A DNA stretch of 63,887 nt, counting the filler, from Octopus bimaculoides (lineage: Eukaryota), in assembly GCF_001194135.2 (NCBI RefSeq). It is 5 parts of 5 records of this genome, joined end to end, with 100 filler letters (N's around TTAATTAATTAA, not from the genome) between each part and the next. Parts side by side here need not be neighbours in the genome. Positions count along the whole stretch, not along the records: positions 1 to 27,486 come from NC_068988.1; 4 more parts are not named here. One strand, 5' to 3'. A program made the position numbers and the translations under genes. A model generated the notes under the pieces. That model was not told the origin of the DNA. It saw nothing but the letters and a program-made list of their open reading frames with translations, and did no database searches. Within the stretch, counting starts at the first letter, position 1; each line of letters starts with the position of its first letter. This document shows positions 1 to 63,887 of this stretch, in pieces.

Positions 1-111
1 AAATTTACAATTCAAGATTGATACATGCTTTGAATGAAAACAATTCTACTATGTCTGACATGATCTAAGCCCCCAGGTGAAAGAAAGCTCACCTTTATTA
101 TTAATATTATT

Positions 112-320
112 GAGGTGGTGAGCTGGCAGAATTGTTAGCACGCGGGGCGAAATGCTTAGTGATATTTCATCTGCTGCTACAATTCTGAGCTCAAATTCCG
201 CTGAGGTCAACTTTGCCTTTCATCCTTTTGGGGTCAATAAATTAAATAGCAGTGAAATCGACTTACCCCCTCCCCACAAATTTCAGGCCTTGTGCCTATA
301 GTAGAAAAGATTATTATTAT
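112..320 (+). mobile_element. tRNA-derived SINE with Meta-like core; further copies at 3547-3775, 9271-9490 (+) and ~8700-8885, 17870-17975, 28840-29050, 33420-33620 (-)
   Basis: Recurrent gagctggcagaa.gttagc...ttcaaattcc...gactttgcctttcatcctt.ggggtcgataaa core with a (TTA)n tail. Confidence 0.85.
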
Positions 321-1012
321 TAAATATTCTTTCGTTAGTTATTCTTAAGGGGTTAGTAAAAGTGACAAATAATTTCTTGTTTAATTTGCTGGATCTTCAG
401 ATTCCAGAAAATTACATGTATTTTTCTTTTATTAATTTGACATCTTTCTTTTCTGTAAACATTTTTAACATTCATTTCAAATTTTTCTTATACACACACA
501 CATACACAATATACCCATAAATATCTTTTATCATAAATTCAACTACCACCACCCCAGACGTAATAAGCTATATTTCCAGTATATATTTGTACTAAAGAGC
601 AATTTTCAACTTTTGCTACTAAATAACCTGGCCCTACCTATAAAAATGTTTCATTTATAGATATAAAATATTTTACACACCCAAGTTGCTAAAAAATATG
701 CATTAAAAAAATCATAGGCATTTGCCATTGTATTTTTTGTTTCATGCAAGAAACTGGTTCGATCATGACTCGACTGAATATATTACTGAGCTTGTTCATT
801 GTTGTGAGAATTAGGAAGATCAACCAGACACCTTTGAGAGAATATTAGTGACAGGAAATGTATAACGATACAACTTCAAACAATAATGCTTTATTGGTTC
901 AATTTTGTTAAATAGCCAAAACTGTTGATTCAGCCATTGTAGAAATACTTTTGCAAACACCAGAGTATGTTTAGTTTTTATACGAGATAGATAAATACAT
1001 ACATACATATGT

Positions 1013-1056
<44 letters not shown>

Positions 1057-2479
1057 CTGAACTGATTATTTAAGTTCACATGATAACCATTGGAGGGATT
1101 GTTAATATGACATTCCATTTAAAAGGTCTGTATTCTGTCTAGATAACAGTATGTTACTTTGTAGTTTTTAAATTAAATATATATATATATATATATATCA
1201 ACAAACAATTTCTGTTTTATTTTATCAAACACAAAATGAGTTTGATAAGACTGATTGTTTGTTGCTCCTGAGTAAAATATACAACTTGGCAACGATCATA
1301 TTTGCATAAGTTGCACAAAAAGTTCTTAGAAAGTCATTCTGGGTTTTATACGTGAAGCTAAGTCTCCCATAGGCTTTAATACACTAAAACCTTTATTTCT
1401 TTAATATGGGCTGCTGATATTAGGATATGTCTAATATGTCTGTGTGTCTTTTATGTCAACATCAAATACAGTAATAAAAGGAGCAACACAATAAACTCCA
1501 GGTTATAATAGGAAAACCGGTGTTCAAGACTAATGGTGAATAACATACAAAAGTAACAGTGATGTTGAGTAGAAAAAAAAAACATGAAGATTCATAAAGA
1601 AAAGGTTGTCAGGTAGAGTTCTCTCCAGTTTGAATAATTAAGGTTAGAACATGTAACTTCCAAACCAGCTTCAACCCGACAAACTATTTTCTCTGAGTCT
1701 GTTTTTATTCTCTTCATCTTTGAGACACAAATTCCTCCTCATCATCATCATATACACTGGTGACAAGCCAATCAAAGTATTCTTATCATAAAACCCTCTT
1801 TTGTCTTCTACTATTAGTTACTACACCAATGAAATACATGAGATACAGTTCACCAGCTTCACCATGTACGCAAATATATAAAACTGGTACATATATTGGT
1901 TATGATGATGAGTAGTGTTTCAGTTGATCTGATTAACAGAACAGCCTGCTCATGAAATTAATGAGCAAGTGGTTGAGTACTCCACAGACATGCATACCCT
2001 TAACCTTTTTGATACCAACCTGGTTGAAATCACATCTGGCCTTATAGTACAAATGTCTTGTTTTCAAAAGTTCTGAATTAATAACTTCCACCAAAACTTA
2101 GTCACAATTGATGTTCCTAACACTAGTTTAAAGATAACCAAGTTATTTTACTAAATTCTTTGTTGTATTTAAAATTAATTGAAAGAAACACAGAGCATCT
2201 CAACAGAAATATGGTAACAAAAGGGTCAACGTAGTTCTCAGGGAGATTCAGTGTGACACAGACTATCACAAAGCTGGCCCTTTGAAATGTAGATACCACT
2301 CATTTTTGCCAGCTGAGTGGATTGGAGCAATGTGAAATAAAGTGTCTTGCTCAAGAACACAACATGCTGCTGGGCATTGAACTCATGTCTGTACACTCAT
2401 GAACCAAACACTCCAACCACTAAGCCATTCACCTTCACACACAAATATATAATCAATATGAAAATATATAAAACTATGG

Positions 2480-3060
2480 AAGTATTCATTTTTTTGTTGT
2501 GTCTCAAACAGGACTTGTTCTATACCAAGTTCTACAACCATTTGACACAGATGTGCACTCATATTATTTGTTGTTATATGCCAACTGCAACAAGTTTTAA
2601 TACAAATGAGATTATTGATTGCAATTATAGATTATGTGTCAATAAAATACCTTGTTGATGTAATTAGGTCATAGGACCAGATTTCAGACAGGCAACAGCA
2701 GCCTTCAAAACAACTCGAGAAGTTTACGAATGGCAATGAAAGAACTCTGACATAAAAAAAAAAAAACACTGGCTGTTTAACCAATAAGTTAAACAAATGA
2801 AAGAGGTGGAATTGAACCTGTACATGTGTTATTATTATTGGCATGATGATTTTCTCAAGACACAACAAAATATCTTGTTGAGACATTCTAAAAATAGCTA
2901 GAGACACGAAAGTGAAAACTACTCTAAACAATAAACATTAACAAAAAAGCAAATTTTCAATCCACCCCCAGATTAATATGTACAAATGCAATGAGTCAAC
3001 ATTATTACACTCTCCTTCATTTTCTTTAGTTCGTCTGAGAAAGTGTTTCTCAACATAAAA
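2480..3060 (+). mobile_element. Highly decayed RTE LINE remnant
   Basis: Mixed frames give ..QATAAFK.., KTLAV and ..ILKIARDTKV.., resembling the RTE post-RT region. Confidence 0.45.
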
Positions 3061-3779
3061 TGAAATAAATGTGTGACATCNNNNNNNNNNNNNNNNNNNN
3101 NNNNNNNNNNNNNNNNNNNNNNNNNNNNNNNNNNNNNNNNNNNNNNNNNNNNNNNNNNNNNNNNNNNNNNNNNNNNNNNNNNNNNNNNNNNNNNNNNNNN
3201 NNNNNNNNNNNNNNNNNNNNNNNNNNNNNNNNNNNNNNNNNNNNNNNNNNNNNNNNNNNNNNNNNNNNNNNNNNNNNNNNNNNNNNNNNNNNNNNNNNNN
3301 NNNNNNNNNNNNNNNNNNNNNNNNNNNNNNNNNNNNNNNNNNNNNNNNNNNNNNNNNNNNNNNNNNNNNNNNNNNNNNNNNNNNNNNNNNNNNNNNNNNN
3401 NNNNNNNNNNNNNNNNNNNNNNNNNNNNNNNNNNNNNNNNNNNNNNNNNNNNNNNNNNNNNNNNNNNNNNNNNNNNNNNNNNNNNNNNNNNNNNNNNCTT
3501 CAGGTCTTGTTAGTGGATTTGGTGGATAGAAACTAAAAGAAGGGTGGTAACCCGGCAGAAACGTTAGCACGCCGGGCGAAATGCTTAGCGGTATTTCGTC
3601 TGCCGCTACGTTCTGAGTTCAAATTCCGCTGAGGTCAACTTTGCCTTTCATCCTTTCGGGGTCGATGAAATAAGTATTAGTTACGCACTGGGGTCGATAT
3701 AATTGATTTAATCCGTTTGTTTGTCCCCTCTGTGTGTAGCCCCTTGTGGGCAGTAAAGAAATAAGAAACTGAAAGAAGC

Positions 3780-3819
<40 letters not shown>

Positions 3820-3869
3820 CGTGCGCGCACGCATGTGTGTGTGTGTTACTATCTCCTTGCCTTGACATC

Positions 3870-4425
3870 AGGGGGTGTAGCCAGCCCACTTATGCGTACC
3901 TTTCCTTCATTGAACACTAAACTCCGCTTGCGAAGACCTGTTGAGGCAAGTGAAATCAAAATCGGACTAAATTCAATGACTGGCACACATGCCAATGTCC
4001 TCTCCTTCATTGGACACGAAACTTGGCTTGTGAAGACCTGTTGGGGCAAGTGAAAGCGAAATCGTGATGGCAACTGTGCCCAGCATCGCCTCCCTGGCAC
4101 TTGTGCCAGTGGCCCGTGAAAAAACATTCGAGCGAGGTCATTGCCAGTGCCGCTGGACTGGCTCCTGTGCAGGTGGCATGTAAAATACACCATTTTGAGC
4201 GTGGCCATTGCCAATACCTCCCGACTGGCCTTCGTGCCGGTGGCATGTAAAAGCACCCACTACACTCTCGGAGTGGTAGGCGATAGGAAGGGCATCCAGC
4301 TGTAGAAACCCTGCCAAATCAGATTGGAGCCTGGTGTAGCCATCTGGTTCACCAGTCCTCAGTCAAATCGTCCAACCCATGCTAGCATGGAAAGCAGACG
4401 TTAGACGATGATGATGATGATGACA
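3870..4425. repeat. Dispersed composite repeat ending in (GAT)n; related segments at 5520-6080 and 9625-9890
   Basis: Shared ggcatgtaaaaagcacccactacactctc...gtccaacccatgc.agcatggaaa..gacg.ta.acgatgatgat. Confidence 0.7.
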
Positions 4426-5236
4426 GCTCAGGATTAACGGTTGCAGACAAACTAATAAACAGATTCAGCCACATCTTTTTCTAAATGAGTTATTCATTAC
4501 CATTTTACTGAGAATCTAGCAGAGATGATGTTTAGCCTATTCCCACTATACCAGGAATACGGCATGACAGAATTAAAGTTATCAAATGTTCCGATAATTT
4601 CTAACAATTAATGATCTATTTTATACTTATGAAATATGCACTATACTAATTAATAATGAAGAATTAAACAGAAGGACAAGTTTGACTGTTTGTGGAAAAG
4701 TTGTTGGATCAGATGAAATTTTTATAGAGGCACTTGCAAATTTTTCACCATGCTAAACTTCTCTCGCAAATTATGTATTCCATAATCCTTGTAGATTATC
4801 CATCAGAAGAATGGAGAAACACTATAACAGTATAGTATTAATCCCAAATAAAGGAAACAGTAGTGTTCTAGAAAAATCACATCAGATTATCAATCATGTG
4901 TAGAAGTGTAAAAATCTTTAATCAAGTTTTTGTTGTATCTCGAGAGGGTCATTATGCCAATAATAAACACACACATTGGTTCTATTTCACTTCTTTTATT
5001 ATAATTAGTCAATTCACCAATGTTTAACCATTTGACTAATTGACTGATTGATAAATTGTTTGGTCAATCAATCAATCAGTTAGGTTTGTCAAAGACCTTA
5101 TGTCACCATTCATGACCTCATCAATGACTTACCCTCTCAACTCCAGGACAGTTTCAAGTCAGGCGCTTTTCACACAACGAAAATTAATTCTAGGTTCTTA
5201 GTATGGCTTCAGGGTAAATAAAAATACCACTGAAAA

Positions 5237-5322
5237 AATACTATAATTAAAGATATACTATAATTAAGTAATACTATAATTAAAGATATACTATAATTAA
5301 GCAATACTATAATTAACGATAT
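5237..5322. repeat. 33-bp minisatellite (~2.6 copies) built from 16/17-bp atactataattaa subunits
   Basis: aatactataattaaagatatactataattaag(t/c) starting at 5237, 5270 and 5303. Confidence 0.9.
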
Positions 5323-6440
5323 AAATAAAGAATATGTATTGAGAGCTGACACAAGAGAAAATACCATGTTGAGATAACATTTATGAACTTTTCTAAAGCA
5401 TTTGACTATGTAAACAGTACTGCAATTCAAACAAGCCTCAGGTCTTTATGAAATTTATTCCTGAACATTATTACGTCTTGTACACCACTACCAATGCCTT
5501 CATTGGTACTCTTGGCAACAATCATCATCATCGTCGTCATTTAATGTCTGCTTTCCATGCTAGTATGGGTTGGATGGCAAACTGGGAGGCTGCACCAGGC
5601 TCCAATCTGATTTGGTAAGGTTTCTACAGCTGGATGCCCTTCCTAACGCCAACCACTCTAAGAGTGTAGTGGGCACTTTTTACATTCCACCGGCATGGGA
5701 GCTAGTCAGGCGGCACTGGCATCAGCTTGCTTGAATGGTGCTTTTTATGTGCCACCGGCATGGTAGCCAGTCAGGTGGTACTGGTATTGGTTACACTTGA
5801 ATGGTGTTTTTTTACATGTCACTAGCACAGGTGTCAGTTAGGTGATACTGCCATCGGTCACACTCAAATGGTACTTTTTACGTCACCAGCACAGGTGCCA
5901 GTCAGGCAGCATTGACATCGGCCATGGCTACGATTTCACTCAGTTCAACAGGTCTTCACAAACAAAGCATATTGCCCGACAACTGAAGGGTGCTTTTAAA
6001 TGGGCCAGTTATGCAACACTGGCATCAGCCATGACTACAATCTCACTTGGCTTGTGGGTCTTCTCAGGTACAGCATATTTCCAAAGGTCTCAGTCGCTTG
6101 TCACTGCCTATAATTACACCCTGTCTTTTAATATTTTCTTTTGTCTTATTTGTTTCAGTCACTAGACTGAGGCCATGCTGGGGCACCATCTTGAAGGGTT
6201 TAGTTGAACAAATCAGCCCCAGTACTTATTTTAAGCCTGGTACTTGTTTTATCAGTCTCTTTTGTTGAAATGTCAAGTTGCAGGTATGTAACAAAACCAA
6301 CACTGGTTGTCATGTGATAATAATAATAACAATAACAAGAGCACTCAGAGAGCGTAAAACCTCTGCCAAGGCAACACCAATGTCCTCTCAACTATTACTT
6401 GTCCATAGGCTTGACCTGGAGAGATTCCCCGATCTCCAAC

Positions 6441-6620
6441 TTACACAACCTGTTGGGGAACGTTATTCCACAGATCCTTGGCAGCTTGTATACACAATAC
6501 TATTTTAGTCACTACCCAACATTCATGGCCATAAATGAGGATTGGTATAAAAACTGAACTGAAGATATCGAATTTTACTTTATAACCAACCTCATGTCTT
6601 CTGAGGTTTGAATACTGGTC
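6441..6620 (-). mobile_element. RTE LINE post-RT remnant
   Basis: KFDIFSSVFIPILIYGHECWVVT...IQAA matches the LxYGxExW motif. Confidence 0.7.
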
Positions 6621-7639
6621 AAAAGCAAACATGGCTGAATTACTATGGTGTAAGACCAATACCTAAAAGAAATGGTGGCTGATGTTCTTATACCAAAATA
6701 GGTTATTTCAAATGTCACAAGCCACCTTGCTTTCACAAAAAAGGAACATGTTACTACAGCAGATAGCAATGATATTAATTGTTTTAAAATGTTGAATTGA
6801 ACTGAATTCCTATGAATATAGTTTAAAAGAGAGATTTGCTTTACGTCACTGTGTCCTAGAGAGATAAGACATTATGACTCAATTGTTGACAGTAGCAATG
6901 AAGTTTCAAATGATTAGTTGTCTTAACACATGAATATGCAGAATACATACATACAAATGTACACACATAAATAGATAAATATGCACACATATACATACAT
7001 AGGCACACACACACATACTGATCCACACATGCGCACAAACAAACAAAAAGGAATGCAGTGTGAGTGACGGACAGAGTCAAAACTATTGAAAAGGTTGCAA
7101 GACGCAACGAAAATTTTAGAAAAACAAAAAAGAAATAAGTGGAAATTTTACCGGTGAATGTGTTAAATTATAAGGCACCAAAAGAGAATGACTCTCCCCA
7201 GACACAACAGGATCTACAAGAGGTTTTTTTTCACTTCTTTCTTATCAATTACATAAGCCATTTGTTGCTATAACCAGAAATTGTAAAGTCAACAAGGGAG
7301 AATCTATGAGGTTGCCTAGCTTGCTAGAAATAGCTACTAAATATTCCACATATCAAAACCTGCCATCTTAAAAAGAAAGACAGAGAATCACTATATTCGA
7401 AAAAAGAACAGATAGAAGACAGGATGGTCATGGCTGGGAATATGACTGATTTGGGAACTAAACACCAAGTAGGAAATGTTAAGAGGAGTTTTAAACCCAC
7501 CTCATATATGTAACATTGACAATATAGACAGCGAAAATGATGTCAAAGGCTTTTTATCAGAAAAAGAAGAATAGGTATTTGTGTGGAAAATAAGCATGAG
7601 ACCAAAAGTACACCTGACCTTCATATTTCTGCTACAATC

Positions 7640-8640
7640 AAGTCTCATCCAAGAAATATCACATACACCTTTGTTGCTTAGTCAGGTGGTGGAGAGTAAT
7701 GTCTTACTGAACTTGTTCTGTTCTGTCGTCATTCTATCATACTTTCACAACATCTCCACTCTTAATTAGGTCACCAAGCTTATGGAACCTATCAGTTACT
7801 ATGAATAAGCTTTCTGAGCAATCGAGTCTTTATTCCTTGTCGCATTTCCCCCTACTTCCTTTCTGCATATTGAGCATGAACAATTCTCAGTTGTTAATAA
7901 TGTATTGTATTTCTTTTTTCCCCATTTTTGTTGAAATGGTCTTTAGGTCTACACACTACTTCTATACCAGGAATTTTTCTTCTAATCCTCCGATTGATTC
8001 ATCTGAGAACCAAGTTGTCAGCACACAAGAATTTTTTCCTACATATGGCTTGGAAAGCTAAGTAATAAACAAGGGCACCTATATATTCTCATACAAAGAT
8101 CTGTGTAGCTCTTAAAAGCCATTCCTCTACCCTTAAGTTTTCTTAGCAACCATCAAACTACTGAGCATAAAACTCTGTCAAAGGTGAATTCCAACTCAAT
8201 AAACACTAGATACAATGGTTTGTCCTTGTCAAAAAACTTTTCTTGTAGATACCTCACTAAGAGGATATTGGTAATTTCAAGGAATAGCACAAACCCAAAG
8301 TACATCCCATGTCTAACCTAATTCTCTTCCTGACTGGCTTTGCTATAATTCTGTTTCTTTCATAATTTCATTAATTTAATGTTTGGATTTACTCGTTTCT
8401 AAAGCATCACTTTTGGCCTTGTAACAACTCATACTGCTGCCATAGCTGTTGCTGCTGCTGTTATGCCAATGATTGGGAATAATACCTTTCTGCACTATCT
8501 GATTAAATACAGGAGTAACCAAAACACATCCGATATCGTTAGATATTTTCAATATTTTGGTGACTATCTCTGGTGATCCGCCATCTTTCCCTACTTTTAT
8601 ATTCTTAATGGTTCTTTTTATCATACAGCAGTCAATCTTA
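7640..8640 (-). mobile_element. RTE-clade LINE, RT remnant
   Basis: KVGKDGGSPEIVTKILKIS...NQIVQKGIIPNHW...CYKAKSDALE, and further broken RT motifs toward 7.9 kb (FSDESIGGLEEKF). Confidence 0.8.
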
Positions 8641-10832
8641 ACAGTTGATCCTTCTGTTAGATCCTATTGGAATAAAACCACTTTTCCCTCACAATAATAA
8701 TCCTTTCTATTATAGGCACAAGGCCTGAAAAGTTTTTGGAGGAGGGAGCTAGTCAATTACATCGACCCCCAGGGCTCAACCTTGAAAGGATGAAAAGCAA
8801 AGTTGACCTCAATGGAATTTGAATTCAGAATGTAAAGACAGACAAAATACCACTGAGCATTTTGCCCAATATGCTAATGATTCTGCCAGCTAGAGATGGG
8901 AGCGATGACCTCCCCTTGCAAATACTTATTGGACATAGACTGCGTGTTCTTAGTCAGCTGGAGGAGATGTCTTCCTGGGGCTATAAGCATCAGTAGCACT
9001 GTCCTGTATAGGACACCACACTTAGTTGGCAAATATATATGTATATATGAATAGATAGAAAGATAGATAGACAGATAGCTTGGTGATAGGTTTAGCAAGT
9101 GAGATACTAGTTGAACACACATCATGGCAAGAAATGGAAATAAGAGCAGCTTTGTTTAACTCACTACTTCATCAAAACTAAAATTGGAGAGGAGGCTGAG
9201 GAAGTGAGTTGAAGTAAACCATCATTTACATCAGCATGGCCACAGCCTCAAGCCGACGATATATATATATGATGAACTGGCAGAAATGTTAGCACAGCGG
9301 GCGAAATGCTTAGTGGTATTTTATCTGTTTTTACATTCTGAGTTCAAATCTCACCGAGGTCGACTTTGCCTTTCATCCTTTTGGGGTCGATAAATTAAGT
9401 ACCAGTTATGCATTGGGGTCAATCTAATCAACTGCCCCCGCTCCCCACCCAAAAAATTGTGGCCTTTTGGCCTAGAGTAGAAAAGAATATGTATNNNNNN
9501 NNNNNNNNNNNNNNNNNNNNNNNNNNNNNNNNNNNNNNNNNNNNNNNNNNNNNNNNNNNNNNNNNNNNNNNNNNNNNNNNNNNNNNNNNNNNNNNNNNNN
9601 NNTATATATATATATATATATATGACTGGCTCCCATGCTTGTGGCATGTAAAAAAGCACTATCTGAACGTGATTGATGCCAGGCCTGCTTGACTGGTTGC
9701 GGTGCTGGTGGCATGTAAAAAGCACCCACTACACTCTCAGGGTGGTTGGCATTAGGAAGGGTATCCAGCTGTAGAAACATTGCCAGATCAGATTGGAGCC
9801 TGGTGCAGCCACTGGCTTTCGAGACCTCATTCTAACCGTCCAACCCATGCCAGCATGGAAAACGGACATTAAACGATGATGACGACGATGATCTTACTCT
9901 TAGACTCCCTTCAGTCACAAATGACCATGGAATTGCACCTAGGAGGTTCCTCTTTGAGGTACAAGCTCAAGCATGGTTATTTATGGAAGACCAGCAGTCT
10001 CCCATGTTGTCCATGGGAAAGGCAAAAGCTGATACAACTTGGTAGCAGTGACTTGCAACTCATTCCTACAGCTGAAATAAAGTATTTTGCTCAAGAACGC
10101 AACAAACAGCCCGGTCTGGGAATCGAACTTACAACCACACGATTTTAAGTTTGATGCTTTAACCACTGAGCCATGCGCCTTCACTATATATATGTGTACG
10201 TACTATGTATATGTGTGTGCGTGTACGCGCATGCGTCTGTTTGTGTAAGTGATCCTTCGGTACAGGTATACTGAATGTCGGTATAAGGAGAAAACGTCAT
10301 TAACCTTTTTTCAGCCTAGCCTCTTTATCTGTGTCATGAGGGTAGGTTGTGTGGGTGAATGACATAGTGTACCCGTATCGTAGGATTTTGCCTGTATAAC
10401 TGCGTCTTTTGTGTGTGTCCCCGTTTTCATGTGTGTATTTATGGAACAAATATATTTTTCAAATACTGTTTGAAAACACATAGGAACTAGAAAAATATGT
10501 TTGATTCAAATAAAAAATAGAAAAAAACCCCGATTCATTTCTACTTCCCTTACACACCAGGGATGACTCACAACAAATCCCAAACACGATATAGAAACGC
10601 AATCTGAAAATTCTTGTTTTCTAAACTGAATTTTCACTAGCCTCATTTTACAAGTTTCAGGCTTAATATAATTGTTTGTTAACACAAATGTGATAGCCTG
10701 ATGTTACAGGTGAAAGCATATGCGAGAGACACAATTCATTAAGTGTATTTAATAATCACAACTTGATGTTTGATTGCAGGATTGGTAACCCACCCAGTGT
10801 CGACAATAATAATAAATTTTCCAACATTTATT

Positions 10833-10917
10833 GGCGGAGGTAAAGAATATGCACACCACCTGTTTTCGGCGTCACCTTAACTCTAACCACTGGATGTGCG
10901 TATTCTTTACCTTCGCC
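10833..10917. mobile_element. 85-bp MITE-like element
   Basis: 23-bp TIRs ggcg(g/a)aggtaaagaata(t/c)gcaca with an internal ccttaactctaacc. Confidence 0.6.
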
Positions 10918-11493
10918 CATTCATTGAATTGTATTTGGTTGTCACTTAAAATTTTTCAGCCCCGCCTCCTGTTTTATTTTAATTCTTACCAATGTTATTT
11001 GAATTAACACATTTTTTTTTATCGTAGTATTTTATAGGTTTACTTTTTTTTGTAGTTCACTTCTTTCTCTACAACTTTTGTTCATCGTTTCTGAAATTTC
11101 AATAAATTTTACCTCTTTTCTAACATGATGAGATGTAGTTAGTGTCAAGTAGAAAAATGAAACAAAACAAAAACGAATGTATTTATCTGACATACCAATG
11201 AAAATAAGAAAGAAGCGGAAATTTTACTGGTGTGTGTGTTAAATTATAAGGCACAAAAAGAAAATGACCCTCCTCAAATACACCCAATAAAAGAAGTTTA
11301 TTATAAAATATTCTTTGTAACACTTTTAAAACTATAACTGCTACATTAATTTTTACTCTATGAAATTCATTTCGGTTTGTTCAGAATTTCCTAAAGGGGT
11401 GGGGAGAATGGATGAGGAGAGATGAAACAAGTAAACTAGAGGAATAAAGGAACTTCTCGGAGATCAGCATTGCTATAAAATCAGTTTTCTTAC

Positions 11494-11722
11494 CTACGAG
11501 ATTTCCAACACGATCGCCTAATCCAACATCAAGATTACGACTGCCTGCGAAGAGGCCAAAATATATGTATGCGTTCGTTTTATTAGCAGTCACATTGGCT
11601 ACATGAATTTCAGGACGAACCTCCACCCAGTGATCGGTTGTTAGAGAGGCAAAAAGACAACCAATTCCAACGACTATAATGAACAGGGTTACTCGAACAT
11701 AGTAACGTTTTGTCTTTTCCAT
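11494..11722 (-). CDS. CLRN: Clarin-family tetraspan protein, first coding exon (copy A; 76 codons + 1 nt)
   Basis: MEKTKRYYVRVTLFIIVVGIGCLFASLTTDHWVEV...YFGLFAGSRNLDVGLGDRVGNLV. TM1 followed by SLxTDxW and Y/FGLFxG...GLGxR matches clarin exon 1. NVT and NKT sequons lie in the first loop. Ends at phase-1 donor G|GTAAGA, the position and phase recalled for vertebrate CLRN intron 1. Paralog identity not assignable. Confidence 0.9.
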
Positions 11723-12725
11723 CTTGGATATCCAATTATGGTGCGTCTGCTCTGCTATAAGTTGTATTATTCCTTTGCCTGTTTCTTTAAAAAGTTTGTT
11801 ATTATCAAATAAGTTCTTGTTCCTAATGCCAGCAGGTGGTTGATAGTTATTTTTGATTACTGATTCGAATACAGTTCATAACAACTATCATTATTGTTGC
11901 TGCAGTTGAAATATATTTATAAGATCCTGTCGCGAGGACGACTGACCTCAACTACATGTTAAATAATACTTGTTATACTATCACTTGCGCACACACAGAC
12001 ACAATAACGTGTCGTCACAAGTTGAACAATATTAGGTATTCGCAGCTCAGCACATCCGCCTCACCTGCTTAACATCGACCGGACTACGTTCAACAGACCT
12101 ATATTGTCAACTAGTTTCACAATGCAATTTATACTAAACAGCAGTGGTGGCGGGGACACCTAAGTGCCATCAAGCAAAACAGATTACACATACACTCACA
12201 GGTCTCCACAAATACGCGCACACACACACACGTATTTATCATTCGTTGTCTGGTTTTCTTTTCATGTTTGCATGAGTTCGACGAATATCTCGCGATATTG
12301 CCCCATCTGGCGCCAGCGCTACCTATATATATATATATATATATATNNNNNNNNNNNNNNNNNNNNNNNNNNNNNNNNNNNNNNNNNNNNNNNNNNNNNN
12401 NNNNNNNNNNNNNNNNNNNNNNNNNNNNNNNNNNNNNNNNNNNNNNNNNNNNNNNNNNNNNNNNNNNNNNNNNNNNNNNNNNNNNNNNNNNNNNNNNNNN
12501 NNNNNNNNNNNNNNNNNNNNNNNNNNNNNNNNNNNNNNNNNNNNNNNNNNNNNNNNNNNNNNNNNNNNNNNNNNNNNNNNNNNNNNNNNNNNNNNNNNNN
12601 NATATATATATATATATATATATAATATAAATTGAAATTGGCAACAGGAAGGGCATCTGGCTGTAGGAAATCTTTCTCCATAAATTCCATCTGAATCATA
12701 CAGGCATGGAAAGTCGACACTAAAA

Positions 12726-13050
12726 TGGTGATGATGGCGGTGGTAGTGATGATGATACTGATGATGATGACAACGATGATGATAATGATGATGAGAATGG
12801 TGATGACGATGATGACAATGACGATGGTGATGACGATGATGGCGATGATGACGGTGATGATGACGATGATAATGACAATGATGATGATAGTGGTGATGAT
12901 GACGATGCTGATGACGATAATGACAATAACAATGATGATGACAATGATGATGATGACGACAATGATAATGACGGTGATGATGACGATGATGATGACGATG
13001 ATGATGTGATAATGATGACGACAATGATGACGATGACGATGATGATGATT
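12726..13050. repeat. Degenerate (GAT/GAC/AAT)n trinucleotide array
   Basis: ~325 bp of gatgatgac/aatgat units. Explains the His-, Ser-, Met- and Ile-rich spurious ORFs. Confidence 0.95.
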
Positions 13051-13924
13051 GTATATAATTGACTCACACCCATATATGGAAGGTGAAAAGCGGACGATAT
13101 CAGCAGAGGCATACAAAGTGACTGACTAACTACGACTGCAAAAGTACAAATCGAATGTATTTTAGTTGCTGCCCCCACCCCCCATTACCTCCTTGCTTGT
13201 TGTCCTTACCATTGGAGTTTTAATTCCAACCTGTATTACCTTGCTATTCACTGCATTACATTGACAAATCAACATGTTGTCATGACAATCATTAATCTAT
13301 TGCATATCATTATCTCTTCAGGCAGGTTGTAGTCAATTTTATATATNNNNNNNNNNNNNNNNNNNNNNNNNNNNNNNNNNNNNNNNNNNNNNNNNNNNNN
13401 NNNNNNNNNNNNNNNNNNNNNNNNNNNNNNNNNNNNNNNNNNNNNNNNNNNNNNNNNNNNNNNNNNNNNNNNNNNNNNNNNNNNNNNNNNNNNNNNNNNN
13501 NNNNNNNNNNNNNNNNNNNNNNNNNNNNNNNNNNNNNNNNNNNNNNNNNNNNNNNNNNNNNNNNNNNNNNNNNNNNNNNNNNNNNNNNNNNNNNNNNNNN
13601 NNNNNNNNNNNNNNNNNNNNNNNNNNNNNNNNNNNNNNNNNNNNNNNNNNNNNNNNNNNNNNNNNNNNNNNNNNNNNNNNNNNNNNNNNNNNNNNNNNNN
13701 NNNNNNNNNNNNNNNNNNNNNNNNNNNNNNNNNNNNNNNNNNNNNNNNNNNNNNNNNNNNNNNNNNNNNNNNNNNNNNNNNNNNNNNNNNNNNNNNNNNN
13801 NNNNNNNNNNNNNNNNNNNNNNNNNNNNNNNNNNNNNNNNNNNNNNNNNNNNNNNNNNNNNNNNNNNNNNNNNNNNNNNNNNNNNNNNNNNNNNNNNNNN
13901 NNNNNNNNNNNNNNNNNNNATATA

Positions 13925-14190
13925 TAGGCGTAGGAGTGGCTGTGTGGTAAGTAGCTTGCTTACCAACCACATCATTCCAGGTCCAGTCCCACTGCGTGGC
14001 ACCTTGGGCAAGTGTCTTCTACTATAGCCTCGGGCCAACCAAAGCCTTGTGAGTGGATTTGGTAGACTGAAACTGAAAGAAGCCTGTCGTATATATGTAT
14101 ATGTATGTGTGTGTGTTTTTGTGTATCTCTGTTTGTCCCCCCAACATCGCTTGACAACCGAAGCTGGTGTGTTTAAGCCCCCATAACTTA
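13925..14190 (+). mobile_element. Second SINE family; inverted or partial copies at ~15290-15440, 27785-27930, 40870-41050, 43130-43300, 55260-55420
   Basis: Recurrent gcaccttgggcaagtgtcttctactatagcctcggg...aaagccttgtgagtggatttggtaga..gaaactgaaagaagcc. Confidence 0.85.
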
Positions 14191-15129
14191 GAGGTTCAAG
14201 TTATTGTCAATTTTAAGCAACTTTCTTGAACCATCTCTTCTTATGTATCCCCAAAGCATCAAACTCTTACCCCACAAACTTCACTGTTTTTGTCATGTAA
14301 CAAGGGTCGTTTTGCTTTCTAATAAGTGAGAATTTGTCAGAAGGCCTCCAGGAAACTGCACGGCTGCAAAGCGAGCTTCTTAACCACACAGCCATGCCTG
14401 CACCTATGTAATGGAAAAGGTAATACCCCACAGGATGGTGAGGAAGACACGCCAGAGAACAGCCACACCAATTCATAGCACTCACACTTGCAGACAGCCA
14501 TCTCTGCCCTGAGAGCAGTAAGTTGGGATGCATCATTCTATATTTTTGAGATGAGGAATTCTGTACATTATTTACATTGGACAGATATGTGTCCTCATCT
14601 TGTTTGTTGTAAATAATGTAAATCATGTACAGAATTCAATCCAGCTCTCTGTATGGGTTGGTGGGGGAAGAGATTGTTCTCATATGTTTCGCTGAGCACT
14701 TAAAACATACACATTCCAATAGTCTGTATAAGTTGTATTCAAGAAAAAGAAACATAAGTTGAAAACCCTTTCGAATATTTTGAATAAATAAGGTAGTAGT
14801 ACATTAAGTGCAGAGGCCAACGATTTCGATATTTATTCAGAGATTTCGACTCTCTTTAGATTAAACAACAAACTATTTGAAAATGTAGAATGTGCTTAAA
14901 CAAATCCTTTCTTTTATAAACAATCACAAAATGTAGATCACTTGTATTACGAAAGCAAATCAATAATACATACCACAGCAATATCATACGAAATAGTTTA
15001 AACAACACAAATTATAAAGATTCTTCTAAGAGATATATCCCAAATGTTGGATCTTTCCTTTCGTCAAAGCATACAAACAACCCATAGCTATCATTATCAA
15101 GCAAGTATGTCTTGGTAGCATGAATAATA

Positions 15130-15164
<35 letters not shown>

Positions 15165-15776
15165 CTTTTACTCTTTTACTTGTNNNNNNNNNNNNNNNNN
15201 NNNNNNNNNNNNNNNNNNNNNNNNNNNNNNNNNNNNNNNNNNNNNNNNNNNNNNNNNNNNNNNNNNNNNNNNNNNNNNNNNNNCACACATACACAATGGG
15301 CTTTTTTTTCAGTTGGTATCTACCAAATCCACATGCAAGGCTTTGGTCAGCCCAACGCTGTCGTAGAAGACATTTGCCCAAGGTATCACACAGTGGAACT
15401 GAAACTGGAACCATGTGTTTGGGATGCATGCACCTTACCACACAGTTGTATCGAAAACCTTTTCAGGCTTGTACTAAATTATTTCCTCCACTATCTCCCT
15501 CGCCACCACACACACCCAGCCATCATGTATTGTAATGAATATAATATAGTTACGTTTTCTAAACTCTGTTAAACAAAACTTAAATAAATTTTCGTTTTAC
15601 TGCTTTTTACTTGCACTGATCTGTAAATACAGTGGTTTATGAGAAAAATTCTGTCAACAATTTAGGTAAGATGCATTTCCTGTGTTCTGAATAACGCTCG
15701 GAATAACGCTTCATTAAATGAAAGAAAAAAAAATCATAGTTCCTGATTAGTTTAGAATTCCAACCCATACCATTAA

Positions 15777-15990
15777 ATAATGATGATGATTGTGACAATG
15801 ATGACGATGATGATGATGATGATGAAAATGATGATGATGAGCATAATGATGATGATGTGTATAATGATGATGATGATGATGAGCATAATGATGATGAGCA
15901 TAATGATGATGATAATAGTGATGATGATGATGATGACGATGATGGTGATGGAATGATGGGTTGTGGTGGTGATGCTGATGATGATGAGGA
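15777..15990. repeat. Degenerate (GAT)n array
   Basis: Direct inspection. Confidence 0.95.
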
Positions 15991-16639
15991 TTAACTGAAA
16001 CATATGAGAAGGAGGTGGAATGGATATTTTAATTAGAAATACATTAAAGAAAGAATTAGATAAAATTTTTAAAATAGACGCTTCTCTTACAATGTTTATA
16101 ATTCTGATTTTGCTTCTCTCATTTAGAATGCAGAACTTCCAACTAATTAAAACTCTCCATGTCAAAAATTAACATGTAGCAAGTGTTGCAAAATGATTAG
16201 TTGTCATGTAGCCAAGTGGTTAGGGTGTTGCACTTATGATTGCAAGATCGTGGTTTCAATTCCAAGACCAGGTGGTGCATTGTGTTCTTGAGCAAAACAT
16301 TTCATTTCACACTGCTCCGTTCCATTCAACTGTAAATGAGTTCCAGCAATATCTGGGAAGTTAACCCTGAGATGGACTGGCATCCTGTTCAGGGGGAATG
16401 GTGTCATCTCTGTCACTTATATGCCATAGAAACCAGTTTACTGACCCTTTGAGTCCAATGACTTGATATAGTACCTGCTTTACTTATTCGCTGATGTAAC
16501 AAAATTTTCAGAAAACTACAAACTTACATCTCTTGACAAATATATCAAGACAAAGAGACTCAAACATACACACACTCACACAAACACATATATGCATACA
16601 TATATACATATGTACATACTTATGTACATACATACATCC

Positions 16640-17860
16640 GTACATGGTGGTTGTCTACTCCTTGTGCAGAGTTTGACCACCTCCTGTACTTACATCTTAG
16701 AACCATCATGGTATCTGATGTGGCTTTTTAAACCAGACAATGTTCTGAAAAGACACCCACATAGATTGCATTTCCAATCTGGACCGTCAAGAGCTGCAGA
16801 TAAGTTCTGCTCTTTGTATATCTTAAAATGTCTTTTGAGGCCTCCGTTGGATTTGCAAACCTCCAGGCATACACTGCATTCAAAGGTGTGCACAGACATA
16901 TAGTCAGAATAGTTGATGGAAGTTCATTTTCCATGGGTTTGCAAATGAGATTTGAGCCCAGCAAAAGAAAGGCATGGTCTGTCACAAGTTGTGCACACAA
17001 AAAGGTCATTGTCATTCACCTTCTTGATCGTAACATTCTTCCTTAGATCTCGTTGGAGTCTTACATGCGTTATCCTGACCTCTTCAAACGCTTTCACTCC
17101 ACTCCACCCTTTTGTTTGCCATCCAGCTCGATCTGAAGCAAAGCTTTCTATGTCTTCTGGAACCATTCCAAGTGACTTCATAGTAGTCCTTATGCCGCCC
17201 TTAAACCTTTTTTTAGGTTTACGCCGATAGCATTCCCCCACTGCAATAATAATAAATAATAAATGCACCCTTTTAAAGCCTAGCCAGGCTTATGGGCCCG
17301 GTTTCCCAGTTTCTATGGTGTATGTGTTTCCCAGCTGGACAGGACACCAGTCTATCGCAGCGTTACTCATTTTTGCCAGCTGAGTGGACTGAAGCAACGT
17401 GAAATGAAGTGTTTTGCTAAAGAACACAATGCGTTGCCCGGTCCAGGAATTGAAACCACAATCTTACGATCATGATGCTGACACCCTAACCACTAAACCA
17501 CGTGCCTTCCCCCCTCTGCAAGCTCAACTTAAAACAGCTGTTTCGGCATGCGTCCATCTACCATTTGAATAATATCTCATTTGGTTCCTCAAAATCATAG
17601 CTTTAATTAAGCTGATGCCTGCAGATGCAGGGACATCTGTGTTTGGAGTAAAAGAACTCCATTTAATGTTTAAAATGTGATGAAGGCATTTTTGGTGGAA
17701 TTGTTTAAACAATTTAAAATGCCTTTCATAACAAGTCCATGTTTCACAAGAATACAACAAGGATGGTAAGACAAATGATTTGTAAAGAGCCAGCTTTGTA
17801 TTGTTATTTATATGTTGCTGGCACCAAACGCATGACTCCAAGCCACCAAATGCTTTTGCT
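16640..17860 (-). mobile_element. RTE LINE 3' end with C-terminal C2H2 fingers, interrupted by a SINE
   Basis: KLALYKSFVLPSLLYSCETWT...FHQKCLHHILNIKW (17524-17841), then RRKPKKRFK...CTTCDRPCLSFAGLKSHLQTH and two more CxxC...H units in a shifted frame (16690-16899). Confidence 0.85.
17246..17506 (-). mobile_element. tRNA-derived SINE nested in the RTE, with ~13-bp target-site duplication
   Basis: Head with A box TGGTTTAGTGG and B box GTTTCAATTCC, (TTA)n tail. Flanks ttcccccactgca (17233-17245) and ttcccccctctgca (17507-17520). Confidence 0.85.
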
Positions 17861-19764
17861 GCTCTTTGAATTCACAGATGCATTTCTGTATTTAAACTCA
17901 GAATGTAAAGACAGATGAAATGCTGCTAAGAATTTTGTCCAGCTTGCTAACATTTCTGGCAGCTCACCATCTTGATACAAATAAATATTAGTTGGTCCCT
18001 ACAGTCATGGAAAAAGTTTAGGTTAAGGATCGTTTGGAAATTTTATTTGATTCAGCACATGAGTTTAAGAAGTATAAAGATCTTTTGTTGAGGTTTTGAT
18101 TTGGAGAAACTTAAGATACTTTGATTTGAAAATAATATAATTAAATTTCAAAATATAATAGAGTTTAGAGTAATGAAATTGAAGCTGGGAATAACCTGTG
18201 CCTTAGTTATTGTGTCATCATTCATTTGTTCATTAGATAATTCTTTCTAACAGAAACATGAAACATTAAGAGTTTTTAGTGGTAAAGAAATGTAGATTTG
18301 TGTCTTATAATAAGTCTACAAAAATACAACATTAATTCATTGAATTTCTATTGATTTAAGATTAACAACAAGAGTGAAATAAAGCAATAATAATTGGAAC
18401 TGCCACCAGTTCTTAAATGGAGTTTTTTAAAGAATTTAGTGTTGCATCATGGAACTTACAGTACAAAGTCTCTATTACAAGGACAGAGAAATGAGATTGT
18501 GCAGTATATATATGTTTCCTTATAATATGTCACACAATCAACATTATAGAAGATGTAAGTCTTTAATGTACCATTTAATGTTAACACAAATCTTAATTTT
18601 ACAAGAATGGAAAAATGAGATATGCTGTACAATCACCAGTGAAGTCCAAATAGAACCTGTGCCCTGTTTGTAGTTTACCAGTGCCCTTTCACGAACCCTA
18701 ACGAAAATGCTTTGAATTGAACATCCTTCTGAAAATCTTCATCCCCAAAACGAATGAGAGATGAGATATTTTTGGACTGATTTGAAACACTAATTTTCCA
18801 TTATTGGATTTATCTGATTTGATCGATGTCCAAATATAATAATAATTGTTATTATTATATCTGTGTTTGTTTTGATATTAAGAATGAAAAAAAAAAAAAT
18901 CAACTTCGTAAAACATTTTGGACCTGGCTTTGCGTCTCTTTAGCAAATTTCGTTTCCCGCACGTGTGGAGAAAATACGCAAAACCTAGAATCTATTTGGG
19001 AAAGATTCCATCCATCAATTTGGAATGTGGTATTTTAGACGAGAACTCAAAGTTCAAATTAGGTGAGTGTATTAATGAAAAGAATCTCCGAAGTAACCAG
19101 ATACAGAATATAAAATTAATAGGTGTCTAGAATAGGTAGGCTGGATTATTATTTATCTTTCATTAACCAATGCAGGGGAAGAGAGATAATTTCGTTTGTT
19201 TTATTTTTTATACTTATACGTAACCTTGTTCTTTTTTTCTTGTTTTATACTTTTTGGTCACACAGTGTCTACTAACAATGGTAACAGTTGAAAAGATACG
19301 AGGATCATGTAATTATAGGTGGGGAAAGTCAGAGAATACACTTCGAGATATTATTATCTTCTAGAGAGAATTATATTAAATACAACCAAATTAATTTAAA
19401 CAAATTGTGATAAAAGAGATATTTTAAACATAAATTATGGTGAGCATTACACAGCAAGAGATAAGTTCTCAGTAATCTAAGACTGCGACAGGAGTTCAAC
19501 TGTCAATTAACATCGCTCATGATTGGAGACAGGAATCTCGTCACTTGACATTTATCAAAAATAAAGATTTTCTGTGAAGTAATCAGGAGAACTAATATAC
19601 TTTAAAAACTAAATTTATGTTGTTCTCTTAAACATTTTACAATTCAAACTCAACAAGTTGAAAGTATTTGGGTTGCATAGATATTTTAAACAGAAATTGG
19701 TAAAATCTGAAAAGGAAACAAATAACAATGATAATAATGAGTAGAAAACCTTTAGATTTCTCAC

Positions 19765-20002
19765 CTATTATTTTCGACAAACGATCCCCTAGTCCGTAGT
19801 TCAGCATTATACCACCTCTAAATAGTCCATAATGTATAGAACCTCTATATCGCCGTGTATCTGTTGCGTTGTTTTCTCCTATTAAGAGTTTTGGATGGAC
19901 ACACACCCAGTAATCTGTAGCTAAAGACATCATTAATGTGACGGTACCAACTGTAATAAATAACAGTGTAAAGCCAACAAACGGACGCTTTTTCTTCTCC
20001 AT
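19765..20002 (-). CDS. CLRN: Clarin-family tetraspan protein, first coding exon (copy B; 79 codons + 1 nt)
   Basis: MEKKKRPFVGFTLLFITVGTVTLMMSLATDYWVCV...HYGLFRGGIMLNYGLGDRLSKII. Same clarin motifs, NAT sequon and phase-1 donor G|GTGAGA at the homologous position to copy A. Confidence 0.9.
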
Positions 20003-20231
20003 TGATTAGATGTCAAACTTGTTCAAGTGATTCATTTACATTAGCTCCTTTTTTTTGTCTTGTCTTATAAAAACATATATCGTAAAGGAATCAACAATTA
20101 TTCTCCCTTCATTTATGATTCTGTCAGATTTTTCCGCCTGTAATTTCTAATTTTGTTGTCTAGATGTTAATTATTTCCTCTGGAACACGACCTTATTACC
20201 ATGACGATGATATATATTTTAAATAAACGAA

Positions 20232-20496
20232 ATAATTAATGAGTTCATTGATCTATTGTAACGCAGTTTCTCTCTCGTGATATAAGTTATCCTCTTCATT
20301 AGATTCAATATATGACAATACTCGCTGACCTGACCCAGAGAACTGAATTGAACAAACTAACGCTTTAAACTAAAAGTCTTAACTGTTTACGTATATTTAC
20401 ATTGATACAAGTAGTCAACGGATGATGCTAACTGTTATCATTGATCGTAGTATCTCTCAGGTTAATCAATTCACCTGTGACTTCTCACTCATTAAC
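20232..20496. promoter_or_regulatory. Candidate POU4/Brn3 sites and E-box upstream of clarin copy B
   Basis: ATTAATGAGT (20235-20244, reverse complement ACTCATTAAT) and ACTCATTAAC (20487-20496) both match RCTCATTAAY. CACCTG at 20472-20477. Confidence 0.4.
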
Positions 20497-21719
20497 ACGA
20501 TCTATTTATTTAGTAAATCCGAAAGTTAATGAAGTCGGTTACGAAATTTAATATATTAATTCAAATGGTTAAAATAATCCAGTTTTCATTATGTTAACGG
20601 GATTAAAAAGAGTACAAAAATCGTATAAAATTTGATCTGTTTATTATTTACAATGAGAAAAGCTAAATTGTAAGAAGTGATTATGTTAAACGAAATACTG
20701 TGCTAAGCCAGACACAAGACTAGATTTTAGAATGTTGCTGTTTTATCCTACATATAATAACCCAAGGACAAAGCTAATAGTTTAAACTTATTTAGTTCTC
20801 TAATCATCCAAAAACTATAGTTTATCTGCTGTTTTTCTCTTCTTTCTTTGGTGTAGACGTTGCCTTTCATCTCTCCAACTGTAATAAAATAAGTACTGTC
20901 ATGTACGGGAGTTGCTTCAATCGACTGTATTCTTCCTTGGATTAACAGGATCGTTAGAGCTACTTATACCGAGTTCAAATACTGCCAAGGTCAAGTTTAC
21001 TTTGTATCCTTTCAGGGTCAATAAAATAAAATACCAGTCAATACTGGGTTCGTTTGGTTATTTCATATAAAAGTATCATGATGTGAATGGAATAACAATG
21101 GAAGATTAAAATCAAGGCTTCTTTTTGCTACATATTTGTGGCTATGGGCAAAAGAAATCGTCATCATAATCGTCATCATCATCGTCATCATCATCGTCAT
21201 CATCATCATCATCATCATCATCTTTGCAGTTGTATTTGTAATTGTATGGTAGAGAGAGATTAGATAGCTGAAAGATGACCTAAAGGCTTTAAAGTAATGG
21301 TTCTTAAACTAAGTTATTCAAACACATTCTAGTTGGTCACAAGACTTTTTTTTCCCCCCCTGACGACCCCAAATAATTAAACTTCCAAAATTAATCCCAC
21401 TTATAAGATTATCAGTAGAATAAGCTGATTAGAATATCAGCTTAAAAAAAGAACAATGAAAAAAAGGATAAAAAGCTACTACTTCAAAGTATGCATATTG
21501 TTTTGTCCTTTACTCATTTAAAATAAATCCTGCTAAAGTTGTGTAGTGAAACTAACACCTCGATCGCCATTACATACAAAACTACCTATCGCCATTAGAT
21601 ACAAAACTACTATCGCCATTCTTCCCATTTAAATATAAACAAACGCGGGCGTAGCGGAGAACCCATTCCTTGTCATCACATGACTGATTATTATTCGAAG
21701 CGGCAACTTCTTCGAACCG

Positions 21720-21856
21720 TTCCCGCCAGAACGCAAACTGACCAATCACGGCCCCTAATAAGGTCACGTGATAGAGTATTTTTCTGAAGCCTTCGGGAGC
21801 CGATAGTTTGTTATAAATAGCTTTAACTCGGCGGCCAAATTCGTCTCGGTTCAGTT
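21720..21856 (+). promoter_or_regulatory. Pol II promoter-like motif cluster
   Basis: TTCCCGCC (E2F-like, 21720), CCAAT (21742), GTCACGTGA (21763), TATAAATA (21812), TCAGTT (21851) in a CpG-enriched patch. Confidence 0.45.
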
Positions 21857-23554
21857 TCTCTTTGAGATCTGTTCCGTGTACCNNNNNNNNNNNNNNNNNN
21901 NNNNNNNNNNNNNNNNNNNNNNNNNNNNNNNNNNNNNNNNNNNNNNNNNNNNNNNNNNNNNNNNNNNNNNNNNNNNNNNNNNNNNNNNNNNNNNNNNNNN
22001 NNNNNNNNNNNNNNNNNNNNNNNNNNNNNNNNNNNNNNNNNNNNNNNNNNNNNNNNNNNNNNNNNNNNNNNNNNNNNNNNNNNNNNNNNNNNNNNNNNNN
22101 NNNNNNNNNNNNNNNNNNNNNNNNNNNNNNNNNNNNNNNNNNNNNNNNNNNNNNNNNNNNNNNNNNNNNNNNNNNNNNNNNNNNNNNNNNNNNNNNNNNN
22201 NNNNNNNNNNNNNNNNNNNNNNNNNNNNNNNNNNNNNNNNNNNNNNNNNNNNNNNNNNACAACATCACAACTAGTGATCAGCTCTGCCACACTCACAGCC
22301 TCAACTACTTTCACATACAGACTTTTCCTATAGTGTACTCAGAACTGGTATAAATGCTCACGGTTACTGACTCTTTCTATCTACTGTAATAACTCACATA
22401 CACATACATGTATCACTCACATACATACTTTTCTTTGTATGACTGCCTGTCTTTGATTATGTTCTTATATGTCGCATTCACACTCTCACATACACATACA
22501 TCTTTAATGCCATAATAAATATCTCTGTTATTCATCTTATACGGTTGCCTTCTATAGTCTTTCATTACTGGTCACATATGTTATCGTAGTATAACATATC
22601 ATGTATATCATCTCTGAGATATATTAATTTTGTGTTCGACCGTGTGACACGTTTAAATAAAAGGAGTCCTCTGTTTTTTCCATTCGTCACCATTTCTCCT
22701 TTTTGAGTTAGCACGGTCGTCCCTACAGTTGATTTCACTGTTCCTTCAGTCCAAGGTTTATCAATTAAGTACCAGTTATACACAGGGACCAATTCAATCA
22801 ATGAACTTTCCACATTTGAAAACTTGTCTGTGCTCTTTGAAAGAGGAAATTATAATTTATCTTATTTATTTATTAATTAATTTATTTATTTATCTATTTA
22901 GGAATGTGAGAAGATAGTATAAACAGTGAAGAACTGGACCAGGTATTTGCTATTTCAAATTCTTTTTAAGTTTAAATGCTACTAATTCTATAAAAACCAA
23001 TAATATTCTTCTTCTTCTTCAAAATGGTTGCACAACCAGGATGCATTTCACCACATTCTCAGTTTCATGTTGTGTGTCAACTTTAATTTATTTGTAATCT
23101 ACACTTTTGAAAATGTATCCCTGAAAAGTGTCATAAAAATATACAATACACAGAAGGTTAAGAAGGAGCAGAAATGGAATGGTGGGGGAGGGGTAACTTA
23201 ATTTATAGCAAATTTTTGGACTTAAGTTTTTATTGTTAGAAAGACAATGAGGTATTCGTTGAAAACAGAAACTGAAAGACTATTTATCAATTGTTGTGGT
23301 CATGAAAATAGCTTGTGAAATTGAAAAGTGTGTGTCTGATTGAGCACATGAACTTTGAAATGCACTGATACTGTCACAGAATGACCTTTGACCTTGTTTT
23401 TTTCTTATTCCTTCTTGCTTTATTTTGAGATGGGTATGTGTTTAAGAAGCTTGTTTCCCAACCATGTTGTCGTGGGTTTGGTCTCAGTGTGAGAAACCTT
23501 GGGCAATTATGTGGTACTATATCATCGGGCCAACTGAAGCCTCATGCATGAATT

Positions 23555-24032
23555 TAATAATGGAAACTAAAACTATGGCTGGTCATAGAGTGACCGCGGA
23601 TGGTGATTCAATGATTTCCCCTCACAGCTGCACGCACATCTGCGATGTATTTCTCAGTTTTGTTGGTTGTAAGTCTCCCAGAATATTCATCAACATCGAC
23701 ATTTTTTTGGCCTTCTTGGAAACATCTGAACCACTTGTACAATTGTGTGTGGCTCATATACTCCTCCACATACACTTTCTGCAACTTTGCATAGGCCTCT
23801 GAGCAGGTATCGCCATGACAACTTTCTCTGTCATGGTCAATGCAACGATCACACACTACACACCTTCCTTCCAAGCACTGCTGTGTAAACAACAGAAGTG
23901 AGCTAGAATGTTAAAACTTAGTGCACATGCACAGCAGTGTTCAAGGTCAATCATTGCCAAGCAGCTTCACTCTGCATCCTTTAACTTCGTTAATATGGCA
24001 ACAATCCAGATACTTATGGATCAGACCTTATA
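23555..24032 (-). mobile_element. mariner 5' remnant (TIR plus HTH)
   Basis: TIR-like gatcagaccttata. EAYAKLQKVY.E..MSHTQLYKWFRCFQEG HTH segment. Confidence 0.8.
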
Positions 24033-24416
24033 CATAGGCAGTGAACTGATCTGCTGGTGTCACTGGACTGTCAGATAAACTCCTTCACGATTTTTGTTCT
24101 AATTTTCTATACTTTGAGTTGAAATACAACAAAAATTTGCTGTGCTGTTCCTCGTTTCAGGTCCAATAAAGTGACACCCATCACATTGTTATTTTACTGA
24201 GTCATATGTAGGAGGATCAAGTGTGTCTAAAAGCTTGTGGTTTCAGAAACACGTAAGAACCATTAATAAAAGCATGGTACATGTTGACACCAGGTTGTAC
24301 GCAATAACAAATAATGACGATTTTTTTTCTTTTTGTGTTTGTGTGCATATTTATGAGTATGTGGGTGTATGTGTGTATGTATAACATACATACCCACACA
24401 AATATGTGTATATGTA

Positions 24417-24452
<36 letters not shown>

Positions 24453-24640
24453 AATAAAGTGAGACAACAAACCCAAAGCTTGATTTTGTTGTTTCATTTT
24501 ATTTAATATATATATGCTCAAACAAGATCTGCATTAAACTCCTCATTCATATTATTATTGAACTGAGAGTCTAACTACAGCTCTCCTGTAGCACTTAAAT
24601 AACTTTACCTGCCATCTTGGGTCTTCTGGATACCAATACT

Positions 24641-24689
<49 letters not shown>

Positions 24690-24820
24690 TGAGGAGGGTA
24701 TTGGATTTAACCAAACCCAGGAGTATACAGGTAATACCGAGTAAGTGCTGTATACTGATTAGTTTGCCCCAGTCGTTGTATGAACAGGATTGGGTATTAT
24801 AAGTCGTGTATTAGCATGTG

Positions 24821-25466
24821 TATATGTAAATATATAAAAACAAAAAGATAAAGAGAGCAAAGGTAAGGTTGAAGAATTTTATGGATAGAGTCTTACAGTC
24901 TTTTAACCTCATCCCCCTATTCCTCCTTCACTCTATATGCTCATCCCCTCTACCCTGTTAAGACCAACTGACCATAACTATATCACTACCATCCTCCGCC
25001 TCTATATCTCCTCTGTCCCCTTTCACATTCTGTCTTCTTGACTTGTCCTAATTACAGCTCACTTTTCACTTGACTTGGACATTCTTCAAGTAAACAAGCA
25101 AAAATCCATCGCAATATGGAATATATATATCTCTGCTATCTATGCTATATCAACTTTTGTTCCAATATAAATTTCCGGATTATTCACACAAGGATTACTT
25201 TGCACGGATTTCTACACGGATATTTACTACTGGAATGAAACTACACTTCAAGTACTGTTCTCTCTTTTTTCAGCACATCACACTCTTTACCACTTCATAC
25301 TAAAAATATCCGCCTATGGATATAATAATAGATTACTTTATTTTTTCTGTCTCCGATGAAGGGAAGTACTGGATCTTCCCAGAAACAGCTGTAAGACTCT
25401 ATCCATAAAATTCTTCAACCTTACCTTTGCTCTCTTTATCTTTTTGTTTTTATATATTTACATATA
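24821..25466 (+). mobile_element. Penelope-like element terminus (pseudo-LTR with inverted partial copy)
   Basis: Perfect 78-bp inverted repeat (24821-24898 / 25389-25466) flanking ~490 bp that ends in the hammerhead motif. No RT or GIY-YIG ORF visible. Confidence 0.55.
25349..25397 (+). ncRNA. Minimal type I hammerhead ribozyme motif of Penelope-like type (U4C core variant)
   Basis: GTCT-CCGATGA-A-GGGAAG(tactggat)CTTCCC-A-GAAAC-AGCT-GTA-AGAC: 4-bp stem I, 6-bp stem II, short stem III with palindromic AGCT loop, GUA cleavage triplet. Confidence 0.6.
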
Positions 25467-25855
25467 TANNNNNNNNNNNNNNNNNNNNNNNNNNNNNNNN
25501 NNNNNNNNNNNNNNNNNNNNNNNNNNNNNNNNNNNNNNNNNNNNNNNNNNNNNNNNNNNNNNNNNNNNNNNNNNNNNNNNNNNNNNNNNNNNNNNNNNNN
25601 NNNNNNNNNNNNNNNNNNNNNNNNNNNNNNNNNNNNNNNNNNNNNNNNNNNNNNNNNNNNNNNNNNNNNNNNNNNNNNNNNNNNNNNNNNNNNNNNNNNN
25701 NNNNNNNNNNNNNNNNNNNNNNNNNNNNNNNNNNNNNNNNNNNNNNNNNNNNNNNNNNNNNNNNNNNNNNNNNNNNNNNNNNNNNNNNNNNNNNNNNNNN
25801 NNNNNNNNNNNNNNNNNNNNNNNNNNNNNNNNNNNNNNNNNNNNNNNNNNNNNNN

Positions 25856-26085
25856 NCACAAGAGCCAGTCCAGGGGCACTGGCAACGATCTTACTTGGCT
25901 TGCCGGGTCTTCTCACGCACAGCACATTTCCAAAGGTCTCGGTCAGTAGTCATCGCCTCGGTGAGGCCCAATGTACGAAGGTCTTGCCTCACCACCTCAG
26001 CCCAGGTCTTCCTGAGCCTACCTCTTCCACGGGTTCCCTCAACTGTTAGGGTGTGGCACTTTTTCACGCAGCTATCCTCATCCAT
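25856..26085 (-). mobile_element. RTE LINE 3' end
   Basis: MDEDSCVKKCHTLTVEGTRGRGRLRKTWAEVVRQDL...DRDLWK, a typical RTE C-terminus. Confidence 0.85.
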
Positions 26086-26109
26086 ATATATATATATATA
26101 TATATATGG

Positions 26110-27262
26110 AGAGTGTGTCAGCTCAGCTGTTTGAGAACAAAACTTTTAAGAAACTTAAGTGGCCTAAACTTTACTCAATATTCTCTCTTCTCAACATGGA
26201 AGCTTCAAATCTAACACAGATGATGAAAAGGCATAGTGATTCTGAGATTGCAACTTTCTTAAAAGTCACCAGATCCTTTGGCTTTAAGATCAGAAAAGAG
26301 CTCCTGGCCTCTGGCAGAAATGTGCATTCCATGGTCAAATGAGAAACACATTATCAATGGTCAGACATTATGAGAAAAATTTGAGTTTGTCCAGCAAGTC
26401 CAGGGTTCCATCAACAAGAATCCTGGCAAGTCAATGAGGTTCCCTGCCGATCATCTTCTGTCAGACTCAATGATTAGAGATGTGGTGCACAAAGACATCA
26501 GGTACAAATTTTATGAGAAGAGAGCATTTCATGTCCAATAAGACCTGGGAGAACCATGTGATCTGGTTGAAGCACAAACTGAACAAACTCAAGCACCTTG
26601 AAGAGCCCAATATGTTCTGGTCCTTCTGAAGTAATAACTTCGTCCAAGATCAAAAAGGGAACAGCAAGAATAACAGATGACTCTGATGCAATCCCCACTA
26701 AAGCCCCCACTTTTATGCAAACCAAGTATTCCTCCTCTGTGATGGTCTGGGGGTGGCATGTGCAATGATGGCTACATCATGTCTCCTCAGTTTTTCTTAC
26801 AAGGGTTTTGGATCAATGCGGCTGCCTACCTTGAGACATTGGAGACGGCTCCCAAGCCCTGGATCAAGATAGTTGCTTTGGAGTAGTGCTGTATGTGTTC
26901 CTGCAAGACTCTGCTCCCTCTCTCCCAGCCTGCACAACCCGGAAGTAGATGGCCGAAAATTTTCCCGATCCTGTTACCCCTAACATTTGGCCTTCTAGCT
27001 CCCTGGTTTTCAACCCCCCATAGAAAACTACATCTGGGGCCTTGTTGAGAGGGAAACCAACAAGAACACCCACAATACCAAGGACTCAAGGGACTTAGGG
27101 AATGTTTTGCAAACATAAATAAAGACCACTTGATCAACATATTTAGTCAATTCAGAAGCTGTACTGAGGTAGTAAGCATAGCTGATGGTGGTTTTTATTG
27201 AATGGCCTTTAGCTATATTTGTGTTAGAGTATGTTCATATCGAATAACTTAACACCGCTGTA
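26110..27262 (+). mobile_element. Tc1/mariner (maT/DD37D-like) transposon remnant
   Basis: Broken frames resemble VMVWG...MSPQFFLQG..INAAAYLETLE...KPWI and WPPxSPDxNP. TIR-like ...caccgctgta followed by TA. Confidence 0.7.
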
Positions 27263-27450
27263 TACAGTAGCTATATAAGCAATGTGTTTGGAGGGGAGAA
27301 TGGGTTAGATGGGTGCTGATGAAGTGGAAAAAACCCCTGAAATATGGCATATACACCCAAATATTCTGTAAAAATATATTAGTTTTCCTTACATTAAAAT
27401 TTTGTACTGAAATAGACAACATACTCTGTGTGTACATATCTTTGTATCTG

Positions 27451-27486
<36 letters not shown>

Positions 27487-27586
27487 NNNNNNNNNNNNNN
27501 NNNNNNNNNNNNNNNNNNNNNNNNNNNNNNTTAATTAATTAANNNNNNNNNNNNNNNNNNNNNNNNNNNNNNNNNNNNNNNNNNNN

Positions 27587-27693
27587 ACATATGTTTCAAA
27601 GGATTACAACCTATGTGATCCATAGGGATCTGTGATATTAAAATTGTAACATCCCTATGGATCACATAGGTTGTAATCCTTTGAAACATATGT
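27587..27693. repeat. Perfect 43-bp inverted repeat with 21-nt spacer at a contig edge
   Basis: 27587-27629 is the exact reverse complement of 27651-27693. Confidence 0.9.
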
Positions 27694-30600
27694 AGGAATA
27701 AAGTATGCAATTATAACATGCGTTTTCTCCATTCCTTAAATTTTTAAATATATATATATATATATATATATACATACATACATATATTTCAGTTTCCATC
27801 TACCAAATCCACTCACAAGGCTTTGGTCAGCCTGAGGCTATAGAAGAAGACACTTATCCAAGGTACCATACAGAGAGACTGAACCCAGAACTATGATGTG
27901 GTTGGGAAGCAAGCTTCTTGCCCCACAGTTTTTGAGCTTGCCTTTGTTTAACTTTGTTTGGAAATTCCACTTGTCTCTTGGACTAAGTTACCAAAAAATT
28001 GAAATTTATTCAACTGCTTTGTATAGCTATTTCACTTTATTTAATACAAAACTTTAGGGAGAGCTGAAGAGTAGGTCTCAAGAGAAGTTCCCCCACCATC
28101 CATTATGCAAGTGTTTTGGCCTTTAACACTTTGTACTCCAGGGAAGTCAGGTTGCATGCAGGTCATAAATAATTCTTGGATGACTCTCTGCTATCACATT
28201 CTGTTCTACTGTTTGTGTTTTAATCTGCACCTTTCTGGGTGGTCAAGTGCCCCAAAGCCAAGATACTTTGGATGTTGGAAGTTCATTCTGGAACATTGAT
28301 TGTATGAAAAGTAAATCATGCTTTCTCAAACTCACTTACATTCCTCCTTGACTAGATCCATTTGGAACGCTTGTCAGCTGCTTCTGCTATTGCATTTAGA
28401 GTTCTGGTCCTCTTTTTTTCCAGAAACTGAGGGTCATTTCATGAGACCATTTATATTATTTGATTCTGTTGAGAAAGGTATGTCTGATAATCATATGTCC
28501 TCTCCATAATTAAAGAGGAGATCTTGTGTGGGTCATTCTGTGCAAAACAATATAAACTGCTAGAAACAAAATATTGACATATATCTCTCTTTTCATTTAA
28601 TACTAATTACAATTATGGCACTGTTAAGTGTTCATAGTTATGAACTACTTACAGAAAAGTTGATAACGGATGCAAACAAGATACTCACTTTGAAAAGAGG
28701 AAAAGCACAGACTACATAATTTATGCAGAGTCAGGTTACAAGATGTAAATTTAAAAAAATGTCAGATTTCCGTTAACTTATTAACTTAATTTTTACTGTA
28801 ACTTACTAATCCATACCAGTATGAATAGTGCTAAAATCATTTCAAATTTTGGCACAAGGCCATCAATTTTGGGAGAAGGTCAAGTCAATTGAATCAACTC
28901 CAGTGTTCAACTGGTACTTATTTTATTGACTCCAAAAGGATGAAAGGCAAAGTCGACCTCTGTGGAATTTGAACTCAGGACATACAGACAGATGAAATGC
29001 TGCTAAGCATTTTGACTGGTGTGATAAAGATTCAGTCAGCTCACTGCCTTTGAATAGTGTTAAAATAATAACAGAATATTGTACAAGTTTGGTATCGTAT
29101 ATTAGAGAAGAAAGTTCATATGAAATGCAGTTCATATAGCACACTTACACCAGTTTTGTCAAGAGGAATCAGAAAAAAGTAATATACAGTAATTTGAAAG
29201 CAGTAATAAAAGAATGTTATATTATTTTATAAACAGGTTTGTATTCAGAAACAAGAAATACTCAACCAGTTATTGCAAATCATCTAAGCCATCCCTACTT
29301 CTCAATTAGTATGAGCACCATACTAACATTGATAAGTAATGAGAATGCATACAAAGGAAAGAAATTCCTGACTTGTTTTGAAATATAAAATTATGGTATA
29401 GCCCCAAAGATAACTAACTGAAGATTTAAGGAAAACTTGTATTTTAGCCTGTTCTGTAATCATGATGCGCCCTCTGTTATGAGTGTATGAGCTACAATAT
29501 ATATATATATATTTATTTATTTAGCCAAGAAAGAAGGCAATGCCCAAGATTCTGTATAAGACCACCATGGCTAGTGAGAAGGAAGGAGGTATCTCCAAAC
29601 AGAGACCTTCATAATGGCATCCAAGATCCCAGATGCAAAATACATTAAAATTAATATTAATATCCTCAAAAATATATTAATACAATGTTATTAAGGCTAT
29701 CCAAAATTAGTAAAATTGAACATCTGAAAAATTACCAGTTTATAAACGCTAACAAAAAGAACACTTAAATCGAATTCAACCTAAGACATTCCTTCACTCA
29801 ACTAATGCTGACATCACTGGATAATGAAAATGCTTTACTAAAATGAAATAAAAAATAAAACGTGTGTGTACATGCTTGATGTGATGATTGTACATGAACA
29901 TCATCATTACCATACAGGTGATGTTGTTTGTTTCTTGTCTTCCATGAAAAACATACTTGATCGTGGGGAAATATTTACCTTACTTGGAAACAGGTGAGGG
30001 TTGACAACAGGAAGAGCATCTGGCTGTAGAAAGACCTATCTCAACAAATTCTGTCTGACTTATGCAAGTATATGAAGTAGATGTTAAATGAGGATGATGA
30101 TAATGAATGTGTGTGTCTATATGTGTGTCTCCACATATTGACATCACATTATAGTTGTAAATGAGCATTATCATTATACATGTGGTATCTTTCATTTCCA
30201 GTCTTCCATGAAAATATCACCTTACTTGGTAACAGGGGAGGATTGGTGATAGGAAGGGTATTTGGCCATAGAAAATCTGCTTCAACAAACTCTGACCTAT
30301 GCAAGCATGGACAAGTGGATATGAAAATAGTGGCAATTGTGACAGCAATAATATTCAATGTATTAGTGGTGGATTAATAACTTCAGCAATTATTAGTTTG
30401 ACACTCAGTTTCAGAAGTGTGAAGTCCATTGGGGCAACAAACTGACAGATCAGACAAAACAAAGCCTTTTTGCTGATAGGTTTATCAATCAGTACAACCT
30501 GAGATATTGTCATGCCAACATTGAAACTTCTTTACAATTTCTGTCATCTTAAAAAAAATTGATATAACAAAAGAGGCATTGGATAATGTAATCCAAGATA

Positions 30601-30839
30601 TATTGTTTAAAAACACAAAGTAGATGAGTTGTCACAATTGCATGATCTTTGGTTATAGTTCTATTTCATCAAGAGTATCCCAACCTACTGATTAGAGTCA
30701 CACTTGATAATGGTTGACTTTAAACCTGATAATAGACAGCTTAACTTATATAGGTTTTGGCCATTATTGGCTCAGGCTACGTCTAACTTGATAGCATCAC
30801 TTAGTGTAGTCTTTTAAGTCATGTTTTGGGACATCATAA

Positions 30840-31340
30840 CCCACTCAAGTGAGGAATTTCTGTTTACTGAGATGGATCCTGGCTTTGGTGGTTTTTCTGG
30901 TATTTCTTAGATAATTTTGTCCAGGTAGCTTTTGAATGTTATAGGGACTTTTCTTTTCTTGATTTCTTTCAGAATTATGTTGAATAAAGCAGGACCAGTT
31001 GAGGTAAAAAGTTGTGATGGAAGCTCAATTTTTGTGGAGGGCATATGACTCAGGGTCCAAGTCTCAGCTGAAAGGTGAACTCGATACCAGCATTGTTTAG
31101 ACAGTATTGATGGAATATTTTCTCCATTCTACAAATAATGCAGTGTTCATGGCAGTATTGGAGAGAATAAAATTTGAAGTTTTGAGGTTATCCCATAGTC
31201 AAGGTCTGTCATGCTATTTGGCTGTTTTTGTCTATGGTTGATCTCTGGGGTGCTTCAATCCTTATACTGGGTAGCAATATTCTAAGAGAGACCTTGCAAA
31301 TGTAGAGAAGAGGAAAATGATGGTATCAAGACTAGTTTCA
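30840..31340 (-). mobile_element. CR1/L2/Jockey-type LINE, RT C-terminal and 3' remnant
   Basis: Broken frames give LFSTFARSLLEYCYPV, MTDLDY, GPALFNIILKEIKKRK, EIPEKPPKPG. Confidence 0.75.
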
Positions 31341-31490
31341 TTTTCATGGTCTCTTGAACTCTCACTCCAGAGTTTTTTTTTATCTTTCCCTTCTGGTACT
31401 TATCAGCTCTTGGACTTGTCATCTTACTTAGCCTTGGGTGGAGTTTACCACCCACTAAGGGTATCATTCCCAAGCAACCCAGCTCTCGGA
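31341..31490 (-). pseudogene. Degenerate 28S rRNA 5'-region fragment
   Basis: Plus strand reads ctcttgaactctc...tttccc...ggtac...ttagccttgggtggagtttaccacccac...cattcccaagcaaccc, matching the antisense of the conserved LSU 5' core recalled from eukaryotes. Several CpG-type substitutions. Confidence 0.8.
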
Positions 31491-32479
31491 CTGAAGGACA
31501 CTATTGATCATCTCTAGCTCTGAATGGGGATAGCACCAACTCTGAGTAACCACAGAGATATCAGAAAATATTCAAAATTGAACAAAATTTTGGCTCTAAA
31601 CAGTAGTAATCTCAGTGTTACAGACATTGACTGTGTACAGACTTTAAGGTCATTAGAACATAAGTAACTAGAAAGTTATTTTAACTTTAGCAACAATGTT
31701 AGGGTATACAATATGGCTATATGTGTCGTATGCTTTAACTTCAGTTGTTTAAACAACATTACTCATTTATTAATGTCCAGATTATGGGGAAGCAGGCTGT
31801 TTTTTGTTCACAAATTAGCTCTGAATGAGCAAATCTATAATCAAAAGAGTCCCAGCCATTACCATCCCATTGTTTTGTTAAGGAATGTGTAGCTAATACT
31901 ACATTATTCAACATAGTTATAAAAATCATTTTTAAAAGAAAGAAGTGTGATTTAAAGGAATTTGGTTGCTATTTATAGCAGAGTAGACCTTCACATAGAG
32001 GCTTTCTTGTCAGCTTGTATGAATAGCAGGTGATATTTTGAAGTAGAAGGATTGTTCAGTCAATGACTCCTTGACAATTTTCTGTGTATTCACAATTGTT
32101 ATTGCTGTTATCTTTGTGTTAAGGGGCAGAGTCAATCAAATATTTCACATCAACTGGATAAATTTTGCACACTAAGACACTCTTAATCTGTCTTACCAAT
32201 TTAAACAGTTGTTTGTTTGCACAAAGATATGCAGGATAGATATTGTAGTTCAGGCTAGATGTGAATGTTTGCTGAATTTTCTAGGGATTTTGAAATTTAT
32301 TTTTCTTTTTAAGTCATTATCTATGTTTTACTATATCTATTGAGTGCTTTTTTATTCAACCCAGCCAAAGCTTGATTTTACTGATGTGGGACATTAAGAT
32401 ATTGTGTTTGACACATTCTTCATTTTTTATGTATTTCAATGATGATGATGATGATGATTCCAAAAAACACACCTTCAGT

Positions 32480-32902
32480 GATACCCTAAAAATGAGACCT
32501 GTATTGGTCAATTGGTGTGGCCCAATTCTGTTCCACGATAATGCAAAGCCACTTGTTGCAAGAATGATGCTGCAGAAACTCACAGACTTGGGATACGAGA
32601 CTTTATCACATCCTCCATATTCTCCTGATCTTTCACCCACTGACTACCATTTTTTAAAGCATTTAAACACGTTTTTAAGTGATAAAACTTTTTAGGTCCA
32701 AATCGAAGGCAGAATCAGCTTTCAAAGATTTCTTAGCATCAAAGCCAATAAGCGACGCATAAATAATCTCGTTTGATCGATGGCAGACATGCATAGATGT
32801 TCACAGTTCATACTTTGACTAATCAAAACATTTCTATTGTTAATTTTTCCAGAATAAAATTATGCTTCTGAAATTGGCCATTATTTTCGGAACAACCTAA
32901 TA
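32480..32902 (+). mobile_element. mariner 3' remnant with right TIR
   Basis: GPILFHDNAKP...HPPYSPDLSPTDYHFLKHL. Ends in ...ttattttcggaacaacctaata. Confidence 0.9.
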
Positions 32903-33899
32903 TTTTATTATGCATGTACTATTCTCAGTGACTACTATTGTTGAAATTTGTGATTCCATTCAATTGTTATCGAACTCCAGGTCAGCTTTGACCAAGAAGG
33001 CATAATCAAAGTTCCACTCATCTTATTTTTAGACAATTTATGTACAATTACATCAGGTTTTGAGAATTTGGCTTCTATTCTACAAAATCTAGCAGCCATA
33101 TATAGACTTCTTGTTTTGCAATCAGTGAACAATATTTTGTTTGCGTTGCTTATGTGAGAGAGTGTTGAGATCATAAGAGGTAGTAAAGTGTCATCCAATG
33201 AGAGTTTTTCCTGTTTTGGTAAAGTTTGGTGAGGTTTGTGTTATCATGAGAAGTTGGTGAATGGTGGTGGGTGAGACCATTTTATCTTTTATCTAAGTAC
33301 CACTTCATATCCTATAGTCAAGTTATTGATACTACTCTATATATTCTTTATCTCTGTAGAAATTAAACATTTTAGGGAAGATCCTATTTAAAATTGGGTC
33401 ACATTGCACTCATGGTAATAGTTCTAAGTCTGGCACAAGGTCAGCAGGTTTAGGAGAATGGTTAAGACATCAGTCTCAGTGCTTAACTGGAACTTATTTT
33501 ATCGATCCTGAAAGGATGACAGACAAAGTTGACCTTGGCAGAATTTTAACTCAGAATGTAAAGAGCCAAAAGAAATGTTGCTATGCATTTTGTCCAGCAT
33601 GTTAATGATTCTGCCAGCTTGTTGCCTGACTCATGGTAATAACAACATAGAAAACAATTCACAGCATGCCAAAGTAGAGTTACATGATTTTTTTTTTTTT
33701 TGGTTTGATCAGGAGGAAAACTTTCTGCCCTCTGGTACCAATGCAGTGTTCCTCTTGAATAACTGCAAAAAATACATGGCCATAGAAGGAATTCTGGAGG
33801 GAAAGGAAGGTTTGTGTATAATGGTTACAGAGGAGCCATTTTGGCAGATACAATATGGATGGTGAGAGAAGGAAAGACAAGTGAATTGGAAGGGCCTGA

Positions 33900-34400
33900 G
33901 TGGAGGTAGCACTGCTTTTCTTTTTCTTGTTGAATATATATCAGTCCTCACCAGCAGCTGATACTCTATAAGGTTGAAATGAAGCCACAATGGAGTATTG
34001 CACACACATCTGGGATGAGATTGCTGCTACACACACTGATATCTTGGACCACATCCAATGAAGGATCACTCAGTTAATTGGTATTCTATCACTAACAGAC
34101 ACACTTCATCCTCTGGCCCAGAGATATACTGTCTCCTCTCTCAACCTTTCCTATCACTACTATAATAATACCCACTGTTCCTTGAGCCTGGCTGGCCTCA
34201 TACTCTTACCACATGAGCACCCCCAATCCATTCGTTTCTTCATATCTCCTTATTCTTGGTGCATCCAATGCCATATTCCCTGCACTAATCACAATGCTCA
34301 GTCCTTCTTCCTCAGAACATCAATTCTCTGGAATCTTCTCCCTCTCGTATACTTCCTGTTGATGTTGACCTGCAACAGTTTAAAAGAGACATTAATGGTT
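33900..34400 (+). mobile_element. CR1/Jockey-type LINE 3' remnant
   Basis: YCTHIWDEIAATHTDILDHIQ...LTDTLHPLAQR. Confidence 0.7.
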
Positions 34401-37393
34401 CCTTTTAGTTTCTGTCTACCATATCCACTCACAAAGTTTTGGTTGACCTGGAGTTGTAGTATAAAATACTTGCCCAAAGTAGGACTGAACCTGGAACCAT
34501 ATGATTGGGAAGCAAAGCCTCAACCACCTGGCATTAATTGTTGGTTTAATCATTAGCAAGTGCCTTTCACCAAACTGATAGATTATTTGTAATACCAGTT
34601 GAAATTTATCTTTATATTCCAATTTATAGTTCTATACAGTTCACACATGCACACATTGATTTCCCAGCCCTTGAGCAAATTTATAGATCTGTTTACACAT
34701 GTGGGTAGATGAGATTAACAGATAATATTCTTAGTTAGAATCAACAATGTTGAATCCTGCACATAAGCATATATATACACATACAAATCAAGATGTTACA
34801 TAAAACTACAGGTGCAGTGGTAGATCTTATTGCATGTATGAAAATACCCACTTTTCAGAGTGTCTTAAATTATACCTTAGTTTCTTGTTTATAATTTACA
34901 TGTATAACAAGTATATATTCAGTTTTGTTTATTTACTTATTCACATTTTGAAGTCTTCTTAACCATGATGTTATCAATGTTTCGGTTGTGGCTAACAAGT
35001 AGTTTATCACAATGTTAGGACTCAGGACTTAGGTTTATCATGAGCCCTAGAACTCATAAGGCAGAGTTTATGTATAGATAACTGAGATCAAAAATGTCAC
35101 TGATTGAATGAGATGCAGGATTAACTTCACAGCTATTGCTAGAACTCATTTACAGCTGAGAGGAATGGAGCAACATGGAATGAGGTGTTTTGCTCAAGAA
35201 CACAATGCACCACTTGATCCAGGAATCAAAACCTCAATCTTATGACCATGTGTGCAGCACCATAACTACTACGCCATATGCCTTCACATCGTAATATCAT
35301 ATCACATATTACATTTAAAAACGCTTTTAAAGTTCATATTTAAATAGGATTCAAGGGCTAGAAAGTATACAGCTGCATCTTACTACCCACTCCATTTCCA
35401 GTGCCCATATAATTTTTCTTATTTTAATCAAAGTGGGTTGTACTGCCTAGCTTCTTGAGTAAATTATATGAACGCTAAGCAAGAATGGCTGCCATAACAG
35501 GTTAAAGTTTAGCCTTTCTATTTGTTTGCAGGCTGGAGGTTTTTGAAGAAACTCTGATTATTCATCATCATCATCATCACCATTTAATGTACTGTGAGCT
35601 TATCTACTGTTGGCAACTATTTATTGGTTTAAATTTTACACACCATAATAACAATGGCAAAACTGTCCAGAGTTCAAATCTCAGTGAGATAGACTTTACT
35701 TTTCATTTTGAAGAAGTCAATAAAATAAGTACAGGTCAAATACTGGAGTCAATGTAATTCATTTATTATCAACTGTTTTGACACTATCCTGCCTGAGGCC
35801 GCCCCTTCTTCCACAATACGAACTTCTTGTTTAAAGTGATCTATATTAAAGCCTTCCATCAAAATTTAATTTCTATTCCAAATGCCAGTTATTAAATTTT
35901 TCCTTATTTTCAAAACTAATTGAAAAAATTAATACAGAAATCATCATCATCATTGTTTAACGTCCATTTTTCCATGCTTGCATGAGTCAGATGGAATTTG
36001 TTGAGGTAAAATTTCTGTGGTTGGAAGCAAGTTAATACTTCCCCAGGACCAGACCTGTTTTTCCTCAGAAAACTGGAAACGAACAATATGACTTGCTAGT
36101 TAACAACCACCACGTTATGTCAAGATAACACACACACACACACTTTTTTCAGCTTCTGAAAAAAAAAAAAAAAAAAAAAAAAAAGCATTCTGTGCGTGTG
36201 TGTGTGTCAAATCCACCCACAAAATTTTGGTCGGCCCAGAGCTATAGTAGAAAACATTTGCCCAAGGTACTGCCCAGATGGACTGAACCCGAGACTACAT
36301 CGTTGGGAAACAAAGTAGTCAGCTTCTAAACATACAACCACGCCTGCACCTATATGCTAACAAAAGGTTAATTGATTGTAACCTTCTAAAATATTAATAT
36401 ATAAATTAACTCGCCACAAACTAGCCCGTTGATTTCCATGTGACAGTAAATGCAGAAAACAGTAGATTAACAAAACTGTGTCAACGACCTGGATTCGACA
36501 CCACTTTGGAAACGCTTCACTAATTCTTCTGTTGATTCCCATATTTTATAATCGTGTCCTCGTTATTGGTGTTCGAAAGAGTTTTAAAAAAATATTTAAA
36601 AATAACAAACAAACGCACGGCTTTGAATCTTTTCACTTTCTGAACTTTAACCAGATGCCTCTTCCCTACCCCACTAACCACAATATTAACATCACAATCA
36701 TCAGAAGCAACGTCAATGAAATTGCTCAAATACAGCTGGTTGTAAACCTGTTACCATTCTCATTTAATTTCGTCAAGGATCAAGTGTTAAGCGCCTGTGT
36801 GTGAGCGCGCGTATGAGAAGCGTTTGAAGCGTCAAGCAATGGAAACGTGGTTTATTTTGATTACTAAAAAGTGCATAAAACCTGACCCCCTCCGCTCTTT
36901 ATCACTCTGCTTTAATTTCGTTTCTCTTCCTCCCATCATTCCTTCGTGCTTAGCTTTATATTTCGCTACATTCATAAACAGGCCAGCAAGGGAGTCTTTG
37001 CTGCTAGAAATAACAACCAAATCTACTTCAAAACCCCACCGGCCACCCACCTAACCACCCAACAAATAAGACATCGGATAATGGTAGTTCGGAATACTAA
37101 TGTATTGGGAGAGTGGAAGTACTAACCGGTGTCTTTCAAGTTTAGCATGCAACTTTTATTAAATCCTACGGGTCGTGAATGAAGGCTCAGAATGAAATTA
37201 ATAATAACATCAGTGGGCCAGAAATTAATGTTTGCTCAATGTCATTACAAAATGAGAGAGGGACGCATGTGTATGTCTAATGACAGAGGTAATTTCTTTC
37301 GTTTAGCCATCTTTCGGCACTAGAAGACGATGACGTTCACTCTCTTTTTCAGCCTGGCCCCTTCATGTCATGCGGGAACGTTGTGTTGGTGAA

Positions 37394-37445
37394 TGACGTC
37401 ATCTTCTAATACTGAAAGATTGCCTTTCGAGTGAACGTATATAAA
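37394..37445 (+). promoter_or_regulatory. CRE plus TATA promoter-like element
   Basis: Palindromic TGACGTCA (37394-37401) 44 nt upstream of TATATAAA (37438-37445), within a CpG-enriched region of ~36.4-37.9 kb. Confidence 0.4.
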
Positions 37446-38118
37446 CCCCTAGTAACAATAAAAAAATAAAAATATATTATATATATGCGAGTTAGATTTC
37501 AATTTGTTACCAGGTTAAACACCACCACTAACAACAACAATAGGCACTCCACAAAAGTGGAGTGCATGGTCTTCGGTAAGGTCTGAGAGCGGCTGAGGAC
37601 AATTACCTTCCTACATTTGGGATTCTTTAAATGTATTTTTAAAGTGGTGTGGGTGTGTATGTGTGTGTGTGAATTATTCCTTTAACCCATTCTAGGATCT
37701 CTGGTAAGTTAACAACCATCTCGATCCCTGTGCTTTGTCACGCCAAAAAAGGTCGCGGCATTGAGATATACGCGCAATAAAATTATACGAAGACAAAAAG
37801 TAAAAATATATGTATCTACAGTGTTTGCGAGTGTATAATGATGTATGTTTACATATGTATGTAGTTGGGACGTGCAGTCTGCGTAGAAAATACAATGAGT
37901 AATTGGTTCCCAATTCATTAAAAAAAATGCTAATTTTAATGCATGAAGTTCAATCGGCAATACATTAATTAGTTATTATCTTGACGTTTACATACATACA
38001 TACAGACAGACAGACAGACAGATACATTTCATAGATACTCTGGGATGCACTGTTAGTAATCTATTACACACCCACAGACAGTGAAGAACTATAGTGAAAA
38101 TGCAGAAATGAAACTTAC

Positions 38119-38131
38119 TCCAGATGTGTCA
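38119..38131 (-). CDS. Candidate 13-nt microexon of the cadherin tail ((S)DTSG)
   Basis: cactttcactttgcag|TGACACATCTGGA|gtaagt. Strong sites on both sides, phase 2 to 0, compatible with the 41336-41392 exon. Confidence 0.35.
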
Positions 38132-38240
38132 CTGCAAAGTGAAAGTGTGATCTGATGTCGGGCGGTGGTTTGTTGTAACCAATTTTAAGAGAAATATTTT
38201 ATTACTTGTCTATGATATAGTTTATTTGTCTGTCTGTCAA

Positions 38241-38274
<34 letters not shown>

Positions 38275-38301
38275 ACGCACCGACATATATACACACACAT
38301 G

Positions 38302-38335
<34 letters not shown>

Positions 38336-38469
38336 GACATATATACACACATGAATATACANNNNNNNNNNNNNNNNNNNNNNNNNNNNNNNNNNNNNNN
38401 NNNNNTTAATTAATTAANNNNNNNNNNNNNNNNNNNNNNNNNNNNNNNNNNNNNNNNNNNNCACAGATT

Positions 38470-40590
38470 TGTTAGTCATTTGTATGACCTTAACCGGTTG
38501 AGTATGTCCTTTGGTGATTGACGATATGTGCATCTCTGATTACGAGCAGAAGTAGTGGGGGAGGAATCCTCATGAGTTTGAATAATTCACCTGGGCATCA
38601 TCACACTTGAACAAACCTTACCAGGGATCTTTTGAGCGGGATGGTTCGTTTGTTCACAGAAGTAGAGCTCGAAACTAACAAAGTACGGGTATTAGAAAAA
38701 AGCAGCAGAGGAAACGATGAAAATACAGTTCCTATTGATAAAAGTAATCTCATTGCAGAAAATAGAGGTGAAATCTCTAATAAACCACAGGAAAGGAACA
38801 GTGATAGTTTGCTNNNNNNNNNNGAGGTGAAATCTCTAATAAACCACAGGAAAGGAACAGTGATAGTTTGCTCTATGAGAGACATATAGATTGTTTGGAA
38901 GATGTCAATAAATCTAATGGTGATATGTCAGATGGGCAGAGAACAAGGCAAGGCTACGGGTGAAAGATAGCGACATTATTTCAACCTTAAAAAGGTTGAT
39001 CGGTGGAAATTGAACCAAGAAACGAAAAATGGGAATGACATTCTGAAATACATTAGAACAAAAAGAATCACAGAAACAAATAATTTGATCATGGCAGCAA
39101 GTATTGTTGTAGCAGAAAATATGGGTGTTGATGTCAAGAAAAAAATATATAATGGGAGTGACAAAAGAAAAGATCCATNNNNNNNNNNAAAAGAAAAGAT
39201 CCATGGTGGAAAAGAAGAATATAGGCGGGGTTAGATATGCTGTCGAAGGATATTACTGTGTTGGACTGAAAAGAGAAGGGGAAGCTTAAAAGCGAACAAA
39301 TATACAGGGCACTTAACAGGAAGTATGATACTGAAAGAAAGAACCTGAAAGTGATAACAGAGGAACTGAAACAGCGCCTCGTCGCAAGGAAAGCAAAGAT
39401 GATAAGATTCGACCAAAAATGAAGGGATTGCAGAAGAATAGGTTATTCAAACTAGATGAGGAGAGGTTGTACAGATGAAAAGTTGATACCAGATAACATT
39501 GAANNNNNNNNNNGATGAGGAGAGGTTGTACAGATGAAAAGTTGATACCAGATAACATTGAAATTCAAAGTTCTGGAGTGACATCTAGAGCAAAGACAAG
39601 GAGCAAAAGAAGGATGCTGAATGGTTGCAAGAGCTGAAACAAACAGTAGTCTGTCCACAACAGTCAGAACTAGTCATTTTACTTAGGGAAGTGAAGGAAA
39701 TCAGCAAAAACGATGGGCAACAGGAAGGCCNNNNNNNNNNNNNNNNNNNNNNNNNNNNNNNNNNNNNNNNNNNNNNNNNNNNNNNNNNNNNNNNNNNNNN
39801 NNNNNNNNNNNNNNNNNNNNNNNNNNNNNNNNNNNNNNNNNNNNNNNNNNNNNNNNNNNNNNNNNNNNNNNNNCCAGATGGAGTTCAAGATCTGGTGAAT
39901 GTCATGCACGAATAGCTGAGCAGCTCAACACCTTTTTAAATGCCGACCAAGTAACACCAGAGTGGCTGACAATGGGTAGGATAGTGTTGTGCCTGAAAAA
40001 CATCGAAAAAGTCAATACGGTAGACAATTACAAGCCGATATCTTGCTTGCTACTTATGTGGAAAGTATTGACTTGAATACTCGCAGAGTCAATATACGGA
40101 CAGCTGGAAATAAATGGAGTTCTGCCACATGAGCAGACGGATTGCAAGTGTAAGTGCAGTGGTACCAAGTATCAACCTCTGGTAGACAAAACTGTACTTA
40201 GAGACTGCAAGAGGAGGAAAACTAACTNNNNNNNNNNTGGTAGACAAAACTGTACTTAGAGACTGCAAGAGGAGGAAAACTAACTTATCTATGTCATAGA
40301 CTGATTATCGTAAGACATATGATATGATTCCATGTTCTTGGATTATGGAATGTATGAACCTATTTGGTATTGCATCGAGTGTTGAGCGATTGCTGGGAAA
40401 ACGTATGATGAAATAGGGGACTGAACTGACAGCATATAGAAGTGTGCATGATACCACTAACACTGATTCTGAGGAAATCAATGGTTGGGTATGTATTTAA
40501 TGCGTCCATCAGATAGAGAATCGGAAACCATACATCAAAAAGATTGTACAGATAAGAACAGCCTACATCCTTAGAAAAACAGTGTCAATG
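38470..40590 (+). mobile_element. R4/Dong-like (RLE-type) non-LTR element, internally deleted and gapped
   Basis: DPWWKRRI, ELKQRL, PDGVQ, PEWLTMGRIVLC.K...NYKPISCL..MWK, DYRKTYDMIP.SWI; then a jump to a C-terminal-like segment near 40.5 kb. Confidence 0.8.
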
Positions 40591-41335
40591 AAAATCCTTA
40601 TGTTGTGTTACATGAAGATATTACACTACTGCCCCTGCCACCCCCACCCCTCTCAAGCTGTCAGACATACTGTAACATAATTTTTCCTTCACTCGCTTTT
40701 GGTCGCTTGGTGTATATTAGCAAGTGATTGTAACAAACATGCAGGCTAAAAATAAANNNNNNNNNNNNNNNNNNNNNNNNNNNNNNNNNNNNNNNNNNNN
40801 TTAATTAATTAANNNNNNNNNNNNNNNNNNNNNNNNNNNNNNNNNNNNNNNNNNNNATATATATATATATATATATACAATGAGCTTCTTTCAGTTTCCG
40901 TCTACCAAATCCAATCACAAGCTTTGGTCGGCCCAAGGGTATAGTAGAAGACACTTAGTGAAAGTGCCACGCAGTGAGACTGAACCTGGAACCATGTGGT
41001 TGGTAAGTAAACTACTTACCACACAACCACTCCTGCACCTCCCATACAGCCACTCCTACACACACACATGTATATATCTGTGTATAAGATAGGCTTCACT
41101 ACAGTTTTATCGGCTCTAGAATGAAGGAAATTAACTTTACCTTAGTGATAATTGAACTCAGAATACTGATATACCAATTTAGTTCCAATAAAACGTTCAG
41201 CTTCCATCTATTTTTACCCTTTATCTCATAATAAATTATAGCAAACTTTTCTTTTTGCAACAACTTTTTAATTATATATTCTGTTTTGTAATTTGAAATC
41301 TGAAATAATTTTTAAAATTGTAAAACATATCTCAC

Positions 41336-41392
41336 CTCTTTTGGTAATGGACATTGTAGCCTTCATCCACACTGTTGTGTAATGTGTAAATC
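41336..41392 (-). CDS. Candidate further cytoplasmic exon, 57 nt
   Basis: Acceptor attctgcag, donor AG|gtgaga. Open in the required phase 2: (Q)IYTLHNSVDEGYNVHYQK. No family motif confirms it. Confidence 0.45.
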
Positions 41393-42560
41393 CTGCAGAA
41401 TATTTATACAAAACAGTTTAAAAAACAAACTCTGTGTTACTAATAAAAAAAAGTGCGTGTATTTCTAAAATTTTCACTTTACAAAAAATATATTTTCAAA
41501 TTTCTGAGAAAATTCTCCTTCCTCTTATTTCACTGACAGTGTAATACATTATTGACAGTGTAAACCTATAAAAATTTTCTATTTGGATAATGCAAAATTA
41601 ATGATATGCACCTTGACATGGAATTTCAAATATTGAACAGTTATTTTTCCTCTGCTTTCTTAGAAATTGGTAGATGTAGAAGAGAGAAGTTCTGTCTCAA
41701 AACACACAACCTTAATTAGCAACAAATTGCAAGAAAAAATTCTATCTGCTATGAATACTCTTTGGATCCTTTTATTGAGGAATGAATTATTATGAAATCA
41801 GGACTTCTAAATGCAGACATTGATGCATGACTAGATAATTTAGAGTTGGATGCCTTTCTGTAAATAAGTACTCAACAGTGAAAGAGAAGTGGAACCTGTT
41901 ACAAAGTTATGCTTTCTAAAAGGGACATATAATTGCTACAACAGATTTTGAGCAGACTTACAAATAGAAAGTTTGTTTTGGTAAAATTTATCATCAGAGT
42001 ATCAGAATATATTAGGCACAAGCTTGGAATGCTCTGCAAAATTGCAGGCAGCTGGACAAGGAAGGAAGATATGTCATTCACAAGGCATAAATCTACAACA
42101 TTATGGAATAATACATCTGTTTATGCAGCATGAATGCCTTGCAAAGTGTACTTTATTTCCTTGCAACAGTCCAAAGAAACTGATGTTACTCAGAGTTCTT
42201 GACACAAAGCTACAAATATGTAGCGGAGAGAACTCAGATTGTAGTCACAGAAGATATACAACAAAGCATTTTGTTTGATGCTTCAACAATTCTACTGATC
42301 TTTAATAACAAGTTTCTAATTTGGTTCAAAGCAAGAAAATTCAGGGATAGGGCAAGTGACTTAAAACAATATCAGTACATGACTGGTACTTTATCTTATC
42401 AATTCTGGACTGATGAAATATAAAGATTGGTTGTTGTCATAGTTATAGAACCAATTATAACCTACATGTAATTAAATAATCAAACGTTTATAAGAAATAA
42501 TAGGAGTTAGAAAGGAGGGATAAGGAGGAAAAGGGGAGCAAGAGAGAAAGAAAAACATAC

Positions 42561-42621
42561 TGTCCATCTGAAAAAAACAAATTGGTTCCAGGATATTCAT
42601 CTTCAGTTTTATGATTTGATT
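42561..42621 (-). CDS. Cadherin cytoplasmic exon, 61 nt, phase 1 to 2
   Basis: Acceptor tcattgcag, donor CA|gtatgt. (Q)SNHKTEDEYPGTNLFFSDG, phase-compatible. PGTN..DG resembles the recalled P(N/G)TN...DG(A/S)NP motif of CDH23/Cad87A-type tails. Confidence 0.8.
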
Positions 42622-42798
42622 CTGCAATGATATGATTATTAAATAATGACTATAGTTTTCTTTGACAGATAAATGTCTTTCTTGCATTGAATACACAGAC
42701 AAACACAGTTTAGAATACTTTAACAAAATAGAACATACAAAATTAAATTATTAAAAGAAAATGCAAAAATGGATGTGAAGTGATCATCAGTTCAACTA

Positions 42799-42836
<38 letters not shown>

Positions 42837-44736
42837 GGGATGTGGCCCAGTGCTTAGGGTGTTGCATTCATGATCGGTAGATCATGGGTTCAATTCCCAG
42901 ACCAGACAGTACATTGTGTTCTGGAACAAGACACATCATTTCATGTTGTTCCAGTCCAGTCAGTTGTAAATGCAACAGAATAACCAACTGATCAGAGGGA
43001 ATGTTGGCATGCTTGCTCAACTAGCATGGTGGCATCATTCAAAAAGCTAAAGCAATGCAAAGCACATTGTGACCAGTGATGTATAAAAACATCCAATAGT
43101 TTGGCCGATACTGTTACACACACACACACACGCAACGAGCTTCCTTCAGTTTCTGTCTACTGAATTGACTCAAGGTTTTAGTTGACCTGGGGCTACAGTA
43201 CAGGACACTTGCCCAACATTCTGCAGAGAGGGACTGAACCTGGAAGTAAATGGCTGGAAAGCGAGCTTCTTAAATGTATAGCCATGCCAGTGCCTACATA
43301 GTCAGGCCTGAACTTAAAAAGCAAGTCCTGATCCATGGAGAAGATTTAAAAACACCTGTATTTGCTAAAGTTCAATACATGTTTAAGATTAGGACATTCA
43401 ATAAATAATATACAACAATGTGTGTGTGTTCGTGTGCGAGTATGTGTGCATGTGTAACAATCAGACATAAAACAGTATAGACTATATAGACTATATATAG
43501 ACTATATAGGCATGTAACACAGTAGAAGCTACAAGGGATATATAAAGCAGTATTATTCACACTACAAGGAAAAGCTTTTTCCTGCTCAGTGGCAGTGAAG
43601 CTGTATGTTTTTCTCAACACTTTCATATATCAGGGAAAACACTACTACACTTAACCCTCTATCATGACTCTCACAACTATTCACTATGAGGTGTCTATAA
43701 ACTAGCCATCCCCAGTGCATTTCTTTTCTCCCACATTAACTAAAGAAGGTATTATCCTCAATGACTGATACAAGTCATTGTCTCTCATTTACTGAATGTT
43801 CTCATCCTAAAAAATGTGTAATATGTCTATTTATGGGCGTTTTCAAATCTTCTCTAGAAATAGAGATATTTAAGTGCAAGCTCAGCTTATGGTTCTGATG
43901 TTTGCTTTCCAGTCATGTACTTTGGGTTCCCTCCCACTTGTATGAAACCTTGAACAAATGCCTTTTACTATAGTTTCAAGCTGACCAAACCCTTGTTGAT
44001 TGAATTTGGTAGATGGAAACTGAAAGAAGCTTGTAGTGAGTGTGTGCATGTACACAGGTGTGAGTGTGTGTCTTCTCCTTGTTATGTCATCATGTGATGT
44101 CTGTAAACAAGTACCATCATCATACATGGGATGTTGTTCATTTCCAATGCCTGAGATGTCAGTCATTAGGAATAATACCTTCCTAAATAACCTGATTATT
44201 TAAGTCAGTGATTAGCTCAGGGCTTACACAACCAGATATTTTCAACATATCAGCAATTATCTCAGATAGAATTTCATTCTTTCCAACACTGAAATATTTA
44301 ACTGCTTAATTAGCATACATCTTCCAACATCTGTAGCAAGCCTTTCTTGGAGTTCACTGATAGAAGACTTTGATAAATCTTTTGGCTAACAACCTCATTT
44401 TGTAACATTTTTGTGCCATTTTCTTTCATTATAACTGAGGGTAAGTATAGAAGTGTTATTCCAGATGTATTTCTCTTCAATAGCATTTTGATCAATCCAA
44501 ATACACCACCTTTTTAAACTAGAACACTTTGTGGCTTTCATCCTCGTGACTCTGAACAGCAGCAAGTCTCCCTCTCTCAATGCTGAAACACAATGCATAA
44601 AAAAAATTTTTCAAGGCCAGTGTAAGTTAAAAATCATATCCCACAAATACAGGACATCTTAAAGGTCAACTCTGCAGCCAAAAAGTTGACATTGCATCCA
44701 TTCCAAACCAAAGACACAGATATTAAAACAACTTAC

Positions 44737-44777
44737 GATTTATAGTGGTTTTAGCTGCTCTTAATTCCCTGACATAT
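44737..44777 (-). CDS. Cadherin juxtamembrane cytoplasmic exon, 41 nt, phase 2 to 1
   Basis: Acceptor tatttctcttcag, donor C|gtaagt. (R)YVRELRAAKTTIN, phase-compatible with the TM exon and resembling the recalled RKLKA motif of CDH23-type tails. Confidence 0.8.
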
Positions 44778-44836
44778 CTGAAGAGAAATAGAATAAGCAG
44801 TGAACAGACAAATAAATATATCATTGTGTGTGTGTG

Positions 44837-44881
<45 letters not shown>

Positions 44882-44989
44882 TAGTGGAAATGTTTGTTCT
44901 CCAACAATAAATGTATTGGGTTGGCAACTAAGATCCCGCCGTTTTTTAAAATTTTAATTTTTTAAAAGCTTTAATAAAAAATAACAACT

Positions 44990-45890
44990 AATTAATCAAT
45001 AATGTATTCACCCTTCAATTGTTTACAACTTATTCCTAACGTTCAACAAGATTTTCAATACCTCATTGGTAGAAATCACCCGATTTCAACTCGAACAATT
45101 GATCCAACCAAGAGCTCAATTCTGCATCAGTATTGAACAAAACTCCGCACATAGCATTTGAAAGAGGTAGAAATCCATTGGTGCCAAATCAGGAGAGTAA
45201 AGTGGGTGTGGCAGCACTTCCCAGCCATGCATTTGAATGGCTTCCTTGGTCATATTGGTGATATGAGGGTGGGCGTTGTCGTGCAGCAGAAGAACTTCAT
45301 GCTGACGATTAGGTCTTTTCTCTTGAATAGCCGTGTTGAGTTGTTCTATCTGTTGAACATAGAGTTGACCATTTGGTTCTGTTCAAGCAATTCGTAATGG
45401 ATAATCTCTTCCCTGTCCCACCATATGCACAGCATCATTTTACGTGGATGAAGATCTTGTTTCATGCTCGATGTCGCTTGTTTACCCGGGCTAAACCATT
45501 CCTTATGCTGCTTCATATTGATGTACAGGCACCATTTTTCATCGCCAATAACGATTCGGTAAAGAAATCATTGTTTGTATGAGTTGAGCGGTGATGAGCA
45601 AACAAACCAGCAGAGATTGTGGCTCGTTGATTTTTGTTGTTGTCACTTAAAGCATGCTCCATACTTCTGAACCTTTCCCATCGAGTGAAGATGCTTTTCT
45701 GTAGTAGTGTGGGAGCATTCCATTTTCTCTGCCAGTTCCCTTGTCGTTTGATGAGAATTTTCATGCAAAAGTTGGTTTTGCAAAATATTTGGCATAAAAA
45801 AGTTTCACAGGTTTCGATTTTTGGATCCAAGAAAGGAATCCCAATACATGCAGCAAACTGGTTGCAGTGATGGGGCACCATACTACTAAA
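44990..45890 (-). mobile_element. mariner transposase remnant
   Basis: IVIGDEKWCLYIN, LHPRKMMLCIWWD...IIHYELLEQNQ, and a decayed YSPDL region. Confidence 0.85.
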
Positions 45891-45914
45891 CTACAACTAT
45901 ACAATGGAATATTT

Positions 45915-46840
45915 ACCTTTGAAACAGCTAGGACATGATAAAGGTCTATCCTGGTTAATACCCAAAAATGTCAAACCATTTGAGGTTACAGTAATAGCAA
46001 CCCTAAGAGATGAAGGGTAAATTAAACACATAATATGAAACACTGTACGATAGTTACCAATAATTCTGGAGGAGGTAAAGCGATATTTGTCAAAAGACAA
46101 GTTCATTAATGAAAAAAAACTCTATGGTCAGCAAAAGAAAACAAAAAAAAAGGTTTGGTAAGAAAAAACAACAAGATGCAATCATATATTCAACACGTGA
46201 TGGCGTACTTATGTATGGCTAAAAGGTAGTGATACCTGAGATTCTACACAAGCGAATGTTGAAAGAATTCCATATTGGACATCTGGATCACAAGGATAAT
46301 TGTGTTTATGTGCAGCTATGTGTGTTGGCCAAAGATGAAGTTGAAAATGTAGTAAGAGGCTGCAGAGGATGTACTCTGGCAGCGAAATTGCCTACAAAAA
46401 ATAGGAGCCTTGGCCATATGTAAAAAGTTCATGGTCAAAACTACATATCCACTTTGTGGGTCTGTTAAATGATATTACTACTTAGTCGTAGTTGACAATT
46501 TTACAAAATGGCTGGAAATTGTTAAGTGCAAAAGACAAACTGACTCAATTATAATAAATTTTTTGCGCAAATTATTCCCAACATTTGGCATCCCAGATGT
46601 AATTGTATCTGATAATGGAACACAACTTGTCCAGTGAATTTAGAAAATTTGGCGAAATGTTCATGGTAGAACATAAAACGATAGTGCCTTACCATCCCAG
46701 ATCAAGTAGACAGGTAGAGCAGTTTGCTAACACTTTTAAAAGAGCTTTGAGAAAAGCAAACACGGAAGTCACAAACAAAGTTGCTTTGCAGCAATTCCTA
46801 AGGGTATACAGGGTGACACCGAACCCCAATACGTCCAACT
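45915..46840 (+). mobile_element. Ty3/Gypsy pol remnant (RNase H end plus integrase)
   Basis: GHDKGLSWLIPK, VVIPEILHKRMLKEFHIGH, YLVVVDNFTKWLEI, FGIPDVIVSDNGTQ, PYHPRS. Confidence 0.9.
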
Positions 46841-47977
46841 ATCATATGATTTTCAAACTATCCACAGAATATCCATGGGTACTGTTGCCATTAATGATTC
46901 TCTTTTATCAGCTATAAGCTCTTTAAAATGTGTTTATAAGAACGGTAACAAAAAGAAGGAAAAAGATTAATGTAAATTTTAAACTATTGAAATAACAACA
47001 TAGTTTCATTTTGCTTATCTTATAGAAAAACACCTCTATTGAGTGGTCCAAATCAGTTGACAACATATATCCCACCTCAACATCATCACTATTGCATCCA
47101 TAAGTTCATCATGTTTACCAATGCCAATTTGGTCACACTTACCCATCTTCCACAGAATTTATTTTGGGACAACACATAATGTTTCAATTTTTTGTAATCT
47201 TAACCCTTCTGATAACAACCCACCCGAGACTGTCCCTGGTTCTATGATATAAACTTACCGTTTAAAGTATTAAATCTTTTATCAAAATTTCATGTTAAAC
47301 ACTACTTTAATGATAATAAAGTTATTTTACTTAATTCTTTGTTATTTTCAAACTTGAAGCAAAGGCCGTTGTATTTCAACAAAAAGCTTAAACATTATTT
47401 TAAAATATGAATGTCCTGTGGATCATAATTTTCTCTGTTTCAAATTTTGTCAATGCAATCTCATTAGCTGCAACCAAGGCATACTACTTGAATGCATGAC
47501 TTACTGTTTCTGGAACTTCACTATATTTTGAACACTATCATTCAAATGTTATACAAAGTCTTAAGAGTCTGCACAAATAAAGTGAGCTCGCCAGTAAGCA
47601 GTCCAAGCCTTTTGTTGATCCAACCCAAGAGGGGCCTAACACAACACACTCATTTCACTGCTTAAAGATACTAATGTGTATAAAATATTTGAGCCAGTTT
47701 AAAATGAAAAAAATCTGTTCTCCAATTTTGAATTAACAGCTTCTCAAATAAATTTGTACTCTCTTCCAAATATTACAGTTTACTGTTGGAAAGTCATTCT
47801 AAATGTCAATGTTACAAAACTTCTAAGCAATATTTTTCTTCATCTATGAATGAATGTTGACCTTCATCTCTGATCAGAAAAGCTTCTTTGAATTGAAATC
47901 AATCCATATAAAATTTTCAAAAGTTTATATTTAGTAAATTTTTAAAAAATGAGTTCATCAGTTTGAGAACTACCCAC

Positions 47978-48102
47978 CTGTGATTACTTGCATGAAGCAA
48001 AATCATCGTAATGATCAATATGGAAACCAGCATCGCAGTGACTGTAATAGAACTTATGAAATTCTTTTCATTGCTGTTAGCAGCTACAGGTGTTTCAGGT
48101 TG
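47978..48102 (-). CDS. Cadherin transmembrane exon, 125 nt, phase 0 to 2
   Basis: Acceptor ttcttgctcttctag, donor AG|gtgggt. QPETPVAANSNEKNFISSITVTAMLVSILIITMILLHASNH(R): one hydrophobic helix downstream of the EC exons. Confidence 0.85.
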
Positions 48103-48899
48103 CTAGAAGAGCAAGAAATATCAATCAATAAGGATTTTTACAGAACAGTAAACATAAACATAAAAACCACATAACAACATCAATAATTATATAATAATTT
48201 CTGAGGCAGAAATCCAACAATTTGTTGGATGGGGATTGGTTAATTGAACTGATCCCTGTACTTCATTGGTACTTTATTACATTGCCTCGNNNNNNNNNNN
48301 NNNNNGGGGGGGGGGTGAACAGCAAAGATAGCCTAGACAAGATTTAAGTTGTGAATGTAAAAGCACCAATACAAACACCACAAGGATTTTGTCTCTGACA
48401 CTGTAATGATTTTGACAATCAACTGCCTTAACAATAACAACAGCAACAATTTATACTGATATACAAATTTATGGCTGATTAACAAAACGCTAATGTGTAT
48501 ACAAAAAATTAATATAAGCAACTGGGGGCAATATAAAACTACAAAGGGAAAATTTAATCGTCCCTAATTGTGACTGAGGATGCTGAATAGCACCTATATT
48601 GCAAGAGATAAGAGTTAAAACGCTTAAGGTTGCACAAAACACAGCTGCTTATATTAATTTTATATATATATATATAGAATATGAGGGGTTTAGTTCACTG
48701 ATGATCTAAACTAATAAGTTTGCTGCAGAAGTGCTATAATTGGTCATCCGTTAGGTTACAAGTTCACAGCTGAGGCTGGAGCTAGGGACCTGTAGTAGGC
48801 TTCCGAGTCAGCAGGTATATATTAAAGGAAAAGGTAAACAAAACCAAGGCAGGTCATTCATTTAGAATATTTAATTAGAGTAAGGTGAAACAAAAATGG

Positions 48900-49025
48900 A
48901 GAAGTAGAAGTAATTAATGTCTTACAGCTGTTTCTGTGATATCCCAGATAATGTGTATGAGGGTGTTGACTCATTACCTGGGGTATCCCAGAAACAGCTG
49001 TAAGACATTAATTACTTCTACTTCT
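48900..49025. repeat. Near-perfect palindrome (MITE-like hairpin)
   Basis: 37-bp perfect arms (48900-48936 / 48989-49025), extending to ~48 bp with 2 mismatches. Confidence 0.9.
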
Positions 49026-49426
49026 ATTTGANNNNNNNNNNNNNNNNNNNNNNNNNNNNNNNNNNNNNNNNNNNNNNNNNNNNNNNNNNNNNNNNNNNNN
49101 NNNNNNNNNNNNNNNNNNNNNNNNNNNNNNNNNNNNNNNNNNNNNNNNNNNNNNNNNNNNNNNNNNNNNNNNNNNNNNNNNNNNNNNNNNNNNNNNNNNN
49201 NNNNNNNNNNNNNNNNNNNNNNNNNNNNNNNNNNNNNNNNNNNNNNNNNNNNNNNNNNNNNNNNNNNNNNNNNNNNNNNNNNNNNNNNNNNNNNNNNNNN
49301 NNNNNNNNNNNNNNNNNNNNNNNNNNNNNNNNNNNNNNNNNNNNNNNNNNNNNNNNNNNNNNNNNNNNNNNNNNNNNNNNNNNNNNNNNNNNNNNNNNNN
49401 NNNNNNNNNNNNNNNNNNNNNNNNNN

Positions 49427-49862
49427 ATGTAGTTGAATTTAATGGTGGATTTCCTTGGTCTTTTGCAGTAACATTGAAACACTTGTATCCTATTTTATTT
49501 GTTAAATTTGAAGCAATACTCAGAGCACCTGTACCTGGATCCATTTTAAATAACACAGATTCCATTCCTTGTATTGAGTACTGAACTTTACCGTTTTCTC
49601 CAATATCTTCATCATTGGCTGCAACAGTCAATATAGTTCCTTTAGATACGCTTTCTTGTACAGTTTCAAAATATTTATCAGACTTAAATACTGGAGCATT
49701 GTCATTAACATCAGTTACATTGATTAGGATTGTAGTTGTGTTTTCTTTCCATCCAGGTTTTTGAAAATCATTTACATAGTCATAGTTATCTTGAGCAGTA
49801 ATAATAACAGTGTACTTTTCCACTGCCTCTCGGTCAAGTTTTGAAATTAACACTATTTCTCC
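49427..49862 (-). CDS. Cadherin internal exon, 3' end lost in gap 49032-49426
   Basis: Acceptor ctatttcag, phase 0. GEIVLISKLDREAVEKY...TDVNDNAPVF...ANDEDIGENG...AKDQGNPPLNSTT. Confidence 0.95.
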
Positions 49863-50129
49863 CTGAAATAGAAAGAAAATGATATTACTTAAAGAAATTT
49901 TCTATTCACAAAAGTTTTCAAAATTACAGTTTATTTTGGAAAGAATTAGTAATTATAAAAACAAATAGTTTCATTTGTTAATTTCAATGTAACTTAATCA
50001 TGGATATATTGATAATAAATTATTATTAAGTAGCAAAACAGATAAATTCCTATTTGTTTCCTTGTTTTCTTTAATAAAAAATTCTTTCTTTCCATTGGTT
50101 GTAAAATCAATTTGCAATGAATCAATATG

Positions 50130-51560
50130 CTGCTAACCTTGCTCTCATTACAGAATCTGTAACAGAATTGGAGAAGAGATCTCAGGTATGGAATCAAAAC
50201 CTGGAATCAAAGGGCCTTAACGATAACCTAGCAAAGACCAAAGTTATTCTTTGCAAGAAAGCAGATAAGACTCTCTTTCTGTCAGATAAATGACCCTGCT
50301 CAATATATAGGAAAGGAGTTGGAAGTAATTTCATTCACTGCACCTAGTGTGAGTTATGGACACATATGACATGCAGTGGAATCACAGGTAGATTAACAGA
50401 TAAAGTAGTCTTTGTACGTGGCTGATGTGCATACACAATAAGCACTAAGAGCACACAGGACTTAGATTCTCTCAAATGCCCAGGATGCTCTCTTGAAATA
50501 GTAGATAGTTTCTGTTACCCAGATGACCAAATTAGCAATGGTGATGTATGCTCTGAAAATATTGTTTCTAGAATAAGAATAGGATGGAGGAATTTCAGAA
50601 AGCTACTACTTCTGTTGGCAACAAAAGAACTCTCTCTCAAAGTGGAAGATAGACTGTATGATGTCTGTGTATGAACAACTATACTCCATGGTAGTGAGAC
50701 ATGAACTCCAAATGCAGAGGACATGGATAGACTAGAGAGGAATGAAGGCAGTATGCTCCACTGGATGTGTGACAGTAATGCGCATGAACAACAAAGTGCA
50801 AATATGTTGAGAGAAAAGTTGGGCATAAGAGGAATCAAATGCAGCATGCAAGAGCGGAGACTACATTGGTTTGGATATGTGATGTGTATGAATGAAGACA
50901 GTTGTATACTGAAGTGCTGGTCCCACGATGTGGATGGCACCTGCCAAAGAGGGAGACCCATGAAGATATAGGATGAAGTGGTGAGGACCAATTTCAGGAT
51001 ATTGATGCTCACAGAGGAAGTGACAATGGACCAAGATGTTTGGTGATATGAGGTTCAAGAGAAGACCCACCCACATCGGTAAAACTCAGTTCTAGAAGTG
51101 TTGAGTTCCACCCACACATAATACAATTTTCACACACCTTATCCCAACAAATCAAACTACTTCTCCTCTCCCAAATTATGTCTTCTCTTTCTCACATTTC
51201 GTCTTGATGCACTATGATTATCTCCCACTCCCCAATCTTGTCCTCGCTACCCTGCTGATTGTATCGTGCTCTCCCCACCCTCTCTATATACCCCAGTTCT
51301 CACCAGTCACATATTTCCTCACCCCCACTCCCAACTCACATCTTCTTGGCAATACACTGTTGGTACTTGCCATCATTTATCTTTCTCTTCCTTATTTTAC
51401 CATGCTTTGATTCCCGTTCCTTGTGAGTATACCCTGGCACTTCGTTGCCAACTTTACCCTACTCTTGCAGTCTTCCACTTTGTCTTTCCCTTGCTCTTCC
51501 TTGTAGTTGGGTAACCATGTATTTCCTCTACAGCAGCACACCTGTTTCTGCCCTCATTCT
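50130..51560 (+). mobile_element. RTE LINE 3' portion (RT end, PHD-like insert, C-terminus, 3' UTR) in a cadherin intron
   Basis: LESKGL..NLAKTKV, RIRIGWRNFRKL, ILHGSET, RRLHWFGYV, GTCQRGRP. Confidence 0.85.
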
Positions 51561-51834
51561 AGATCACTCTCTCTCCCTCAGTTTGACTCTGGCGTGTTGT
51601 ACAGTGCACAAATATTTGTACATAAATATTCACAAATATATATAAATGAAAATATAATTACAGATATGCATAGATATGCACAATGAATAAATATATTTTA
51701 ACATATTTTGGAATTTATTCTGTCAAAAATTTCTGTACTTATATCCAAAATAAATATGCATAATTGCTTTTATGAAGTTTTTGAAAGACAAAAAAAAATT
51801 AACAATTTAATACAAGAAGAGATTTAACACTCAC

Positions 51835-52148
51835 AGTTATTTTATCAATTTTAAAAGGAGAATTTCCACCAGGAACTGTCAGAGTATAAATAACATTGGC
51901 TTGTATCCCTATATCTTTATCTGTAGCTCTTATTTTAATAATTGTGGAATTTACAGGAGTATCTTCTGGTACATGTAATAAAGATGTAAGATTTTGAAAT
52001 TCTGGGGCATTATCATTAAAATCTTCAACAACAATAAAAACTGTTGCTGTGGAAGATAATGTTGGTAACAAAGAATCACTGGCCATAACATTAAATGTGA
52101 TGTTTGGATTTTCTTCACGATCCAGCTCTGATATTAAAAAAATTTCAC
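51835..52148 (-). CDS. Cadherin internal exon, 314 nt, phase 1 to 0
   Basis: Acceptor cacttttcag, donor ACT|gtgagt. GEIFLISELDREE...VEDFNDNAPEF...VPED...ATDKD. Confidence 0.95.
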
Positions 52149-52549
52149 CTGAAAAGTGAAAAAATTTAAAATAGACAAAAATGCCATTTTATTAACAAAA
52201 ATAAAATACTTTAATTTTCTGAGTACTTAATGTCAAATGTCAATCAAGCCAACACTCATACTGAATAGAAGTACTTATTTCTTCATAAGGTTCCTTGAAG
52301 CAATGAGGCAACCTCTAAATAATAGTTCAATATGCTAAAAATTAAAGTCAAATCATAACCTGTAGTCTTGAAACACTGGACATGTTATATAATGCATACC
52401 ATGATATACAATGCTCAGGAGAAAGACAAGATAGTCCTTGTTGGAATACCTTTAATTATTGGTCTGCTCAATTTAAAGATGATCTGAAGTTAAACAGCAC
52501 CAGTGGTTCCCACCAAGTAAATTCTTTCCCTATCTTCAGCCTTGAGATA

Positions 52550-53395
52550 TATGAGGTCTGATCAATAAGTATTTGAACTGTTGCCATAGTAACAAAGCTA
52601 GAGCACACAGAGTGAAGCCACTTAGTAAAGATTGGTTTTCACTTCTGCTGTTTACAACAGTGCTTGGAAGGAAGGTGTGTAGCATGTAATTGTTGCATTG
52701 ACCATGACAAAGAAAGTTGTCATGGTGATACCTGCTCAGAGACCTATGCAAAGTTGCAGAAAGTGTATGGAGAGAAGTGTATGAGCTACATGCATGTCTA
52801 TGAGTGATTCAAACATTTCCTAGATGGCCGAAAAAATGTCAATATTGACATTCTGGGAGACTTACAACCAACAGAAGTGAGAAAAACATCGTAGATGTGC
52901 AGGGAGCTGTGAAGGGAAATCATCAAATCACCATCCGTGAGTTATCAGAGGATGTGCAGATTAGTTACAGTTCAGTTCAGTCCATTATCACTGAAGATTT
53001 GGATATGAAATGCATGTCTGCCAAGTTTGTACCAAAACTGCTTTCAGCTGACCAAAAGGACATTTGGGTTTCAGTTGCACAAGATCTTGATTATGTTGTG
53101 AATGATGAAAAGGTTTTGAAAACTTTGTGTAGGCCTCTGAGCAGATATCACCAAGCTTTTGGCAAAATATGATGCAAATTCTCTGCTCAACTTGCACAGA
53201 CATTGTCAAGCGACAATCACACACTACACACCTTCCTTTCAAATACTTCTGTAAACAGCAGAAGTGAGCTAGAACGTTAAAACTTAAGGTGCATGCACAG
53301 CAGGGTTTATGGTCAATCTGTGCCCAGTGGCTTCACTCTGTGTGCTTTAGCTTCATTACTATAGCAACAGTCTCTGTATGTTCTTGAACAGAACA
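52550..53395. mobile_element. Two related mariner 5' ends in inverted orientation
   Basis: tatgaggtctgatcaataagtat TIR and HTH on plus. MSVQVEQRICIIFCQKLGDICSEAY with homologous 5' UTR on minus (53130-53395). Confidence 0.8.
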
Positions 53396-53559
53396 CACCA
53401 AAGCAAACATTTGCTACACTAGCTTTTCATCAATCAGTAGGACAAACCATAGCAGACATTTCATTATGTAATCAAGGAGAATGTTTTATTCCTTGTTGCT
53501 TCTTTTATTTAGCTATAGGAAATAGACGCCAGATTATCCAATAATTGAACTTTCCATTT

Positions 53560-54010
53560 TATTTGCTGGGACAAAGAATTTGCTGGGGCAGAGAATTTCA
53601 CTCTTGAAAAACCCCACAAGACTGGTGAGATTAATGCCATTAATGATCCATTGAAGGCCAGCATTGCAGGAAAAACAAGAAACAAGGAGAAGATTCCAGA
53701 GAGTGAAGAAAAGGGTGTTAGATGCATCAAGAGTGATGAGAGATAGAGAGACACATGAATTGGGATGTGCTTTGGGGTAGAGGTTGTACAAGACTAGCCA
53801 GCTCCATAGAGCAGAGATCATTATAGTAGCAAAAGAAAAGATAGGTAGCAGAGACAGCATGGCTGAGAACCAAAAGCTGGCAAGTGTCCATTAGTGATGG
53901 AGTGTCAATCAGCTAAATGATCTTTCTCTGGATGCAATCCAGGATGTCAGTATGCATAGTAGTATCATAGTAGTCCAATGTGAGAGCAATATCCTATGGT
54001 GGACCTCATT
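53560..54010 (-). mobile_element. CR1/Jockey-type LINE 3' remnant (same family as 33.9-34.4 kb)
   Basis: HTDILDCIQRKII.LIDTPSLMDT...YYNDLCSMEL. Confidence 0.65.
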
Positions 54011-54227
54011 TGAACCTTGTAGATGGTTGACTAATATCGTATTATCAAATGTCTCAAGCAACACTACTCAAAAGTCAATTTAAGGCGTTGCAGAGATTTA
54101 TATTTACATAGTAACACCATATTAACTGTAACAGTTATTAAAATTTCATAAAGTACAACACACTAATTGCTTTGAAACTAGAAAAACATAGCTAAAAGAA
54201 ATTAAAAGAAAATATATATATATGTAC

Positions 54228-54428
54228 CAGTTTTATTGTCAATGCCAAACTTTTTAGAACTGTCAAGAACTTCATATGTTACAAAGTCATTTTTATCTTC
54301 ATCAGTGGCTGTAAGTGTTGCAATAATACTTCCGACAGGATAGTTTTCAACCAAATTTAGTAATGTAAAATTTTCTCTAAAAACTGGGTAACAATCATTT
54401 ATATCCTTGATTGTAATTGTCAAAGTTC
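54228..54428 (-). CDS. Cadherin internal exon, 201 nt, phase 1 to 1
   Basis: Acceptor tttcctcag, donor G|gtacat. GTLTITIKDINDCYPVF...ATDEDKNDFVTY...FGIDNKTG. Confidence 0.95.
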
Positions 54429-54818
54429 CTGAGGAAAGAAAAGAAGAAAGTGAGTACTTTGAATTTAGAAATTATTATTTTCTCCAATAATTCACTGTGT
54501 TATTAATTCATTAAGGGATTTAAAGGTTATCAAATATTACTACAATATTTTATGCTCTATTTTATAACTGTAAATATGAAGCAAAAAAATTATTGAACAA
54601 ATTCTATTACTTGTTTCAGTCATTTGACCATGCTGGAGCACCACCTTTAGTTGGACAAATTGACTCCAGGACTTATTCTTTGTAAGCCTGGTACTTATTC
54701 TATCAGGCTCTTTTACTGAACCGCTATGTTACAGAGATGCAAACACGCTAACATTGGTTGTCAAGCGATGGATAGAGGATAAACATAGACATACACAAAC
54801 GAATATATACATACATAC

Positions 54819-54851
<33 letters not shown>

Positions 54852-56290
54852 NNNNNNNNNNNNNNNNNNNNNNNNNNNNNNNNNNNNNNNNNNNNNNNNN
54901 NNNNNNNNNNNNNNNNNNNNNNNNNNNNNNNNNNNNNNNNNNNNNNNNNNNNNNNNNNNNNNNNNNNNNNNNNNNNNNNNNNNNNNNNNNNNNNNNNNNN
55001 NNNNNNNNNNNNNNNNNNNNNNNNNNNNNNNNNNNNNNNNNNNNNNNNNNNNNNNNNNNNNNNNNNNNNNNNNNNNNNNAATTCTTACATTAAATTTTGT
55101 TCTTGCAATGGTAAATTCGCTGGGTAGAGGTTTGCTTGTGGTAGACTGGTTAGTTTCATTGAGTAATTAGGGTGGGGTGAGTATTATTTAGGTACAGGGT
55201 TTCTGGTTCAATTAAGCACATTTTTTCGCATGTGTGTATTATATATATATATATAAATATATACAACGGGCTTCTTTCAGTTTCCATCTATCAAATCCGT
55301 TCACAAGGCTTTGGTCGGCATGAGGCTATAGTAGAAGACACTTGCCCAAGGCGCCATGCAGTGGGACTGAACCTGGAACCATGTGGTTGGGAAGCAAGCT
55401 TGTTACCACATAGTCACTTTCTATTTCTTGTGTCAGTTACGAGAAAAGACATGATTTTAATTTTATGAATGTAGGATTATCGTTTTAGGAGTGTTACTTG
55501 ATTTGGTGATGCTATTTTCTTCAGTGATGCAACTATATCCCTAGCTTGAGTAATGTATGCTCATTTTAACAAGTACTGCATAAAAGTGTCATTACTACGA
55601 GGTTAAAAATGAAAAGACAAGTGTTGAAATTATAAGCTTATTTTTAAAATTTAAAATAGGTGTTACAGAAACATTTTTATTTGATTAAGGAGAAAGGGAC
55701 AGTGGGACAGTAAAAGATAATTTGCAGTAGATGAGAATAAGCTAATTTTTGCAATAAGTTACAGAGTAACTATAAACTTCTGTAACATACCCTAAATATT
55801 TGACTTTACCATTGAATTTAGACAATATTGGTTATTAATAGGGCAAAGAGGTTGGCAATTACCAACCCATTGCTTAGCTTAACCTCCTATGCTAAGTATT
55901 AACAGGTACCCTTGCAGGGAAAATATATACGTTCCTTGCGGAAAACAATCTTCTACCAGTAGAACAAAAGGGATGCTGAAAAGNNNNNNNNNNNNNNNNN
56001 NNNNNNNNNNNNNNNNNNNNNNNNNNNNNNNNNNNNNNNNNNNNNNNNNNNNNNNNNNNNNNNNNNNNNNNNNNNNNNNNNNNNNNNNNNNNNNNNNNNN
56101 NNNNNNNNNNNNNNNNNNNNNNNNNNNNNNNNNNNNNNNNNNNNNNNNNNNNNNNNNNNNNNNNNNNNNNNNNNNNNNNNNNNNNNNNNNNNNNNNNNNN
56201 NNNNNNNNNNNNNNNNNNNNNNNNNNNNNNNNNNNNNNNNNNNNNNNNNNNNNNNNNNNNNNNNNNNNNNNNNNNNNNNNNNNNNNNNNN

Positions 56291-56332
56291 TAGAGTAATA
56301 TTTCCCGTATTGTGATCAATCTCAAAATATGG
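56291..56332 (-). CDS. Cadherin exon, 5' part only (PYFEIDHNTGNITL), running into gap 55984-56290
   Basis: Acceptor ccatttcag, phase 0 matching the upstream exon. FxIDxxTGxI motif. Absent from the supplied ORF track; supplies the phase 0-to-1 change needed before the next exon. Confidence 0.85.
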
Positions 56333-57236
56333 CTGAAATGGATTGCAGGATTATGATTAGCATTTTCTTTTGGTTTCTATGAATATGATGCCAGGATTTT
56401 TTTTAACTTCGAAATAATTATGGGTGAACTTGATAGACAAGAACTGAAAGAAGCTTGTCTCGCATGTGTGTGTGTGTATGTGTTTGTGTGTGTGCGTGTG
56501 TGTGACTTTGTGTGTGTGCATGTGTTTGTGTGTGTCCAATGGTCTTGACATTTCATGACATGTAAATGAACATATTTTCCAATCTTCAATGGAAACATGC
56601 CTGACCACTGGAAAATATTGCCTTGCTTGGAATAGATGACAGATAGCAATGAAAAGAGCATCTAGCTATCTACTTCAATGGATTTCATCTGGTTCATGCA
56701 AAAATTAGAAAATGGATTTTAAACCAATTAAATGACTCAGTAATACCTAATCTGAGAAGGAATTAAATTCCAGATTGTTTACTAACTTCTGTTAAGGCTT
56801 TTAAACACAACTCTACAAAATTTAACCTCTTGTAAAAAAAACTGGCCAACAAAGGATTCTTGGTCACTTGACATGATAGAAACAGTTGCTAAATTTCCCT
56901 CAAATCACATCCAACCATGTTAAGTGGAAAAAGTTTAGATACTGTATTCCAGGATTTGATTTGTTTGAAAAAATAAATGTGATTGTCACAGTTGGAATGC
57001 CTTAAACTGGAGCTAAATAACAAGAACAACAGCTAACACCTTTTATCTTCAGTCGAGGGATTAATTTTAGAATTGTCTTTGGTCTGTAAATTACACTCCA
57101 ACAATTTATGCAAGTGTTTTGAATTTGAAAAATATAAGAACTAGTGAAAAATAGGCCTTAAAAACTTTGTTACACATTCTGAAAAACAAGTTCTATTTCA
57201 AGCAAAGGAAAATATAACTGTCCAAAAATATCTTAC

Positions 57237-57673
57237 CACAATACTATTTTCATTGACTTCTCTTCCTTTTCCATCTATTTCAATTGTCTCTTGTGAAATA
57301 TTGAAAATCAGCTTACTATTCAAATCCTCATCTGTAGCTTTTATTGAAGTAATATAAGAATTAACAGTTATGTTTTCATAAAGTTCTATGTTTGTTTTAC
57401 CCAGTTTCAGTTCTGGCGTTTCATCATTAACGTCTTCTACAATGACATTTACTTCAGTAGTGGCTGTTATAGGTGGAGTTCCTCCATCAATGGCAAGAAT
57501 GGTAAAATTATAAAAGGATTTATTTTCACGGTTTAATTTACTGCTGAGAAAAATACTTCCATCCTCTGAATTTATGCGAAAGACACTGGTTTGTGTTTTT
57601 AGACGGTAGTTCACCCGATTGAATGGACTTGTCATATCATCATCTTTTGCAGTAACATTTAAAAGCCAACTAT
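57237..57673 (-). CDS. Non-classical cadherin, internal exon (EC repeats), 437 nt, phase 1 to 0
   Basis: Acceptor ttccttgcag, donor GTG|gtaaga. Cadherin motifs AKDDD, LNRE, AIDGG, VEDVNDETP, ATDED. Confidence 0.95.
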
Positions 57674-57864
57674 CTGCAAGGAATATAATTAGAGAATATA
57701 AGAAGACCATTTTTGCAAAATGTTTCATTTACTAAATGTTACAATGGACCGATATTGTAAACCCTCTTTCCAAAGAGTTAACAATTTGTACCTTGTTATT
57801 GACATTACGCTGTCTCCATGGCTAAGACAGATAACACTTGCTTATCTAGTCAACNNNNNNNNNN

Positions 57865-58182
57865 TCGTGAAATTAACGTGCAAGTGGCTGAGCACTCCAC
57901 AGACACGTGTACCCTTCATGTAGTTCTCGGGGATATTCAGCATGACACAGAGTGACAAGGCTGGCCCTTTGAAATACAGGTACAACAGAAACAGGAAGTA
58001 AGAGTGAGAGGAAGTTGTGGTGAAAGAGTACAGCAGGGTTCGACACCATCCCCTGCAGGAGCCTCGTGGAGCCTTAGGTGTTTTCGCTCAATAAACACTC
58101 ACAACGCCCGGTCTGGGAATTGAAACCGCGATCTTATGACCGTGAGTCCGCTGCCCTAACCACTGGGCCATTGCGCCTCCAC
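57865..58182 (-). mobile_element. CpG-rich, probably young tRNA-derived SINE; relatives at 9890-10182 (-), 16207-16490 (+), 42835-43100 (+), 35130-35290 (-)
   Basis: Head gtggaggcgcaatggcccagtggttagggc...gtttcaattcccagaccgggcg with A and B boxes. Confidence 0.85.
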
Positions 58183-58839
58183 ACTGATATTGTAAACCTT
58201 TACACAGAGTTAACAATCTGTACCTTGTTATTGACATTATGCTGTCTCCATGGCTAAGACAGACAACACTTGCTCATCCAGTCTACCAGGATGTTAATAC
58301 GTATTATATGCAGTAGTACCTATTGATGAATGTTTCACTTATAACTAAATAATTGGCTTCTAACAAAGCCACAAATATAATGAGAGAAAACAATCATAGA
58401 GATCTAATTAAATACCACAAGGCCTTTATTTGACACCCTACCAGTTTTGTAACTTAACCATCTTTATTAGATAATTGATGATTGTTTCAATCAGTTAAAA
58501 GCATGGAAGTCAGACACTACCATGAGCATAGCTTGGAAATAACTGATTAGTAGAAGTGTATACTGTGATAGTTGCATTGGGATGCTGATCTGGTATCCTG
58601 ATATGTATATAGAATTCTCAAAGGAAGCCTTACTTCTATATGAAACATTAAAAAAATTTTTTAAGATTTTGATATGCTGTGGTGAAAACCACAAAGAACT
58701 GAGAACACTACTAGAAACAGTACAGCGTGGTTCTCGAAAAGTGAGCTGTGTAAATTGCAGTTATGAACATTCAACATTTGTCCTATAAGAATGAAACATA
58801 ACACATTGTGATGAGGATGACAACTGGAAAACATTCAAA

Positions 58840-59870
58840 CTTGAACAACTTGGAGGAAGCTAGTGCCTGGTTGATACAGTTTGAAGCAAAAATTGAATGC
58901 AATGACATTGAAGATGTCAAAAAGAAGCCAACATTTCTGTGGAGTTGAAGCCATAATGAAGTTAAAAGATGTTCTTTTCCCAGTAACCCTTCAGAATGCA
59001 ACATGCCAACAAACAATGAATGCATTGCAACAACTAGTAAAGCCAAAGGAGAAACTGTTAATTGCAGACAGATTAAAATTATTGGAACTGATGTAACTAG
59101 AGAATCAGTCAATCAACAACTTCCTTCTTAGTATTAATTTTCAAGTTTCTTTCTGCCATTTGAATAGGTTGATAGAAAATTCAGAAGAGAAGATGAAACT
59201 CATTTTCATTGTGGGATTATTATCAGCAGAGGTAAAGTTAGAAATTTTGAATCAGTTACGGTGTCAATCTAAAATGAAATACACTGAAAGAGCTGCTTTC
59301 ACATCCACCACAGAATCAGAAACGCTATTTGTGAGTAGTTGACAAACAATAACAAACTTTTGTGTCAACAAGAATACCCCCAGTAGCAGTCATGACGTTG
59401 TAGAGAAATGTTGAAATTGTGGGCATACACGCAAAGCTCATGCACGTCTAGCATATGGGAAAAGTTGTAATAAATGTGGTAAATTAGGGTATTTTACAAG
59501 ATTTTGGCAATCTAGAAATAGTCGCTGAGTGGACAAAATGAATGTATCTCCGAGCAAGACTGGATCTGTCAACAGTTTATTGCTAAATGTGAACAACAAT
59601 GTGAGTGCAAATAACATGGGTTTTTTAAAAGTGCTTTATAAATAAAAGAAGCATAGATATGAAAGTGGATACTGGGGCAGCTTGTTTGATAGTCCTGTTA
59701 TCATTTGCTTCACAGTTAGGTCTCCCAACTGAATCGTGCCACAACAGATTAACCACTTTTGATGGTTCAGATCTAAAGTTTGCTGGATTTATCCAAGTGA
59801 CATTGTTGAGTCCCGAAAATTTATTGTGGTAGACAGCCCATACTTTATATATTTGGAAATCTCATGATGG
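58840..59870 (+). mobile_element. Ty3/Gypsy gag-protease remnant
   Basis: Degenerate zinc knuckle (KSCNKCGKLGYF) and aspartic protease motif MKVDTGA (~59660-59680). Confidence 0.7.
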
Positions 59871-59899
59871 CTTCTCTAGCATACATAAGGGTTACAAGA

Positions 59900-60640
59900 G
59901 CAGTACAAAGAATGGGGAGAGACCAAAGCTCCCTTTGCAACACAAACTTAAGGAAACTGGCAAGTCACTTGATCTCTTACCAATCAGGTAAACAGACAAC
60001 CTAAATAGTTCTTATCCTCACTAGGAAATGAAGTAGGCAGATGTTTGTAATTGCAAAGTATTTCTCTGGTAAAAAAATGTACGACTCAACACAGTAATGA
60101 ATGACTCCAAAGTAAGAGTTAGACAGATTCAGAGATGAAAAGCAATTTGGTAAAGAAAGGCATGGAAGCTGAGAGAGCTCTCAGCTAGTGATGGATAAAG
60201 AGATATACTAGCAGATGCTTATGACTCATAAGTAGAAGGAAATGGTGACCTAATACAGAGAGGAAACCTGAAAATTTCTACGACACAATTTGCTGAGGGC
60301 TATAGACCAGATCTATTGCTGCTGCACGGTTCCAACCAGATGGAAAGTGATGTGCTGGTAGGATTCTACATTAGATAGAGCCATAGAGAAATTTGGGAAA
60401 AACTAAAAGAAATACCAAAGAAGATAATCAAGCAGCTAGAAGAGAAGTCAGGCATTAAGTACACTTAGTGAGGGAAGGTGTAGAAAGTACGAACATAATC
60501 TACAAGATTACAAGAGAGTATGGTAGAGGAAATCATGATGATGTTGGTAAGAAAGAGGCATGGAAGTGATATTATGAGATATTTTTAAATGGAAAAGATC
60601 CGTCCATCTGTGCTAGCAAAGCATAACAAATGTTACACTG
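59900..60640 (+). mobile_element. RTE LINE endonuclease C-terminal remnant
   Basis: RKLASHLISYQSG...LILTRK...KCTTQH, homologous to the minus-strand copy at 60.8-60.9 kb. Confidence 0.6.
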
Positions 60641-60659
60641 ATAATAGCGATCATCAGAG

Positions 60660-61550
60660 TCTTCCAGTAGAATGTCTCTAAATTTTTATTGGTTTGTTGG
60701 GTTTTTGAGATTCCATAATCTTCTTTTCCATCATGGTCTATGTTTTTGAGTCTCTCTAACCCTAATTCTGAAGCCATTAACTAACAACCTATGTTGGGGT
60801 GTACACTCTTCACCTGGGAAAGACTTTGCATTTGTGAATATCAGTCTGCCTTCTTGCCTGGTGAGGAGATTAATCAATCTGGTTTATGTTCCAACCAGAC
60901 TGATAAGTAATTAGATGGCTGACTGGCTTTCTAAAATTAGTGTTGCAGATCACGAGATCATTTGCATCACAGAACTCATATAGCCTTGTACCTTCCTCAT
61001 TCCTGGGGCCAAAGCCATGCACACCATGAAATCCATGAGAATGCTGCCCAACATGTCCATTAAAATCGCCAGCTACAATAATGAAGTCTGTCTCATTTGT
61101 CGTTGAGGTAGTCTACAAAAGGACCTCATAGAATCGGTCCTTCTGATCATCAGCCAGACTAGCCTGAGGAGCATAGGCAGAGATAAATGTAATTGTTAAT
61201 TTATCTATGATAAGCCTCAACTTAATAACCCTAATGCACATGCTGACTACCTCAATTACTTTATGTACCGACTTTTCCACTAACAATACACCACCTACTC
61301 CATCACTCCTGCTTCCCTAGAAGAATTTAAACCTGTTTCTTACCTGTGAGGAATCTATCAGAGGCTCCTTTCCATCTCACTTATTGCCCACCACACACAC
61401 TGACATGGTGACGCTCCATCATTTTCACAATCTCAAAAGATCTCCCCTTCGTTGATCTCCTTCAACAGATCTCCTCTTTAACATTGATGCTTGCAGCCCT
61501 ACAACTGTATACTTGGGAGGGACAACAGGAAGGTAGTCACTGCAAAGCCT
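60660..61550 (-). mobile_element. RTE LINE apurinic endonuclease domain
   Basis: ISAYAPQ...VAGDFNGHVG...HGFGPRNEEG...NTNFRKP...QHRLLV. Confidence 0.85.
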
Positions 61551-62481
61551 TTGTTCATGTTTGAAAAGAAGATCTGTGTAAACGTTTGCTAGGCAGTGTA
61601 GTGTACATCATGAATTTGATTCAATCAAGTATAATTTTCTGCCTTCTATACAGCATCTGGATTAAGGATCAGTAAAGAGATGGGGGTTAAGAAGGGCATG
61701 AAGTAGCCTTATATGTCTATATACATATATACCTTGGTACAGCATGTATTCAGTTCAATGAAGTACAATTTCCTCACTCTCATACAGCATCCAGATTAAG
61801 GCCCAGTACAGAGAGAGATAAGAAGGGCATGAAAGTAGTCAATATATATCCATTTATACATACACGGTATTAACCATATATGTTAATACACACATATATT
61901 GAATATGTCTACATATACAAACACTACACAGCATGGTGTATGAATTACATTTTTCTAAATCTTGTACGACTCTATTTCTGTCTGTCAGCCCTTTCACTCT
62001 TATTCATTCATTCCACTCTTCATTCTTTTGTTTCCCCCTCTCTCACATTTCCTTGCCTTCTCTTCTTGCTCACTTTCCCTCCAATTTTCACTTCACTGTG
62101 TCCCTGTCATTTTTTCTCACTCCTCTTTAATTCTTTTGTCCCTCTGTCTCTACCTCTCTCTCTTCTCTTCCCACATGACCAGCGTTCGGCCAAATCTGAT
62201 CTTTCTTTCTTGGTTGGCCATTGTCCGTTCAACATCGATATTCCTCCCTGTGCCTGTGAAATCTTGTATACCTGCTGTAAGGCTTTATTTCCAAACATGC
62301 CAGCTTAATTTAATTTGTCCTTAGTCGAAAGACACCTGTTGTTATGTCCTGTTATTATTTTTATTGTATTTGTGTAACATTNNNNNNNNNNNNNNNNNNN
62401 NNNNNNNNNNNNNNNNNNNNNNNNNTTAATTAATTAANNNNNNNNNNNNNNNNNNNNNNNNNNNNNNNNNNNNNNNNNNNN

Positions 62482-62840
62482 TGGGAATGACAGCGAAACG
62501 GGCTGATTACTACCTAGCTCAGATACCAGGAAACCCCAAAATGGCTGAAGTCCAAAAGATAGTGCTCATGGGAACTGCCCATATCCTACGTAAAATACTG
62601 TCTATGTGATCTCAAATTTTAAAGCAAACATAATTTTCTTATGGTTTCTTAAACATTCACTTGAACAAAACTGTACAAATCCAAATATATGGTACCCTAG
62701 GCATAACACCTACATGAACTTCTAACTTGTTGTCTCTTGAGGTCTCTGGGTGAGACTTGGATCCAACTTGTACAAATGCAAAACAAAAGTCAAACATAAA
62801 ATAATAATAATAATAATAATAACAACAATAATAATAATAA
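62482..62840 (+). mobile_element. RLE-type LINE extreme 3' end with (AAT)n tail
   Basis: GMTAKRADYYLAQIPGNPKMAEVQKIVLMGTAHILRKILSM*, then a UTR and an (AAT/AAC)n tract. Confidence 0.75.
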
Positions 62841-63450
62841 TAGCAAACATGACAAGGTAGTGTGGAAACTTCACTGGCTACTATGCTGGACATATGGATG
62901 TGAAGTAATGGATATTTGGTACCAACATATCCCAGAAAAGGTAATGGGTGAAAAAGAGAAGGCAAAAATCCTCTGGGACTTTGACTTCCAAACAGTCAAG
63001 GTTTTAGAGCACCAAAGGCCGGACATGATAACCTTTGGGAGGGACAAACAAGAGTGCCTAATAATCGATGTGGCAGTGCAAGGGGGTCAACATATTATCA
63101 TGAAAGAAAGAGAAAAATTGATAAATATGGAGACCTGAGAATTGAGATCACTAAGATGTGGCAGCTGCAAGAGTCAAACATAAAGGTTGTCCCAGTTGTC
63201 ATCGGAGCTTTGGGTCCAATACCACCCAATCTGAACAAAACATCAGAAAACCCTAGAAATACCCGACAATCTAGGTGTATTGCAAAAGGCGGCATTATTT
63301 GGAACTGCATGCATATTGCATAAATACGGTATGTCTAGGATGCTTGTTGTGACTTGACAGACATTGCAAACTCCCAGTAGACACAATATCTTCAATCAAC
63401 AACACCACAATATTGGATACTGTGCGATGTCTTAAATAATATTAATAACA
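62841..63450 (+). mobile_element. R4/Dong-like LINE restriction-like endonuclease domain
   Basis: HDKV..LHW.LC...KILWDF.FQT...RPDM...CLIIDVAV, then (shifted frame) KIDKYGDLRIEITKMW...VVPVVIGALG. Confidence 0.85.
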
Positions 63451-63459
63451 AATTGTAAA

Positions 63460-63720
63460 GAAAGTATATGCAAAATTAAAAAAATTTAATTACTTAAAAT
63501 TCGAAATTACAAGAATTTGGAATGTGAAAGCTGTAAATGTTGTGTCTGTAATAAATGGTGCATTGGGAATGGTGAGTAAAGATATAGACAAATGGTTGAA
63601 GGCGATTGGAATAGAATGTCCTGTAGAACATCTGCAGAAAATTTGCCTCTTATGGGCAGGAAAGATTATCAGAAGGGTTTTGAGCAGTTGAAAGATTATT
63701 GAAAGTCTGCAGGTATCTAA
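63460..63720 (+). mobile_element. Third RLE-type LINE 3' fragment
   Basis: FEITRIWNVKAVNVVSVINGALGMVSKDIDKWLKAIGIECPVEHLQKICLL. Confidence 0.75.
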
Positions 63721-63887
63721 AATAACAGCTAGTAACCCACTACCCATATAAATTCTTCCAGGAGTAAGACCAAACCTGAGTCAAGTCCAATATTAAAAAC
63801 AAGACCACTTGGAGAGTGCAAACCTCCACCTAGGCAGCACCTTCTCAACGATTAGCAGGAGTTGATTTATATATATGTATATATATA

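Follow-up and report, generated by a model that had tools for sequence, protein, structure and literature searches.

Our combined findings suggest that a single clarin gene on Octopus bimaculoides chromosome CM046608.1 carries tandem paralogous alternative first exons, exon B and, 8.3 kb downstream of it, exon A, followed by one constant body, an interpretation that we consider probable. A transcript starting at exon B would splice over exon A, whereas one starting at exon A would have to initiate separately, within what the B transcript removes as intron 1. Such a gene would likely yield two clarins that share their membrane core and C-terminal tail but present different contact surfaces in TM1 and on the extracellular side; the two are probably expressed in different cells or at different stages. 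That both forms are expressed, and that they differ in function, we infer from sequence.

Positions given here refer to the window, the whole 63,887-nucleotide stretch of DNA that was analyzed. The coding part of clarin first exon B lies at 20002..19765 on the minus strand (238 nt, 79 codons and 1 base). It opens with an ATG at 20002-20000 and stops one base into a Val codon that the intron interrupts; the peptide it encodes spans the N-terminus, TM1 and the greater part of extracellular loop 1. Its peptide is an exact match to residues 1-79 of clarin-2 isoform X1 (XP_052825960.1). The 5' splice donor GT that follows (19763..19764, minus strand; ATAATAG/GTGAG, phase 1) has the same position and phase in O. 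sinensis, one further octopod and Argonauta. The coding part of clarin first exon A, at 11722..11494 on the minus strand (229 nt, 76 codons and 1 base), likewise opens with an ATG (11722-11720) and breaks off one base into a Val codon; its peptide exactly matches residues 1-76 of clarin-2 isoform X2 (XP_014786516.1), and its donor GT is at 11492..11493 on the minus strand (CTCGTAG/GTAAG, phase 1). The two exon-1 open reading frames that a preliminary description of this DNA had placed 8.3 kb apart on the same strand are thus both where they were claimed to be. They share 34 of 79 residues (43%; BLASTP, E 1e-19), far above chance and close to the approximately 40% (31/79) counted earlier by hand, and by this similarity exon A is a diverged paralogue of exon B. 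The shared features listed in that description were all found in both copies: W32, the (F/Y)GLF and GLGDR motifs, N-glycan sequons and the phase-1 GT donor. The sequons, N43VT and N47KT in exon A and N45AT in exon B, are predicted sites only. Loop charge (K+R/D+E) is 7/3 in exon B versus 4/4 in exon A.

The exons that would complete either protein lie outside the window. Using a full-length clarin query, tblastn found no exon 2 or 3 on either strand of window positions 1-27486, in agreement with the earlier report that none was found in the sequenced DNA between the copies or in the 11.4 kb downstream of exon A. Beyond the window, where a further tblastn search had been proposed, the sole clarin exons 2 and 3 were found 4.5 to 6.1 kb to the left in the same assembly, past a 1297-N gap: exon 2 starts 4.46 kb from window position 1 (about -4459 in window numbering; 34462 in extracted-locus numbering) and exon 3 ends 6.14 kb from it (about -5869 to -6138; 35872-36141 in extracted-locus numbering). 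Window positions 1..11491 (minus strand) make up the first 11.5 kb of the intron common to both transcripts. Both first exons end in a G that the exon-2 acceptor (ttcag/TGAGCCAG) completes to a GTG Val codon. All donors are G/GTRAG in phase 1 and the acceptor is cag/TG, with compatible donor and acceptor phases in three species. O. bimaculoides, O. sinensis and Argonauta have one exon 2 and one exon 3 each. The common exon 2 predicted to the left of the window therefore exists as a single acceptor that suits both donors, and the RefSeq products share the body: X1 and X2 are identical after exon 1, as expected from the proposal that the isoforms differ in exon 1 alone. Both first exons carry a start codon and a donor in phase with the acceptor. 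They are homologous, follow one another on the same strand and precede a single constant region, an order also seen at two gap-free loci in relatives. These observations establish the gene architecture and its splice compatibility. Exon maps from four cephalopods give three coding exons, with exon 1 covering TM1 and loop 1, an organization also found in the main human CLRN1 isoform (PMC11414144).

We compared the locus with those of other cephalopods. In the gap-free O. sinensis locus, exon B is at 10001, exon A at 33848, exon 2 at 69033 and exon 3 at 72068, and in the gap-free locus of Argonauta hians the first exons B, A1 and A2 are followed by exons 2 and 3, again as one body. Exon A orthologues with an intact open reading frame and donor were found in O. 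sinensis and O. vulgaris, one further octopod and Argonauta (two copies). In O. vulgaris, whose locus was covered by open-reading-frame listing and DNA search, exon B was absent from the 10 kb upstream of exon A; a position beyond 10 kb agrees with O. sinensis, where the two are spaced 23.8 kb apart. A search of the window, the 10 kb upstream of exon B and all introns in three octopods for a further first exon or body exon returned Argonauta A2 only. The syntenic, gap-free cuttlefish locus has a single first exon, with no A-type exon in 104 kb, so that cuttlefish has one first exon, Octopus two and Argonauta three. Given the single first exon of cuttlefish, the duplication looks octopod-specific. 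It would have occurred in the octopod lineage, with exon B keeping an ancestral-like sequence, exon A diverging quickly, and A duplicating once more in Argonauta. In a neighbour-joining tree, the single decapod exon groups with exon B (76% bootstrap). We did not take this tree as evidence of a duplication preceding the decapods, since the cuttlefish locus has one exon and exon A is fast-evolving, which suggests a long-branch effect.

The per-exon dN/dS comparison suggested in the preliminary description was run across octopods. Exon B proved conserved, with dN/dS of 0.23-0.38 among four octopods, and is clearly under purifying selection by this measure; omega for the body is 0.09-0.22. Exon A evolves fast within Octopus (omega 0.7-0.96), where it looks near-neutral, and gives an omega of about 0.15-0.2 against Argonauta. 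In some species, constraint on exon A may be weak or the exon may see little use. At the level of sequence, both exons nonetheless display coding constraint and conservation across octopods.

These rates bear on the possibility that one first exon is in real use and the other, most likely A, else B, is a little-used or decaying exon whose RefSeq isoform is driven by homology. The within-genus omega of exon A (0.71-0.96) is in keeping with this, as are its nucleotide identity between O. bimaculoides and O. sinensis (86.5% vs 88-95% in the flanks) and the change of its GLGDR motif to GNGER in O. sinensis and O. vulgaris. Octopus transcript contigs of either isoform were likewise absent among the protein clusters searched, which consisted of genome-derived models only. 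However, exon A has kept its ATG, reading frame, sequon, W/FGLF/G-x-G-(D/E)-R residues and phase-1 donor in O. bimaculoides, O. sinensis and O. vulgaris, one further octopod and both Argonauta copies. Across four lineages it has no indels, whereas its flanks carry 3-8 indel events per ~500 bp, and random substitution would usually break the open reading frame, its simulated chance of surviving being 0.28, 0.13 and 0.026 in three comparisons. Two gene models, the older one of O. bimaculoides (XP_014786516.1) and one of O. vulgaris (CAI9726900.1), moreover start with exon A, and exon B is under the clear purifying selection noted above. We therefore regard the use of a single first exon as improbable.

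For two alternative first exons, separate promoters would be needed, and for these the upstream sequences, conserved but of uncertain meaning, give indirect evidence. A putative 5' UTR and core promoter of the B transcript lies at 20003..20250 (minus strand), where a three-species alignment has a mean column identity of 92%; its counterpart for the A transcript, at 11723..11950 (minus strand), has 88%. Upstream of exon B there are a conserved minimal uORF (ATG TAA, 20041-20036) and a 9-codon uORF (20035-20006) that ends 3 nt before the main ATG. TATA-like motifs (GATATATGT(A/T)T..ATAAG) occur about 55-75 nt before the B ATG; we did not count them as evidence because the sequence is AT-rich. 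A different reading of the same region is that A and B are mutually exclusive internal exons, chosen in Dscam style after a shared non-coding exon 0 under one promoter. Nothing positive speaks for it, the transcript models having been examined as CDS coordinates. It is very unlikely, given that the B upstream sequence is purine-rich without an acceptor-like tract, that purines predominate in the 60-80 nt preceding each ATG, where no convincing polypyrimidine tract and AG acceptor is seen, and that both exons open with an initiator ATG, like clarin first exons in cuttlefish and other molluscs.

In the favored model of two alternative first exons, the sequence between them (11723..19762, minus strand) forms intron 1 of the B transcript and would have to include the promoter and 5' UTR of the A transcript. 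Three assembly gaps, microsatellites and decayed retroelement and zinc-finger open reading frames lie in it, and no clarin coding sequence. The gaps (12347-12601, 13347-13919 and 15184-15283) all fall in this intron and touch neither exon. Sequence continuity across them is doubtful: compared with the gap-free locus of O. sinensis, the block that the outer two enclose (12602-15183) has the opposite orientation, and the gap-bearing stretch of about 4 kb corresponds to about 19.8 kb there, a counterpart that itself contains no clarin coding sequence. Since O. sinensis has about 16 kb more between B and A, sequence is probably missing here. A tRNA scan of the window was empty. The gaps, whose sizes are estimated, and this shortfall could be taken to favor two tandem clarin paralogues with exons 2 and 3 of B hidden in the gaps, an alternative raised in the preliminary description, yet it fails and is extremely improbable because gap-free O. 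sinensis (23.6 kb between B and A) and Argonauta have no clarin exon between the first exons, even at E=10, and exactly one exon 2 and one exon 3 were found per species.

The two predicted isoforms are 229 aa (B) and 226 aa (A) long and are identical from residue 80/77 onward; the differences fall in the N-terminus, which is short and cytoplasmic, in TM1 and in some 50 residues of extracellular loop 1. Both are members of Pfam PF25807 Clarin-2-like (X1 65.4 bits, X2 54.2 bits; cut-off 27); with the exon-1 peptides alone, B scores a sub-threshold 22.3 bits and A has no match. Each isoform has four hydrophobic segments, and the AF2 models have four long helices, with equal confidence for the two (mean pLDDT 79.5 and 80.2). 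The best Foldseek matches are GARLH4, TARP gamma-5/2/8, GSG1L, MP20 and claudin-3/4/19 (E 7e-7 to 1e-4), with TM-scores of 0.5-0.75 for a predicted model with a mean pLDDT of 79.5. The models thereby place the protein in the claudin/TARP/PMP22 fold class, a four-helix bundle with an extracellular sheet built mostly from loop 1, and in them exon 1 corresponds to TM1 and strands 1-4 of this sheet.

Both forms are present in RefSeq, where exon B with the body is clarin-2 isoform X1 and exon A with the body is isoform X2, and where O. sinensis has a pair of the same arrangement (XP_029640341.1 and XP_029640342.1); such X-isoforms are computational predictions. We found no paper on clarin in octopus or cephalopods or on clarin alternative first exons, in line with the earlier statement that no such report was known for clarins; the design is nevertheless recorded in public annotation, both isoforms being there already. 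The RefSeq models carry no record of the paralogy of A and B, the third Argonauta copy, the absence of exon A from cuttlefish or the unequal rates. Given the two RefSeq isoforms and a precedent in claudin-10, our result mainly confirms and extends annotation and offers no new principle. In a word-index search, exon A had no match and exon B matched one genomic read-through open reading frame only; full-length clarin proteins were recovered by exhaustive profile search.

A bolder but unlikely reading is that octopods have evolved a small set of variable clarin first exons that is still growing, with the younger A-type exons under diversifying and not just relaxed selection and each exon under a cell-type-specific promoter of its own. 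If so, different sensory or neural cell types would show different clarin extracellular heads on a common core, and the gene would parallel, on a small scale and within one lineage, the surface-protein diversity that variable exons generate.

In vertebrates, hair-cell and photoreceptor synapses depend on clarins, small four-helix membrane proteins whose molecular partners are, to our knowledge, poorly known. An isoform pair that swaps only TM1 and the extracellular sheet would mark that part as tunable; in claudins and TARPs, the corresponding part decides partner or ion specificity. The octopod gene also offers a comparative system for exon duplication, the birth of alternative promoters and rate asymmetry between copies.

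Known systems place the octopod gene in context. Human CLRN1 belongs to the same family and also has multiple isoforms, but its variants use extra or alternative exons (e.g., exon 0b), with no duplicated TM1/loop-1 exon. In clustered protocadherins and UGT1A, homologous first exons lie in tandem, every one of them has a start and a donor, and all are joined to one constant exon set, and octopus clarin would likewise join tandem first exons bearing a start and a donor to constant exons. These clusters, however, have tens of variable exons, versus two to three in octopod clarin, and their variable part is the whole ectodomain, versus a helix and one loop; octopus clarin is further set apart from them in giving no evidence of stochastic promoter choice. 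The protocadherin-like design put forward initially is thus not the best analogue, and by analogy the closest precedent is claudin-10a/10b, with its alternative exons 1a and 1b. Claudin-18.1/18.2 is a further alternative-first-exon claudin pair. Claudin-10 is a member of the claudin family and not a clarin, and its exon swap is known to switch paracellular charge selectivity; it is nonetheless a membrane protein with four helices, and its fold belongs to the class to which Foldseek assigns the octopus clarin models.

Two clarin first exons lie in tandem on the minus strand of the window, exon B at 20002..19765 and exon A downstream of it at 11722..11494. The coding part of each is a stop-free ORF starting MEK(K/T)KR and closes at a consensus donor (ATAATAG/GTGAG at 19765 for B and CTCGTAG/GTAAG at 11494 for A, both minus strand), so that the last base of both exons, a G, is the first base of a phase-1 split codon. 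The two peptides have 34/79 identities (BLASTP, E 1e-19), and in both the Trp that follows TM1, the motifs (F/Y)GLF and GLGDR, and N-x-T sequons are retained. The preliminary description of two such exons, with their ORFs, phase-1 donors, motifs, sequons and degree of identity, was thus right throughout. It had also noted that no clarin exon 2 or 3 was seen between the copies or downstream of A, and tblastn with full-length clarins against both strands of positions 1-27486 agreed, returning no further clarin-like sequence.

An exhaustive protein search using the exon-1 alignment as a profile returned P0002, a protein of 229 aa whose residues 1-79 are exactly exon B and whose gene is on Octopus bimaculoides chromosome CM046608.1 (assembly GCA_001194135.2). 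At this locus (L002) the window sequence agrees at 100%, gaps included, and L002 position = 30003 - window position; exon B is at L002 10001-10238, exon A at 18281-18509, the start of exon 2 at 34462 and exon 3 at 35872-36141. The clarin body therefore sits 4.5 to 6.1 kb left of window position 1, past a 1297-N gap. Its exon-2 acceptor is ...tatttcag/TGAGCCAG, and the terminal G of either first exon joined to the start of exon 2 gives GTG (Val) with the frame kept. With the body peptide alone as query, the protein search found two O. bimaculoides proteins of the same sequence past exon 1, namely P0002 (the B form, “clarin-2 isoform X1”, XP_052825960.1) and P0138 (the A form, “clarin-2 isoform X2”, XP_014786516.1; UniRef A0A0L8FWH5, named “Clarin-3”), both of which exceed the Pfam Clarin-2 threshold. 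The suggestion that both exons splice to a common exon 2 left of the window is supported by a body outside the window, a single phase-compatible acceptor and the annotation of both isoforms. The corresponding B and A forms in O. sinensis are XP_029640341.1 and XP_029640342.1, the latter identical to O. vulgaris CAI9726900.1. In Argonauta hians the B form is annotated as “clarin-2-like isoform X1” and the A form was absent from the matches.

Our literature search found no paper mentioning a two-first-exon clarin arrangement. The octopus gene follows a known kind of design and is annotated computationally yet undescribed; the feature is real and its proposed interpretation supported. Among the spliced clarin contigs of the protein collection, many were from cuttlefish and none from octopus. 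Three Logan contigs (P0005, P0152 and P0153) join a cuttlefish-type clarin exon 1 to an unrelated 43-residue tail (…DEIF/DLGVSKLFFPM…) rather than to exon 2, and may reflect alternative splicing or an assembly error.

All three flagged assembly gaps fall inside the B-to-A interval, without overlapping either exon. The O. bimaculoides sequence on both sides of the gapped stretch is colinear with that of O. sinensis (L005, gap-free), in which the ~4-kb gap-bearing stretch (window 16214-12226) corresponds to ~19.8 kb (L005 13490-33333), and B-to-A spacing is ~8.3 kb in O. bimaculoides vs 23.8 kb in O. sinensis. The ~16 kb of difference is either missing in the O. bimaculoides gaps or inserted in O. 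sinensis. Block 12602-15183, between gaps 12347-12601 and 15184-15283, matches O. sinensis in reverse at 83-95% identity (83% over 505 bp; 94-95% over 749 and 218 bp), and flipping it entirely would bring back colinearity. Because the gaps bound the block exactly, scaffolding mis-orientation is a more probable cause than a true inversion. Given the length difference and the reversed block, neither the continuity nor the orientation of the assembly can be relied on across these gaps. The alternative of separate paralogs, with B's own exons hidden in the gaps, is excluded by O. sinensis and Argonauta hians, whose full B-to-A intervals (23.6 kb in O. sinensis) are gap-free and gave no clarin body match even at E = 10.

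Several repeats were seen in the window. Broken minus-strand ORFs at window 16690-17841 match C2H2 zinc fingers (Pfam zf-C2H2, 32.8 bits), and an adjoining ORF, which had no Pfam match, has a “...LLYSCETW...” motif of the kind found in LINE ORF2 tails; the region is probably a decayed intronic retroelement. Imperfect (TGATGA)n and (ATG)n microsatellites at 12747-13049, 15780-15991 and 21157-21222 give rise to long but spurious ORFs rich in His, Ile or Met. Dispersed, SINE-like-looking repeat copies of 130-350 bp, 74-87% identical and in both orientations, occur at 116-318, 3543-3703, 4081-4423, 5521-5924, 8693-8891, 9270-9892, 13940-14081 and 15304-15445.

The architecture recurs in other octopods. 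O. sinensis has B at 10001, A at 33848, exon 2 at 69033 and exon 3 at 72068. Argonauta (L003) has B at 10001 and two intact A-type exons, A1 (20805-21040) and A2 (27540-27775), within a ~560-bp duplicated segment (92% identical; dS 0.058 and dN 0.023 between A1 and A2), and hence three first exons on one body (exon 2 at 40941, exon 3 at 45128). The cuttlefish Acanthosepion pharaonis (L008), gap-free over 104 kb, has a single first exon at 13695, exon 2 at 91598 and exon 3 at 93491. Total intron 1 length ranges from 24 kb (O. bimaculoides) up to 78 kb (cuttlefish), and the ATG and G/GTRAG phase-1 donor are kept in every first exon of every species compared. A Cdc25-like phosphatase gene (Pfam M-inducer_phosp and Rhodanese) lies downstream on the opposite strand in Octopus and cuttlefish alike (L002 40432-46141, L005 80409-82337, L008 102294-103766), indicating conserved synteny. 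Since the syntenic, gap-free cuttlefish locus has one first exon, the duplication most likely occurred in the octopod lineage, preceding the Octopus/Argonauta split. Neighbour-joining placed the decapod exon with B (76% bootstrap) and the A-type exons in a separate clade (93%), which we read as B having retained the ancestral sequence and A having diverged fast.

Selection was estimated separately for the three parts. We found dN/dS of 0.23-0.38 for exon B across four octopods and 0.09-0.22 for the body among O. bimaculoides, O. sinensis and Argonauta. Exon A gave 0.78 between O. bimaculoides and O. sinensis, 0.71-0.96 against a further octopod (L006; probably the same species as L001, given neighbouring run accessions), and about 0.15-0.2 against Argonauta, where dS is saturated and the ratio only indicative. 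Nucleotide identity of exon A within Octopus was taken as equal to that of its flanks (86.5% vs 88-95%); in the L006 comparison it was 78%, with flanks at 78-79%. In O. sinensis/O. vulgaris, exon A reads GNGER in place of GLGDR. Across four lineages exon A has no stop or frame-breaking indel and keeps its ATG, sequon and donor, and indel events in its flanks number 3 to 8 per ~500 bp; the chance of its ORF surviving random substitution at the observed density was 0.28, 0.13 and 0.026 in the three comparisons. Exon A is still under constraint as coding sequence, although within Octopus it does not behave like B. The intact ORF, ATG and donor, the indel-free frame and the high dN/dS within Octopus show that exon A is maintained as a coding exon while its amino acids turn over rapidly, a pattern that both relaxed and diversifying selection would fit.

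Hydropathy predicts four membrane segments, TM1 at residues 9-27 and TM2 to TM4 in exons 2-3. AlphaFold2 models of the two isoforms (mean pLDDT 79.5 and 80.2; pTM 0.73 and 0.75) have a common layout of helix 1, four strands in exon 1, a short helix, three long helices and one further strand, and Foldseek groups the model with GARLH4, TARPs, GSG1L, MP20 and claudins. As exon 1 holds these elements in the modeled layout, exon choice is predicted to swap TM1 together with four of the strands that form the extracellular sheet, leaving the remaining bundle and C-terminal tail the same. The exon-1 loop part has K+R/D+E of 7/3 in B vs 4/4 in A, one sequon in B and two in A, and a loop cysteine only in B.

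Our combined findings establish two or three paralogous first coding exons on one body, with matching splice phases, retained long-term in octopods under coding constraint on both A and B. Each first exon may have its own promoter, since both start with an initiator ATG, no acceptor-like tract precedes either, and the upstream sequence is conserved (88-92% mean column identity in three-species alignments). The contacts made by the two forms, either extracellular or through TM1, would differ, and the forms may be used in different cells. Just upstream of the B ATG (window 20006-20041, minus), a minimal uORF (ATG TAA) is directly followed by a 9-codon uORF that stops 3 nt short of the main ATG; the uORF ATGs, frame and stop are retained in O. 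sinensis and the L001 species, and would be relevant only if the 5' UTR reaches that far.

The nearest precedent for the alternative first exons of octopus clarin is claudin-10, and claudin-18 is organised like it. Clustered protocadherins and UGT1A join a variable first exon to constant exons, a logic common with octopus clarin, although their scale is far larger. Octopus clarin, with its duplicated TM1/loop-1 exons, differs in this from human CLRN1, which has several isoforms; those described in PMC11414144 are without such duplicated exons.
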